From Eubacteriales bacterium (lineage in GTDB: Bacteria; Bacillota; Clostridia; Oscillospirales; CAG-272), in the NCBI GenBank assembly GCA_045593985.1, contig JAZNXR010000107.1, positions 1-55,230 of the forward strand: a stretch of DNA of 55,230 bases, given 5' to 3'. Made by a program: the position numbers and the translations under genes. Positions 1-55,230 of the stretch are shown here, in pieces. The notes below the pieces were generated by a model. That model made no database searches and was not told the origin of the DNA. It was given only the letters and a program-made list of their open reading frames with translations. Within the stretch, counting starts at the first letter, position 1. Each line of letters begins with the position of its first letter.

Positions 1-1629
1 AACGATCATCTTATCTTTGACGTCGGTCATCAGTCCTATACTCACAAGATACTGACGGGCAGACGAGAGGGCTTTGATAAGCTCCGTCAGCGCGGCGGAA
101 TGTCGGGCTTTACTAAACGCGAGGAGAGCGAATTCGACTGCTTCGGCGCAGGTCACAGCAGTACGTCGGTATCTGCCGCTATCGGCTTTGCGGAAGCCGA
201 GAGAATGAACGGAAGCGATAAATATACCGTTGCGGTTCTCGGTGACGGCGCCTTTACGGGCGGAATGGTACACGAGGCGCTCAACAACTGCCGACGCGAC
301 CTGAAGCTTATCATAATCCTGAACGAAAACGAGATGTCGATCTCGAAAAACACCGGTGCATTTGCTTCCCTTATTGCGAAAATCCGTGCATCGAAAAACT
401 ATTATAGAAACAAAAGACGTACAGTTAAGGTCATTAAAAAGATACCGCTTGTCGGTAAGGGGCTTTTCGGGCTGATCAAGAAGATCAAGCAGGGTATCAA
501 GAACAAGCTTTACAAGAGTAATTATTTCGAGGATCTCGGACTGTATTATCTCGGCCCTGCCGACGGTAATGACGAGGTATGCGTTGAGCGCCTCTTGAAC
601 GAGGCGAAAAACGCTGCTCAAAGCACCGTCATTCACCTTCGCACGGTGAAGGGAAGGGGCTATATGCCTGCCGAAAGAGATCCCGGTGCATTCCACAGCG
701 TTTCCCCCAAGGGTACGGCTAAGGAAAAGAACTTTTCTACCAGAATGGGCGAGATTCTGACCGAGCTTGCTTCGGGCGATGAAAAGATTTGTGCCGTGAC
801 CGCCGCCATGGCATCGGGAACGGGACTTACCGTTTTTGAAGAAAATCATAAGGACAGATTTTTTGACGTCGGAATTGCCGAGGAGCATGCGCTGACCTTT
901 TGCGCGGGGCTTGCGGCAAACGGCTACAAGCCGTATTTCGCGGTCTATTCCTCGTTTTTGCAGAGAGGATACGATAATCTTATTCACGATATTGCCCTGC
1001 AAAATCTGCCTGTCACGGTGCTTGTCGACCGTGCGGGGATAAGCGAGGGTGACGGTGCAACGCATCACGGAATTTTTGACGTGTCATTCCTTATGCAAAT
1101 TCCAAATGTGTCGGTCTTTGCTCCTGCTTCGTTCAGCTCTCTTGAGCGTATTATGAAAATGACAGCGGATATAGATTCCCCCGTTGCGGTAAGATATGCA
1201 AACTGCGGCGACAGTCGGGATTTTCCCGTGTTTTCGCCTGTTTCGGATTTCGTTTACAAGAATTTTGACAGCGAGCCTGAAAATGTCATAATTACATACG
1301 GGAAAATCGTGTCGGAAGCGCTTAAGGCAGCAAGAAATCTGCCCTCCTGCGGCGTTGTACTTATTGAGCAGATCAAGCCTGTGACGCCGATCTGTGAGGT
1401 TCTGAATACGGTACTTCCGAAGAACGTAAAGAATGTCGTTTTCCTTGAAGAAGGGGTTAAAAACGGCGGTGCGGGAATGGTATTTTCGTCTGAAATTTCG
1501 CTCCCCTCGGGTTGCCGTTACATTCATCTCGGAATCGATGACGTTTTTGATACGCCTTTGGCGACGGGAAATATTTATTCCGATTTCGGCATAGGTGCCG
1601 ACGATGTAATCAATGCACTGAAAAATTGA
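1..1629 (+). CDS. dxs: 1-deoxy-D-xylulose-5-phosphate synthase, 5' end outside the window
   Basis: Frame 1 is open from base 1 (NDHLIFDVGHQSYTHKILTGRR...). It carries the TPP-binding motif GDGAFTGGMVHEALN and the DRAGISEGDGATHHG motif. Length and domain order fit Dxs. Confidence 0.93.
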   Translation, partial: NDHLIFDVGHQSYTHKILTGRREGFDKLRQRGGMSGFTKREESEFDCFGAGHSSTSVSAAIGFAEAERMNGSDKYTVAVLGDGAFTGGMVHEALNNCRRDLKLIIILNENEMSISKNTGAFASLIAKIRASKNYYRNKRRTVKVIKKIPLVGKGLFGLIKKIKQGIKNKLYKSNYFEDLGLYYLGPADGNDEVCVERLLNEAKNAAQSTVIHLRTVKGRGYMPAERDPGAFHSVSPKGTAKEKNFSTRMGEILTELASGDEKICAVTAAMASGTGLTVFEENHKDRFFDVGIAEEHALTFCAGLAANGYKPYFAVYSSFLQRGYDNLIHDIALQNLPVTVLVDRAGISEGDGATHHGIFDVSFLMQIPNVSVFAPASFSSLERIMKMTADIDSPVAVRYANCGDSRDFPVFSPVSDFVYKNFDSEPENVIITYGKIVSEALKAARNLPSCGVVLIEQIKPVTPICEVLNTVLPKNVKNVVFLEEGVKNGGAGMVFSSEISLPSGCRYIHLGIDDVFDTPLATGNIYSDFGIGADDVINALKN

Positions 1630-1645
1630 AAGCAGAGGATGCGTT

Positions 1646-2869
1646 ATGAAAAGATTTTTGGCGTTTATTCTTATGGCAGTTATTGCACTTTCGCTTTTTG
1701 CCTGCGATGACGGAGGCGAAAACTCACATATTCACGAATGGGGCGAGTGGGAGCAGAAGAATGCGCCTACCTACGCAGAAGCGGGCGAAGAGGTGAGAGC
1801 CTGCAAGGGTTGCTCCGAGACCGAAAGTCGCGAGGTTGCGGCTTTGTTGATAGAGGATGCTCTTAAAACCTATCCGAGAGCGATAGAGTCCCTTCCGTTT
1901 TTCGATACCGTCACCGAGCTTGACGCTTACGATATCGTTGTTTGGTGCAAGGAAAGCGTACAGGCGGCGAAAACCTACAGCCTTTGGGACGAGTTGCTTT
2001 GCGTTGACGTCATCAGCCATCACTACGATAAAAATGAGTTTGACAAGATAACGAACAAGTATTTCGGACATTCTTGGGATTACAGCACTATTGAAAATGC
2101 CAATGATTTTGATAAAGCCGAATATAGCTACGATGCTGAGGCTGAGACGGTAGTAATCACAATTATGGGTGCATACGGCGGCCCATCTGACGGCGATTCG
2201 TCCGACCTTGAATACAAGGGATATACAGAGATCGATGCTACTCATTTTGAGGTTACCTACACTCGTTACTTCTATAAGCAGAACGGCGAAAAGGAGCTTG
2301 ACGACGTGAAGATCGGAGTTGAGCTTAAGGACGGTATGCCCTTTGTTACCTCGCATAAGCGAGTTGAGCCGACTCTTGACGATCTGTTTAAGAATTACCC
2401 CTACGTTCTTATGCCTGATGAGGTAACGGCGCTCGGATTCTTTGATTCGGTAAACGAGCTTACCGCAGGTAAGGTCTTTATGCTCGCTCAGGATCAAGTT
2501 TACGCCGACGGAACTAAGAACGACGGCAACACGAGGATATTCAAGGTCGAAACGCTTAACGCTTATACGACAAAGTATTTCGGACGCAATTTCGATTACT
2601 CGACTGCCGTAAAGGACAACGGAAGCGAGAAGATCGAGTATAATGCCGATGCAGGTGAGGTTTATCTTACCCTTGCGGGCGGCATGGGCGGAATGGGCTT
2701 CGAGCATGAATACGTCGGCTACGAGAAGATAGACGATACTCATTTCGTTGTTAGCTACAAGACCAACTACGACGGCGCGCCGAATTACGATTATTCGGTC
2801 AAGAGCGCAAAGATGGAGATTGAGCTGATAGACGGTAATTACGTTATCGTTTCCAATAAAAAGGTATAA
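1646..2869 (+). CDS. Lipoprotein of unknown function with two tandem ~170-aa internal repeats
   Basis: Signal peptide with lipobox LSLFAC. SD-like GAGGA sits upstream of the ATG. Repeat pairs include NKYFGHSWDYST / TKYFGRNFDYST and YKGYTEIDATHFEVTY / YVGYEKIDDTHFVVSY. Confidence 0.8.
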   Translation: MKRFLAFILMAVIALSLFACDDGGENSHIHEWGEWEQKNAPTYAEAGEEVRACKGCSETESREVAALLIEDALKTYPRAIESLPFFDTVTELDAYDIVVWCKESVQAAKTYSLWDELLCVDVISHHYDKNEFDKITNKYFGHSWDYSTIENANDFDKAEYSYDAEAETVVITIMGAYGGPSDGDSSDLEYKGYTEIDATHFEVTYTRYFYKQNGEKELDDVKIGVELKDGMPFVTSHKRVEPTLDDLFKNYPYVLMPDEVTALGFFDSVNELTAGKVFMLAQDQVYADGTKNDGNTRIFKVETLNAYTTKYFGRNFDYSTAVKDNGSEKIEYNADAGEVYLTLAGGMGGMGFEHEYVGYEKIDDTHFVVSYKTNYDGAPNYDYSVKSAKMEIELIDGNYVIVSNKKV

Positions 2870-2893
2870 AAACCGAGCTTCATTAAAAAATGA

Positions 2894-2930
2894 ACGGGAG
2901 CTGAGAAATCGGCTCCCGTTTTTGTTTTTT
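2894..2930 (+). terminator. Rho-independent terminator
   Basis: Stem ACGGGAGC (2894-2901) pairs with GCTCCCGT (2912-2919), followed by a T-run to 2930. Confidence 0.8.
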
Positions 2931-2934
2931 AATC

Positions 2935-2963
2935 TTGACTTTCTATATAATGTATGTTATTAT
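2935..2963 (+). promoter_or_regulatory. Sigma-A type promoter of the dlt-like operon
   Basis: TTGACT (2935-2940), 17-nt spacer, TATTAT (2958-2963). Confidence 0.5.
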
Positions 2964-3015
2964 ACTGTGGGTGTCTTTGGACACAATGTTTTTTAGTGCT
3001 ATTGGAGGATCAAAG

Positions 3016-4548
3016 GTGTCTTCAAAGAGAATACATAACGTACTGGCTTATCTTCGTGAGATCGTTCCCGAAAAGCCGAATAAGATCGCTTTTTCCGACG
3101 GAGAGCTTTCCCTTTCCTTTAAGGACGTTTATGACAGAGCATCAAGCATTGGCTCGTATCTTAACGAAAACGGAATCTACAAGCGCCCTGTCGTTGTATT
3201 TATGAGAAAGTCCCCCTGCGAGGTAACTGCGTTTTTCGGAGTTATCAGCGGCGGATGCTTCTATGTTCCGATCGACGAGGAAATGCCCCGTGACAGAATA
3301 CAGCTTATCCTGAACAACGTCCGTTCTCCTCTCGTTATCTGCGATAGCGATACTGTCTCCGTCGCTTCGAATTTCGATATTCCCGACGGTAAGGTCGTGC
3401 TTTACGACGATATTATTAAGACCGAGGCGAATTTTGCCGCACTTGACGATATCTATGACCGTTCGCTTGATATTGATCCCATTTATATCGTCTTTACATC
3501 CGGCTCTACGGGAATCCCGAAGGGAGTTGCCGCTTGTCACCGTTCGGTAATTGATTATATCGAGCAGCTTTCCGAGGTGCTTTCCTTTAACGAAAATACG
3601 GTATTCGGAAATCAGACGCCGCTATATTTCGATGCTTGTCTTAAGGAGCTTTATCCGACGCTCAAATTCGGCGCAACGACCTATCTCGTTCCGAAAACGC
3701 TCTTTTCACAGCCGGTAGCGCTTCTCGAATATCTTAACAAGCATCAGATCAATACGGTTTGCTGGGTTGTTTCGGCGCTCACTATGGTAAGTGCGTTCGG
3801 CACCTTTGAGATAATCAAGCCTGAATATCTGCACACCGTTGCATTCGGCTCCGAGGTGTTCCCGATAAAGCAGTTCCGACTTTGGAAAGAGGCTCTGCCT
3901 GATGCATCCTTCACCAATCTTTACGGCCCGACCGAGGGAACCGGTATGTGCTGCTACTTCCACGCAGACCGTGATTTTGCCGACGGCGAAGCGATCCCGA
4001 TAGGAAAGCCATTCCGCAACCGTGAGATCCTTCTTCTCAAGGATGACGGAACTCTTGCCCGTGACGGCGAGGAGGGTGAAATTTGTATTCGCGGCACTGC
4101 CGTTACGCTGGGATATTATAACGATCCCGAGCGCACCGCAGGCGCATTCGTGCAGAATCCTCTGAATACCGCTTATCCCGAGGTCATCTACAAAACGGGA
4201 GATATGGCAAAGTATAACGAGCGAGGCGAGCTTGTCTTCGTTTCTCGCCGTGACTATCAGATAAAGCATATGGGACACCGCATCGAGCTTGGCGAGATCG
4301 AGGTCTCTGCGAATATGATAGATGCAGTTCAGATGGCTGCCTGCATTTACGACAAGACGAAGGGAAAGATCGTTCTTTTCTACGTCGGTACCTGTACCGA
4401 AAAGGAGCTTACGGTTGCCCTTAAGGAGCGTTTGCCCCGTTATATGATACCCAACAAGCTCATTCGTCTTGAAACTATGCCGTTGACGGCAAACGGAAAG
4501 CTCAACCGTGTTGAGCTGAAAAACAACTTCGAAAATAATATTTACTGA
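3016..4548 (+). CDS. DltA-family adenylation enzyme (amino acid--carrier protein ligase)
   Basis: Adenylation core motifs are present: FTSGSTGIPKGV, YGPTE, YKTGD, GRRDYQIKHMGHRIELGEIE, and the terminal NGKLNR Lys. The proposed GTG start at 3016 lies 7 nt after GGAGG (3004-3008). The ORF itself is open from 2935. Confidence 0.85.
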   Translation: MSSKRIHNVLAYLREIVPEKPNKIAFSDGELSLSFKDVYDRASSIGSYLNENGIYKRPVVVFMRKSPCEVTAFFGVISGGCFYVPIDEEMPRDRIQLILNNVRSPLVICDSDTVSVASNFDIPDGKVVLYDDIIKTEANFAALDDIYDRSLDIDPIYIVFTSGSTGIPKGVAACHRSVIDYIEQLSEVLSFNENTVFGNQTPLYFDACLKELYPTLKFGATTYLVPKTLFSQPVALLEYLNKHQINTVCWVVSALTMVSAFGTFEIIKPEYLHTVAFGSEVFPIKQFRLWKEALPDASFTNLYGPTEGTGMCCYFHADRDFADGEAIPIGKPFRNREILLLKDDGTLARDGEEGEICIRGTAVTLGYYNDPERTAGAFVQNPLNTAYPEVIYKTGDMAKYNERGELVFVSRRDYQIKHMGHRIELGEIEVSANMIDAVQMAACIYDKTKGKIVLFYVGTCTEKELTVALKERLPRYMIPNKLIRLETMPLTANGKLNRVELKNNFENNIY

Positions 4549-4563
4549 AAAGGATAAAAAATC

Positions 4564-4794
4564 ATGGAAAAGCTTCTTGAAATTCTTACCGACCTTCACT
4601 CCGACGTTGACTTCGAGACCGAAACAAGCCTTATTGATGACGGAATCCTCGATTCTATGGACATCATCAGCCTTATCACCGAGATAAGCGACGAGTATGA
4701 CGTTACCATTACCGCAAAGGACATTATCCCTGCAAACTTCAACTCTGCGGCAGCGCTTTACGCACTTATAGAAAGACTTTCCGACGAGGACTGA
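4564..4794 (+). CDS. DltC-like acyl/aminoacyl carrier protein
   Basis: 76 aa, acidic. It has the phosphopantetheine-attachment motif GILDSMDIISL and lies directly downstream of the adenylase. Confidence 0.85.
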   Translation: MEKLLEILTDLHSDVDFETETSLIDDGILDSMDIISLITEISDEYDVTITAKDIIPANFNSAAALYALIERLSDED

Positions 4795-4802
4795 TTTAAC
4801 TA

Positions 4803-6395
4803 ATGCTTTTTACTTCGTATGAATTTTTGGGATTTTGCGCAGCTCTTTTGCTGCTCTATTACATAATCCCGAAAAAAGCGCAGTGGCCTCTGCTTCTTAT
4901 CGCAAGCTATGCGTTCTATTTTATAGCAGGCCCGCAGTTTATTCCTTTTATTGTCGCAACTACCTTGACTGTTTATGCTACTGCCCGCATTATGCAGAGC
5001 ATATCTGACAGTCAGAGCAAGTATTTAAAGGCGCATAAGGAAGAGCTGTCAAAAGAGGAAAAGAAGATATTTAAGGACAAGCAGAAGAGAAAAAAGCTCT
5101 TTTGGTTTGTCCTTTGTCTGCTTCTTAATCTCGGTATTCTGGCGACCGTCAAGTATGCGAATTTCTTTATCGGAAATATCAATTCTGCGTTGATAAGCTT
5201 CGGCTCGAAGAACGTACTGTCGTTCGTCAATATGATCGTTCCGCTCGGAATATCGTTCTACACCTTCCAGTCGATAGGTTATCTTATCGACGTTTACCGC
5301 GGAACGGTAAAGGCTGAGAAGAACGTATTTAAATATGCGCTTTTCGTCTCCTTCTTCCCGCAGCTCGTTCAGGGCCCTATCGGAAGATACGGAGATATGA
5401 GTCAGACGCTTTACGAGGGACATAAATTCGACAGTAAGCAGGTCGGATTCGGTCTTGAAAGAGTCCTTTGGGGTTATTTCAAGAAGGTTGTCGTTGCAGA
5501 CCGACTTTTCGTTGCGGTCAGCACGATGATAGGAGATCCCTCGACCTATAACGGCGCGTATTCAATCGTTATTATGCTGTTCTATACGATTCAGCTTTAC
5601 GCCGACTTTACAGGCGGAATCGATATTACGATAGGTCTTTCTGAGGCGATGGGAATTCGTCTGATGGAGAACTTCGACCGTCCGTATTTCTCGAAGTCGC
5701 TTAAGGAATACTGGCGCCGCTGGCATATATCAATGTGCTCGTGGTTCCGTGATTACCTTTTTTATCCCGTGTCGGTCAGCAAGCCGATGCAGGGAATTAC
5801 GAAATTCTCTAAAAAGGTATTCGGCGATAAGGTCGGAAAGCGCATTCCCGTTTACCTTTCGAGCGCCGTTGTGTGGTTTTCGACCGGTATCTGGCACGGC
5901 GCAAGCTGGAACTTCATCGTCTGGGGAATGGCAAACTTCGCCGTTCTTATGATCTCTGAGGAGTTTGAGCCGCTTTACAAGAAATTCAACGACAGATTCG
6001 CTTTTACGAAGAAATTACCATACACGGTTTTCAGAATGCTTCGTACCTTTGCTCTCGTTTGTGCGCTCAATCTTTTTGACTGCTACGCTTCGATTGCGGC
6101 GACCGGAAAGGTGTTCTTCTCGGCGTTCGGAGCGAGAAATTACAATATCTTCTTCGACGGCTCGCTTCTTAAGCTCGGGCTTACTTCGCTTGATTACATA
6201 ATCATTCTTGGCGGAGTGCTTCTTATGCTGACGGTAAGCTTGCTGAAGGAAAAGGGAAGCGTGCGTGAGCAGATATACCGTCTGCCGTACCCCGTGAGAT
6301 TTACGATATACTACGGACTGTTCCTTATCATTATCCTTATGGGTGCGTACGGAATGGGCTATGACGCAAGCCAGTTCATCTATAATCAATTTTAA
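4803..6395 (+). CDS. MBOAT-family membrane O-acyltransferase (DltB/AlgI-like)
   Basis: 530 aa, polytopic. The conserved His region WRRWHISMCSWFRDYLFYP and the overall length are typical of DltB/AlgI. Confidence 0.88.
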   Translation: MLFTSYEFLGFCAALLLLYYIIPKKAQWPLLLIASYAFYFIAGPQFIPFIVATTLTVYATARIMQSISDSQSKYLKAHKEELSKEEKKIFKDKQKRKKLFWFVLCLLLNLGILATVKYANFFIGNINSALISFGSKNVLSFVNMIVPLGISFYTFQSIGYLIDVYRGTVKAEKNVFKYALFVSFFPQLVQGPIGRYGDMSQTLYEGHKFDSKQVGFGLERVLWGYFKKVVVADRLFVAVSTMIGDPSTYNGAYSIVIMLFYTIQLYADFTGGIDITIGLSEAMGIRLMENFDRPYFSKSLKEYWRRWHISMCSWFRDYLFYPVSVSKPMQGITKFSKKVFGDKVGKRIPVYLSSAVVWFSTGIWHGASWNFIVWGMANFAVLMISEEFEPLYKKFNDRFAFTKKLPYTVFRMLRTFALVCALNLFDCYASIAATGKVFFSAFGARNYNIFFDGSLLKLGLTSLDYIIILGGVLLMLTVSLLKEKGSVREQIYRLPYPVRFTIYYGLFLIIILMGAYGMGYDASQFIYNQF

Positions 6396-6410
6396 GAAAG
6401 ATTTTTAACT

Positions 6411-7484
6411 ATGAAAACAGCCGCTAAAAAGTGGATAAAATTTATAGCTTCTGCCGTTATCGTAGTTGTGACGCTCGCGCTCCTTCAGGCGCTCCTTATG
6501 CCGAAATACTCGGTGAATAAGCCCTATGAGGGTGCGTTCGTAGCCGAATATTACGGTGAGACTAAGGATCACGACGTTATTTTCGTCGGCGACTGTGAGG
6601 TCTACGAGAACTTCTCGCCTATTGTCCTCTGGCGCGATTACGGTATAAACAGCTACATAAGAGGCAGCGCCGATCAGTATATTTATCAGTCGTACTACCT
6701 CCTTGAGGATACGCTTCGCTACGAAACTCCCGATGTCGTCATTTTCAACGTCCAGGCGCTTGATCCCGCGCGGGAAGCCAATGCCGAAGAACCGTATAAC
6801 CGAATGACGATCGACGGAATGAAATGGTCGCCTTCAAAGATAGGCGCGATCAATTCCTCGATGCTTGAGGATGAGCAGTTCCTCGATTACGTTTTCCCGA
6901 TCCTGCGCTATCACAGCAGGTGGAGCGAGCTGAACAAGAATGATTTTACCCATATGTTCAAATCGGAAAAGGTATCCCATAACGGCTACCTTATGAAGGT
7001 CGGCGTTAAGCCTGCGCAAAACGTGCCGACCGGCAGGCCGCTTCCGAGCTACGATTTTACCGAGAAGGCGTGGAAGCATCTCGATATGATGGTCGAGCTT
7101 TGCGAAAAGAAGGGAATCAAGCTTCTTCTCATAAAGGCGCCGAGCTTGTATCCTTATTGGTATCCCGAATACGATGAGCAGGTTGTCGAATATGCTAAAG
7201 AGCATGATCTTACCTACATAAACTTCCTTGATATTCAGGACGAAACCGGTATTGATTATACGAAAGACACCTATGACGGCGGTCTGCATATGAACGTCGA
7301 GGGCGCAGAAAAGCTATCGACCTGGCTCGGTAAATATCTGACCGAGACGGTAGGTCTAGCCGACAGACGAGGCGAAGAAGCCTTGTCCGAAAGATGGTCA
7401 GAAAAGATCGAGCTATACGAGAAAGACAAAACCGAAAAGTACGAAAAGTACGAAAAAGAGAAAGAAAATACAGAGGCAAAATAA
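6411..7484 (+). CDS. N-terminally anchored extracytoplasmic SGNH/DltD-like protein
   Basis: One N-terminal TM segment. Block-I-like motif FVGDCEV and block-V-like motif DGGLHMNVEGAEKL. K/E-rich tail EKYEKYEKEKE. It occupies the position after the MBOAT, as DltD does. Confidence 0.6.
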   Translation: MKTAAKKWIKFIASAVIVVVTLALLQALLMPKYSVNKPYEGAFVAEYYGETKDHDVIFVGDCEVYENFSPIVLWRDYGINSYIRGSADQYIYQSYYLLEDTLRYETPDVVIFNVQALDPAREANAEEPYNRMTIDGMKWSPSKIGAINSSMLEDEQFLDYVFPILRYHSRWSELNKNDFTHMFKSEKVSHNGYLMKVGVKPAQNVPTGRPLPSYDFTEKAWKHLDMMVELCEKKGIKLLLIKAPSLYPYWYPEYDEQVVEYAKEHDLTYINFLDIQDETGIDYTKDTYDGGLHMNVEGAEKLSTWLGKYLTETVGLADRRGEEALSERWSEKIELYEKDKTEKYEKYEKEKENTEAK

Positions 7485-7485
7485 A

Positions 7486-9327
7486 ATGTGTGGCATTTGC
7501 GGAATATTCGATAATACGGGCAGTCATCTTATAACGACTGACATGATCAATAAAATGCTGACGGCGATCCGCCACCGTGGGCCTGACGGCTCACAGGCGA
7601 AGGTTATGCCCGGTGTCGGCCTCGGCTTCAACCGTCTCAGCTTTATAGATTTAAGCGGCGGTATGCAGCCGATAACGAATGAGGACGATACGCTTACGCT
7701 TATCTGCAACGGTGAGATATTCAACTACCGTGAGCTTCGCTCCGAGCTTATCTCTCTCGGTCACGTTTTCAAAACGCAGACCGACGTTGAGGTAATTCTC
7801 CATCTTTACGAGGAGCATGGGCTTGATTTCCCGAACAAGCTGAACGGTCAGTTCGCTATCGCTCTTTATGACAAAAAGAACGATCAGCTCATTCTCGTGC
7901 GTGACCAGATAGGAATCTGTCCGCTCTTTTATACCGTTGCCGACGGGCAGGTCATTTTCTGCTCCGAGATCAAGGGGATCCTTGAATGTCCTTGGGTTGA
8001 AAGAAGGCTTAACCTTAAGGCGGTCGACCAGCTTATGAACTATCCCGGTGTTGTTTCCCCCGAAACATTTTTTGACGGAATTCAGTCGCTCCGAGCAGGT
8101 CATATGCTTGTCATCAAGCGCCACGAGGAGATAAAGGATATTGAATACTGGGATCTTATCTACTCCGCAGAGGAGGAGGATAAGGGCGAGGCTTACTATG
8201 TTGAAAAGCTTCGTGAGATGATGAAGGAGTCGATCAAGCGCCGTCTTGTCGCTGACGTTCCCGTTGGATTCTACGTTTCGGGCGGTCTTGACAGCTCGGT
8301 CGTTGCGTGCTATATCGGCAAGTTCCTTCTTGACAGCTATTATTCCTTCTCCGCTGAGATCGGCGAGGCTGACCTTGACGAAAGCCGCTTCCAGAAGATC
8401 GTTCAGGAATGTGTAAATTCCACTCACTACAAGACGAAGGTCGGTGAGGAGGAGATCTGGAAGAATCTTTACGACGTTGTTTATCATGCCGAGTCGGGAC
8501 TGAAGGAGAGCTATGACGTTGCGGCGTTTATGCTTTCGTCGCTTGTTCAGCAGTCTCCTGCAAAGGCAGTTCTTACCGGTCAGGGCTCTGACGAATTCTT
8601 CTGCGGCTACGTCGGCTATATGGTCGACCTTTTCCGCGGAATGCAGAAGGATAAGATGTCGAAGGAAGAATGCGAAATCAACGAGCTTCTTTGGGGAGAT
8701 CCTTATTTCCGTTACGAAAGAAATCATCCTGAAATCAGAAAGATTCACGAAACGGTTTACAGCGACCGCATAAGAGGCAATATCGACAGCTTCTCTGCGT
8801 TCAAAACGAGCCCGATCAATGTTGACAGGGTAAGAGGCTTGTCCTCGCAGAAGCGCCGTTCCTATATCGACTACAAGCTTCGTCTTTCCGACCACCTTCT
8901 CACCGAGCACGGCGACAGAATGTTCTTCTCTCACTCGGTCGAGGGACGTCATCCCTTCCTTGACCGTGATCTTCTTGCTTTTGTTGCGACTATTCCCGAC
9001 AAGTACAAGATGAACGGCGCGAAGGAAAAATATATCCTTAAGAAGGCAGGAGAGGGAATCGTTCCCGACGAAATTCTTAAGAGAAGAAAGTTCCCGTTCC
9101 AGGCGCCGGGTATGTCGTCGATGGTTAAGAAGGCGAACGGCGAAATCGAATTCCTTTCCGATTCGCTTATAAAGAAATACGATATATTTGACGTTAATAA
9201 AGTAAACGAAATGAAGAAGGTATATCTTGCTGACGATTTCCGTTTGATGGGCGCCTATGAGATAGATTATCTTCTCATTGTAATGACAGTAACGATGCTT
9301 TGCGAGCGCTATCAGCTCAAGGCTTAA
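7486..9327 (+). CDS. Glutamine-hydrolysing asparagine synthase family amidotransferase (AsnB type)
   Basis: N-terminal nucleophile MCGICGIF. PP-loop motif YVSGGLDSS. 613 aa. The start is 1 nt after the preceding stop codon. Confidence 0.9.
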   Translation: MCGICGIFDNTGSHLITTDMINKMLTAIRHRGPDGSQAKVMPGVGLGFNRLSFIDLSGGMQPITNEDDTLTLICNGEIFNYRELRSELISLGHVFKTQTDVEVILHLYEEHGLDFPNKLNGQFAIALYDKKNDQLILVRDQIGICPLFYTVADGQVIFCSEIKGILECPWVERRLNLKAVDQLMNYPGVVSPETFFDGIQSLRAGHMLVIKRHEEIKDIEYWDLIYSAEEEDKGEAYYVEKLREMMKESIKRRLVADVPVGFYVSGGLDSSVVACYIGKFLLDSYYSFSAEIGEADLDESRFQKIVQECVNSTHYKTKVGEEEIWKNLYDVVYHAESGLKESYDVAAFMLSSLVQQSPAKAVLTGQGSDEFFCGYVGYMVDLFRGMQKDKMSKEECEINELLWGDPYFRYERNHPEIRKIHETVYSDRIRGNIDSFSAFKTSPINVDRVRGLSSQKRRSYIDYKLRLSDHLLTEHGDRMFFSHSVEGRHPFLDRDLLAFVATIPDKYKMNGAKEKYILKKAGEGIVPDEILKRRKFPFQAPGMSSMVKKANGEIEFLSDSLIKKYDIFDVNKVNEMKKVYLADDFRLMGAYEIDYLLIVMTVTMLCERYQLKA

Positions 9328-9337
9328 GAGGTAAAAA

Positions 9338-10417
9338 ATGAAAAGACTGATATTGATTGCAATTGCTGCTTTTACGGTCTGTGTTCTTTGCGCTTGCGCG
9401 GGCGGCGGTGACGTTGTCGAAACTACCGAGCTTCCGATCATCATTGGCGTAAAGAGCAATATCACCGTTTATGAGGATGATCCTCAGGAGCTTATTCTTA
9501 ATGCGCTTACCGACGGCGTTCTGACGGAGGGCGGGAAATCCTTTGAGGTTAAGTACAAGATACTGTCACGAGAGGACGGAAGCGAGATCACCGAGCTTAA
9601 GGCGGGGCATTACGATGTTCGCTATTACTGCGATGATCCTGCTATTGAGGTTGTTAAATCCTCTCTGACGATCAAGCCCGCGGATACGACCGCGCCTGTG
9701 TTTACGGGAATAAAGGATCTCGTTGTGAATCTTGGAGAGACCGTCTCCTACCGTGACGGCGTTACCGTTACCGATAACGATGACACGGGTATTACCTATG
9801 CGATCGATGCGACGAAGGTCGATCTTACTCGTCTTGGACTTTACGACGTGACCTATACCGCAACCGACAAGAGAGGTAACACGACAACCGTAACCGCAAA
9901 GGTTTCGGTTATCGAGCCGCTTGAAAACGGCGGGGATTCCCCCGTCTGTACAAGGGAGGAGCTTGATGCTCTCTGCCGCAGTATTCTCGACAGCATCATC
10001 ACGCCCGGAATGACGGACAGAGAAAAGGCGGAGGCGATTTATAACAGAGCGTATAAAATAAAGTACGTCTCCACCGAGGATGATCCTAACTGGGTAGTAA
10101 ACGCTTGGCGAGGTCTTACGACAAACAAGGGCGACTGCGTCAATCACGCCGCTGCTTCAAAGGCGCTTCTTACTATGGCGGGAATACCCAACTACCAGCT
10201 CGAGCGCGTCGGCGGTACGTCTGACCACTATTGGCTCATCGTTTGTATCGACGGTCAGTGGTATCATTTCGACGCTTGTCCCACCTCGAAAAAATATCCC
10301 TTCAAGTGCTTCCTCAAAACCGATTCAGAGGTCAAGGAATATTCCGATTCCAGAACAGACAAACCGAATTATTACGGCTACGATAAGGAAAACTGTCCTT
10401 ACGATGTAGTTGATTGA
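9338..10417 (+). CDS. Lipoprotein with an Ig-like (DUF5011-like) domain and a C-terminal transglutaminase-like Cys protease core
   Basis: Lipobox VLCACAGG. Ig-like segment APVFTGIKDLVVNLGETVSYRDGVTVTDND. Cys motif GDCVNHAAASKALLTMAGIP, then DHYWLIVCIDGQWYHFD supplying His and Asp. Confidence 0.8.
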   Translation: MKRLILIAIAAFTVCVLCACAGGGDVVETTELPIIIGVKSNITVYEDDPQELILNALTDGVLTEGGKSFEVKYKILSREDGSEITELKAGHYDVRYYCDDPAIEVVKSSLTIKPADTTAPVFTGIKDLVVNLGETVSYRDGVTVTDNDDTGITYAIDATKVDLTRLGLYDVTYTATDKRGNTTTVTAKVSVIEPLENGGDSPVCTREELDALCRSILDSIITPGMTDREKAEAIYNRAYKIKYVSTEDDPNWVVNAWRGLTTNKGDCVNHAAASKALLTMAGIPNYQLERVGGTSDHYWLIVCIDGQWYHFDACPTSKKYPFKCFLKTDSEVKEYSDSRTDKPNYYGYDKENCPYDVVD

Positions 10418-10430
10418 TAGGAGATTTATT

Positions 10431-10952
10431 ATGAAGAAGATTTTAGTGATAGTATTGAGTGTTGTCCTTACTCTTTGTTTTGCTTCCTGCACCACGACTC
10501 CCGTTGATAACGGAGGAAGCGGCTCAAATGGCGGAGGCTCTTCAAAGGCGAGCAAGTATTTCTTTACCGTTACAAGCAAGGATAATTACGAAGTCAAGAT
10601 CGACGCAGATATGGCGGATGTTCTTAACGCACTCGGTGAGCCGCTTTCGTATTTTGAGGCGGCGTCCTGCGCCTTTGACGGCCTTGATAAGACCTATACC
10701 TATGCGGGCTATATGGTTCTCACCCGTCCTGACGGAAGCAAGGATTTCGTTAACTCGGTAATTCTTACCGACGACAGCGTGCAGACTCCCGAGGGAGCAT
10801 ATATCGGCATGACCGCCGATGCCGTTAAGGGCATCTACGGAAAGCCCGGCGAAGAGACCGCTACGCTTCTTTCCTATACTGATGAAAACACCACGCTTAA
10901 CTTTATACTCAAGGATGCGAAGGTTATTTCAATAGAGTACATTCCTGCCTGA
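10431..10952 (+). CDS. Lipoprotein, unknown function
   Basis: MKKILVIVLSVVLTLCFASC lipobox. AGGAG lies 8 nt upstream of the ATG at 10431. The ORF is open from 10410. Confidence 0.7.
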   Translation: MKKILVIVLSVVLTLCFASCTTTPVDNGGSGSNGGGSSKASKYFFTVTSKDNYEVKIDADMADVLNALGEPLSYFEAASCAFDGLDKTYTYAGYMVLTRPDGSKDFVNSVILTDDSVQTPEGAYIGMTADAVKGIYGKPGEETATLLSYTDENTTLNFILKDAKVISIEYIPA

Positions 10953-10985
10953 CAGATCAATATTACCCGGAAAGTGACAATAATT

Positions 10986-11555
10986 ATGAAGAAGATCAGC
11001 TTTGCTAATTCAGATTGGAATGGAGCGCTTGATGTTGCCTACTCCTTTCGATTTACCGAAAATCCGAAGTTTACGCAGAAGGACGGATATATTACGACTA
11101 CCGTAAACAAGGAGCACCGTGAGGGCTTTGACAATATCAGCCTTATTACGAAGGAAAAGTATGGCGCAGGCGTTAAGGCGACCTTGCGCTGCGCCTTTGA
11201 GGATATCGGATGCCCCGAAATTATTATCGTGCCGAACGTCGAAGCTTGCGAGGACGGCGAAACCCGATACGGCGCTTGCTTTGAGATCGTGCTTTGGAAG
11301 AACGGAATTAACGTATGGCGTCATTTCAGAGATGACGGGAGATGTCACTGGCATCTGCGCCTCGGCAATGAATTCGATGTTACCGAAAACGATATTCACA
11401 CTCTTACCGTTGCGGTTGAGGAAAACTATCTTTCGGTTGACGTTGACGGAAGAAGCTTCCGCCTTCGTGTTGAGGATCTGCCTGAGAGCTTCCACATCGG
11501 TGTTACCGGCTGCGAGGGTATCGTCCGTCTTTACGACTATACCGTTGAAGCATAA
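10986..11555 (+). CDS. Hypothetical cytoplasmic protein
   Basis: 190-aa ORF, last in the co-directional array, with coding-like composition. The start is ambiguous (GTG 10974 or ATG 10986). I recognised no motif. Confidence 0.55.
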   Translation: MKKISFANSDWNGALDVAYSFRFTENPKFTQKDGYITTTVNKEHREGFDNISLITKEKYGAGVKATLRCAFEDIGCPEIIIVPNVEACEDGETRYGACFEIVLWKNGINVWRHFRDDGRCHWHLRLGNEFDVTENDIHTLTVAVEENYLSVDVDGRSFRLRVEDLPESFHIGVTGCEGIVRLYDYTVEA

Positions 11556-11579
11556 ATATAAGGAACTGGCTGACAAATG

Positions 11580-11614
11580 AAAAACGCCTTCGTGAAGAAG
11601 GCGTTTTTATTTTT
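11580..11614. terminator. Bidirectional rho-independent terminator
   Basis: AAAACGCCTTC / GAAGGCGTTTT stem with an A-run on one side and a T-run on the other. It lies between convergent genes. Confidence 0.85.
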
Positions 11615-11615
11615 A

Positions 11616-12296
11616 TCAGAAATTCAGCTTTGCCTTTGCGGCGCTTTCCGCCTGCTCGAATCTTGCTTTCAGCTCGTCGCTTAAGCGCTTATATTCCTCT
11701 GCCGATTCTGCGGAGAGAGCGTTCAGGCTTTTTACGTATTCCTCGGTAAGGGCTGCAAGCTCCTTCTTTGTCGTTTCGGTCATGATTCTTGCCGAAACAG
11801 CGGCGTCAAAGCGGATGCTTTCCGCTGCCTTCTCGGCTTCTGCAATTTTCTTGCGGCTTTCCTCCTCAGCATCGGAGAGAAGCTTCTGCGCATCGAGATT
11901 TGCCTTTACGAGGATGCTTCCGAGCTTCGTTTCGGCTTCGGAAATCGAGACGTCTGCTTTTTCGGCCTCGGTGACGGGGGCGCTCTTTGCTTCCTCAAGC
12001 TCTGCCTGTGCTTTTTCCAGCTCTGCCTTGGCGGAGGACAATTCGCCTTCAAGCTCGGCAAGTCTTGCCTGCGCTTTTTCAAGCTTGGCCTTTACCGCTT
12101 CAAGCTCCTCTGCCTTTTCTGCGTTTGCCTTGAGCTTTTCTATATCCTGCTCGAGCATTCTTACCGTGCTGATATAGCGGTTTTCCGCTGTCGTGAAGCG
12201 GATATTCATATCCTCTATATAGCGGTGAACGTCTTCTTTGTTATATCCCTTATGGGATTTTCTGAACATTACCATTTCTTTTGCGGAGATTTTCAT
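11616..12296 (-). CDS. DivIVA-domain coiled-coil protein
   Basis: N-terminal FRKSHKGYNKEDVHRYIEDM resembles the DivIVA motif. The remainder is an A/E/K-rich coiled coil. Confidence 0.75.
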   Translation of the reverse strand: MKISAKEMVMFRKSHKGYNKEDVHRYIEDMNIRFTTAENRYISTVRMLEQDIEKLKANAEKAEELEAVKAKLEKAQARLAELEGELSSAKAELEKAQAELEEAKSAPVTEAEKADVSISEAETKLGSILVKANLDAQKLLSDAEEESRKKIAEAEKAAESIRFDAAVSARIMTETTKKELAALTEEYVKSLNALSAESAEEYKRLSDELKARFEQAESAAKAKLNF

Positions 12297-12333
12297 AATC
12301 TGACCGTCCGTTTACTTAATATTTCGTGATTTT

Positions 12334-12362
12334 ATGATACCTTAAAACTTATTCGTTGTCAA
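12334..12362 (-). promoter_or_regulatory. Sigma-A type promoter for the DivIVA-domain gene
   Basis: On the minus strand: TTGACA (12362-12357), 17-nt spacer, TATCAT (12339-12334). Confidence 0.55.
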
Positions 12363-12423
12363 TAGGGAAGCCGTATATACTATTAGGTTATCCCGATTAA
12401 TGGTGATAACAGCGCCTGATATG

Positions 12424-12525
12424 CCTCGCCCTACGGGAGAGGTGCCGGTCGGAGACCGGCGGAGAGGGTTAATGAGCCTTTTCCCTCTCACCCGACTTCG
12501 TCGGGAGCTCCCCCAAAGGGGGAGC
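12424..12525. repeat. GC-rich five-hairpin intergenic element
   Basis: Five consecutive hairpins. H1: CCTCGCCC/GGGAGAGG. H2: CCGGTC-gga-GACCGG. H3: GAGAGGG-14nt-CCCTCTC. H4: CCCGAC-ttc-GTCGGG. H5: GCTCCCCC-aaa-GGGGGAGC. Confidence 0.7.
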
Positions 12526-12536
12526 CTTGTCGAGTT

Positions 12537-14027
12537 TTACTGCTTGTGATACAGCTTTTTGGAGGTGTATTTCGGCTCGCAGGTTATATTGATGCCGAGC
12601 TTTCTGAAGGAGTCCTCGTCCGACTGCGGAAGAATTACCGTTGAATGAGCCTCGCAGCCACGCAGATCCGTCAGATGAGCAAGAGCCATTCTCGAATTTT
12701 CGTCAAAGCTTGCGCTTATCGCAAGTGCGATCAGCACCTCGTCGGAATGCAAGCGGGGGTTGTGATTTCCGAGCACGCCTGTTTTCAGCTCCTGAATCGG
12801 CTTGATTACCGATTCGCTTATAACGTCGGTGTTCTTATCAATTCCTGACAGCGCCTTCAGCGCATTCAGCAGAAGCGCTGCTGACGGGCCGAGAAGGGAG
12901 GAGGTCTTTCCTGTTACGATCCTGCCGTCGGGGAGCATAAGCGCCGATGCGGGCTTGTCTGTTTCCTCGGCTTTTGCCTTTGCGGCGGAGACAACGGCAC
13001 GATCGTCTGTTGTTACTCCCGCCTGGTTCATAACGAATTCGATCTTTGTTATTGCTGCGTTGCTTGACGAGCCGCTTTTGAGACCGTCGCAGAGGATTTT
13101 GAAATATCTGCGTATGATCTCGTCCCTTGAAGCGTTTCTTACGATATCCTCGTCGGATATGCAGAAGCCCGCCATATTTACGCCCATATCGGTCGGAGAC
13201 TTATACGGACATTTTCCGTAGATCTTTTCAAAGATCGCACGGAGAACCGGGAAGTTTTCGACGTCTCTGTTATAGTTAACGGTTACCTTGCCGTATGCTT
13301 CAAGGTGGTATGGATCGATCATATTAACGTCATTCAAGTCGGCAGTCGCCGCCTCGTATGCGAGATTTACCGGGTGAGACAGAGGGAGATTCCAGATAGG
13401 GAAGGTCTCGTATTTGGCGTAGCCCGCCTTGATGCCTCGAAGGTTTTCGTGATATAGCTGGGAAAGACAGGTTGCCATTTTTCCGCTTCCCGGGCCGGGA
13501 GCAGTTACTACAACGAGGGGACGCTCGGTTTCGATATACTCGTTTTTGCCGAGTCCTTCGGGGCTGACAACGTGCTTGACGTTGAGCGGATAGCCTTCGA
13601 TCGGATAATGGAGATAGACCTTGACGCCGAGTCTTTCGAGACGCTCCTTGAAGGCAACGGCACTTCTTTGACCTGTGAATCGGCTTATAACGATGCTTCC
13701 GACGTAGAGGCCTGCGTCACGGAATGCATCTATGAGCCTGAGGACGTCTGCATCATAGGAGATGCCGATGTCGGAGCGAATTTTCTGGTTTTCGATATCG
13801 GAGGCGCTGATAACGATGACCATTTCGACTCTGTCTGCCATATTGAGCAGCATTTTGAGCTTGATGTCGGGGGCAAAGCCCGGCAGTACACGGGATGCGT
13901 GATAGTCGTCGAAAAGCTTTCCGCCGAATTCAAGGTAGAGCTTTCCGCCGAAATCGTTTATTCTTTTCGCAATCATTTCAGACTGTTTTTTGATATACAA
14001 GTCGTTATTAAAGCCAAGTGTCTGCAT
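12537..14027 (-). CDS. DUF1846 (UPF0371) family protein
   Basis: N-terminus GFNNDLYIKKQSEMI...KLYLEFGGKLFDDYHASRVLPGF is characteristic of the family. GGAGG lies 7 nt upstream of the ATG. Confidence 0.85.
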   Translation of the reverse strand: MQTLGFNNDLYIKKQSEMIAKRINDFGGKLYLEFGGKLFDDYHASRVLPGFAPDIKLKMLLNMADRVEMVIVISASDIENQKIRSDIGISYDADVLRLIDAFRDAGLYVGSIVISRFTGQRSAVAFKERLERLGVKVYLHYPIEGYPLNVKHVVSPEGLGKNEYIETERPLVVVTAPGPGSGKMATCLSQLYHENLRGIKAGYAKYETFPIWNLPLSHPVNLAYEAATADLNDVNMIDPYHLEAYGKVTVNYNRDVENFPVLRAIFEKIYGKCPYKSPTDMGVNMAGFCISDEDIVRNASRDEIIRRYFKILCDGLKSGSSSNAAITKIEFVMNQAGVTTDDRAVVSAAKAKAEETDKPASALMLPDGRIVTGKTSSLLGPSAALLLNALKALSGIDKNTDVISESVIKPIQELKTGVLGNHNPRLHSDEVLIALAISASFDENSRMALAHLTDLRGCEAHSTVILPQSDEDSFRKLGINITCEPKYTSKKLYHKQ

Positions 14028-14057
14028 GGTGCCGCCTCCGAAAAATAATACGAAATC

Positions 14058-14086
14058 ATTGTAGCATATTTTGGGGTGATAGTCAA
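14058..14086 (-). promoter_or_regulatory. Sigma-A type promoter for the DUF1846 gene
   Basis: On the minus strand: TTGACT (14086-14081), 17-nt spacer, TACAAT (14063-14058). Confidence 0.55.
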
Positions 14087-14140
14087 CGGGTTTTGAGGTT
14101 TTTATTCTAACTTTATTTAATGCCCGAGGCTTTTGGGCAT

Positions 14141-14174
14141 AAAAAGAAAACCGCTTCGGAAAGAAGCGGTTTTG
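14141..14174 (-). terminator. Rho-independent terminator
   Basis: AAAACCGCTTC / GAAGCGGTTTT stem, followed by a T-run on the minus strand. Confidence 0.8.
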
Positions 14175-14178
14175 CGCT

Positions 14179-14580
14179 TTATTTTATAAATCTGAAATGT
14201 CCGACAAGCGGCATATCAACTGCCCTGCCTCTTGCGGCGAAGGAGCCTTGAAGCACTATAAGAAAGAGGGCAAGCAGGCCGACTGCAATAAATAGAATGA
14301 ACTTTATTACTGTGAAGATGATGCCGATAAAGGGAATCAAGGAAAGAAGGCCGAAGAGCCACGAGGTAAGAAATCCTATTACGAGCAGGATAAGCTCGAT
14401 GATCAGCATTATCAGCCCTTGATTTGCCCAGAATTTTCCGAATTTTGAGTCGGGAGCAGATACGAGTGGCAAGAAGAAGAGAAGTCCCGAGCAAGCGCAT
14501 GCGGATTCGATCTTGCAGCATTTACGGTCGTCGGGGTGGAAACGCTTTGTGTGTTCCTTTGCCTTTAAGCTGAACTTCAT
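14179..14580 (-). CDS. Small polytopic membrane protein with a Cys-rich N-terminus
   Basis: 133 aa with 3-4 hydrophobic segments and N-terminal CCKIESACAC. AGGAG SD upstream. Consensus promoter at 14631-14659. Confidence 0.7.
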   Translation of the reverse strand: MKFSLKAKEHTKRFHPDDRKCCKIESACACSGLLFFLPLVSAPDSKFGKFWANQGLIMLIIELILLVIGFLTSWLFGLLSLIPFIGIIFTVIKFILFIAVGLLALFLIVLQGSFAARGRAVDMPLVGHFRFIK

Positions 14581-14630
14581 TTTTCTGCTCCTTTCGGTGG
14601 ATTTCGACGTTTATCGATTGTCGGACTGTT

Positions 14631-14659
14631 ATTATACCGCAAAAAGCTCGCTTTGTCAA
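14631..14659 (-). promoter_or_regulatory. Consensus sigma-A promoter for the membrane protein gene
   Basis: On the minus strand: TTGACA (14659-14654), 17-nt spacer, TATAAT (14636-14631). Confidence 0.65.
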
Positions 14660-14710
14660 GAACGGGTGTTTGATATTCGAAAAATATTTCAAAAACTTGT
14701 CAAAAACCTA

Positions 14711-14739
14711 TTGACAAAGGAAAATTGCCGTGTTATAAT
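14711..14739 (+). promoter_or_regulatory. Consensus sigma-A promoter of the infC-rpmI-rplT operon
   Basis: TTGACA (14711-14716), 17-nt spacer, TATAAT (14734-14739). Confidence 0.7.
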
Positions 14740-14744
14740 GAGTC

Positions 14745-14905
14745 GTCTAAAAAAGAAGCAGAGCGTTGCTCTCACCGTCAGATTACGTTTGCCGGTTGAT
14801 ATCCTATCTGTCCGCTTGATGCGGTTATTGTTGCACGGGATTTGTTTCTTGACGCCCGCGCATTTTTTGTTTTTATGCGGGAAACGTAATTTTCGGAGGT
14901 GTTTT
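14745..14905 (+). promoter_or_regulatory. 5' leader of the infC operon, a candidate L20-type ribosomal protein leader
   Basis: About 165 nt of untranslated leader between the promoter and the infC SD, containing several short hairpins. Firmicute infC operons are known to carry an L20 leader. The structure was not verified here. Confidence 0.35.
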
Positions 14906-14908
14906 ACC

Positions 14909-15496
14909 ATAGCAGCGAAAGGCAACTCAAAGGATATGACAATTAACGAGGCGATCTTCTCTCTCCCAGGCTTTAGCCGTCAGAAGCAGGTCCGTGTAAT
15001 CGGCCCGGATGGCGAACAGATCGGCGTTATCAGTGCTATAAACGCACTTGAAAACGCTTACGACAAGGGATACGATCTCGTTCTTATCGCACCGCAGGGC
15101 GATCCGCCCGTATGTCGCATTATGGACTACGGAAAGTTCCGCTTTGAGCGTGACAAGAAGGAGAAGGAAGCAAGAAAGAAGCAACAGGTCGCAGAAATCA
15201 AGGAGATCCAGCTTTCCTGCCACATCGACGTCAACGACTTCAACACGAAGGTCAACCATGCTCTCCGTTTCCTTTCGAACGGCGACAAGGTCAGAGTAAT
15301 GGTGAGGTTCAGAGGACGTCAGCTCAGCCATACTGAGCTCGGTGTTGAGCTTCTCAAGAAGTTTGAGGAGGCGTGCGCCGAAAAGGGTAGCGTTGATAAG
15401 CAGCCCGCAATGGAGGGCAGATCAATGATCATGTTCCTCTCTCCCATCAAGCCCGGCAAGACCAAGCCGAAGGCGGAGGATAAACCCACCGAATAA
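14909..15496 (+). CDS. infC: Translation initiation factor IF-3, probable non-canonical ATA start
   Basis: Conserved core VRVIGPDGEQIGV...PPVCRIMDYGKFRFERDKKEKEARKKQ. GGAGG (14895-14899) is 9 nt upstream of the in-frame ATA at 14909. The first in-frame ATG (14936) has no well-spaced SD. Confidence 0.85.
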   Translation: MAAKGNSKDMTINEAIFSLPGFSRQKQVRVIGPDGEQIGVISAINALENAYDKGYDLVLIAPQGDPPVCRIMDYGKFRFERDKKEKEARKKQQVAEIKEIQLSCHIDVNDFNTKVNHALRFLSNGDKVRVMVRFRGRQLSHTELGVELLKKFEEACAEKGSVDKQPAMEGRSMIMFLSPIKPGKTKPKAEDKPTE

Positions 15497-15590
15497 CCGT
15501 CGCTTTGCGACAAACGGGTAGACTTCGACGGTGACCGAGGTCGGTATTCGCCCGAAAAAATACAGAAGTCATCGGGAAATGGAAAACAAA

Positions 15591-15782
15591 ATGGCTAAGA
15601 TCAAGACACATAAGGCATCATCCAAGAGATTTTCTCTCACCAAGAGCGGTAAGGTTAAGTTCAACCACATCAACCGCCGTCATCAGACCAACCTTAAGAC
15701 AACCAAGCGCAAGAGACACCTCCGTAAGGCAGGATACTTAAGCGAATCCATGGCTCCCAACGTAAGAGCAATGATCGGTTGA
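15591..15782 (+). CDS. rpmI: 50S ribosomal protein L35
   Basis: MAKIKTHKASSKRFSLTKSGKVK... matches L35. An alternative ATG exists at 15579. Confidence 0.9.
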   Translation: MAKIKTHKASSKRFSLTKSGKVKFNHINRRHQTNLKTTKRKRHLRKAGYLSESMAPNVRAMIG

Positions 15783-15813
15783 TCAAGTACCAAAAATCAG
15801 GAGGAATTAAGAA

Positions 15814-16167
15814 ATGGCAAGAGTAAAGGGTGCGGTTACTACCCGCGCAAGAAGAAATAAAGTTCTCAAGCTCGCAAAGGGTTACTGGGGTTCCAAGTCC
15901 AAGCACTTCAAGATGGCTAAGCAGGCCGTAATGAAGAGCGGCAACTATGCTTTCGCAGGCAGAAAGATGAAGAAGAGAGACTTCCGTTCTCTCTGGATCA
16001 CTCGTATCTCTGCGCAGGCAAAGGTTAACGGTATGAACTATTCTCAGTTCATGCACGGCCTTAAGCTCGCAGGTATCAACCTCAACAGAAAGATGCTCGC
16101 AGAGCTTGCAGTTTCCGATAAGGCAGCTTTCGCAGCGCTTGTTGAAAAGGCAAAGGCAGCTAAATAA
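15814..16167 (+). CDS. rplT: 50S ribosomal protein L20
   Basis: [29 protein letters not shown]... matches L20. AGGAGG SD upstream. Confidence 0.95.
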
Positions 16168-16179
16168 GAATCAGAGCTT

Positions 16180-16206
16180 AAAAACCCGGCTTCGCCCGGG
16201 TTTTTG
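16180..16206 (+). terminator. Rho-independent terminator of the infC operon
   Basis: ACCCGGC-ttc-GCCCGGGT stem with one bulge, followed by TTTTT. Confidence 0.75.
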
Positions 16207-16237
16207 CTATATTTATGTTGGGTAGATTGAACGTCAT

Positions 16238-16545
16238 CTTGCCTTCCCTCAGGGTAAGGTAAGAGATAAACCTCGGATGAGGTGTAGGCGGCAACACCGC
16301 CGTTGTAGGGTGCGACGTCCTTTGCGCACCGCCCAAAACGATGTTACATTATTTCCAAACGGACAGTCGGGGACGCCTGTCCCTACAAATAACGTGGCAA
16401 AGAATACGGGCGTTGTCTTGCCTTCCCCTCAGGGGAAGGTGTCGAGCGAATGCGAGACGGATGAGGTGTAGGATGCGGAGCAACCGTATATCAAAAGCAA
16501 AGTAACATCGATTTTATGCGGACGGTCGAGGACGCCCGTCCCTAC
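16238..16545. repeat. Two tandem ~180-bp mosaic repeat units built from GC-rich hairpin modules
   Basis: Three shared modules. First: CTTGCCTTCCC(C)TCAGGG(G/T)AAGGT at 16238 and 16417. Second: CGGATGAGGTGTAGG at 16274 and 16458. Third: GGACAG...CTGTCCCTACAA at 16361 versus GGACGG...CCGTCCCTACAA at 16520. Confidence 0.8.
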
Positions 16546-16611
16546 AATGATGCGGCAAATAGAGTGCAAATGAACGGAGTGAGCATCTCACTCAATCATA
16601 AGGAGAAAAAT

Positions 16612-17403
16612 ATGCTTATAACGAGCAGAAGCAATCCGCTTATAATTGAAACGGCTTCTCTTAAAGAAAAAAAGTATCGTGAAAAAAGCGGTCTTTTCGT
16701 TTTCGAGGGCAAAAAGCTGTTTGACGAGGCGGTAAAAAGGGGCGTTGATATTGAGCGTGTATTCGTTACCGAAAAGGCGGCAAAATACTGCGAAAACAGC
16801 GCTTTTAACGGCGAAATTATAACCGTTTCGGAAAGCGTTTACGAAAAGCTGTCGAGCGAAAAGTCGCCTGAGGGGATAATTTGTGTTGCGAAATATATTG
16901 ACAAATCCCACAATATGATTAAAATATATAATAATGAAGAGTTTGAACAAAGCGAAAAACGGATAATTATCCTTTCTTCGCTTCGTGATCCCGGAAATCT
17001 CGGAACCGTTATCCGCACTGCGGCGGCGTTCGGCCTTGACGAGATGATCCTCAGCTCCGACTGTGCGGATATTTATAATCCAAAGACGGTGAGAGCTGCC
17101 ATGGGAACTCTTTTTTCGCAGAGTATATCCTACGTTCAGAATTTGCCCGAAACGGTAAAAATTATGAACGGAGCGGGATATACGACTCTCGCTGCCGTTC
17201 TTGACGATAAGGCGCTTCCGCTGAACGAGCTTTCGATTGGCAGGAAAACGGCTTTTATTATCGGAAACGAGGGGCACGGAATTGATCCCGAGGTTGTAAA
17301 AAGCGCATCGGGAACGGTTTATATACCGATGGAAGCAGGCGTTGAGTCGCTTAACGCCGCTATTGCCGCATCGGTATTTATGTGGCAGGCATATAAAGGA
17401 TAA
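16612..17403 (+). CDS. TrmH/SpoU-family RNA 2'-O-methyltransferase
   Basis: SpoU motifs LRDPGNLGTVIRTAAAFG, IIGNEGHGI and ESLNAAIAASV. AGGAG lies 6 nt upstream of the ATG at 16612. The upstream part of the ORF reads through the repeat element. Confidence 0.85.
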   Translation: MLITSRSNPLIIETASLKEKKYREKSGLFVFEGKKLFDEAVKRGVDIERVFVTEKAAKYCENSAFNGEIITVSESVYEKLSSEKSPEGIICVAKYIDKSHNMIKIYNNEEFEQSEKRIIILSSLRDPGNLGTVIRTAAAFGLDEMILSSDCADIYNPKTVRAAMGTLFSQSISYVQNLPETVKIMNGAGYTTLAAVLDDKALPLNELSIGRKTAFIIGNEGHGIDPEVVKSASGTVYIPMEAGVESLNAAIAASVFMWQAYKG

Positions 17404-17408
17404 TTAAG

Positions 17409-18683
17409 ATGGTATTGAATGAAAACTCAACGCTTTACTGGCTATGGCTTCAAGGCGTTTGCGGCGAAGGCTCGCTCCTTCCCGAGGTGCTTATTTCCCA
17501 TTTTGGATCGATCGAAAAGGTCTATGAGGCTGACGAGGCAGAGCTTAAAAATGTTTCCGGAATAACGGCTCGCTCGGTGAGCAAGCTTTCAAGTAAGTCG
17601 CTTGACAAGGCAAGAGAGATTCTCGCTTACTGCAAAAACGAGGGCATCGGTATTCTTACTCCCGATTCTGCTCTTTATCCCAAGAGGTTGCAGAGAATTC
17701 CGTCCAAGCCTGCGGTGCTTTATTACCGTGGACTTTTGGTTGACCTCGACCGTGAGGTCTGTATATCCGAGGTCGGAACAAGACACATGACGGAATACGG
17801 ATCCCGCACCGCTTATACCTTTGCTTATGATATGGCACGGGGCGGAGCTGTGGTCGTCAGCGGAATGGCAAAGGGCGTTGACGGAATGGCGCACAGAGGC
17901 GCGCTTGATGCCGGCGGATATACCGTTGCGGTGCTTGGATGCGGAATTGACCGTGCATATCCGAGCGAGCATCTTTCCCTTATGAATGAGATCATCAAAA
18001 ACGGTGTTGTTATGACGGAATTCCGTCCCTTTACGCCGCCTGTCGGAAGAAACTTCCCTATGAGAAACCGTATCGTCAGCGGCATTTCGCTCGGCACTCT
18101 TGTTATCGAGGCGCCGAAAAGAAGCGGTGCGCTCATTACTGCCGACACGGCCTTAAAGCAGGGAAGGGACGTTTTTGCGCTTCCCGGCAAGGTCGGTGAG
18201 ATGAGCAGCGAGGGCAGCAATTTGCTTATCCGAAACGGAGCAAAGATGGTGACCGGCGCTGCCGATATTCTCGTTGAATACCAAAATCTCTATCCGACAA
18301 AAATTGATCTGAATAAAATAACCGCAATCAGATCCCGTAATTTTGCCCCTGCGTCTTACGTGGCATCGGTGATTCCGAGCTTTAACGATGACCGTGAGGA
18401 GAACGCCGAAAAGCGTGTCAGGGCATCCGAAAAGAAAATAGCAAAGCCTGAAATGCCGAAGGCAGAAATAAAGGCGGAGCCAAAGGAATATACTCTTCCG
18501 AGCGGAGTCGAAGGCAAGCAGCTTGAGATCCTTAAGCTTCTTATGGAGGAGGGCGAGATGACGGCGGATGTTATTTCTTCGAAAATCGAAAGCCCGATAA
18601 CCGACGTTCTCGTTGAGCTTACGATGCTTGAAATAATGGGGCATATAACCGCACTTCCCGGCGGTACGTATAAATTAAGTTAA
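17409..18683 (+). CDS. dprA: DNA-processing protein DprA (Smf)
   Basis: Rossmann-like core GMAKGVDGMAHRGALDAGGYTVAVLGCGIDRAYP and C-terminal winged-helix-like tail. Conserved synteny with topA. Confidence 0.9.
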   Translation: MVLNENSTLYWLWLQGVCGEGSLLPEVLISHFGSIEKVYEADEAELKNVSGITARSVSKLSSKSLDKAREILAYCKNEGIGILTPDSALYPKRLQRIPSKPAVLYYRGLLVDLDREVCISEVGTRHMTEYGSRTAYTFAYDMARGGAVVVSGMAKGVDGMAHRGALDAGGYTVAVLGCGIDRAYPSEHLSLMNEIIKNGVVMTEFRPFTPPVGRNFPMRNRIVSGISLGTLVIEAPKRSGALITADTALKQGRDVFALPGKVGEMSSEGSNLLIRNGAKMVTGAADILVEYQNLYPTKIDLNKITAIRSRNFAPASYVASVIPSFNDDREENAEKRVRASEKKIAKPEMPKAEIKAEPKEYTLPSGVEGKQLEILKLLMEEGEMTADVISSKIESPITDVLVELTMLEIMGHITALPGGTYKLS

Positions 18684-18704
18684 ATTCCGTTAAGGAGAAA
18701 ATAA

Positions 18705-20954
18705 ATGGCAAATCTTGTAATAATCGAGTCACCCTTTAAGGCGCCGACGATAAAGAATTATCTCGGCTCAAATTACAGAGTTATTGCTTCAAGAGGTCAC
18801 CTCCGTGACCTTCCGAAAAGCTCGCTCGGCGTTGATATTGAAAATGGCTTTGAGGCTCATTATATCAATATCCGCGGCAAGGGTGATATTATAAAGGAGC
18901 TGAAAAAAGAGGCTAAAAATGCGACGAAGATCTACTTCGCAACGGACCCTGACCGTGAAGGTGAGGCAATAGCCTGGCATCTTGCAACCGTTCTCGGTAT
19001 TCCGATCGAAAAGACGAAAAGAATTACCTTCAACGAGCTTACCAAGACTGCGATCAAGAGTGCTATCAAGGAGCCTCGCAATATTGATATAGAGCTTGTA
19101 AATTCCCAGCAGGCAAGAAGAATTCTTGACAGAATCGTTGGCTATAAGCTTTCTCCATTCCTTTGGAAAACCGTTCGTTCCGGTCTTTCAGCAGGAAGAG
19201 TTCAGTCGGTTGCAACGAGAATCATCGTTGACCGTGAAAAGGAAATCGAGGCGTTTGTTCCGCAGGAATACTGGACTCTCGATGCGCTTCTCGAAACTGC
19301 CTCGGGCGCTGCTTTGACGGCTCATTACTATGGAAAGAACGGCAAAAAGTCGGAGCTTAAGAGCGAGGACGAGACCAAGGCTGTTCTTGATGCAATTTCG
19401 GGCTTGCCCTTTGTTGTTACGTCGGTTAAGAAGACTGTCAAGCAGAGAAATCCGCTTCCTCCCTTCACGACCTCAACAATGCAGCAGGAGGCCTCGAAAA
19501 AGCTTGGATTTAACTCACAGAAGATCATGAAGGTCGCGCAAGAGCTTTACGAGGGTATTAACGTCGGAAGTGCTAACGGCGGCGTTCAAGGTCTTATCAC
19601 CTATATGCGTACCGACTCGCTTCGTGTTTCGGACGAGGCCGCAAGCGGAGCGCTTGCATATATTGCCGAGAAGTACGGCGAAGCCTTCTGCCCCAAGACC
19701 AAGCGTGTTTACAAGACGAAGGCGGGCGCGCAGGATGCTCACGAGGCAATTCGTCCTTCAAATATTGCTCTTGAGCCTGAGCTTATTAAAAAATATCTTA
19801 CAAGCGATCAGTATAAGCTTTATAAGCTTATTTACAGCCGCTTCGTTGCTTCGCAGATGGCGTCTGCACAGATCGACACCGTTAATGCGGAGATGTCGGT
19901 TGGCGCATACAATTTCCGCGCATCCGGCTCGTCTGTCAAGTTCGCCGGATTTATGGCGGTTTATGACTATGTCGAGGAGGGCGAGGAGAGAAAGGGACTT
20001 CTTCCCGAAATCAAGGAAAACGATACCCTTAACTGCAAGTCTCTTAATCCTAACCAGCACTTTACCGAGCCGCCTGCTCGATTCAACGAAGGCTCGCTGA
20101 TCAAGTTCCTTGAGGAAAAGGGAATCGGCCGTCCTTCGACCTATGCTCCCATCGTTACTACGATAATTTCTCGCGGCTACGTTGGCAGAGAGGGCAAGTC
20201 GCTTAAGCCTACACAGCTCGGTATCGTTACCACCAAGCTTATGGTCGAGCATTTCCCCGACATCGTTGACTACGAATTTACCGCACAGATGGAGGATTCT
20301 CTCGACAGCATCGCCGGCGGTGACACCGATATGACGACGGTTCTTTCGAACTTCTACTGCGGCTTTAACGAGCATCTGACAAGAGCCGAGGCTACGGTTG
20401 AAAAGGAAGTTGTCGAGGTGCCTGTCGTTGAGACAGATATTATCTGTGATAAGTGCGGAGCGAGAATGATCGTCCGCCAGGGACGTTACGGCAAATTTGC
20501 CGCTTGTCCCAATTATCCCGAATGTAAGAGCACCAAGCCTATCGACAAGGACGGCAAGGAGCTTGTTAAGAAGGATACCGCAGAGAAGACCGATATGGTC
20601 TGCGAGCTTTGCGGCAAGGAGATGCTCAAGCGTAAGGGACGCTACGGCGAATTCTACGCTTGCTCCGATTATCCGAGATGTAAAAATACTAAGCCGATTC
20701 TCCGTCCTATCGGAGTTAAATGCCCCAAGTGCGGCGGAAATATCGTGCTTCGTAACGGTAAAAACAGAAGCGTTTATTATTCCTGCGAAAATTATCCCTC
20801 CTGCGATTTCAGCTCGTGGGATAAGCCGGTAAACGAGACCTGTCCCGATTGCGGTCAGCTTCTTTACTATAAGAAGGGTAAAAATCAGCTCGTTTGCGGG
20901 AATAAGGACTGCGGATTTAAGAAGGAAGCTTCCCCCGAAAATTATGAAAACTGA
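18705..20954 (+). CDS. topA: DNA topoisomerase I (type IA) with four C-terminal zinc ribbons
   Basis: TOPRIM N-terminus LVIIESPFKAPTIKNYLG...ATDPDREGEAIAWH. Active-site region ITYMRTDS. Four CxxC...C..C ribbons. Confidence 0.95.
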   Translation: MANLVIIESPFKAPTIKNYLGSNYRVIASRGHLRDLPKSSLGVDIENGFEAHYINIRGKGDIIKELKKEAKNATKIYFATDPDREGEAIAWHLATVLGIPIEKTKRITFNELTKTAIKSAIKEPRNIDIELVNSQQARRILDRIVGYKLSPFLWKTVRSGLSAGRVQSVATRIIVDREKEIEAFVPQEYWTLDALLETASGAALTAHYYGKNGKKSELKSEDETKAVLDAISGLPFVVTSVKKTVKQRNPLPPFTTSTMQQEASKKLGFNSQKIMKVAQELYEGINVGSANGGVQGLITYMRTDSLRVSDEAASGALAYIAEKYGEAFCPKTKRVYKTKAGAQDAHEAIRPSNIALEPELIKKYLTSDQYKLYKLIYSRFVASQMASAQIDTVNAEMSVGAYNFRASGSSVKFAGFMAVYDYVEEGEERKGLLPEIKENDTLNCKSLNPNQHFTEPPARFNEGSLIKFLEEKGIGRPSTYAPIVTTIISRGYVGREGKSLKPTQLGIVTTKLMVEHFPDIVDYEFTAQMEDSLDSIAGGDTDMTTVLSNFYCGFNEHLTRAEATVEKEVVEVPVVETDIICDKCGARMIVRQGRYGKFAACPNYPECKSTKPIDKDGKELVKKDTAEKTDMVCELCGKEMLKRKGRYGEFYACSDYPRCKNTKPILRPIGVKCPKCGGNIVLRNGKNRSVYYSCENYPSCDFSSWDKPVNETCPDCGQLLYYKKGKNQLVCGNKDCGFKKEASPENYEN

Positions 20955-22275
20955 CGTTATTCACGTTATAGGCGCCGGTCTTGCCGGCTCCGAGGCGGCG
21001 TATCAGGCGGCGAAGATGGGCGTTCAGGTCATTCTTCACGAGATGAAGCCGCATAAATATTCTCCCGCACATCACTACGATGGAATGGCGGAGCTTGTTT
21101 GCTCAAACTCGCTTCGTTCCCTTCAGCTGTCGAATGCGGTCGGGCTTCTTAAAGAGGAGCTTCGCATTCTCGGCTCGCTCATTATGGAGGCGGCTGATGC
21201 CACTGCCGTTCCTGCAGGTGCGGCGCTTGCGGTTGACAGATATAAATTCTCCGACTACGTGACCGAGAAGATTCGCTCGATGCCGAATATCACCGTTGTC
21301 GACGGCGAGGTGACCGAGCTTCCGAGCGACGGAATTACCGTCGTCGCAAGCGGGCCTCTTACCTCCGATGCGCTTGCAAAGCATCTTTCCGAGCTGCTTG
21401 GCGAAAGCTATCTCAGCTTCTTCGATGCGGCGGCACCGATAGTTGATGCTTCAACTATTGATATGAGCAAGGCGTATTTCGCATCACGCTACGGCAAGGG
21501 CGATCCTTGCTATATAAACTGTCCTATGGAAAAGGACGAGTACGATGCCTTTTACGAGGCACTTATTACGGCAGAGGAGGCCGCCCTTAAGGAATTTGAC
21601 CGTGAAAGCCAGAAGGGACTTACGGTTTTTGAGGGCTGTATGCCTGTTGAGGTCATGGCGAAAAGAGGACGTGAAACGCTTCTTTTCGGGCCGCTTAAGC
21701 CTGTTGGTCTTCCTTATCCCGGCACTGACCGTGATCCCTATGCGGTCGTTCAGCTTCGTCAGGAAAACAAGGAAAAGACGATGTATAATCTCGTCGGCTT
21801 CCAGACGCATCTGACCTTTGAGGCTCAAAGAAGGGTGTTCAGAATGATCCCGGGCCTACACAATGCGGAATTTCTTCGCTATGGGGTAATGCATAGGAAC
21901 ACCTATATAAATTCCCCCAAGCTTCTTAATCCCGATTATTCCCTTATCTCAAACGGAAATATTTATTTTGCGGGACAGATGACGGGTGTTGAGGGATATA
22001 TCGAATCCTGCTCGTCGGGATTCATTGCGGGCTTTAACGCCGCAAGAAAATTGAAGGGGCTTTCTCCCTTTACCCCGGATAACAGATGTGCTATCGGTGC
22101 GCTTGCGTCCTACATAAGCGACAGAAGCGTGACGAGCTTCCAGCCGATGAACGTCAATTTTGGTATAATCGCACCCCCGGATAAAAAAATCAAGGGCGGA
22201 AAGGCACTTCGCAACGAGTATCTTTCCCACCGAGCACTTTCCTATCTGAAGGAAATATATGAGAATTTGGAGTAA
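20944..22275 (+). CDS. trmFO: Methylenetetrahydrofolate--tRNA-(uracil-5-)-methyltransferase
   Basis: FAD motif VIGAGLAGSEAAYQ. Family-typical length. Position after topA, with an 11-nt overlap. Confidence 0.9.
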   Translation: MKTDVIHVIGAGLAGSEAAYQAAKMGVQVILHEMKPHKYSPAHHYDGMAELVCSNSLRSLQLSNAVGLLKEELRILGSLIMEAADATAVPAGAALAVDRYKFSDYVTEKIRSMPNITVVDGEVTELPSDGITVVASGPLTSDALAKHLSELLGESYLSFFDAAAPIVDASTIDMSKAYFASRYGKGDPCYINCPMEKDEYDAFYEALITAEEAALKEFDRESQKGLTVFEGCMPVEVMAKRGRETLLFGPLKPVGLPYPGTDRDPYAVVQLRQENKEKTMYNLVGFQTHLTFEAQRRVFRMIPGLHNAEFLRYGVMHRNTYINSPKLLNPDYSLISNGNIYFAGQMTGVEGYIESCSSGFIAGFNAARKLKGLSPFTPDNRCAIGALASYISDRSVTSFQPMNVNFGIIAPPDKKIKGGKALRNEYLSHRALSYLKEIYENLE

Positions 22276-22281
22276 TATGCT

Positions 22282-23298
22282 ATGAGAATTATCGTAGATA
22301 TTATGAGCGGAGATAAAGCGCCGCTCGAAATACTTATGGGCGCCCATGAGGCGGCAACCGAAAATCCCAATGTTGGATTTACATTTGTCGGTAACGAGGG
22401 AATCATGCGTGCAATTGCAGGCGTAAAGGATATTTCTCTTGATCTTCCGAATATCGAGATCGTTCATACTGACGGCGTTATTACTATGGAGGATCAGCCT
22501 CTTTCTGTTGTAAGAGAGAAGAAGGATTCCTCTATGGGAATCGGTCTTAAGCTTCTCTCCGAGGGCAAGGGCGATGCCTTCGTCAGCGCCGGTAATACGG
22601 GAGCGCTTCATGCGGGATCTACCCTTATTGTAAGAAGGATCAAGGGAATTCAGAAGTCGGGAATTGCGACGATCCTTCCTTACGAAAATCCCACGATGCT
22701 TATGGACAGCGGCGCGAATATTGAAATTCCCCCCGAAACCTACGTGCAGTTTGCGCAGATGGGAACGGTATATATGAGAGAGATACTCGGCGTATCCAAT
22801 CCCCGTGTAGGTCTATTGAACATTGGCGAGGAGAGAATCAAGGGAACGAAAACGGTTGCAGCTGCTTATGAGCTTCTTGAAAAGGCAGAGGGAATAAATT
22901 TCGTCGGTAATATTGAGGGCAAGGACGTTCCGAACGGAAAATGCGACGTTATCGTTTGCGACGGCTTCTCGGGAAATATCGTTCTGAAATTGAGCGAGGG
23001 ACTTTCAAAGTTCATCATCGGCAAGCTGACCGACGTATTTACCGCAAATCCTCTTACCAAGGTTTCCTATCTTGGAGTCAAGAAGGGACTTAAGGATATG
23101 AAAAAGAGCTTTGATGCATCGGAGTACGGCGGCGCGCCGCTTCTCGGCTTGGCGAAAACCGTTATAAAGGCACACGGAAGCTCTGACAGCTACGCCATCA
23201 AAAATGCCATTCGTCAGGCGCTTCAGTGCGTTGACAATGCAGTTGCTTACAAGATCGCAAAGCTCGTCGTGCCTGATATTATCCCGGAGGATAAGTGA
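22282..23298 (+). CDS. plsX: Phosphate acyltransferase PlsX
   Basis: MRIIVDIMSGDKAP N-terminus, FVSAGNTGA motif and 338-aa length. Confidence 0.92.
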   Translation: MRIIVDIMSGDKAPLEILMGAHEAATENPNVGFTFVGNEGIMRAIAGVKDISLDLPNIEIVHTDGVITMEDQPLSVVREKKDSSMGIGLKLLSEGKGDAFVSAGNTGALHAGSTLIVRRIKGIQKSGIATILPYENPTMLMDSGANIEIPPETYVQFAQMGTVYMREILGVSNPRVGLLNIGEERIKGTKTVAAAYELLEKAEGINFVGNIEGKDVPNGKCDVIVCDGFSGNIVLKLSEGLSKFIIGKLTDVFTANPLTKVSYLGVKKGLKDMKKSFDASEYGGAPLLGLAKTVIKAHGSSDSYAIKNAIRQALQCVDNAVAYKIAKLVVPDIIPEDK

Positions 23299-23305
23299 TT
23301 AGGAA

Positions 23306-24019
23306 ATGAACAAGCATTATCCTGCTCCCTTGGCGGAGCTTGAAAAGACGATCGGTTATACCTTTAAAAACCCGACGTATATTCTCGTTGCAACGACACA
23401 TTCGTCGTTTTCCAACGAGGCGAAGGACGGCGTAGACTGTAACGAGCGTCTTGAATTTCTCGGAGATTCGGTTTTGAGCTACATCACAAGCCGTTATCTT
23501 TACGAAAGCTTCCCCGGGCTTCCCGAGGGGGGAATGTCGAGAGTCAGAGCATCGGCGGTTTGCGAGAAGTCGCTTTGCGCTATTGCTAAAAGAATCGATC
23601 TCGGCGCATATTTGCGTCTCGGTCACGGCGAGGAATGTCAAGACGGTCGAAACCGCCCGTCAATTCTTGCCGACGCCTTTGAGGCGCTTCTTGCCGCTAT
23701 TTATCTTGACGGCGGAATTGAGCCTGTTCGTGCCTTTCTTTTACCGATAATCTCGGCGGAGATCGACGGAATAATCGAAAGCGGAGCAGACCTTGACTAT
23801 AAGACGGTGCTTCAGCAGTTTATTCAGCAGGAGCGAGGCTCGCTGCTTGAATACGTTACTGTCGGTGAAAGCGGCCCTGCACACAGAAAGACCTTTTTCG
23901 TTGAGGTTCGTCTTAACGGTAACGTGATCGGCCGCGGAAACGGCTCGTCAAAGCGTAAGGCTGAACAGAGCGCGGCGAAGGAAGCTCTTTCCCTCTTTGA
24001 CTTTGGTAAGCAGGGATGA
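23306..24019 (+). CDS. rnc: Ribonuclease III
   Basis: Signature NERLEFLGDSVL and a C-terminal dsRBD (GPAHRKTFFVEV...GSSKRKAEQSAAKEAL). Confidence 0.95.
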   Translation: MNKHYPAPLAELEKTIGYTFKNPTYILVATTHSSFSNEAKDGVDCNERLEFLGDSVLSYITSRYLYESFPGLPEGGMSRVRASAVCEKSLCAIAKRIDLGAYLRLGHGEECQDGRNRPSILADAFEALLAAIYLDGGIEPVRAFLLPIISAEIDGIIESGADLDYKTVLQQFIQQERGSLLEYVTVGESGPAHRKTFFVEVRLNGNVIGRGNGSSKRKAEQSAAKEALSLFDFGKQG

Positions 24020-25017
24020 GACATATAAATATCCCGATATTCATACCGCATCTCGGCTGCCCGAATGACTGTGCCTTTTGTAATCAGCGCAGTATTTCGG
24101 GCAGAACGCATTTTGATATATCGGACGTAAGAAAACAAATAGAGGATGCGCTCGAAACGTCGGGCGAAAGCGAGTGCGAAATTGCATTTTTTGGCGGCTC
24201 GTTTACCGGCATTGACCGTTCTCTTATGATCTCTCTCCTTGAAATTGCAGAGGAATTTGTGAAAGTGGGGAAGGTTACTTCAATTCGTCTCTCGACTCGC
24301 CCCGATTACATCAGCGAGGAGATTCTTGAAATTCTCGGCAGATACAGCGTTAAAACCATTGAGCTTGGTATTCAAAGCTGCTCTGATGCGGTTTTGACGA
24401 CGAGCAAGAGAGGTCATACCGTTCGTGATACGGTCAGCGCCTGTCGGCTTATCAAGGCGCGTGGATTTTCTCTTGTCGGGCAGATGATGATAGGACTTCC
24501 GACTTCAAGCGAGGCTGACGAAATTGAAACCGCTAAGATGATTTGTGAGCTTGGCGCAAGCGAGGCGAGAATTTATCCCATCGTTATTCTTAAGGGAACG
24601 CAGCTTGTTAAGATGGTGGAAAGCGGCGAATATGCGCCGCTGAACGAGGACGAGCTTATATCACGAAGCGCATCTGTGCTTTCGGTTTTTCGCGGCAACG
24701 GAGTTAAGGTGCTTCGCATCGGACTTCACTCGGGAACGGAGCTGAATTCGGGCGACGAGATTGCCTGCGGATATTATCACCCTGCGATGGGCGAGCTTGT
24801 CGAGGGCGAGCTTTATTTCAGGGAGCTTGAAAAAAGGCTTGCGGAGATGCCCTCGAAGCAGGACGGAATAACAGTTACCGTGCCGCGCGGTGAGCTTTCG
24901 AAGGCGATCGGTCAAAACGGCAGAAACCGTAGGCGTCTTATAGAAAAATTCGATTTGAAGGCTATTAAATTCAAGGAGGGCGACGTTGCCTCCCTTGAAA
25001 TTCAGGCTAATAAATAA
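24016..25017 (+). CDS. Elp3-like radical SAM protein (no SPASM extension)
   Basis: CPNDCAFCNQ (CxxxCxxC) lies 14 residues from the N-terminus. ATGA overlap with rnc. Confidence 0.8.
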   Translation: MRHINIPIFIPHLGCPNDCAFCNQRSISGRTHFDISDVRKQIEDALETSGESECEIAFFGGSFTGIDRSLMISLLEIAEEFVKVGKVTSIRLSTRPDYISEEILEILGRYSVKTIELGIQSCSDAVLTTSKRGHTVRDTVSACRLIKARGFSLVGQMMIGLPTSSEADEIETAKMICELGASEARIYPIVILKGTQLVKMVESGEYAPLNEDELISRSASVLSVFRGNGVKVLRIGLHSGTELNSGDEIACGYYHPAMGELVEGELYFRELEKRLAEMPSKQDGITVTVPRGELSKAIGQNGRNRRRLIEKFDLKAIKFKEGDVASLEIQANK

Positions 25018-25042
25018 CCCGATGCGATGCATCGGGTTTTTT
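25016..25042 (+). terminator. Rho-independent terminator
   Basis: ACCCGATGC-gat-GCATCGGGT stem, followed by TTTTTT. Confidence 0.85.
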
Positions 25043-25102
25043 TAAGACTGTAAATAATTCGGTTAGGCTTATTCGGATATTTTCACAATTTCATTTTTAC
25101 TA

Positions 25103-25131
25103 TTGTTTATTTTATTTTCCTGTGCTATAAT
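25103..25131 (+). promoter_or_regulatory. Promoter of the kinase/PqqD cassette (extended -10)
   Basis: TTGTTT (25103-25108), 17-nt spacer, TGcTATAAT (25123-25131). Confidence 0.5.
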
Positions 25132-25160
25132 ACGAATAGTAACATTAAAATGGTGGTATT

Positions 25161-25865
25161 ATGGAGTTTTGCCTGATGCTTGCGGGCGTTCCCGTCCGCA
25201 TTATACACAAATACGAGCATATCCGTGTCCTTTGCGAGGGGTATCTGACCGACAGCGAGCCGCGTTTTTCCGTTTCTGTGACTGACGAGGAAATCGAAAA
25301 AGAAAATGCGATAACGAACGGCGAATTCCCCCTTGCCATCTGTGAGGCAACCTGTATTCACCGTGCGGTAACCCGTGCGCTTGTAAAGCACGGAGTCATG
25401 CTGATACATTCTGCAGTTATTACCGTCGACGGCGAGGCGTTTGTCTTTATGGCGAAAAGCGGTGTCGGAAAGTCGACTCATATTCAGCTTTGGCAAAAGG
25501 TATTTGGTGACCGCGCGGTCGTGCTTAACGGAGATAAGCCGTATTTTACCTTTGAAAACGGGGCTTTGATGGCACACGGCACGCCTTGGAGAGGAAAGGA
25601 ATTTCTCGGGCAGAATATGAAGGCTCCCGTTAAGGGAATGTGCCTGCTTCACCGCGGATTGGAAAACGAAATTTCACTTGCAAGCTCGCATGATGCTGTT
25701 GGGCAGATATTCCATCAGGTGCTTCTGCCGCAGGACGGAGCCGATCTTGCTTCCTTTATGATGATGATGGACAAGATTATCAAAACGGTGCCGTTTTACA
25801 ACCTTTACTGTAACATGAATGACGACGCCGCGCGTGTCGCATATAACGGAATGAAGGGAAACTGA
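25161..25865 (+). CDS. HPr-kinase-like P-loop protein (HprK-related kinase family)
   Basis: The segment LIHSAVITVDGEAFVFMAKSGVGKSTHIQLW resembles the HprK C-terminal catalytic domain with its P-loop. 234 aa. Confidence 0.6.
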   Translation: MEFCLMLAGVPVRIIHKYEHIRVLCEGYLTDSEPRFSVSVTDEEIEKENAITNGEFPLAICEATCIHRAVTRALVKHGVMLIHSAVITVDGEAFVFMAKSGVGKSTHIQLWQKVFGDRAVVLNGDKPYFTFENGALMAHGTPWRGKEFLGQNMKAPVKGMCLLHRGLENEISLASSHDAVGQIFHQVLLPQDGADLASFMMMMDKIIKTVPFYNLYCNMNDDAARVAYNGMKGN

Positions 25866-25866
25866 C

Positions 25867-26133
25867 ATGAAGATTAAAGATGGATTTGTTTTACATTCGG
25901 TAGGCGACGAGAACGTCGTTGTTGCCATTGGAAAAATGACAACGCAGTTCAGAGGAATGATTCGCCTGAACTCCACGGGAGCGTTCATTTTCCGAGCTCT
26001 TGAAAAGGAAACCGACGAAAGAGCCGTGATCGATGCGCTTATCGCAGAATACGGTATTGACGAGGCAACCGCCACAACTGCCGCTACGACTTTTATTTCA
26101 CAGCTTAATGAAGCGGGTGTGCTTGATATATGA
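25867..26133 (+). CDS. PqqD-family protein (RiPP recognition element-like peptide chaperone)
   Basis: 88 aa. The pattern LNSTGAFIFRAL...AVIDALIAEYGID...FISQLNEAGVL is typical of PqqD. It starts 1 nt after the kinase stop codon. Confidence 0.7.
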   Translation: MKIKDGFVLHSVGDENVVVAIGKMTTQFRGMIRLNSTGAFIFRALEKETDERAVIDALIAEYGIDEATATTAATTFISQLNEAGVLDI

Positions 26134-26594
26134 CCGACAGTTTCGGCGTTGATGCTAAAAGAACGACCGTTGCCGACGAGCTTAAGGCGGGAAGAAGTGT
26201 CACCTTTTTTACCGTCGGATGCTCGATGCAGCCGCTTCTTTATGAGCGACAGACACACGTTATGCTCTCTCCGATAGAGGAGACTGTTAAGAAATACGAT
26301 ATCGTGCTGTATCGCCGTGCGGACGGAGTTCTCGTTTTGCACAGATGCGTTAAGGTGCTTGACGGCGCTTGTCTTACGCGAGGGGATAATACCTATTACC
26401 TTGAGCGGGTAGATATGCCGCAAATGCTGGGAGTTGTTACGCATATTTACCGAAAGGGTAAAATGATTGACGTAAAGAAAAGCCTCTCTTACCGTTTTTA
26501 CTCGGTTTTTTGGAATATGACCTATCATATTAGGCATTTTATTATCAGAGCGGGACGGAAAATTAGAAAATGGATGCGGAAACTAAAAAAATAA
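26130..26594 (+). CDS. S24/S26-family serine peptidase without an N-terminal membrane anchor
   Basis: Ser motif GCSMQPLL, candidate general-base Lys in HRCVKV, and GDN box TRGDNTYY. ATGA overlap with the PqqD gene. Confidence 0.65.
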   Translation: MTDSFGVDAKRTTVADELKAGRSVTFFTVGCSMQPLLYERQTHVMLSPIEETVKKYDIVLYRRADGVLVLHRCVKVLDGACLTRGDNTYYLERVDMPQMLGVVTHIYRKGKMIDVKKSLSYRFYSVFWNMTYHIRHFIIRAGRKIRKWMRKLKK

Positions 26595-27724
26595 ACGCCG
26601 CCTGCGATATGCTTCGGCTTTGCGCTTTGGCACTGACGGGGCGCGGCGGTGAAAAGGTTGACACAAGCACGCTTGCTCTTGCCGGCGTTTACCAAATCAG
26701 CGCCTATAATGGGCTTCTTGCCCTCGTTTGCGAGGGGCTTGATAGGCTTGGCGTTGAGAAAACAGAGGAAAACGCCCCTGTTTTAGAGGCGTTTGCTCAG
26801 GCTCGTGCTATGGCTATTCGCAAAAATATTTTGTTCGACACCGAGCGTATATCGATCATTTCCTTCCTTGAGGGAAACGGGATCTGGTATATGCCGCTTA
26901 AGGGTGCGGTCCTGAAGGATATGTATCCCAAGCTCGGACTTCGTCAAATGTCGGACAACGATATTTTGTTCGATGGCGAATACCGTGAGACGGTACACGA
27001 TTATTTCGTTTCACAGGGCTACACTGTTGATGAATATATGGAAGGCTTTCACGATGTTTATCAAAAGCAGCCCATATACAGCTATGAGATGCATATTGCC
27101 CTTTACGACAAAAAACGCCAAATCTTTTCAAAATATTACAAAAACGTCAAGGAGCGTCTTATAAAGGACGAGGATAACAGCTACGGCTACCACTTTACCG
27201 ATGAGGATTTTTATATCTTTCTTGTCCTGCACGCTCATAAGCATTTTGTCTATCACGAAAGCATGGGCGCAAGACATCTTGCCGATCTGTACGTTTATCT
27301 TTCGCAGAAAAAGCTCGATTTTGATTATATTGAAAGTGAGCTTAAAACGGTTGGCGCTTATAAATTCGAGGTTAGCTGCCGAGAGCTTGTTCATGAGGTT
27401 TTTGATAATATAGAGGACTTTGATTTTGACAAGCTTGAGCCGAAGAAAAGGAAGCTGCTTTACGACTTTTTGCTCAATGCATATCATTCGACGGGCAAAG
27501 GAAAGCTCGAAATGGGCATTAAGAAAAAGGGCAAATTCGGGTACATTATGAGCAGGATCTTCCCGGGCGTTGAGTTTATGCTGCACTATAAGCCGATCTT
27601 TGCCAAATGGTATCTTCTTCCGTTCGGGTGGATATACCGAGCATTTGACATTCTTTTTCACCGTCTCGGCAACGTGTCGAAGGAGATTAAAGAGGTTGCT
27701 AACTCTAAAAATAAAAAGAAATAA
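26570..27724 (+). CDS. Uncharacterised nucleotidyltransferase-family protein (PF14907-like)
   Basis: 384 aa. The assignment rests on overall resemblance to the family seen beside PqqD/HprK-like genes. 25-nt overlap with the peptidase gene. Needs HMM confirmation. Confidence 0.5.
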   Translation: MDAETKKINAACDMLRLCALALTGRGGEKVDTSTLALAGVYQISAYNGLLALVCEGLDRLGVEKTEENAPVLEAFAQARAMAIRKNILFDTERISIISFLEGNGIWYMPLKGAVLKDMYPKLGLRQMSDNDILFDGEYRETVHDYFVSQGYTVDEYMEGFHDVYQKQPIYSYEMHIALYDKKRQIFSKYYKNVKERLIKDEDNSYGYHFTDEDFYIFLVLHAHKHFVYHESMGARHLADLYVYLSQKKLDFDYIESELKTVGAYKFEVSCRELVHEVFDNIEDFDFDKLEPKKRKLLYDFLLNAYHSTGKGKLEMGIKKKGKFGYIMSRIFPGVEFMLHYKPIFAKWYLLPFGWIYRAFDILFHRLGNVSKEIKEVANSKNKKK

Positions 27725-27758
27725 AAAGAAGGAAAACCTTGGTTTTCCTTCTTTTTTT
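27724..27758. terminator. Bidirectional rho-independent terminator
   Basis: GAAGGAAAACC-tt-GGTTTTCCTTC stem flanked by an A-run and a T-run. Confidence 0.85.
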
Positions 27759-28695
27759 AATAGTGACCGCCTTCGGTCACCTCGTTTAAGAAATATTTAA
27801 GCTCGCGCCGGCAGGTTTCCTCGTCAATGACGTAGCTCATTCCGTGGAGAGCGTCCTTGATGCTGACAAGTCTGCTGTTTTCGGGGCGGGCGTTATAGGC
27901 TCGGACGCTCATTTCGTGAGGCACGAAATCGTCTGCCAGGCCGTGAACGTAGAGAATCGGCAGCTTGCTCTTTTTGACGGCGTTTTCGGTTGATTCATCC
28001 TTCAAGCCGAAGCCGCAGATAAGCTTTACTGTCGGGAGCATAAGATAAAGGAGCGGGAATTTCGGAATGTGCATATCTGCCTTTGCAACGTGAGTTACGA
28101 TATCCCAGGGAGATGTGAAGCCGCAGTCGGCAATAACTCCCTTGACGTTGTTCGGCAGATCAAGACCTGATGCCATCAAGACCGTTGTTGCGCCCATCGA
28201 GATGCCGTCGAGGATTATTTTTATATCGCTTCCGTAGGTTTCGATAAGATAATTACACCACGAAAGGGCATCGTAGCGCTCTTTGATTCCGAAGGTGATC
28301 CATTTTCCCTCGCTCTCGCCGTGGGCTCTCTGATCGACGCCAAGCACGTTATAGCCCAAGCTCATAAAGAAGGGCATAGCGCACATAAAGTCCTCACTTG
28401 TTGAGCGATAGCCGTGCATAGAGATTATGAATTTTTTGCTTTCTCCCTCTGCCCGATACAGCTTGCCTACGAGCTTCAGACCGTCGTACGAGACGATATT
28501 ATGCCTTTCAAAGGGCATTTTCTCAACTGTTTTTCTGCCATCCTCAATGCGCTCAAGGCAGTCGGGGCTATCCTTCATTACCTCGGTTATTTCATAAACC
28601 TTGCCGCCGCGCGAAAAGGTCTTTTTTGCAAAATAACTTGTGACCGATGCCGCAATTATCAGTATTGCGGCGATTATTATAATTATGATAACCAT
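27757..28695 (-). CDS. Membrane-anchored alpha/beta hydrolase
   Basis: N-terminal TM segment. Nucleophile elbow GISMGA. HGYRS and HG...D motifs typical of the S9/BAAT-like fold. Confidence 0.8.
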   Translation of the reverse strand: MVIIIIIIAAILIIAASVTSYFAKKTFSRGGKVYEITEVMKDSPDCLERIEDGRKTVEKMPFERHNIVSYDGLKLVGKLYRAEGESKKFIISMHGYRSTSEDFMCAMPFFMSLGYNVLGVDQRAHGESEGKWITFGIKERYDALSWCNYLIETYGSDIKIILDGISMGATTVLMASGLDLPNNVKGVIADCGFTSPWDIVTHVAKADMHIPKFPLLYLMLPTVKLICGFGLKDESTENAVKKSKLPILYVHGLADDFVPHEMSVRAYNARPENSRLVSIKDALHGMSYVIDEETCRRELKYFLNEVTEGGHY

Positions 28696-28766
28696 ATTTT
28701 CCTCGCTTATATTGATGTTTCAATTTTAGCACATTGCTTTGACTTTTGCAAGAACTTAACTTGCTA

Positions 28767-28795
28767 TTTACTAAACTTCAATAGTATGGTATAAT
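28767..28795 (+). promoter_or_regulatory. Promoter of the MoxR operon (extended -10)
   Basis: TTTACT (28767-28772), 17-nt spacer, TATAAT (28790-28795) with extended -10 TG (TGgTATAAT, 28787-28795). Confidence 0.45.
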
Positions 28796-28827
28796 ATGGT
28801 TGAAAACAATTGTGCTTGAGGTATGAT

Positions 28828-29802
28828 ATGGATAACGCTACATATACCGAATTTGAATATGCGTATACGACCTGCAACTCGATAATTGACGAGGTGAAAA
28901 AGGTCGTTTCGGGTAAGGACCGTGAATGCAAGCTGCTTCTTTGCGCGCTCGTCGCAGGCGGTCACGTTCTTATCGAGGACGTTCCCGGTGTCGGCAAAAC
29001 AACTCTCGCGTCGGCCATCAGCCGTGCGGCGGGACTTGATTTCCGCCGTGCACAGTTTACGCCCGACGTTATGGCATCGGATATTACGGGATTTAATATG
29101 TATAACAAGAAGACCGAGAGCTTTGAGTTCCGTCACGGCCTTATTGATACCAATATTCTGCTCGCAGACGAGATCAACCGCGCGTCTCCAAAGACTCAGT
29201 CGAGCTTGCTTGAGGCTATGGAGGAGAAAACCGTGACGGTTGACGGTGTGACTTATGAGATCCCATCGCCGTTTATGGTTATTGCTACTCAGAATCCGAG
29301 CGGATACGTCGGAACATTTCCGCTTCCCGAGGCTCAGCTCGACCGTTTTGCTATAAGGATAACGATGGGCTATCCGTCACCCGAGGACGAGCTTGCGATT
29401 ATTATGAGAAGAAAAAGCTCCGATCCTATGTCGCTGATTTCGGCGGTGAGCGACCGTGACGGTATTTTAAGGGTTAAGGCGGCGTGTGAAAGCGTTTTCA
29501 TTTCCGATAAGGTCTCGGAATATATCGTTACGCTCGTCAGTGCGACGAGAAGCCGTCCCGAGCTTGCGCTCGGAGCGAGCCCCCGTGCCTCTCTTGCGCT
29601 TATGAGACTGTCACGCGCTCTTGCGCTTGTGTCGCACAGGGAATACGTTCTGCCTAAGGACGTAGCGGAGCTGTTTACAGACGTGCTTTCCCACAGAGTC
29701 GTGCTTTCGCGCGAGGCGAAGGTCAGCGGAGTGAGTGCGAAAAAGGTGCTTTCCGACATTTTGTCAAGCACGAAGGTGCCGTTTATTGATTCGGGAAAAT
29801 GA
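28828..29802 (+). CDS. MoxR-family AAA+ ATPase
   Basis: Walker A motif DVPGVGKTT. Walker B motif ILLADEINRASPKTQSSLLEAMEE. GAGGT SD lies 6 nt upstream of the ATG at 28828. Confidence 0.92.
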   Translation: MDNATYTEFEYAYTTCNSIIDEVKKVVSGKDRECKLLLCALVAGGHVLIEDVPGVGKTTLASAISRAAGLDFRRAQFTPDVMASDITGFNMYNKKTESFEFRHGLIDTNILLADEINRASPKTQSSLLEAMEEKTVTVDGVTYEIPSPFMVIATQNPSGYVGTFPLPEAQLDRFAIRITMGYPSPEDELAIIMRRKSSDPMSLISAVSDRDGILRVKAACESVFISDKVSEYIVTLVSATRSRPELALGASPRASLALMRLSRALALVSHREYVLPKDVAELFTDVLSHRVVLSREAKVSGVSAKKVLSDILSSTKVPFIDSGK

Positions 29803-31055
29803 AGAAGAAAGGCTTTAAACCCAAGCTGCCGATAGGTCTGTCGTGGGGCTTGGCTGTGTATGCGGCGGTGCTTGCGCTGCTTGTATTGCTGGCACAGATC
29901 TTTGCTGTTCCGTTTACGCACGCGCTTGTTCTGCTTTGTCTTATTATGCCGATACCGAGCATTTTGCTTTTGCTTATTGCGATGAATTTCGTCAGCGTGG
30001 GCGCAAGTGTCGGGGCTGCTACGGCGGTGAGAGGCGAAAGGGTGAGCGTTTGCGTTAATATTAAAAATCGCTCGGTCTTTCCGATATCTACCGTTGAGGT
30101 GATCTGCGCCGTACCCGATCAAAGCGGCGTGCGCGGTGTTTCGAGGCTGAAAAAGAGAATATCGCTGACACCGTTTGGAAGCGTTACCGTGTCTGCTACG
30201 CCGATAGTGCATCGGCGCGGTAGGTATGAGGTTGGCGTGAAAGAGATTCGGCTTTATGACCTTCTGCATCTTATAAAGATAAGAAAAAGGATCAAGGGCT
30301 CTTATACTCTTGCGGTGCTTCCGAAGCTTCTCGCGCGCGAGAGCAGTATTTCCTATGACGGAACCATTGACGAGGATCCGTCGGTTGCAGTCGACGTTTT
30401 TTCGTCGTACGATTACGGCGATGTTCGTGAATACCGTGTCGGAGACTCGATGAAAAGAATACACTGGAAGCTTTCGTCGAAAAGCGACGAGTTTCAGGTC
30501 AAAAAGAGCGTTGCACAAAGCGAGAGCTATATCTGTATCGTCTGCGACAGAGGTATTGACAAGTCGGCTTACCGCCTTTCGGAGGTTGATCTGAACGAGC
30601 TTGACGATAGAAACGTCGAGGAGGCGATGCTTGCCGTGAGCGAGATCTGTCGCCACGACGGAAACGGCTGTATTTCGGTACAGGCGGACGACGGAGGCGC
30701 ACTTCTTCTCAACTTCGGCGGCGTTACTGACGAGAGTGAGATGAGGTATTTGCTCAGCGCTCTTGAAAAGGGTGACGGCGCTGATATCGTGTCGCTTATT
30801 CCGGAGAATGCGACGAGTGTATATTATATTGTTTCTTATTTTTCACGCGAGCAAGCGAAGGGCGTTTTTGATGCATACAGAAGCTGTGCTTCGCAGGCGT
30901 TTAACGTGTGTATCCGCGACGTTGGCGCATTTATTCCCGAGGAAAAAAGGGAAGAGTATCGCGTTTCGCTTGATGCGTTCAGGACGCTGCTTGTCGAAAA
31001 CGGAATTTCATTCTTTACCGTAACGGAGGGAGGGGCAAGGAATGAAGAAGAATAA
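29799..31055 (+). CDS. DUF58-domain protein with an N-terminal membrane anchor
   Basis: DUF58 signature VREYRVGDSMKRIHWKLSSKSDEFQVKK. Two N-terminal TM segments. ATGA overlap with moxR. Confidence 0.85.
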   Translation: MKKKGFKPKLPIGLSWGLAVYAAVLALLVLLAQIFAVPFTHALVLLCLIMPIPSILLLLIAMNFVSVGASVGAATAVRGERVSVCVNIKNRSVFPISTVEVICAVPDQSGVRGVSRLKKRISLTPFGSVTVSATPIVHRRGRYEVGVKEIRLYDLLHLIKIRKRIKGSYTLAVLPKLLARESSISYDGTIDEDPSVAVDVFSSYDYGDVREYRVGDSMKRIHWKLSSKSDEFQVKKSVAQSESYICIVCDRGIDKSAYRLSEVDLNELDDRNVEEAMLAVSEICRHDGNGCISVQADDGGALLLNFGGVTDESEMRYLLSALEKGDGADIVSLIPENATSVYYIVSYFSREQAKGVFDAYRSCASQAFNVCIRDVGAFIPEEKREEYRVSLDAFRTLLVENGISFFTVTEGGARNEEE

Positions 31056-33645
31056 AGCTCCCAAGACCTCCCTTGAAATAAATGCGACATACGGGCAGAG
31101 CGCATACGGCACCGACAAGGTGCTTCACGCTGTGCTCAGGTATCTCATACTCCTGACCGCCGTCATCGGAATGGGCGCTTCGTGCAGCGAGATCCTTGGG
31201 ATGAAGCCCGAAGCTATGACGCTCATTCTTTCATCGGCGTATACCTTCACCGTATTTTATCTCCTTTTCAGGTCGCTTAAAGGATTGATTGCGGGAATAG
31301 CTTTTGGCGCAGTCGGTATGTTTACTGCGCTTATGGTTCTGCATCTTTCGTTAAAGCAGCTTTTTGTCGGCGGCTTTAACGGGATATTCAATTTGATACT
31401 TGATATAATCAGCAAACGCGGCTACAAGACCGTGCCTTACCTCGACACCGGCATTGTAACTGACTTCGGAATACTCGTTATTATCACTGCGCTTGCGGCA
31501 TTGACAGTCGGGATATCGTGCAGAAAGAGAACGAGGGTTATTCCTTACGCCGTTGTCGTGGCCATCCCGGCGATGATATTTATGCTGACAGGGGGAGAAG
31601 TCCAGCTTCGGTATTTTGCGCTCCCTGTTGCCGCCGCGTGCGCTATGGCGACAATGGAGCTTGCCGAGAGAGGCGTGAAGGGGGCATTCCGTTCTTCCTT
31701 TGTCGGATTCACCTCATTTGTTCTTGCGTCAATGCTTATGCTCACGCCGATGGTAAATACCGATCGGTCGATGAAGCAGATCGGGGCAGGCGAGATCATC
31801 AAGGACCTGATTCCCGATTATAACGTAAGCGAAGTACAACGAAGTGCTGTATTAAGACGACATACCTTTACGGGCAAGCATATTATGACGGTGCATAGCA
31901 ATGTCGCATCTCCGGTATATCTGCGAAACTGGGCAGGCGGCTTTTACGGAAACCAAAGCTGGTATTCGGTCGATTACGATTACGGATATCCCTTCGGCGA
32001 ATTTGCACGTTCTAAAGATTACTTTGAGCTTACGAAGAAGTTTATCGAGTTGGCGGAGCTGCTAGGATATGGCAAGGATCAGATTGGTATCGGGCTGACT
32101 GATATCAGCATAGTCCTTGACGTAAAACAAAAGAATCTTCCGCTTCCGAGCATGTCGGGACGGATCGGCGCGATATACGATGGCGACAAGACTTTTTATC
32201 CGTCGTATATATACGACGGAGTTTCGATGCTTGAGTCTGCGTGGAAGGGTGAGATACTGACGAGCGCGGCGGTTATCGACGATTACGATAACGAGCTCCT
32301 TTCCGATGTAATATACGGATTTTATGAGTATCTGTTCTACGGCACATATGGTATGACCCCAACGTCTGCCATAGGCAAGTACTTCGCTGGAACCTTAAAC
32401 AAATACGGAAACGGTAAGTACTTTCTGCTTGGGAGCAATCTTGCGAGTTTCGCAAATAGTGCGTACGGAGCTGACGTTAAAGATGCAGCAATAAACCGTG
32501 CTGTTGAGGAGATATTCGAAAACACCGATATTGAACAATATTTTCACGGAGTACTTTTGAGCCAAATAGATGCCGTCCATTTATATCGCGGCGTCGTTCA
32601 CAACGGATGTTACTATGTGTTGGATAATGAGGGAAAAGCGCACGCACTTGAAGTTGCAAAAATAGTTGCCGATTATCTTGCAGATGGGCGCAAGTACAGC
32701 ACCAATCCGAAATCAACGGGATTGAGTGTGACCGAGGAACTTCTTTTCGGTTCGAAAGAGGGCTACTGCGTGCAGTTTGCTACCGTCGGAACACTCATTA
32801 TGCGCCGCCTTGGTTTTTCTGCCAGATACGCAGAGGGATATATTGCGCAGGATTTCGAGGGCTCGAAGAGCAGTTATGCTTATGAGAGCAAGATAACCGA
32901 TCGCGAAGGTCACGCATGGTGCGAGGTCTGGATAGAAGGCTTCGGCTGGTTAACCTGTGAGATGACTCCGGGCTTTGGCGAATTAAACGTCGGCGGAACG
33001 ACTCCGCCGCCCGTTACAACGCCGCCCGAAACGAGCGATACGCCAATTACCACAACTCCCCCCGTGACGGGAACTACACCGTCCGAGACGACTGACAAGC
33101 CTATCGTGACTACACCGTCCGAGACCGAGAAGCCGATAATCGATACGACCGAGCCGAAATACGGCGACGGGGATAAGACGAATGATCTCGATCCTGTGCC
33201 GTTTGTAATCCTGGGCGTTGCGTTGATATTGCTCATCGCTTTTATATCGAGCGTAATTTCGACTGTAAATAAGAAGAAAAAGCGTCTCGACGCTTTGATA
33301 AGCCGCGCGCTTGCGGGAAATAACAACAGTGATGAGCGGCGTATTCTTGCGGAAGCGCTGAAGTCCGCACTTTCGGGTGCGCTTGGAGCTTACGGCGCAT
33401 TGCCGAAAGCAGGCGAGCTGCCTGAGGGCTATGCAAGCCGTCTTGAAGAAACGCTTCGTCTTGACGGGCTTGAGATTCCGATCTCGCTCTGCGTTTCCGC
33501 ACTTGTGAAGCAGGTCTACGGCTTCGGCATGGATGAAAATGACGTGAAGGTGTCGGCCTTTACCCTCCGTGCGCTTCGTGTCAATGCAAGGAAAAAGGTC
33601 GGCTTATTCAAGCTGATTATTTACAGGATCAAAGGAGTGCTTTAA
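31042..33645 (+). CDS. Polytopic transglutaminase-domain membrane protein
   Basis: Multi-TM N-terminus. TGase core EGYCVQFATVGTLIMRRLGFSARYAEGY...GHAWCEVW. T/P-rich linker, one more TM segment, and a C-terminal cytoplasmic tail. Confidence 0.85.
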   Translation: MKKNKAPKTSLEINATYGQSAYGTDKVLHAVLRYLILLTAVIGMGASCSEILGMKPEAMTLILSSAYTFTVFYLLFRSLKGLIAGIAFGAVGMFTALMVLHLSLKQLFVGGFNGIFNLILDIISKRGYKTVPYLDTGIVTDFGILVIITALAALTVGISCRKRTRVIPYAVVVAIPAMIFMLTGGEVQLRYFALPVAAACAMATMELAERGVKGAFRSSFVGFTSFVLASMLMLTPMVNTDRSMKQIGAGEIIKDLIPDYNVSEVQRSAVLRRHTFTGKHIMTVHSNVASPVYLRNWAGGFYGNQSWYSVDYDYGYPFGEFARSKDYFELTKKFIELAELLGYGKDQIGIGLTDISIVLDVKQKNLPLPSMSGRIGAIYDGDKTFYPSYIYDGVSMLESAWKGEILTSAAVIDDYDNELLSDVIYGFYEYLFYGTYGMTPTSAIGKYFAGTLNKYGNGKYFLLGSNLASFANSAYGADVKDAAINRAVEEIFENTDIEQYFHGVLLSQIDAVHLYRGVVHNGCYYVLDNEGKAHALEVAKIVADYLADGRKYSTNPKSTGLSVTEELLFGSKEGYCVQFATVGTLIMRRLGFSARYAEGYIAQDFEGSKSSYAYESKITDREGHAWCEVWIEGFGWLTCEMTPGFGELNVGGTTPPPVTTPPETSDTPITTTPPVTGTTPSETTDKPIVTTPSETEKPIIDTTEPKYGDGDKTNDLDPVPFVILGVALILLIAFISSVISTVNKKKKRLDALISRALAGNNNSDERRILAEALKSALSGALGAYGALPKAGELPEGYASRLEETLRLDGLEIPISLCVSALVKQVYGFGMDENDVKVSAFTLRALRVNARKKVGLFKLIIYRIKGVL

Positions 33646-33648
33646 AAT

Positions 33649-34050
33649 ATGTTTTTTGAAATAAAGGACGAAATGCTGCTCGGGGGAACGTCGCTTGCTT
33701 ATCTCGGCGATGCGGTTTTTGAGCTTATAACGAGGCAGTATCTCCTTTCGACGGGGGTTACTGACGTTGGTAAGCTGAACAAAATGGCGCTGTCATACGT
33801 CAAGGCGACCGCACAAAGCGATGCTGTTGAAAGGCTGCTTCCGCATTTGACGGAGGAGGAGGTTCAGATATACAAGCGAGGCAGAAATGCAAACGGAATT
33901 TCCATTCCGAAAAGCGCATCTGCTTCCCAGTATCGCCGTGCGACGGGGCTTGAAGCGCTCTTCGCTCACCTCTACGCGCAGGGTAAAAAGGAACGTCTCC
34001 GCGAGCTGTTTGTGATCGGATTTGTAAAAGGAGCCGAAAACGATGTATAA
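33649..34050 (+). CDS. mrnC: Mini-ribonuclease III
   Basis: 133 aa with the signature LAYLGDAVFELITRQYL and a C-terminal EALFAHLY region. Confidence 0.8.
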   Translation: MFFEIKDEMLLGGTSLAYLGDAVFELITRQYLLSTGVTDVGKLNKMALSYVKATAQSDAVERLLPHLTEEEVQIYKRGRNANGISIPKSASASQYRRATGLEALFAHLYAQGKKERLRELFVIGFVKGAENDV

Positions 34051-36313
34051 CTGGAAGCTTGCTTACTGTGAAAACAATCAATGTAAAAATCTCGACGTCC
34101 GTTCGGCGGAAGACGTTAAGAAATACGGATTTTCGGTGATCGACGCCGAGGTGCCGGGAAACTTTGAGCTTGATATGATGCGCGCGGGTCTTATTCCCGA
34201 CCTGTATTATTCTGAGAACACGCTTATCGCTCAGCGCCTTGAAAATCTGCATCTTTGGTATTTTACCGAGCTTGACGTTACCGAAACCGACTGCTTTCTT
34301 CGTTTCGAGGGAGTCGATACCGTTGCAGATATATATGTAAACGGCGAGCTTGCCGCTTCTCATGATAATATGTTTACGGCGTTTGACGTTGCGCCTGAAT
34401 TCAAGATCGGCAAAAACGAGCTTCTTGTTCATATCAAACCCGCTGCCCTTGAGGCAAGAAAGAAAGAGCTCCCGCCGTCTGCAACCGGTATGCGCTACAA
34501 TTTTCCGTCTCTTTCGCTCCGCAAGGCGGCACATTCCTTCGGCTGGGATATTATGCCGCGAATTGTTTCGGGCGGAATCTATAAGCCGGTGTCTTTGCTC
34601 AAGAAAAGAAAAGACTTTATACGCTCCCTGTATGCTGCGACCGAGGTGTTGAACGGTGATGAGGGAACCGTTGTCGGATTCCACTTTTCGCTTGATGTTG
34701 AGGGCGATTTCATAACCGATTATTCCGTTCGGGTGCGCGGCAGCTGCCGTGGTCAAAGCTTTGAAAAAGGCACTGTTGCTTGGCATACGGACGGATATAT
34801 TAGAGTGCATCTGCATGACCCATATCTCTGGTGGCCGAAAAATATGGGCGAGCAGAATCTTTACGATACCGTTTTCGAGCTATATAAAAACGGGGAGCTT
34901 TGCGACAGCTATAAGCTGAGGATCGGAGTTCGAAAGATCGAGCTCGTAACAGAGGAGATGAACGCCGACGGCGAGGGCGGCGAATTTTGCTTCTACGTAA
35001 ACGGGAAGAAATTTTTCGCGCTTGGAACGAACTGGGTTCCACTCGACGCCTTTCATTCCCAAGATCTGAAGCGCCTTCCGAGAGCGCTTGAGCTTCTTGA
35101 CGATATTGGCTGTAATATGGTCAGATGCTGGGGAGGAAACGTATACGAGTCTGACGAGTTTTACGACTTCTGCGACGAGAAAGGCATTCTCGTATGGCAG
35201 GATTTTGCGATGGGATGCGCTACGTATCCGAACGACCTTCAAATTGCAAATCAGATCGAGGACGAGGCGGTATGTGAGATAAAGCGCCTGCGGAATCACC
35301 CATCGCTCGCTCTTTGGGCGGGTGATAACGAATGTGACATCGCGACGATGGGTTGGGATTTTGTTTACCGCGATCCGACTCTGAATATTCTGACGCGAGA
35401 TGTACTGAAGCGTGCCGTTTCGACCTGGGATTATACGAGGGCTTATCTTCCGAGCTCACCCTACGTGAGCGAAAAATCCTTCAAAGAAAAGCTTCCCTTG
35501 CCCGAGGATCATATTTGGGGACCGCGAGATTGGTTCAAGAGTAATTATTACCGCAACGCGACCTGTCATTTCGCGAGCGAAACGGGATATCACGGATTTC
35601 CGAGCGTCAAATCGCTCCGTGAATTTTTGAAGGATCCCGAAAGAATATTTGACGAAAACGGAAGACCTACGGAGGAATATACCGTTCATGCCGCATCTCC
35701 CGAAACCGGCTCCGCTTCTCCTTACTCCTACCGCATACGTCTTGCACACGATCAGGTTGTTATTCTCTTCGGTAAGGCGGAGAATAAGCTTGAGGATTTC
35801 GTTTTACAGAGTCAAATATCTCAGGCGGAAGCGATGAAATATTTCATTGAGCGCTTCCGTATCGGTAAGTGGCGTCGCACCGGGATAATCTGGTGGAACC
35901 TAATTGACGGTTGGCCTCAGATATCCGACGCGGTGGTCGACTACTATTACGAAAAAAAGCTTGCATACGATTTTATCAAGCGTTTGCAGAATCCCGTATG
36001 TCTGATGTTTGACGAGTTTGACGGAACAGCGTATTCACTGTTCGCGGCGAATGAAACACCTAATGATACTGAGGTTTCTTACCGTGTCATTGACGCCGAG
36101 ACAGATGGCGAGCTTTTGAGCGGCACGGCAACCGTTCCCGCATTTTCTACCGTGAAGACGGGCGCGCTCTCGCTGCCGCAAAACGAGAGAAGATTCCTTC
36201 TTATCGAGTGGGAAAGAGACGGCAAGATTGAACGCAATCACTATGTTACGAATATAAAGGGAATCAATTTCCGCCGATATGTCGAGCTGCTGGAGAAATG
36301 CAGCTTAAACTAA
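34043..36313 (+). CDS. Glycoside hydrolase family 2, beta-mannosidase-like, no signal peptide
   Basis: NMVRCWGGNVYESDEFYDFCDEKGILVWQDF, WAGDNE (acid/base region) and FASETGYHGFPS (nucleophile region). Confidence 0.8.
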   Translation: MYNWKLAYCENNQCKNLDVRSAEDVKKYGFSVIDAEVPGNFELDMMRAGLIPDLYYSENTLIAQRLENLHLWYFTELDVTETDCFLRFEGVDTVADIYVNGELAASHDNMFTAFDVAPEFKIGKNELLVHIKPAALEARKKELPPSATGMRYNFPSLSLRKAAHSFGWDIMPRIVSGGIYKPVSLLKKRKDFIRSLYAATEVLNGDEGTVVGFHFSLDVEGDFITDYSVRVRGSCRGQSFEKGTVAWHTDGYIRVHLHDPYLWWPKNMGEQNLYDTVFELYKNGELCDSYKLRIGVRKIELVTEEMNADGEGGEFCFYVNGKKFFALGTNWVPLDAFHSQDLKRLPRALELLDDIGCNMVRCWGGNVYESDEFYDFCDEKGILVWQDFAMGCATYPNDLQIANQIEDEAVCEIKRLRNHPSLALWAGDNECDIATMGWDFVYRDPTLNILTRDVLKRAVSTWDYTRAYLPSSPYVSEKSFKEKLPLPEDHIWGPRDWFKSNYYRNATCHFASETGYHGFPSVKSLREFLKDPERIFDENGRPTEEYTVHAASPETGSASPYSYRIRLAHDQVVILFGKAENKLEDFVLQSQISQAEAMKYFIERFRIGKWRRTGIIWWNLIDGWPQISDAVVDYYYEKKLAYDFIKRLQNPVCLMFDEFDGTAYSLFAANETPNDTEVSYRVIDAETDGELLSGTATVPAFSTVKTGALSLPQNERRFLLIEWERDGKIERNHYVTNIKGINFRRYVELLEKCSLN

Positions 36314-36344
36314 AAATATCCGCCCGTATGGGCGGATATTTTTA
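36312..36344. terminator. Bidirectional rho-independent terminator
   Basis: ATATCCGCCC-gtat-GGGCGGATAT stem flanked by an A-run and a T-run. Confidence 0.85.
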
Positions 36345-36533
36345 CTTACACATATCGGTCATCGCGTTTTTTGCCTTACAGGCAAGCTCCTTACAGCGGC
36401 ATTGGTCAAAGCCGTAGCATCTGCCGAGAAAGCCTTTTTTACCCGCACAGGGCGTGACTGTAATGATTCCGAGAATGAGCGCAAGAAATACGATCATCAT
36501 AAGGATCTTGATTTCAATACAAATAGTTTTCAT
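36342..36533 (-). CDS. 63-aa membrane-anchored Cys-rich protein, translationally coupled to spoIIP
   Basis: GGAGA lies 6 nt upstream of the ATG, and the ATG is 2 nt after the spoIIP TAG stop. One TM segment, then a 35-aa tail with 6 Cys. Its stop codon sits inside the terminator. Confidence 0.5.
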   Translation of the reverse strand: MKTICIEIKILMMIVFLALILGIITVTPCAGKKGFLGRCYGFDQCRCKELACKAKNAMTDMCK

Positions 36534-36535
36534 TT

Positions 36536-37639
36536 CTACTCTCCGTAAAGCGGAACGCCCGACAGTATCATTCCGCTTAAAACCTCACCCAGAATTTCAG
36601 TTGCCTTTTTCGCCTCGGCAAGAGTGTTTACACAGGTGCCGACCTCAATCAGCGCTCCGATATGAGCATAATGCTGATTATAGGCTGAACGTCTTATCGA
36701 CATAGGCCTTGCTATATTGTTCAGTCGGCTGATGAGAAAATGCTGGGCATTTACGGCGAAAGAGAGATTTCTCCGCCAGCCATCGTGATCGGCACCTGCT
36801 TCATCGGTCCCGACAACGAACATAAGCTGCGCTGTCGGCGTGCTTTCGTCGTATGTAAGCGTTTTATAGACCACCGTTTCACCGACGAGGGCATCACGGT
36901 GTATGTCGAAGGTGTACTTGATCGACGGATATTTTTTAAGATATTCCTTTACGCTTTTTGCGGAGTTTGTGTAGGCGGTGTTGTATGAGCCGTTATCGTG
37001 CATTTTTTCGTCATGGACCGTTGGAATTCCGTTCGCATTTAAAATTTCGGCAAGATATTTGCCGACTGCGACGACGTTTTTCGTTATGTCGGTCGAGCGT
37101 GGAAGATTTGTTGCGGAATAGGAAGCCTTGCCCTCCTCGGCGTAGCCCTCGGTGCCGTGCGTGTGGTAGATCAAAACGAGTGGCTCGGACATATTATACT
37201 CGTTTTTTGACGCCTCAAGCGATGCGCCGCTCGCGGTAAGAAAATCGGAAATTGCGATATTGTATTTCGTTTTGTTTTTGAAATATATTTGATCAGGCAT
37301 CGGATTTTTGCTTAGATCCGTATCTGTTATTTTCAGCTCGCCCTTCGGGACGGTTGTATTATCGTCTGCGAAAATTGTGTCGTATATTCCAAGTCCGAGT
37401 GGATATTCTCTTTCAAAAATTATATCTCTGAATGCGGGCGGAAGCTCCTCTGCTCCTGCTTCAAGCTCGTCAAGCGTTGGCTTTTCGTCTGTTTGCGGAA
37501 AGGCGAAGATCCTATCAAACGAGCTGCATATCATTATGCTTACCGAAAGGAGCAAAATCGCTCCCTTTGATGCTATATTGAAAATTGCGCCGAAATTTGG
37601 CTTTTTGCCTAAAAGCACCGAAAGATTGATTTTTTGCAT
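36536..37639 (-). CDS. spoIIP: Stage II sporulation protein P
   Basis: LVLIYHTHGTEGY motif, N-terminal anchor, and position downstream of gpr as in Bacillus. Confidence 0.88.
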   Translation of the reverse strand: MQKINLSVLLGKKPNFGAIFNIASKGAILLLSVSIMICSSFDRIFAFPQTDEKPTLDELEAGAEELPPAFRDIIFEREYPLGLGIYDTIFADDNTTVPKGELKITDTDLSKNPMPDQIYFKNKTKYNIAISDFLTASGASLEASKNEYNMSEPLVLIYHTHGTEGYAEEGKASYSATNLPRSTDITKNVVAVGKYLAEILNANGIPTVHDEKMHDNGSYNTAYTNSAKSVKEYLKKYPSIKYTFDIHRDALVGETVVYKTLTYDESTPTAQLMFVVGTDEAGADHDGWRRNLSFAVNAQHFLISRLNNIARPMSIRRSAYNQHYAHIGALIEVGTCVNTLAEAKKATEILGEVLSGMILSGVPLYGE

Positions 37640-37684
37640 GACTGCCCTCCTTTTTTATATAAATATATTTCGGAGGACGGATTT

Positions 37685-38566
37685 TTATACCGAGAGGGCG
37701 ATGTTTATAGATGATGCGATAAGCGCCGACATTTCGTTTATAACCGTATCGACATCCTTTAAGGTGACAAAAAAGCTTCTGCCGTTTTCAAGCTCCGCTT
37801 CAAGAGAGGGAGGGGTTTCCTTTATCTCGGCGCGCTCAAGGGCGTTATAGATAAGGGTTGACGAGTCAACTACCGTCGGAACGCCGACTGAAATTACGGG
37901 AACGCCAAGCGTTTGGCGGTCGATCGCGCTTCTTCGGTTTCCGATGCCCGAGCCCGGCATAATTCCCGTGTTTGAAATTTGCACCGTTGTGCACAGGCGG
38001 TCAACGCTTTTCGATGCGAGGGCGTCTATTACGATTACCGCCGAGGCGTTTGACGCCTTGACCGCACCGAGAATTATATCTGAAGCTTCAAGTCCGGTTT
38101 CTGCGCTGACGCCGGGCGTTAGTGCGCAGGTGCAGAGTGAGCCGAGCTTTTTAAAAAGCTCGGGACTTTCTTCCTTTATATGGCGGTTTGCGCTTATTCC
38201 CTTGATGGCGAACGGGCCTATTGCGTCGGAGACGATATGACGGTTGCCGAGCCCGACGACGAGGACTGTTTTTATATCACCGAATGAGTAAAGGAGAGAT
38301 TTTGTTTCTTCGCCGATTGAAAGGGCGGCTCGGCTTAAGGCTTCGTCGTCCATTAGCCGAATGTTACCGACCGAAAAGGTCAGATACCGTCCGATCGGCT
38401 TTCCCAAAACCGCTTCGCCCTCCTCGTTCAAAACCGAGATTTCGGTTACCGCAATTCCGTGCTTTTTATATTCTCTTGCCGATATTCCTTTATATGCACC
38501 GTTTTCGTTTTTAGGACAGGCTTCAAGAGCCATATCCGTTCTGATATATTTGCGAAAACGTTCCAT
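37685..38566 (-). CDS. gpr: Germination (spore) protease GPR
   Basis: VVGLGNRHIVSDAIGP and IVIDALASKSVDRLCTTVQISNTGIMPGSGIGN...GVPVISVGVPTVVD. The proposed start MERFRKYIRTDMALE has GGGAGAG upstream. Confidence 0.9.
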   Translation of the reverse strand: MERFRKYIRTDMALEACPKNENGAYKGISAREYKKHGIAVTEISVLNEEGEAVLGKPIGRYLTFSVGNIRLMDDEALSRAALSIGEETKSLLYSFGDIKTVLVVGLGNRHIVSDAIGPFAIKGISANRHIKEESPELFKKLGSLCTCALTPGVSAETGLEASDIILGAVKASNASAVIVIDALASKSVDRLCTTVQISNTGIMPGSGIGNRRSAIDRQTLGVPVISVGVPTVVDSSTLIYNALERAEIKETPPSLEAELENGRSFFVTLKDVDTVINEMSALIASSINIALSV

Positions 38567-38711
38567 CTTGATCTCTCCCAATAGCAGCTTTTTGAGATTA
38601 GTATTCCGCTGATATGAAAAATAATTCATGACAAAATGCACAAAAAAAGAAATCTATGATTGTTCAAACAGCCAAAACTTGGGTTTTGAAAAAAATAGCT
38701 AAATTTTATTG

Positions 38712-38740
38712 TTGATTAAAATAAATAAAAGTGATATAAT
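38712..38740 (+). promoter_or_regulatory. Promoter for the solute-binding protein gene (extended -10)
   Basis: TTGATT (38712-38717), 17-nt spacer, TGaTATAAT (38732-38740). Confidence 0.55.
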
Positions 38741-38803
38741 GTATAGGTAATAAAATAGGTGTGCTATAGCTATGCCTATATTTTCTCATGGGGGATCTCA
38801 CAA

Positions 38804-40525
38804 ATGAAAAAAATTATTGCAGTAGTCCTCACTCTTTTGATGGTTACTTCGCTTTTTGCGGGCTGCTCAAAAGAGGTCGATAACAAAAAGGGCGGCCCTA
38901 CCGTTCCCGTATACATTTCGGGCGAGGTTACAAACTTCGATCCTGCATACGGTAACCTTGACCAGACCTCGCAGAAGATCATGTCGCTTCTTTTTGAGGG
39001 ACTCTTTAAGTATGACGATAACGGCAAGGTAGTTCAGGCTCAGGCTAAATCGATCAAGAAGCTTGACAACCCGAGCAAGAATTACTATGCGATCGAAATT
39101 ACTCTTAAGGATACAGGCTGGTCTGACGGAATTCCCGTTCAGGCATCGGATTATATCTACGCCTGGAAGCGTATTCTTGAATCCGACTTCCGCGGCGAGG
39201 CTGCGAGTATGCTTTTCTGCATCAAGAATGCAAGAAAGGTACATGATGGCGACGCAACGATCGACGACCTTGGAGTTACCGACGTTTCGCCCAAGATCAT
39301 TCGTATTGAGTTTGAAGGCCCTACCGACTATAACCAGTTCTATGAGTACCTTGCAAGCCCGATGCTCGTTCCGCTTCGTGAGTTCCAGGTAGGCCGAGTG
39401 CCTTCCGACTGGTCATCCAACGCAACGATCATTTCCTCGAACGGCCCGTACGCTATTCGTAACTATACTCCCGGCGAGTCTATGACTCTTCAGGCGAACG
39501 CATATTATCACGGCCCCATAAAGACCTTCCGTCTGAGCATCACCTTCGCTACAAACAAGGTGCTTGACGATGCTGCTGTTCTTAAGCGCTTTGAGGACGG
39601 AGAGATCGTTTTCGACGGTGAGCTTCCTCTTAAGAAGCGTGCCGAGCTTCTTAAGGCTAACAAGGTTGTCGTAAAGGATACGATGTCGGTCCTTTCCTGC
39701 ATCTTCAATACTCAGAACGAGCTTCTTTCCGATCCCGATGTACGCCGCGCTCTTTCGCTTGCTCTTGACAGAGAAAAGATTGCAGATATTCTTACCTTTG
39801 CTAAGCCCGCAGGCGGACTTATAGCCGGACGTGTATTCGAAACTACAAACGGCAAAAACGGCGTTTCGTTCCGCAGCAAGGGTGGAACGTTGCTTGAATC
39901 GAAGGCTAAAACCGCCGATGCAAAGGCGCTTCTCAACGGCAAAACGCTTGGCGAGATAAACCTCGTTATTCGCGACGACGAGGCAGATAAGGCTGTCGGT
40001 GAATATCTTAAGAAGACTTGGGACGCTCTCGGATTTACCGTAAATCTTACGGTTCTCGGCTCGGTTCCTTATGACGGCCCGAACGAAATCGTGCTTATGG
40101 ACGATCAGTATCTTGACGCATACGAGTCAAGAAGCTTTGACGTTATCCTCGTTGACTACACCATGTTCTCTACCGATGCATTCGGTAACCTCGCTTCCTT
40201 TGCCGTTCCCTTTGCGGGCGGTGCAATGGATATGACGACAGGCAAGTATGAGCTTGCTCCTCATGTCAGCGGTTACTCGAATCCCGAATACGACGCTCTT
40301 ATTGAGAAGGCGTATGCAGAGAAGGATGCCGAAAAGAGAGCTGCACTTCTCCATCAGGCAGAGAAAATGCTCCTTAACGATATGCCTATTGCGCCCCTCG
40401 TTGAGCTTCAGAGCGCATACATGGTAGGCAGCGATCTTACCGGAGTGAAAACTAATTATTTCGGTATGCCTGTATTTACCGATGCGCTCCTCAATAACGC
40501 AGCAAAATACCAGGTAGGTCAGTAA
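38804..40525 (+). CDS. Family-5 (peptide/nickel type) ABC substrate-binding lipoprotein, orphan
   Basis: Lipobox LFAGCS. About 570 aa with SBP_bac_5-like features. No permease or ATPase genes are adjacent. Confidence 0.8.
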   Translation: MKKIIAVVLTLLMVTSLFAGCSKEVDNKKGGPTVPVYISGEVTNFDPAYGNLDQTSQKIMSLLFEGLFKYDDNGKVVQAQAKSIKKLDNPSKNYYAIEITLKDTGWSDGIPVQASDYIYAWKRILESDFRGEAASMLFCIKNARKVHDGDATIDDLGVTDVSPKIIRIEFEGPTDYNQFYEYLASPMLVPLREFQVGRVPSDWSSNATIISSNGPYAIRNYTPGESMTLQANAYYHGPIKTFRLSITFATNKVLDDAAVLKRFEDGEIVFDGELPLKKRAELLKANKVVVKDTMSVLSCIFNTQNELLSDPDVRRALSLALDREKIADILTFAKPAGGLIAGRVFETTNGKNGVSFRSKGGTLLESKAKTADAKALLNGKTLGEINLVIRDDEADKAVGEYLKKTWDALGFTVNLTVLGSVPYDGPNEIVLMDDQYLDAYESRSFDVILVDYTMFSTDAFGNLASFAVPFAGGAMDMTTGKYELAPHVSGYSNPEYDALIEKAYAEKDAEKRAALLHQAEKMLLNDMPIAPLVELQSAYMVGSDLTGVKTNYFGMPVFTDALLNNAAKYQVGQ

Positions 40526-40537
40526 TTAAAAACACAA

Positions 40538-40575
40538 TCAGGGAAATCCTGCTTCGGGATTTCCCTGATATTATC
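40538..40575 (+). terminator. Terminator hairpin
   Basis: TCAGGGAAATCC / GGATTTCCCTGA 12-bp stem with a weak T-tract. Confidence 0.65.
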
Positions 40576-40603
40576 TAATACTTCAAAAATAAGGAAATTC
40601 GGT

Positions 40604-41155
40604 ATGCATAGCCAGCTTCGCGATAAGAACGATATTAAAATTTTTATATTGCATCTTTTGCGCCATGTAAGCTGTCCTCTTGACTTTGTCAGCATAAATG
40701 ACATTGTTGTTCAGGACGGCTTTGTCGGCTATTTCGATTTTGTCGAATGCTTTGCGGAGCTGCTCGAAACCGGTAACGTGATCGAGCTTCCTACCGACGA
40801 AGCGGGAGAGGAGCTTTACGAAATTTCCCCTAACGGTATGATCGTTGCCGAAACACTTGACAGTCGAATTTTGCCGACGATAAGAGAAAAGAGCGTAAAA
40901 AGTGCTCTTCGTTTCCTTTCCTTCCGTGAGCGTGGCGCCAAGCTGAAATTTGATTTTGAGCCTCTGCCTAACGGTCGGTTTGTTGCTAAATGCATTATAA
41001 CCGAAAAGGACAAGGAGATAATGAACGTTGAGCTTACCGTTGAAAGCAGTACACAGCTTGAGAAGATCAGGCGCAATTTCTATGACAAGCCCGAGGTTGT
41101 TTACAAGGGCGTTATGGCAGTTTTGACCGGAGAGGTTAATTATCTTATTGAATGA
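40604..41155 (+). CDS. DUF4364-family protein
   Basis: N-terminus LRDKNDIKIFILHLLRHVSCPLDFVSINDIVVQDG resembles the clostridial DUF4364 family. Confidence 0.6.
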   Translation: MHSQLRDKNDIKIFILHLLRHVSCPLDFVSINDIVVQDGFVGYFDFVECFAELLETGNVIELPTDEAGEELYEISPNGMIVAETLDSRILPTIREKSVKSALRFLSFRERGAKLKFDFEPLPNGRFVAKCIITEKDKEIMNVELTVESSTQLEKIRRNFYDKPEVVYKGVMAVLTGEVNYLIE

Positions 41156-41186
41156 AAAAATCGAGGCAGGTGCCTCGATTTTTGTT
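41155..41186 (+). terminator. Rho-independent terminator
   Basis: TCGAGGC-aggt-GCCTCGA stem, followed by TTTTTG. Confidence 0.75.
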
Positions 41187-41254
41187 TATATACGGAATAT
41201 TTTGTCTACCCGGAAGGCAAGGCGCTTCGGATAATGAGGTCATGCGCCGTCAAG

Positions 41255-42007
41255 TCAGACGAGAATTATTTTGCCTTTCTCTTGTGAGGGGAGGTATTTT
41301 GCGGCGGCATCGGAATTGGTAACTATATAGTCGATATCTCTTATTGATATGAGGTTGTAGGGCGTTGAGAGGGAAAACTTCGTTTCGTCGCACAAAAATA
41401 CCGTTACCTTTGACTGATTAATTGCTACCTTTCTTATCTGCGTTTCGGGCAGGGAAGGATCGGTGAGCATACCTTTCCCGTTTACTCCGTGGCAGGAGAA
41501 GAAGAATTTGTCGATGTTGAATTTTCTTATAAAGTCCTCTGCGAAGCTGCCGAAAAATGCCATTGAGTTTTCAAAAATTTCGCCGCCCGTACAGTAGGTC
41601 TTGATGCCCTTTTTTACAAGCAGATTGGCGAGCGCCATTCCGTTTGTTATAACCGTGATTCCGGTTTTATCGCCAAGAAAATCAGCCATTTGAAGCGTTG
41701 TCGTGGAGGAATCAATAAAGATAATATCGTTATCGTCAATAAGTGCGGATGCTGCACGGCAAAGTCTGCGCTTCTCCCCCGAATTAACCGTTTTCCGAAA
41801 ATTCAAGGGCGCCACGATATGCTCCGCCTGGATTCTTTTTGCTCCCCCGTGGCTTCTGATGATCTGATGTCTGCGATCAAGCTCGGCAAGGTCGCGCCTT
41901 ATTGTCGGCAGGCTGACGTATAGCATTTTGCTGAGTCTTGATGCCGAGATATATTGCTCCTCCTCCAAAATGGAGAGAATTTTATCGTATCGTTCTTCTT
42001 TTAGCAT
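41255..42007 (-). CDS. DeoR-family transcriptional regulator (GlpR-like)
   Basis: N-terminal HTH RYDKILSILEEEQYISASRLSKMLYVSLPTIRRDLAEL and a C-terminal DeoR sugar-phosphate sensor domain. Confidence 0.88.
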   Translation of the reverse strand: MLKEERYDKILSILEEEQYISASRLSKMLYVSLPTIRRDLAELDRRHQIIRSHGGAKRIQAEHIVAPLNFRKTVNSGEKRRLCRAASALIDDNDIIFIDSSTTTLQMADFLGDKTGITVITNGMALANLLVKKGIKTYCTGGEIFENSMAFFGSFAEDFIRKFNIDKFFFSCHGVNGKGMLTDPSLPETQIRKVAINQSKVTVFLCDETKFSLSTPYNLISIRDIDYIVTNSDAAAKYLPSQEKGKIILV

Positions 42008-42055
42008 AGCGTTACTCCTTTTGAGCGTTTTTGATTGTTTTTCGTGTTAATAGCC

Positions 42056-42089
42056 AACGATTGACAATCGTTTGTGATTGATTTATTAT
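42056..42089 (+). promoter_or_regulatory. Promoter with an overlapping palindromic operator candidate
   Basis: AACGAT-TGACA-ATCGTT (42056-42072) embeds the -35 TTGACA (42061-66). A 17-nt spacer leads to TATTAT (42084-89). Confidence 0.5.
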
Positions 42090-42127
42090 AATATATAATG
42101 CGATATTTTGTCAATAGAGAGGTTTGT

Positions 42128-43564
42128 ATGTACGATATTGCGATAATCGGCGGCGGAGTCGTCGGAGGACTTATTGCGAGAACGCTGTCAAGATATAACT
42201 TGAAGATATGCATTCTCGAAAAGGAAAATGATGTGGCGTGCGGTGCAACGAAGGCAAATTCTGCCATCGTTCATGCGGGCTTTGATGCCAAGGCAGGCTC
42301 CTTGAAGGCAAAGCTTAACGTCAGAGGCTCGAAAATGATGAGCGCCGTTTGCGCCGAGCTTGGCGTTAAATACAAGAACAACGGATCGCTTGTCATCGGA
42401 TTCAACGAGGACGACAGAAATGTTATTAACGAGCTTCTGCAAAGAGGCATCGAAAACGGTGTTGAGGGACTCCGAATTATCGAAAAGGACGAGCTTAAAG
42501 AGCTTGAGCCGAACATATCGGATAACGTCGTCTGCGCTCTTCATGCGCCGACGGGTGCTATCGTTTGCCCTTATGAATTGACGATTGCCGCAATCGGAAA
42601 CGCTATGGATAACGGCGCTTCCCTGATTTGTAATTTTGAGGTTACAGGCATCGATAAGACCGAAAACGGATATCGTGTTTCCTCGGAAGGCTCGTTTGTT
42701 GATGCTCGATTCGTTATTAACTGCGCAGGTATTTATTCCGATAAAATCGCAAGGCTTGTCGGTGATGACAGCTTTGACGTTCATCCTCGCAGGGGCGAGT
42801 ATATTTTGCTCGACAAGGAGTGCGGCGGGCTGGTTTCGCACACGATTTTCAGAACTCCCTCCAAAATGGGAAAGGGAATACTGATATCGCCCACCGTTGA
42901 CGGAAATCTTCTTTTAGGCCCGACCTCGGTTGATATCGAGGATAAGGAGGATAAGAGCATCGCTTCAAAGGGCTTTGCCGACATTATCAAGAATGCGAAT
43001 GACAACTTAAATAATGTACCGATACAAAAGACGATCACCTCCTTCTGCGGTCTTCGCTCTGTCGGAAGCACGGGTGATTTTATAATCAACGTGTTTGAAG
43101 GTAGCTTTGTTAACGTAGCGGGCATTGAGTCTCCCGGTCTGTCTGCTTCGCCTGCGATCGCAGAATACGTGCTTGAGCTTCTCAAAAACGAGGGCTTGGA
43201 GCTAAATGAAAAGGCAGACTATAATCCTTATAGAGCTTCGATGCACGCCTTCCGTGAGGGAACTATTGAGGAAAAGAATGAAATGATAAAGAAAAACCCC
43301 GCTTACGGCAGAATCGTTTGCCGCTGCGAGGGTGTCAGCGAGGGCGAGATCCTCGATGCGATTCGCCGCAATCCGAGAGCGAGAGACCTTGACGGCGTTA
43401 AACGCCGTACTCGTGCGCAAATGGGACGTTGCCAGGGCGGATTCTGCAGCCCGTATATTATTGAGCTTCTCTCGAAGGAGCTTGAGATCCCGTACGAAAG
43501 CGTAACGAAGTTTGGCGGAAAGTCGGTTATCAGCATAGGAAAAACAAAGGGAGGCCGTGAATAA
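42128..43564 (+). CDS. FAD-dependent glycerol-3-phosphate dehydrogenase-like oxidoreductase with a BFD-like [2Fe-2S] domain
   Basis: YDIAIIGGGVVGG FAD motif. C-terminal CRCEGVSEGEI...GRCQGGFC. Confidence 0.8.
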   Translation: MYDIAIIGGGVVGGLIARTLSRYNLKICILEKENDVACGATKANSAIVHAGFDAKAGSLKAKLNVRGSKMMSAVCAELGVKYKNNGSLVIGFNEDDRNVINELLQRGIENGVEGLRIIEKDELKELEPNISDNVVCALHAPTGAIVCPYELTIAAIGNAMDNGASLICNFEVTGIDKTENGYRVSSEGSFVDARFVINCAGIYSDKIARLVGDDSFDVHPRRGEYILLDKECGGLVSHTIFRTPSKMGKGILISPTVDGNLLLGPTSVDIEDKEDKSIASKGFADIIKNANDNLNNVPIQKTITSFCGLRSVGSTGDFIINVFEGSFVNVAGIESPGLSASPAIAEYVLELLKNEGLELNEKADYNPYRASMHAFREGTIEEKNEMIKKNPAYGRIVCRCEGVSEGEILDAIRRNPRARDLDGVKRRTRAQMGRCQGGFCSPYIIELLSKELEIPYESVTKFGGKSVISIGKTKGGRE

Positions 43565-44799
43565 TGAGAGATTTGGTAATCATAGGCGGCGGCCCTGCCG
43601 GAATGAGCGCCGCAATTGCTGCTTACGAAAGCGGAATTCGTGATATTCTTATTCTTGAGCGTGACGAAAATCTCGGCGGAATTTTGCAGCAGTGTATTCA
43701 TAACGGCTTCGGTCTTCACAAATTCGGCGAGGAGCTGACAGGCCCCGAATATGCCTATAAATACGAAAAACGGGTAAGAGAACTGGGAATCGAATTCAAG
43801 CTTAATACGATGGTGCTTGACGTCTCTCCCGATAAAATAATTACCGCAACGAATGCCTTTGACGGAATTATTCAGATCGAGGCAAAGGCGATCATTCTCG
43901 CTATGGGCTGCCGTGAGCGCTCAAAGGGTGCTCTTAATATTGCAGGAACAAGACCTGCCGGCATTTACAGCGCAGGAACGGCGCAGAAGCTTGTTAATAT
44001 GAAGGGATATCTGCCCGGAAAGAATGTCGTTATTCTCGGTAGCGGAGATATCGGACTCATTATGGCAAGAAGAATGACTCTTGAGGGCGCAAAGGTTCAC
44101 GCTGTTTGTGAGCTGATGCCTTATTCGGGTGGACTTGCAAGAAACATTCAGCAATGTCTTAACGATTTCGATATACCGCTGAAGCTCAGCCATACTGTCG
44201 TTGAAATTCACGGCAGGGAGCGCCTTGAGGGCGTGACTATTGCCGAGGTCGATAATAACAGAAAGCCTATTGACGGAACGAGAGAGTTTATCCCTTGTGA
44301 TACGCTTCTCCTTTCTGTTGGCCTTATTCCCGAAAACGAGCTTTCAAGATCTGCAAATGTTGATTTGAGCAGAGTTACAAGCGGCGCAATCGTTGACCAG
44401 GACAGACAAACCTCGATACCGGGAGTTTTTGCTTGCGGAAATGTTTTGCACGTTCATGATCTTGTCGATTTCGTGTCCGACGAGGCGGAAATTGCAGGTA
44501 AGGCTGCCGCTGAATATATTCGCGGCGGTGACGGCGAAAAGCTTTCGGTTGAAATTAAAACCGACGGCAAGATCCGTTATACCGTGCCGCAAATGATAAC
44601 CGTAAAGAAAGACGTTACGGTATATTTCCGAGTCAGTGACGTTTATAAAAACGTCAAAATCAAGGTGAGCGACGGCGAAAATGTCATTTTTGAAAAAAAG
44701 AGACCGAAGGTTGCTCCCGGCGAAATGGAATCTATTAAGCTCAAGGCTGACAAGCTCGGAAATGTAAATGAACTATTCTTCTCGCTGGAGGTGCTGTAA
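43564..44799 (+). CDS. FAD/NAD(P)-binding pyridine nucleotide-disulfide oxidoreductase family protein
   Basis: Two dinucleotide motifs, VIIGGGPAGMSAA and VVILGSGDIGL. Its start overlaps the upstream stop codon. Confidence 0.8.
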   Translation: MRDLVIIGGGPAGMSAAIAAYESGIRDILILERDENLGGILQQCIHNGFGLHKFGEELTGPEYAYKYEKRVRELGIEFKLNTMVLDVSPDKIITATNAFDGIIQIEAKAIILAMGCRERSKGALNIAGTRPAGIYSAGTAQKLVNMKGYLPGKNVVILGSGDIGLIMARRMTLEGAKVHAVCELMPYSGGLARNIQQCLNDFDIPLKLSHTVVEIHGRERLEGVTIAEVDNNRKPIDGTREFIPCDTLLLSVGLIPENELSRSANVDLSRVTSGAIVDQDRQTSIPGVFACGNVLHVHDLVDFVSDEAEIAGKAAAEYIRGGDGEKLSVEIKTDGKIRYTVPQMITVKKDVTVYFRVSDVYKNVKIKVSDGENVIFEKKRPKVAPGEMESIKLKADKLGNVNELFFSLEVL

Positions 44800-44800
44800 T

Positions 44801-45151
44801 ATGGAAAAGAAGCTTACCTGTATTATTTGCCCCATTGGTTGTGAGATCAGCGTGGAGCTTGAGGACGGAAGGGTAACATCTGTCCGCGGAAACACCTGCC
44901 CGAGGGGCAAGGTATATGCCGAAAGCGAATGCGTAAATCCGCAAAGAACCGTTACGTCAACGGTCAGAACCGAGGACGGCGGCCTTGTTTCGGTAAAGAC
45001 CGAAACGCCAATTCCGAAGGAAAAGATTGCCGAGTGCATGGAGCTTATCAATAACACTGTGGCGGCACTTCCGATCAAGATTGGTGACGTTATTATTGAG
45101 AACGCCTTCGGAAGCAGAATAGTAGCAACTCAAAACAAAAACAATTTATAA
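44801..45151 (+). CDS. DUF1667-domain protein
   Basis: MEKKLTCIICPIGCEI...GNTCPRG Cys pattern. Third member of the conserved trio. GGAGG lies 9 nt upstream. Confidence 0.75.
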   Translation: MEKKLTCIICPIGCEISVELEDGRVTSVRGNTCPRGKVYAESECVNPQRTVTSTVRTEDGGLVSVKTETPIPKEKIAECMELINNTVAALPIKIGDVIIENAFGSRIVATQNKNNL

Positions 45152-45157
45152 TATTAA

Positions 45158-45197
45158 GAAAAAGCGAGTGAGCTTCCTCTCGCTTTTTCTTTTTTTT
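45158..45197 (+). terminator. Rho-independent terminator
   Basis: AAAGCGAG / CTCGCTTT stem followed by a long T-run. Confidence 0.8.
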
Positions 45198-45378
45198 GGC
45201 GGTTATATGCATCTTTTGCCCGCGTTTCGCCATGCCTTTTGTGCGTTAAACGATTTTAAACGACAAAATTTGTTGAAATTTCACATAATTTTCCGTGAAA
45301 ATGGTGAAAAAATCTCGGTTTTTTATGTATATTATTAACGAAATTAAAAAAATTATTGAAAAATTCGTTAAATGTGTC

Positions 45379-45406
45379 TTGACAAACACTGTTGAAGTGG
45401 TATAAT
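45379..45406 (+). promoter_or_regulatory. Near-consensus sigma-A promoter of the sigma factor gene
   Basis: TTGACA (45379-84), 16-nt spacer, TGgTATAAT (45398-45406). Confidence 0.65.
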
Positions 45407-45430
45407 TATTTTATCCATTGTCGGAGGAGT

Positions 45431-45979
45431 ATGTTGTTTTCCCACCTTATCATAGCGGCAAAAAACGGGGATGAGAGTGCTTTCTCGGAGCTTTGTCAGG
45501 TTTATAAGCCACTTATTGAGAATATGACAAGCAGATATATAGCGCGTTTAAGCGCTATTATCCAAGACAAGGACGACCTGCGCCAGGAGGCGACGGTTGC
45601 CTTTTATCGCGCCGTGACAACCTACGATTTAACTCAGGACAAGGTCTCATTCGGACTTTATGCAAAAATTTGCATAAATAACAGAATGATAAGCCTTATG
45701 CGTCGCGCAAACAAAAAATCGATGCCGAAAACCGTTTCTCAAAAGAAAGAGAAGGGCAGGAAGATCGGCGGTCGGGTTCTTGATCTTTCCGAGCTTCTTT
45801 CGGTTTCCGATCGGGTTTTGAGTAAGCGTGAAAAGCTCGTTTTCGGCTTCTATATCGAAGGAAAATCGTATAAGGAAATATCACAGCTTCTTCATCTGTC
45901 GGAGAAGTCGGTCGACAATGCGCTTTTTCGTGCAAAGTCGAAAATCAAGCTCCACTATAACGATGTCAATATGCCCTAA
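45431..45979 (+). CDS. Sigma-70 family RNA polymerase sigma factor (regions 2 and 4 only)
   Basis: Region 2: DDLRQEATVAFYRAV. Region 4 HTH: SYKEISQLLHLSEKSVDNALFRAKSKI. GGAGGAG lies just upstream of the ATG at 45431. Confidence 0.8.
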   Translation: MLFSHLIIAAKNGDESAFSELCQVYKPLIENMTSRYIARLSAIIQDKDDLRQEATVAFYRAVTTYDLTQDKVSFGLYAKICINNRMISLMRRANKKSMPKTVSQKKEKGRKIGGRVLDLSELLSVSDRVLSKREKLVFGFYIEGKSYKEISQLLHLSEKSVDNALFRAKSKIKLHYNDVNMP

Positions 45980-46091
45980 TAGCTTAAGTAAAGCGTTGTA
46001 TCAATTTTGAATTTTGAATTTTGAAGCAAAGATGGCGGTGACACCCCGTCCGAGGGCAAAAAAATTTACCACATTAAAGCGAGGTAACAAA

Positions 46092-46367
46092 ATGTACGAA
46101 GACAAGACTCTTAAGTGTAAGGACTGCGGAAACGAATTTGTATTCACCGCAGGCGAGCAGGAGTTCTATGCAGAGAGAGGCTTCCAGAACGAGCCTCAGA
46201 GATGCAAGGCCTGCCGTGATGCACGAAAGAATGCCGGTCAGGGTAGAAAGGAATTCTTCACTGCTGTATGTGCAAACTGCGGCGGCGAAGCAAGAGTTCC
46301 GTTCGAGCCTAAGAACGACAGACCCGTATACTGCAGCGAGTGCTACGCTGCTATGAAGCAGCAGTAA
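46092..46367 (+). CDS. Zinc-ribbon protein (CxxC...CxxC twice)
   Basis: CKDCGNEFVFTAGEQEFYAERGF...CKAC and CANCGG...YCSEC. GAGGT SD upstream of the ATG at 46092. Confidence 0.75.
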   Translation: MYEDKTLKCKDCGNEFVFTAGEQEFYAERGFQNEPQRCKACRDARKNAGQGRKEFFTAVCANCGGEARVPFEPKNDRPVYCSECYAAMKQQ

Positions 46368-46410
46368 TTGCCTTTTTCCGGGTGTCCCGAAAACATTGTT
46401 TTTCAAGATA

Positions 46411-46440
46411 GAATCCGACTTCGGTCGGATTTTCTCTTTT
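46411..46440 (+). terminator. Rho-independent terminator
   Basis: AATCCGAC-ttcg-GTCGGATT stem followed by a T-rich tract. Confidence 0.8.
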
Positions 46441-46443
46441 CTA

Positions 46444-46472
46444 TTGCTTTTTTTCTCCAAATGGTATATAAT
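46444..46472 (+). promoter_or_regulatory. Sigma-A type promoter
   Basis: TTGCTT (46444-49), 17-nt spacer, TATAAT (46467-72). Confidence 0.5.
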
Positions 46473-46517
46473 GTTATGGTAAATCCGTTTTGGATAATGT
46501 GAAAGGATTATTTCTAA

Positions 46518-47327
46518 ATGGCCAGAAGAGGTAATTACGAATTTTTAGGTACTGTTTTAACTTCCTGTACGCTGATATTATCCGTTATCGCCATGATGTT
46601 CGAAAGCGTTGCAATTTTGTTCGGATATGATAAGGTGATGCGAGTTTTTAAGCTTCAAAGCAAGATCGCAACTATGTCCGTCGTTGCTCTTTTCGTTCTC
46701 TCTATTGCGATGGGAACGCTTGCTATATGTGTCGGCAAGATTGCGAAAATGAGACCGAGAGCGCAGAACAGCGTCGCTACCGATACCGTCGCCATTGTCG
46801 GCGGCTTGTCGCTTGCCGTTTCGTCGATATTGTTTCTTATTGATTCTTTTAAGGTACAAGATGCGTTTGCGCTTAAGTTCTTTACGATCCTTCTCGTTGT
46901 GATTTCTGTTCCGACGGCACTTAGTTATATTGTCGGCGTTGAAAAAACAAAGCTTTCAACCTTCCTTGCGTTCTTCCCGCCGCTTTGGAATGCTACCTGT
47001 CTTGTCCGTCTCTATTTCGACGCAGGAACAGCAATAAACGATCCTGTAAGAATTCTTCTCCAGATCACCCTTGTTGCCGTAATGCTTGCGCTCATGTATG
47101 AATTGAAGCTTCGGGTTTACGGAACGGGAAAGGTTATGTTCACCGTAACTGCAACGATTGCGACGGTGCTTTCGTCAGCTTCATTTGCCGCAATACTTCT
47201 TCTTTCGGTGCTCTTAAAGGTTGAAACTACTGCAAATCTGCTTCTTGCGGTAGGCACTCTTTTAAGCTCGCTTTATCTTCTTATTCGCCTTGATATGTAT
47301 TACAAGGCGGCAAGGCCAAGAGATTAA
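46518..47327 (+). CDS. Polytopic membrane protein, unknown function
   Basis: 269 aa with about 8 hydrophobic segments. It is framed by a promoter and a terminator. Confidence 0.7.
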   Translation: MARRGNYEFLGTVLTSCTLILSVIAMMFESVAILFGYDKVMRVFKLQSKIATMSVVALFVLSIAMGTLAICVGKIAKMRPRAQNSVATDTVAIVGGLSLAVSSILFLIDSFKVQDAFALKFFTILLVVISVPTALSYIVGVEKTKLSTFLAFFPPLWNATCLVRLYFDAGTAINDPVRILLQITLVAVMLALMYELKLRVYGTGKVMFTVTATIATVLSSASFAAILLLSVLLKVETTANLLLAVGTLLSSLYLLIRLDMYYKAARPRD

Positions 47328-47330
47328 ATA

Positions 47331-47360
47331 AAAAGGTCCGCTGGTGCGGGCTTTTTTTAT
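47331..47360 (+). terminator. Rho-independent terminator
   Basis: GGTCCGC-tggt-GCGGGCT stem with one G:U pair, followed by TTTTTTT. Confidence 0.7.
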
Positions 47361-47465
47361 TGTAACCGAAAACCACGCGTGAGAAGCGTGGTAGAAAATA
47401 GGTTTACCGGTGAACGGAAATGAGGCAAAGAAAAAAGCGCAGTTTAACGGTGGTTAGTGCCAATG

Positions 47466-47589
47466 GCTCCCTTGTGTAAAGGGAGCTGTCAGCGAAGCTG
47501 ACTGAGGGATTGTAAGAAGTTAGAAAAACTTATATACAATCCCTCCGTCATTTGCTCTGCAAATGCCACCTCCCTTTACACAAGGGAGG
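47466..47589. repeat. GC-rich five-hairpin intergenic element with overall dyad layout
   Basis: H1: GCTCCCTT/AAGGGAGC. H2: GTCAGC-gaa-GCTGAC. H3: GAGGGATTGTA-20nt-TACAATCCCTC. H4: CATTTGC-tct-GCAAATG. H5: CCTCCCTT/AAGGGAGG. Confidence 0.75.
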
Positions 47590-47700
47590 CCAAGATCGAA
47601 ACCCGTTTACGGGGAGCAAGTATCCAATGCATGGCTGGCAGGTGGAACTAAAGCGCACTTGTGCGCAGCCACAAGGATTAGGGCTACGCCCGAAACTGAA

Positions 47701-47722
47701 ATCCCCCCGCTATGCGGGGGAT
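47701..47722 (-). terminator. Candidate terminator of the AraC-family gene
   Basis: ATCCCCCGC-ata-GCGGGGGAT hairpin 3 nt after the stop codon. It is followed on the minus strand by TTCAGTTTC, a weak U-tract. Confidence 0.5.
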
Positions 47723-47724
47723 AT

Positions 47725-48705
47725 TTATTGTGATAACGGCTTTTGTCTTTCTCTATGGCGCCATTTTGACGGTGAGATGCCGTAGCGCTCTCTGAAGCGG
47801 CGGTGGAAAAAGCTGTTGTTATCGTAGCCGACGGCTTCGGCAATTTCTGCTATCGGCAGATCTGAATGAATAAGAAGCTGCTCTGCTTCAAAAAATCGGC
47901 GCTCGTAAACAAGCTCGGTAAAGGTTTCTCCGAAAAGCTCCTTTATGCGCTTGCTGACGTACGGCTCCGACATTGAGAGGAGTGTCGCAAGCTCGGATAG
48001 GGAAGCGGTTTTATAAAAGCTTTGAATATATGCGCTGATTTTTTCTCTTATTTGGTTTCGCTCGTGATCGCCTGACGAGGAATAGATGAGCATTTCGGGC
48101 TTTGCCTCGAAATGGCGCAGCAGAAGCGATAGCGTTTCACGAAGGATCCCTTTTGGTGTGTCGGTCTCAAACAATGACTGACAGATGAGGTTTTCGATTA
48201 GCGCCTTGGCGTAGGGGTTGCTGTCGACCTCATATATTATGAACCGTCCCTCTCCGCCCTCTCTTTCCTCCTGCTCTGCGAAGTCACGGAGAGCAGAATC
48301 GCCTCTGAAGCGGGCTGCGGCGATACCGACGTAGTCGGAGGAAACGATTAGATTCACGGCGATGTCGTTCTTGCTTGAAGCCTTGATCGAATGACGGAGA
48401 TGCCGATTCATCATTATAAGCTGTCCCTCCTTTATGTCAAAGGTTTTTCCGTTTATGATGTGTCGGATCTCGCCTTGAACGACGTACATTATTTCGATGT
48501 AGTTATGCAGGTGGATCGGTATATCGACAAAGCGAATATGCGGCCTTGCGGTGACGGTTTTCGTTGAATCAATAACGCTGTAAGCATAGTCCCGAAGGCG
48601 AAGCTTCATATTCGCAAAGGCGCTTTCCATTTCGTATTCCTCCGACAGCACCGATGCTTCGTTTTCGCCAATTACCGACAGACGGTTTATTATAATATCT
48701 TTCAT
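47725..48705 (-). CDS. AraC-family transcriptional regulator (cupin sensor plus HTH), probable rhamnose regulator
   Basis: N-terminal cupin (HLHNYIEIMYVVQGE). C-terminal AraC HTH (IAEIAEAVGYDNNSFFHRRFRERYGISPSKWR). Divergent from rhaBAD. Confidence 0.85.
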   Translation of the reverse strand: MKDIIINRLSVIGENEASVLSEEYEMESAFANMKLRLRDYAYSVIDSTKTVTARPHIRFVDIPIHLHNYIEIMYVVQGEIRHIINGKTFDIKEGQLIMMNRHLRHSIKASSKNDIAVNLIVSSDYVGIAAARFRGDSALRDFAEQEEREGGEGRFIIYEVDSNPYAKALIENLICQSLFETDTPKGILRETLSLLLRHFEAKPEMLIYSSSGDHERNQIREKISAYIQSFYKTASLSELATLLSMSEPYVSKRIKELFGETFTELVYERRFFEAEQLLIHSDLPIAEIAEAVGYDNNSFFHRRFRERYGISPSKWRHRERQKPLSQ

Positions 48706-48862
48706 TTTTACCTCAATTCTTTACTGTAACTTAATTTTAACACAACGCAGGATGCTTTTCAAGGAAAAATATTAAAAAAGAACGCAAAACAGCATAAAAT
48801 ATGTCCTTTTATATTCTTTTGGATGTGATATACTTAAATTAATAAGGTATATGGAGGATTCT

Positions 48863-50254
48863 ATGTATTATCTTGCGATAGATATCGGCGCATCAAGCGG
48901 ACGTCATATCATCGGATCTTATGAAAACGGAAAAATCGTGACGGAGGAGCTTTACCGCTTTCCGAACGGGATGAAAAGAAACGAGAGCGGAACGCTTGTC
49001 TGGGATACCGAGTCGCTTTTTTATCATGTTAAGGCAGGCATTAAGGCTTGCGTTGATAATGGTAAAAAGCCCGATTATATCGGAATTGATACCTGGGGCG
49101 TGGATTTCGTGCTTCTTGATAAGGACGGAGGGCTTATCGGGGATGCAGTCGGCTACCGTGACAGCCGCACCGACGGCATGGACACCGAGCTGTATAAAAC
49201 TATTCCCGAAGGTCAGCTATATGCTCGCACGGGAATTCAAAAGGCTATTTTCAATACCGTATATCAGCTTCAGTATTTGAATACGCATAAGCGTGAGCAG
49301 CTTGACCGTGCGGAAACTCTGCTTATGATGCCCGATTATTTATCCTATTTGCTGACAGGCGTTGCCTGCTCGGAATACACAAATGCAACGACAGGTCAGC
49401 TTGTGAAGGCGGGAGAGGACGACTGGGATTATGAATTGATCGAGTGTCTCGGTCTGCCGAAAAGGATTTTCCGTCCCCTTGAAATGCCGGGACATATTGT
49501 CGGTGAGCTTTCGGACGAGGTCATGAAGGAAACCGGAGCAAGCGGAGCAAGAGTAATTCTCCCTCCCACTCACGATACGGCATCTGCGGTTGCCGCGGTG
49601 CCGACCAACGAGGAGGATATTATTTATATCAGCTCGGGAACATGGTCGCTTATTGGCGTTGAAAGAAATAATCCCGACTGCTCGGAGCGCAGTATGGAGC
49701 ATAATTTCACGAACGAGGGCGGTATATTCAAGCGCTACCGTTATCTAAAAAACATAACGGGACTGTGGATGATACAGTCGATGAAAAAGGAGCTTCCCGA
49801 CGGTTATACCTTCGATATGCTCTGCAATATGGCGAAGGAATACGATTCCACGCCTCTGCGCCTCGATCCGAATGATTCGCGTTTTACGGCGCCGAGCAGC
49901 ATGATAGACGAGGTTAAAAAGGCTTTAAATAAGCCCGAAATTTCGGTTGGCGAGATGTTCTCGGCGGTTTATCACAGCTTGGCTGATGCTTATAAAACGG
50001 CGGTTATCGAGCTTGAAGCGCTACTTGGAAGGGAAATGAAGGCGCTTCATATCGTGGGCGGCGGAAGCAAGGACGAGTATCTTTGCGCCCTTACCGCCGA
50101 GGCAACGGGCAAGCCCGTTTATGCAGGGCCTTCCGAGGCAACGGCGATCGGAAATCTCGTTTCTCAAATGCTCTCGACAGGAGTCTTTGAATCCTTGTCC
50201 GAGGCAAGAAATGCAGTATACAGAAGCTTTAATGTCAGGAGAATAACAGTATGA
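48863..50254 (+). CDS. rhaB: Rhamnulokinase
   Basis: FGGY kinase N-terminus YYLAIDIGASSGRH. Synteny with rhaA and rhaD. GGAGG lies 5 nt upstream of the ATG at 48863. Confidence 0.88.
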   Translation: MYYLAIDIGASSGRHIIGSYENGKIVTEELYRFPNGMKRNESGTLVWDTESLFYHVKAGIKACVDNGKKPDYIGIDTWGVDFVLLDKDGGLIGDAVGYRDSRTDGMDTELYKTIPEGQLYARTGIQKAIFNTVYQLQYLNTHKREQLDRAETLLMMPDYLSYLLTGVACSEYTNATTGQLVKAGEDDWDYELIECLGLPKRIFRPLEMPGHIVGELSDEVMKETGASGARVILPPTHDTASAVAAVPTNEEDIIYISSGTWSLIGVERNNPDCSERSMEHNFTNEGGIFKRYRYLKNITGLWMIQSMKKELPDGYTFDMLCNMAKEYDSTPLRLDPNDSRFTAPSSMIDEVKKALNKPEISVGEMFSAVYHSLADAYKTAVIELEALLGREMKALHIVGGGSKDEYLCALTAEATGKPVYAGPSEATAIGNLVSQMLSTGVFESLSEARNAVYRSFNVRRITV

Positions 50255-51498
50255 ATTCAGTTTACGAAGAAGCAAAAAAACGCTATGCGGAGTACGGAAT
50301 TGACACCGAAAGCGTTATAAATGAGCTTGGCAAGGCGGAGATCTCGGTTCACTGCTGGCAGGGCGATGATGTTTCGGGCTTTGATAGCCCCGATGCGCTT
50401 TCGGGCGGTATTCAGGCAACGGGTAATTACCCCGGAAAGGCAAGAACGCCTGACGAGCTTATGGCTGATATCGACAAAGCGCTTTCCCTTGTTCCCGGCA
50501 CACATAAGCTTAATCTTCACGCCTGCTATGCTATATTTGAGGACGGCGAATTTGCCGACCGTGATGCCATTCTTCCGAAGCATTTTGAAAAATGGGTTAA
50601 ATTTGCAAACGAGCGTGGGCTTGGTATCGACTTCAATCCGACCTTCTTCTCACATCCGAAGGCATCGGAATTCACACTTTCCTCCCCCGATGAGGAGATA
50701 AGAAAATTCTGGGTGCGTCACGGAATTGCCTGCATCAGAATCGCTGAGTATTTTGCAGAAATGACCGGCAAGGTGTCGGTTATGAACATCTGGATCCCCG
50801 ACGGATACAAGGATATTCCCGCTGATAGGATCGGCCCCCGCGCACGCTTCAAAAAGTCGCTTGACGAGATTATCGGCTGCGGATACGATAAGGAAAAGGT
50901 TTACGTATGCCTTGAAAGCAAGGTCTTCGGAATCGGACTTGAATCCTACACCGTCGGCTCGGCTGAATTTACACTCGGCTATGCTCAGCAAAACGGACTT
51001 GTTCCTCTTATGGATAACGGTCACTATCATCCGACGGAGGTCGTTTCTGATAAGATCTCGTCACTGCTTTTGCTTAATAAGAAGCTTGCGCTTCATATAA
51101 CGAGAAGCGTTCGTTGGGACTCTGACCACGTTGTTCGCTACGATGACGAAACGAAGGAGATTGCAAAGGAGATCGTCGCAAGCGGCAGAATGTCCGATAT
51201 TGCAATGGCGCTCGATTTCTTCGATGCATCGATAAACCGAATTGCCGCTTGGGTTATCGGTATTCGCTCCTTCCGCAAGGCGCTCATGAGCGCAATGCTG
51301 ACACCGAATGAATATTTAAGAGAGCTTCAGGATAGAGGTGAGCTTACCAGGCTTATGGCGCTTCAGGAGGAAATTAAAATGCTTCCGATGGGCGCAGTCT
51401 GGGAGGAGTTCTGCCGACGCAACGGCGTGCCTTGCGATATGTCCTGGCTTGAAGAGGTTGAAAAATACGAAAGGGAAGTTCTCTTTAAGAGAGCGTGA
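50251..51498 (+). CDS. rhaA: L-rhamnose isomerase
   Basis: 415 aa. Contains HCWQGDDVSGF and DNGHYHPTE regions. ATGA overlap with rhaB. Confidence 0.9.
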   Translation: MNSVYEEAKKRYAEYGIDTESVINELGKAEISVHCWQGDDVSGFDSPDALSGGIQATGNYPGKARTPDELMADIDKALSLVPGTHKLNLHACYAIFEDGEFADRDAILPKHFEKWVKFANERGLGIDFNPTFFSHPKASEFTLSSPDEEIRKFWVRHGIACIRIAEYFAEMTGKVSVMNIWIPDGYKDIPADRIGPRARFKKSLDEIIGCGYDKEKVYVCLESKVFGIGLESYTVGSAEFTLGYAQQNGLVPLMDNGHYHPTEVVSDKISSLLLLNKKLALHITRSVRWDSDHVVRYDDETKEIAKEIVASGRMSDIAMALDFFDASINRIAAWVIGIRSFRKALMSAMLTPNEYLRELQDRGELTRLMALQEEIKMLPMGAVWEEFCRRNGVPCDMSWLEEVEKYEREVLFKRA

Positions 51499-51507
51499 GA
51501 AAAAATT

Positions 51508-52320
51508 ATGAAAAACATTTTTGAAGCACCGTTTATAGTCGAAATGAGAAGCACGACGGCGAATATGTATCGCCTCGGCTGGGACGAGCGCAACGGCGGA
51601 AACATCAGCTGCTTGCTTGACGAAAATGAGCTTGGCGAATATTTAGACCTTTCTCACGTGATAAGAAGCATCCCGATCGGCTTTGAGGCAACCGAGCTTA
51701 TCGGCAAGTATTTCCTTGTAACCGGTACGGGAAAGTATTTTAAGAACGTTGACGGCGATCCCGAAAATAACCTCGGAATTATTCGCATAGCAGAGGACGG
51801 AAAAACCGCAGAGCTTCTTTGGGGCTATAAGGACGGCGGCAAATTCACCTCCGAGCTTCCCGCACATCTTATGTCGCATATGGCTCGCCTTAAGGCAGAT
51901 CCCGAGCATCGTATCGTTATGCATACACATCCGACGAATACCGTTGCCATGACGCATATTCATCCGCTTGATGACAAGTCCTTCAGCCGTACTATTTGGG
52001 GAACCTGTACCGAATGTATCGTCGTATTCCCCGAAGGAATCGGCGTGCTTCCCTGGATGGTTTGCGGAAACAACGAGATCGGTGAGGCAACCGCCGAAAA
52101 AATGAAGGATTATCGCCTCGTAGTCTGGTCGCAGCACGGCATCTACGGCGCAGGCAAGACCTTTGATGAGACCTTCGGTCTTATCGAGACTGTTGAAAAG
52201 GGCGCCGAGCTTTATATGAAGTATGCCGCCTTCCCGATAATCAACAGAATTACCGACGACGACCTTCGTGCTCTTGCGAAGCAGTTTAACCTTAACTACC
52301 GCGAAGAATTCCTTGGTTAA
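51508..52320 (+). CDS. rhaD: Rhamnulose-1-phosphate aldolase
   Basis: 270 aa, class II aldolase. Contains GWDERNGGNIS and HTHPTN motifs. Confidence 0.9.
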   Translation: MKNIFEAPFIVEMRSTTANMYRLGWDERNGGNISCLLDENELGEYLDLSHVIRSIPIGFEATELIGKYFLVTGTGKYFKNVDGDPENNLGIIRIAEDGKTAELLWGYKDGGKFTSELPAHLMSHMARLKADPEHRIVMHTHPTNTVAMTHIHPLDDKSFSRTIWGTCTECIVVFPEGIGVLPWMVCGNNEIGEATAEKMKDYRLVVWSQHGIYGAGKTFDETFGLIETVEKGAELYMKYAAFPIINRITDDDLRALAKQFNLNYREEFLG

Positions 52321-52350
52321 TATGCTTTGTTAAGTATTTTTACAGCATCA

Positions 52351-52386
52351 AAAAAGACCTTCATTCTTTTGAAGGTCTTTTTCTTT
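52351..52386. terminator. Bidirectional rho-independent terminator
   Basis: AGACCTTC / GAAGGTCT stem flanked by an A-run and a T-run. It overlaps the 3' end of the minus-strand ORF. Confidence 0.8.
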
Positions 52387-52663
52387 TACTGTTTTTTATG
52401 TGCTCGATAATCAATGCGAGCGGGCCGAGAAGGACGAGTACAAATAAGGGCAGCACTATCATTTTTGCATAATTAAGGCTCGACATCACAAACGTCTTTA
52501 TTTCGGGATCCTTTTTGTTTATACTGTTTTCTACTATGTTTCTGTCCTCCTCCACCGTTAGTTCACGGTCGACCACCTTATCCTCGGGAAGATGCAGGGC
52601 GTAGGTCGGCATTGAGAGAACGAAAAGCAGAATAAGCGGCAAAACAAGCTTAAATATTTTCAT
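52361..52663 (-). CDS. Small bitopic protein (signal peptide plus C-terminal TM)
   Basis: 100 aa. N-terminal signal-like segment, acidic middle, C-terminal TM and a basic tail. 14-nt overlap with the upstream gene. Confidence 0.55.
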   Translation of the reverse strand: MKIFKLVLPLILLFVLSMPTYALHLPEDKVVDRELTVEEDRNIVENSINKKDPEIKTFVMSSLNYAKMIVLPLFVLVLLGPLALIIEHIKNSKRKRPSKE

Positions 52664-53702
52664 TTGCCTGATCCTCCGTTTCCTCCGACTGTAAAAACAA
52701 CGGAAGCGATGCCGTTACCGCAACCGAAATGATCAATGCGCAGATAAAAAGCATTGTAACACGCTGAAAATCAATGAGGTGAGTAATGATCTCTCCGAAA
52801 TACGCCATTGCCGACATGATAGCAAACGAGAATCCGGGATGCTTGGGCATCATTCGTGTTACGCTTGTTACGATAGGTGTAAGCGACATCGAAAGAAGAA
52901 AAAGCCCAAGGAGCGAAAGCCATTTTGTATCGGAGCAGAAATAGATAAGCAGAGTTCCGCTTGAAGCGGCTGCGGTGACTGTTGTTGCACGGCCGATAAG
53001 GTCGCAGGCAAAGCCTCCTGCACACTGACCGAGACCTATTAAAAGAAGGAGCTGAAACTGCGTTTTAAGTCCGACGTTCCAGGAAAAGGTGAACGAGGAA
53101 AACTCATAGGAAATGAGTATATAGGAAAAGCAGAGGAAAAGGAAGGGGAGAAGCGAAAAGGACGGTTTTTCTGTGGCTTCTTCGCCTTGCTCCTCGTCTT
53201 GATATTCGTCTCTCGGAATGGCTAAAATCATAAGAAGCGGCGCAGCTACGTGTCCTGCGAAGCCCGTATAGGAGGCGAAAGCGATGCCAAGCGCCTGACC
53301 GCCTATAAGCAAGCCGATATTGCGGCTTTTTCCCTTTGAGCGTGACAGTATTGACGAGGCTGCGAAGGAATAGAATATTGCGCTTCCAAGCCCGAGAAGC
53401 GTTACCTTTAAATCGATGCCGAACGTGACCGGCATAAAGAAGCCGAGAACGGTAAGAAGCACAGAAAGGCGCACGCCTGTGTGCTTGATTTTAACCTTGT
53501 CGGCAAAGACGGAAAGCAAGCTCATCATGCCGACCGAAATGACGTTAAAAAGCACTATAAGCATTGAGCGCCTGTCATAGCTTATATAATCCTTCAGGCA
53601 AGAAAATATTACGGAGTGACAAACGGAGGATAGACAGAGGCTCATAAGAGCGTAGCGTATTGAAACCGAAGCGTTTGATTTCTTTGGCGTGTATGCTTTC
53701 AT
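52650..53702 (-). CDS. Polytopic transporter-like membrane protein (MFS-like)
   Basis: 350 aa with about 10-12 hydrophobic segments split by an acidic loop (DEYQDEEQGEE). Family not verified. Confidence 0.6.
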   Translation of the reverse strand: MKAYTPKKSNASVSIRYALMSLCLSSVCHSVIFSCLKDYISYDRRSMLIVLFNVISVGMMSLLSVFADKVKIKHTGVRLSVLLTVLGFFMPVTFGIDLKVTLLGLGSAIFYSFAASSILSRSKGKSRNIGLLIGGQALGIAFASYTGFAGHVAAPLLMILAIPRDEYQDEEQGEEATEKPSFSLLPFLFLCFSYILISYEFSSFTFSWNVGLKTQFQLLLLIGLGQCAGGFACDLIGRATTVTAAASSGTLLIYFCSDTKWLSLLGLFLLSMSLTPIVTSVTRMMPKHPGFSFAIMSAMAYFGEIITHLIDFQRVTMLFICALIISVAVTASLPLFLQSEETEDQANENI

Positions 53703-53729
53703 GTCTGCCTCCTTGTTTTTTGAAATTAT

Positions 53730-54827
53730 TTATCCGTTGAGATTTGATTGCACGCTTTTTATATACTTGTGCAATTCGAGAAGCTCCTTGCGAGTCGTTA
53801 CGCCGAGCTTTCCGTAGAGATTTCGGTTGTGGTATTTCAAGGTCGATTCCTTGATGTTCATACTTGCCATAATTTCCTTTGAGGTAACTCTGGCGATGTG
53901 CGCATCGAAGATTGCTTTTTCGGTAGGCGTAAGCGCCTTTAGTCCTGTAATAAATGCCTCAATGCGTTCGGGGGAGAACGAACCGTTTTCAACCGGCTTT
54001 TCGAGCATTTTCTCGGTAGACAGGTCGGATTCGGGATAATCCCGTGCGCCCTCAACACGCTTGACTATCTCACGCAGGCGCTGATTTTCGTTTATAACAA
54101 GACGCACGCCGATGAGAAACAGCTCGCTTATGATGTACGAAACCGAGAGCATTTCGAAATCCATGTCGGATATCTGCTCAATAAACCAGACGCCGATGTT
54201 TACGAATACCGCACATCCGAGAATTACCGAGTGAGCAACGCTTTCGACAGTCTTTTTGACCGATGCGCGGATTATTACCGTTACCGTTGCGATGAAATAC
54301 GATATGAGGTAAACAAGATAAAGCGGATGAAGAACGCCGTATACCTTGACAAGCCGCGATGCACCGTCAACGGTTTCAAACGCTACTTCCTTGTAGTAGA
54401 TCGGCAAAATACCCGGGCTTGCGGCGATGAGGAAGATAATGACCGAAATTACGATCAATATTCGAGGAAGAAGCTTGCTGTATTTGGTATTAGTCACGTC
54501 GAGAATTATCATCAGCATCGAAAGCGGCAAAAATACCGAACCGAGATAAGAAATTCGGTTTGCCCAAAGTGCGGCGTCAAGAGATGGCGAAATAGAGAGA
54601 AGCGTGTATCCGATATTTACGATGAGAACGGAGGAAAAAAGCATTACTACCCAGAATCTCTTTTTGCGCACGGCAAAAATACTGCCGATAAGGAGAAGCA
54701 GGGAGATTATGGCACAAGCTCCGTAAACAACTGAAAAGCTTGCGCTTTTGCCGCCAAGTGACGTACAGCCGGTCAGATTCAGCATAGTTAGCGCAATGAT
54801 GCAGACTATCGCTAAAAGCTTCTTCAT
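53730..54827 (-). CDS. Membrane-bound one-component regulator: multi-TM sensor region fused to a LuxR-type HTH
   Basis: About 7 TM segments. C-terminus LTPTEKAIFDAHIARVTSKEIMASMNIKESTLKYHNRNLYGKLGV (LuxR/FixJ HTH). AGGAGG lies 5 nt upstream of the ATG at 54827. Confidence 0.8.
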   Translation of the reverse strand: MKKLLAIVCIIALTMLNLTGCTSLGGKSASFSVVYGACAIISLLLLIGSIFAVRKKRFWVVMLFSSVLIVNIGYTLLSISPSLDAALWANRISYLGSVFLPLSMLMIILDVTNTKYSKLLPRILIVISVIIFLIAASPGILPIYYKEVAFETVDGASRLVKVYGVLHPLYLVYLISYFIATVTVIIRASVKKTVESVAHSVILGCAVFVNIGVWFIEQISDMDFEMLSVSYIISELFLIGVRLVINENQRLREIVKRVEGARDYPESDLSTEKMLEKPVENGSFSPERIEAFITGLKALTPTEKAIFDAHIARVTSKEIMASMNIKESTLKYHNRNLYGKLGVTTRKELLELHKYIKSVQSNLNG

Positions 54828-54956
54828 ATATCCTCCTTTCCGACCTCGGTCATAAATAAATTCGAAAAAATGTATTAATCCCATACCAAAAGTATGGGGA
54901 CAAACGCGAAAATTGCGTTTATAATTATAGTATCATATAACCTTGATACGTTATCG

Positions 54957-54982
54957 GGTATAATAAGTGTCTTTATTATACC
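54957..54982. promoter_or_regulatory. Perfect 10+10 bp palindrome in a divergent promoter region
   Basis: GGTATAATAA-gtgtct-TTATTATACC. It contains TATAAT on both strands. Confidence 0.5.
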
Positions 54983-55060
54983 ATAGTAAACGGTTTTTTT
55001 CAATAGCGTATTTGAGTTAGCTGTTATTCATCAAGAAACTGACCGAAAGGAAAAACGAAG

Positions 55061-55230
55061 ATGAAAAGAAGAAGATTTGTAAAAAAGCTGATGGGCATCG
55101 TTCTCGTTCTTGTATTGATGCTTCAGATCATCCCCGCCACTCATACGGCACATGCCGCTTGGGAAGACGGCATGGAGTGCTGGTTTTGCAACCATTACCA
55201 CTGGGATGAGTATTGCTGCGGTACTTGCGG
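55061..55230 (+). CDS. Secreted Cys-rich protein, 3' end outside the window (absent from the ORF track)
   Basis: My own translation: MKRRRFVKKLMGIVLVLVLMLQIIPATHTAHAAWEDGMECWFCNHYHWDEYCCGTCG. It has a signal peptide and an AAAGGA SD-like element upstream, and is open to the window end. Confidence 0.6.
   Translation, partial: MKRRRFVKKLMGIVLVLVLMLQIIPATHTAHAAWEDGMECWFCNHYHWDEYCCGTC

Follow-up and report, generated by a model that had tools for sequence, protein, structure and literature searches.

A clostridial four-gene cassette that probably matures peptides of the linear polyphosphorylated type encoded outside its own locus

Four consecutive genes that look like a peptide-modifying cassette, with no peptide gene beside them, raise the question of what their products act on. 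The window analyzed here is a 55,230-nucleotide stretch of a Eubacteriales genome (contig JAZNXR010000107.1), and on its forward strand lie a kinase gene (25161 to 25865; 234 aa), a gene for a PqqD-type RiPP recognition element, or RRE (25867 to 26133; 88 aa), a peptidase gene (26130 to 26594; 154 aa), and a nucleotidyltransferase gene (26570 to 27724; 384 aa), all of whose products are currently annotated as "hypothetical," as is the peptide family described below. A sequence-only reading had proposed that the cassette either modifies and cuts a peptide whose gene lies elsewhere or does something not yet described. Our results favor the former and suggest, with a fair degree of probability, that the genes form a clostridial maturation operon (K-B-S-N) of the linear polyphosphorylated peptide (LPP) type, with its own promoter, acting on peptides encoded outside the window.

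The tight coupling noted earlier is borne out, with a 1-nt gap between the first two genes, an ATGA overlap between the second and third, and a 25-nt overlap between the third and fourth. The promoter proposed for them also withstood comparison: in the promoter-like element at 25103 to 25131 (+ strand), read from the sequence and a 10-species alignment (A4), the −35 box TTGTTT (25103 to 25108) and the extended −10 box TGcTATAAT (25123 to 25131) are separated by a 17-nt spacer, and TTG and TGTGnTATAAT are invariant in the 10 species, whereas the surrounding intergenic DNA is not. A generic scan missed this promoter because the −35 box matches at only three of six positions. The Shine-Dalgarno sequence GGTGG of the kinase gene (25152 to 25156, + strand) is likewise invariant in 10 species, as is its region in alignment A4 (GGTGGTAnTATGGA); the 8-codon upstream open reading frame starting at 25150, previously the only substrate candidate, overlaps it and has ACG in place of ATG in 5 of the 10 species, which removes it from consideration.

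Scanning and folding likewise confirmed strong terminators on both sides. On the 5′ side (25016 to 25045, + strand), a 10-bp stem with six GC pairs is followed by a T-run and folds (25016 to 25038) at −15.7 kcal/mol (z about −5.3); this terminator belongs to the upstream gene, which encodes an ELP3/MnmL-type radical SAM protein with a KH domain, and insulates the cassette. The 3′ terminator (27723 to 27756, both strands) folds at −17.1 kcal/mol on the + strand (z −4.3) and −18.9 kcal/mol on the − strand (z −5.5) and is therefore bidirectional, being common to the cassette and a convergent alpha/beta-hydrolase gene (27757 to 28695, − strand). As had been stated, neither a cyclase, a SPASM radical SAM protein, an exporter, nor a precursor is encoded between the terminators.

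The first gene product is an lppK-like P-loop kinase of the HprK/PEPCK fold. Its P-loop (AKSGVGKST, residues 98 to 106) is invariant among homologues, and its predicted model (pLDDT 93.4) retrieved PEPCK and HprK/P folds in Foldseek (E 2e-6 to 1e-5); this fold, together with weak HMM matches to TIGR04249 (ScmC) and TIGR04352 (HprK_rel_A; E about 1e-3 for both), upholds the earlier HprK-like assignment. The Pfam family ScmC (PF27840) is precomputed on the kinase and its homologues, and this family name, along with the weak matches to TIGR04352, TIGR04353, and TIGR04249, could suggest membership in the TIGRFAMs "HPr-rel-A" or "SynChlorMet (SCM)" systems. The scores lie far under the cut-offs (18.2 versus 200 bits for TIGR04352 and 19.9 versus 35 bits for TIGR04353), SPASM radical SAM partners are absent, and the neighboring radical SAM gene is of the ELP3/MnmL type, stands behind a terminator, and is missing upstream of every related cassette, so that membership in either system is extremely unlikely and the earlier HPr-rel-A label does not hold. 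A SynChlorMet cassette was itself rejected as an identity (TIGR04249, 19 versus 125 bits; no SPASM radical SAM partners).

The second and fourth proteins are more readily recognized. The former passes the PqqD family model PF05402 (56 bits versus a cut-off of 23; E 4.6e-15) and is an lppB-like discrete RRE, and the latter passes PF14907 (136 bits versus 31; E 1.9e-39) and is an lppN/psmN-like NTP_transf_5 nucleotidyltransferase, both as previously assigned. The DxD motif of the nucleotidyltransferase (D129/D131) and its other motifs are invariant in an alignment of nine homologues and LppN.

This gene set defines the LPP family, a group of RiPPs first described in 2026 (Popov et al., Nat Commun 2026;17:6633, PMC13381572), so the cassette cannot be called something not yet described. 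The characterized system is lppA-K-B-S-D-N of Paenibacillus alginolyticus DSM5050, with LPP also found in other Bacillota, and its core comprises an HprK-like kinase (for which the published domain table includes TIGR04249), a PqqD RRE, a TIGR02228 signal peptidase I, an MsbA exporter, and an NTP_transf_5 enzyme (PMC13381572). There, the RRE presents a peptide with a YxxP leader, the kinase polyphosphorylates a Ser beside the cleavage site, and the leader is removed by an anchor-less archaeal-type signal-peptidase homologue with Ser, His, and Asp (PMC13381572). The peptidase, which had been singled out as an unusual fourth partner, thus has a counterpart in the LPP leader peptidase. Of the five core enzyme families, the window holds four, whose relative order is unchanged, as short separate proteins that include an anchor-less archaeal-type signal peptidase with Ser and His and a discrete PqqD RRE in which the conserved Asn is present, and neither the cassette nor its related loci contain a macrolactam cyclase.

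The relationship is nevertheless distant. All four cassette proteins score below curated NCBIfam cut-offs, and identity to LppK and LppS is only 22 to 28%: BLASTP aligned the kinase with LppK collinearly over its full length (22%, E 1e-9; values that are approximate because LppK was read by machine from a figure) and the peptidase with LppS (28%, E 4e-10). Pairwise similarity is marginal between the RRE and LppB (E 0.02) and barely detectable between the nucleotidyltransferase and LppN (E 0.09 to 0.56), the latter having shown no activity even in the published system (PMC13381572). The window also lacks lppA and an MsbA-type lppD in cis; no ABC_membrane protein was found among 40 window ORFs, namely, the four of the cassette, the upstream radical SAM gene, and 35 others, the three further called genes being trmFO, plsX, and rnc (20944 to 24019), as named from their translations. 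The closest catalogued relatives are the signal peptidase/RRE pairs of SSN cluster 9 (SCH01704.1/SCH01659.1 from an uncultured Ruminococcus; CDA64014.1 from Firmicutes CAG:56), which are also clostridial, share the same adjacency, and show 37% peptidase identity (to SCH01704.1, E 2e-26, BLASTP) and 36% RRE identity (to SCH01659.1, E 2e-18) over nearly the full length. In Supplementary Data 1 of Popov et al., the RREs of this cluster are listed as "RRE others" and the precursors as "not determined," with no further analysis (PMC13381572).

The anchor-less peptidase itself stood up to scrutiny: no hydrophobic or transmembrane segment was found in the protein, and its predicted model matches SipA, LexA, and SpsB, indicating a clan SF fold. 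Ser32, His71, Asp86, and Glu92 are invariant across homologues. The Lys75 previously taken as the general base is replaced by Gln or Glu in two homologues, whereas His71 of the "LHRC" motif is invariant; Ser32 and His71 align with Ser29 and His68 of LppS, and Glu92 sits at the position of LppS Asp93. We therefore predict, from these alignments, that Ser32 and His71 act with an acidic residue (Asp86 or Glu92) and that the protein is an lppS-like, archaeal/ER-type signal-peptidase-I homologue functioning as a leader peptidase. It shares the clan SF fold, the GxSMxP, HR, and GDN boxes, and the Ser-His mechanism with SipW of B. subtilis, Sec11 (MEROPS S26B), and SipA of S. pyogenes but differs from them in lacking a transmembrane anchor, in its size (about 150 aa), in its long basic C-terminal helix, and in its gene adjoining that of an RRE; it is predicted to be cytoplasmic and to act on an RRE-presented peptide instead of Sec substrates. 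A housekeeping signal peptidase I of the SipW type was rejected in view of the missing anchor and the scores against NF046067 (13 versus 190) and TIGR02228 (18.6 versus 51.85), the latter being its best, albeit weak, NCBIfam match (E 1.3e-3). The family of short signal-peptidase-I-like proteins, in which 2,578 clusters at 50% identity reach an E value of ≤1e-10, is far bigger than the published set.

A kinase, a PqqD protein, and an NTP_transf_5 enzyme are also typical of Firmicutes lasso-peptide clusters, and the cassette shares with those of paeninodin and pseudomycoidin (PadeK/PsmK, B1, B2, PsmN, C, and D) an HprK-like kinase phosphorylating a precursor Ser, a PqqD adaptor (B1), and the nucleotidyltransferase family to which PsmN belongs. 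The three proteins might thus serve a cyclase encoded elsewhere, all the more as about one-third of LPP clusters adjoin lasso clusters (PMC13381572), lasso PqqD models are the best NCBIfam matches of the RRE, and the window contains an Asn-synthase gene (7486 to 9327). However, the lasso PqqD models fall under their cut-offs (35 versus 70 and 25 versus 80), and this Asn_synthase protein, the only one in the window, passes TIGR01536 (438 versus 267), fails the lasso-cyclase model NF033535 (225 versus 525), and is an AsnB-type enzyme encoded in a Dlt-like envelope cluster that housekeeping genes separate from the cassette, at a distance of 16 kb. No cyclase or B2 peptidase was found in the cassette or in 20+ related loci, and in place of the Cys protease B2 of lasso clusters, the cassette has a serine signal peptidase as its leader protease; moreover, the likely phosphorylation site lies beside the leader junction and not at a C-terminal Ser. 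A role in a lasso pathway is accordingly very unlikely. An 867-aa Transglut_core protein was considered as a B2 peptidase and rejected, as it belongs to a conserved MoxR-DUF58 triad.

Related cassettes are not invariably pieces of sactipeptide or lasso clusters. The ScmC-PqqD-peptidase core stays together while kinase identity falls from 100% to 44% (locus L029), and no cyclase or radical SAM protein accompanies any of these loci. Most of them retain the nucleotidyltransferase, which is absent from L001/L018, L019, and L029; since L001/L018 lack this gene and L028 lacks the peptidase, the four-gene set is not obligatory. Relatives L005 and L019 do encode an exporter, and some relatives add a 321- to 333-aa single-pass coiled-coil protein.

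No precursor was found in the 55-kb window by regular expression, by tblastn, or with a 102-member HMM at maximum sensitivity (best E 6.3). Relatives, by contrast, encode a candidate substrate family of more than 100 unnamed peptides of 32 to 62 aa with the leader FxxPx[L/V]…FENEDVITxS, beginning F-E-M-P; a profile search yielded 102 peptide clusters, in which the leader Phe is kept in 89 of 95, the Thr in 92 of 95, and the Ser throughout. One example of a candidate substrate for the four proteins, leader included, is MEKNFEMPTLTMVVFENEDVITSSGLDFALGSFAFPGFNPFGE. Every candidate peptide gene has a strong Shine-Dalgarno sequence and its own terminator. Peptides lie in the cluster or a few kilobases away at seven loci (L003, L005, L008, L013, L014, L016, and L017), and at 13 of the 15 places that could be assessed, the gene for the peptide follows a large secreted protein gene by 10 to 60 nt, frequently at a long distance from the cassette. 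Assembly JAZQGR01 has the cassette on contig 53 (L012) and a precursor on contig 58 (L020), with 35 kb or more between the latter and each end of its contig, and "precursor elsewhere in the genome" cases also appear in the table of Popov et al. (PMC13381572). This conserved family, whose genes are in some cases on a different contig from the cassette within one assembly, fits the earlier proposal of a peptide encoded elsewhere; the cassette probably acts in trans, and we infer that this particular genome encodes such peptides outside the window.

Leader and RRE features suggest that the FEMP-type peptides are the probable substrates. Precursors of LPP clusters, which have one to three precursor genes, carry the leader YxxPxVLxHQxIxFETxxS (PMC13381572); those of the relatives resemble them in their conserved N-terminal [Y/F]xxPx[L/V] leader, their hypervariable cores, and a Thr/Ser junction, but their Ser would be at +2, if the cut follows Thr, and not at +3. 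Asn35 of the RRE aligns with the conserved Asn33 of LppB, whereas Ala72 occupies the position of Asp70, which hydrogen-bonds the leader Tyr in LppB (PMC13381572). This position is Ala in the window RRE and in RREs whose nearby precursors carry Phe or Leu and Asp in L019, whose peptide has YEHP, as well as in the RRE of SSN cluster 9; judged from these sequences, the Asp-to-Ala change appears to track the Tyr-to-Phe change of the leader, a pattern in which a single Tyr-type case has a known peptide. This apparent covariation, the LPP-like leader and junction, and the proximity of peptides at seven loci all speak against a different substrate, such as a peptide of another class or the N or C terminus of a full-length protein, with an incidental FEMP association. 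LPP precursors do reach 200 aa (PMC13381572), and the link of the peptides to large secreted proteins is more consistent than that to the cassette, but we regard such a substrate as improbable.

Alternatively, the cassette could be an orphan remnant, an LPP-like cluster that has lost its precursor and exporter, with no substrate remaining in the organism. The window contains no precursor, exporter, or partner gene (no large secreted protein gene was found in its 55 kb); syntenic relative L013 retains a precursor directly upstream of the same promoter, where no more than 120 nt separate the terminator from the kinase start in the window; gene content varies among relatives; and many gains and losses of LPP were inferred by Popov et al. 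(PMC13381572). Against this, nine or more species carry all four ORFs intact, the promoter and Shine-Dalgarno sequence are invariant, and a close relative provides a documented case of unlinked precursors. Purifying selection acts on every gene of the cassette, with dN/dS of 0.03 to 0.19 versus nine relatives, including other precursor-less loci, and about 0.1 for the kinase, values that are only approximate because dS is saturated (1 to 2.9). A remnant is therefore unlikely, though less so than a different substrate.

For the preferred reading, an LPP-type operon acting in trans, the chemistry and cleavage site can be modeled by homology on the P. alginolyticus lpp system. The RRE would bind the N-terminal FxxP-x-L/V leader of a precursor of about 30 to 60 aa as an added beta-strand, and the kinase would phosphorylate, once or several times, the invariant Ser that follows the invariant Thr at a distance of two residues (…E-D-V-I-T-x-S…). 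The peptidase, dependent on the RRE-leader complex, would then cut at the Thr/Ser junction, probably after Thr, releasing a short, mildly acidic core rich in Gly, Phe, Pro, and Asn. The nucleotidyltransferase may add a further group, e.g., a hexose, onto the phosphate, as PsmN does in pseudomycoidin by means of its DxD motif, and export would need an unlinked transporter.

The genomic setting of the relatives' precursors, dispersed behind large secreted-protein genes and not in capsule loci as in LPP, allows a more tentative suggestion. It is possible that in gut and rumen Clostridia a stand-alone "service" operon matures dispersed FxxP-leader peptides, each gene of which is translationally coupled and coterminated with the gene of a large secreted protein, either carbohydrate-active or of the surface type, that bears a shared uncatalogued C-terminal domain, and that the phosphorylated, possibly glycosylated, peptide works with that protein, e.g., by serving this domain as a ligand, an anchor, or a partner in maturation. 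If so, this would be the first functional clue for LPP-type RiPPs, and the consistent link of the peptides to large secreted glycan-active or surface protein genes could guide functional experiments. LPPs have so far come essentially from Bacilli (PMC13381572); this locus and its relatives extend the LPP-type system to abundant gut and rumen Clostridia, add FxxP as a third type of leader, to which a change in the RRE corresponds, and provide a case of enzymes separated from their substrates.

The four-gene cassette at 25161-27724 is a maturation operon of the linear polyphosphorylated peptide (LPP) type from a distinct clostridial lineage; compared with the lppA-K-B-S-D-N system of Paenibacillus alginolyticus (Popov et al., Nat Commun 2026; PMC13381572), K, B, S, and N are retained, and A and D are missing in cis. 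The genes encode an HprK-like kinase (ORF1, K; 25161-25865, 234 aa), a PqqD-type RRE (ORF2, B; 25867-26133, 88 aa), an anchor-less signal-peptidase-like peptidase (ORF3, S; 26130-26594, 154 aa), and, last, a nucleotidyltransferase (ORF4, N; 26570-27724, 384 aa). They are joined in turn by a 1-nt gap, an ATGA overlap, and a 25-nt overlap, exactly as the sequence-only reading had described them. A terminator precedes the cassette (25016-25038 plus T-run; -15.7 kcal/mol, z -5.3), and the hairpin that follows it (27723-27756), which also terminates a convergent alpha/beta-hydrolase gene, can form on either strand (-17.1 and -18.9 kcal/mol). The promoter proposed earlier, TTGTTT-17-TGcTATAAT, was missed by a generic scan because its -35 element matches only three of six positions; it is borne out by an alignment of cassette upstream regions from 10 species, in which the TTG, the extended -10 TGTGnTATAAT, and a GGTGG Shine-Dalgarno sequence are invariant and the remaining spacer is variable. 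The main rival explanation is that the cassette is a remnant that has lost its substrates; this invariant promoter argues against it, as does purifying selection on the cassette genes (dN/dS of 0.03 to 0.19 between the window and nine relatives, rough values given saturated dS, though clearly far under 1). The 8-codon uORF at 25150, formerly the only substrate candidate, is rejected as no gene: its ATG is ACG in 5 of the 10 species, and it overlaps the Shine-Dalgarno sequence.

HMM searches upheld the assignment of ORF2 as a clear PqqD protein (PF05402, 56 bits) and of ORF4 as a clear PF14907 protein (136 bits). NCBIfam matches to ORF1 were weak (ScmC, 19 bits; HprK_rel_A, 18; HprK_rel_B, 13), and these scores exclude both membership in the SCM system and the membership in HPr-rel-A that had been suggested before; the newer Pfam family ScmC (PF27840) matches ORF1 and all listed homologs except protein P0172. 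The AlphaFold model of ORF1 (35 homologs, pLDDT 93) matches PEP carboxykinases and HprK/P (E 2e-6 to 1e-5), and its invariant residues comprise the P-loop plus about 30 more; searches of PDB sequences with ORF1 and ORF4 gave P-loop noise or nothing. ORF3 has no Pfam match and no hydrophobic anchor. Among NCBIfam models, that of archaeal signal peptidase I matches it best (TIGR02228, E 1e-3). Its structural model (pLDDT 78) has the fold of the S24/S26 clan, with matches to Streptococcus pyogenes SipA, SpsB, and the C-domains of LexA. Across 12 homologs, G30, S32, M33, P35, H71, R72, R84, G85, D86, and E92 are invariant and K75 is variable, contrary to the catalytic role first given to the Lys box; by its conserved residues, ORF3 is predicted to be a Ser-His peptidase (ER/archaeal, SipW-like), not a Ser-Lys one. 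The short peptidase family comprises 2,578 clusters (50% identity) at E<=1e-10. In three proteins, P0250 (553 aa), P0294 (727 aa), and P0319 (684 aa), the short SpI-like peptidase is the N-terminal domain of a much longer protein; these may be transporter fusions, comparable to a 743-aa Bacteroidales protein (Supp. Data 1 of PMC13381572).

The core genes of the published system encode LppA, LppK (HprK-like), LppB (PqqD RRE), LppS (SpI-like), LppD (MsbA-like), and LppN (NTP_transf_5), and LPP clusters are without a cyclase. LppK adds up to four phosphates at Ser+3; LppS, which depends on LppB, cleaves after Thr-1, with Phe at -3, and loses its activity with S29A, H68A, or D93A. [quoted passage not shown] The models in the published domain table, TIGR04249, PqqD, TIGR02228, and NTP_transf_5, also match the window proteins. 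Direct similarity is clearest for ORF3 and LppS (28%, E 4e-10) and for ORF1 and LppK (22% over the full length, E 1e-9, with the LppK sequence taken from a machine-read figure); ORF2 is marginal to LppB (E 0.02), and ORF4 is weakly similar to LppN, with common motifs including DxD. A Ruminococcus protein pair of the published SSN cluster 9 is closer, with SCH01704.1 matching ORF3 (37%, E 2e-26) and SCH01659.1 matching ORF2 (36%, E 2e-18); the Ruminococcus RRE was filed under "RRE others," with its precursor not determined (PMC13381572). S32 and H71 of ORF3 align with S29 and H68 of LppS, whereas LppS D93, six positions past the GD box, corresponds to the invariant Glu92 in the window family.

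Word-based searches, a single scan of genomes, and look-ups of contigs yielded about 30 related loci, whose architectures were tabulated by tblastn; the genome-collection scan with a peptidase profile gave 9 loci only, and a metagenome scan with a narrower precursor alignment gave 4 short contigs only. All came from MAGs and metagenomes of gut or rumen Clostridia, and none of them has a cyclase or a radical SAM enzyme. The window clade has eight further loci (L006 and L011-L017), each from a separate assembly, with K-B-S-N and 64 to 89% amino acid identity to the window. K-B-S without N is found in L001/L018 (60 to 79%), in L029 (44%, kinase), and, with an ABC exporter, in L019 from Faecalimonas (31 to 40%). 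A distant clade (L003/4, L005, L007, and L008-10; 50 to 58%, peptidase) has K-B-S, a 320- to 333-aa protein, and N, with an MsbA-type exporter additionally in L005. The conserved core is thus kinase, RRE, and peptidase, and the lack of a nucleotidyltransferase gene in L001 indicates that the core system can do without ORF4. In that locus, the place of the missing gene beside K-B-S is taken by a divergent 379-aa HTH/TPR regulator (L001:10592-11731). The 320- to 333-aa protein has one N-terminal transmembrane segment, coiled coils, and no family match; encoded between the peptidase and nucleotidyltransferase genes (L005:10452-11417, L003:6336-7337, L007:2107-3072, L008:4268-5233, and L028:10979-11941), it occurs in the more distant clusters and is missing from the window clade. 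In one cluster, the peptidase and 333-aa protein genes are separated by an inserted gene for a 214-aa lipoprotein-like protein that consists of little else than TEPPV repeats (L003:5680-6324; Extensin-like match).

Putative precursors were found in the relatives. The distant clade has a 39- to 44-aa ORF upstream of the kinase gene with the common motif M-x-K-x-F-E-M-P-x-x-x-V-V/I-L/V-F-x-N-E-D-V-I-T-x-S and a variable tail. MEKNFEMPTLTMVVFENEDVITSSGLDFALGSFAFPGFNPFGE is an example of a relative's precursor. In the window clade, such FEMP peptide genes lie directly 5' of the cassette promoter in L013 and L014, where they have a terminator of their own, and 3 to 4 kb downstream of the cassette in L014, L016, and L017. 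Two precursor genes lie near one cassette in L014 (1-138 and 7507-7644), with near-identical leaders and cores, and in L005 (8909-9031 and 11592-11717), with quite different cores; one of the L005 genes is inside the cluster, between those for the 321-aa protein and the nucleotidyltransferase. A profile search gave 102 peptide clusters (90% identity), all unnamed, of 32 to 62 aa. Among 95 motif-matching peptides, the aromatic position is Phe in 89, Thr is present in 92, and Ser, which the pattern itself requires, in all 95; Ser is also invariant in a nine-peptide alignment (A2). Gly, Phe, Pro, and Asn are abundant in the cores (10 to 37 residues), the C terminus is NPFGE or a close variant in 66 of the 95, and every peptide gene has a GGAGG-type Shine-Dalgarno sequence in front and a strong terminator behind it. 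The idea that T-x-S marks positions -3 and -1 of a classical signal peptidase site, with the cut after Ser, was dropped, since LppS cuts after the conserved Thr and has Phe at -3.

The RREs differ at one position that contacts the leader. In LppB, N33 fixes a kink at the leader Pro and D70 hydrogen-bonds the leader Tyr (PMC13381572). N33 corresponds to Asn35 in ORF2. The D70 position is Ala in ORF2 (residue 72) and in every related RRE whose nearby peptide carries Phe or Leu in place of that Tyr, and it is Asp in published LPP RREs and in the L019 RRE (L019:9742-10002), whose locus encodes a YEHP peptide (L019:344-493). This covariation, in a small sample of sequences, is the pattern that would be expected if the FxxP peptides were cognate, and FxxP is possibly a third specificity class beside the published YxxP and WxxP.

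The window itself encodes no precursor detectable with the 102-member HMM at maximum sensitivity among all stop-to-stop ORFs (best E 6.3), so the earlier observation of no visible substrate gene is correct for the window. A weak tblastn match at 3370-3432 is due to chance, being in frame within a 537-aa adenylation enzyme. The 55 kb contain no ABC exporter and neither a SPASM enzyme nor a lasso cyclase. Upstream of the cassette are trmFO, plsX, and rnc (named from translations only) and then a radical SAM gene (24016-25017), which was rejected as a RiPP maturase: it is of the ELP3/MnmL type with a KH domain, follows rnc/plsX, is separated by a terminator, and is nonsyntenic in relatives. The sole Asn synthase (7486-9327), 16 kb from the cassette in a DltA/DltB-like envelope cluster, passed the AsnB model (TIGR01536) and failed the lasso-cyclase model; it and the transglutaminase-like proteins (9338-10417 and 31042-33645) were rejected as lasso C/B2. 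That cluster (2935-11555) encodes a DltA-like adenylation enzyme and a DltB-like MBOAT, the AsnB-type glutamine amidotransferase, a transglutaminase-like protein that bears a surface Ig domain, and three unknowns, one of 357 aa and two small; it looks like a cell envelope modification locus unrelated to the cassette. Downstream are the hydrolase, a conserved MoxR AAA+/DUF58/867-aa transglutaminase-core triad followed by a 133-aa protein consisting of an RNase III domain alone (together 28810-34050; also in L001 and L006), and a GH2 enzyme; the triad and RNase III protein are syntenic 3' of the cassette in several species.

Elsewhere, the peptide genes have a distinctive setting. At 13 of the 15 places that could be assessed, a large gene (782 to 2,201 aa) ends 10 to 60 nt before the start of the peptide gene: L003 (255-4184, large gene plus peptide), L008 (2-2787), L014 (3513-7644), L016 (11987-15135), L017 (12218-14838), L020 (6061-10132), L021 (3379-10126), L022, L023 (7604-10102), L026, L028 (1070-6793), L031, and L032. 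The large proteins usually have a signal-peptide-like start where the N terminus is on the contig, and they are highly diverse (GH2, CBM35/CBM6, DUF285/LRR, DUF6528, and Cys-repeat), with 12 of the 13 sharing a C-terminal domain of about 100 aa (...YSY...ALYxYxxA...) that has no Pfam model; no protein with this domain was found in the window. Often there is no cassette within 10 kb of the peptide gene. In assembly JAZQGR01, the cassette is on contig 53 (L012) and the peptide on contig 58 (L020), at least 35 kb from either contig end, a direct precedent for enzymes acting in trans.

Most likely, the cassette would follow the published LPP mode of action and act in trans on FxxP-leader peptides whose genes lie at other sites of the genome; we infer both its chemistry and that this genome contains substrates. 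Beyond the published system, our results add a clostridial lineage and the size of the family, an FxxP leader paired with a change in the RRE, the separation of enzymes from substrates, and a coupling between each substrate gene and one for a large secreted protein with a common uncatalogued domain.
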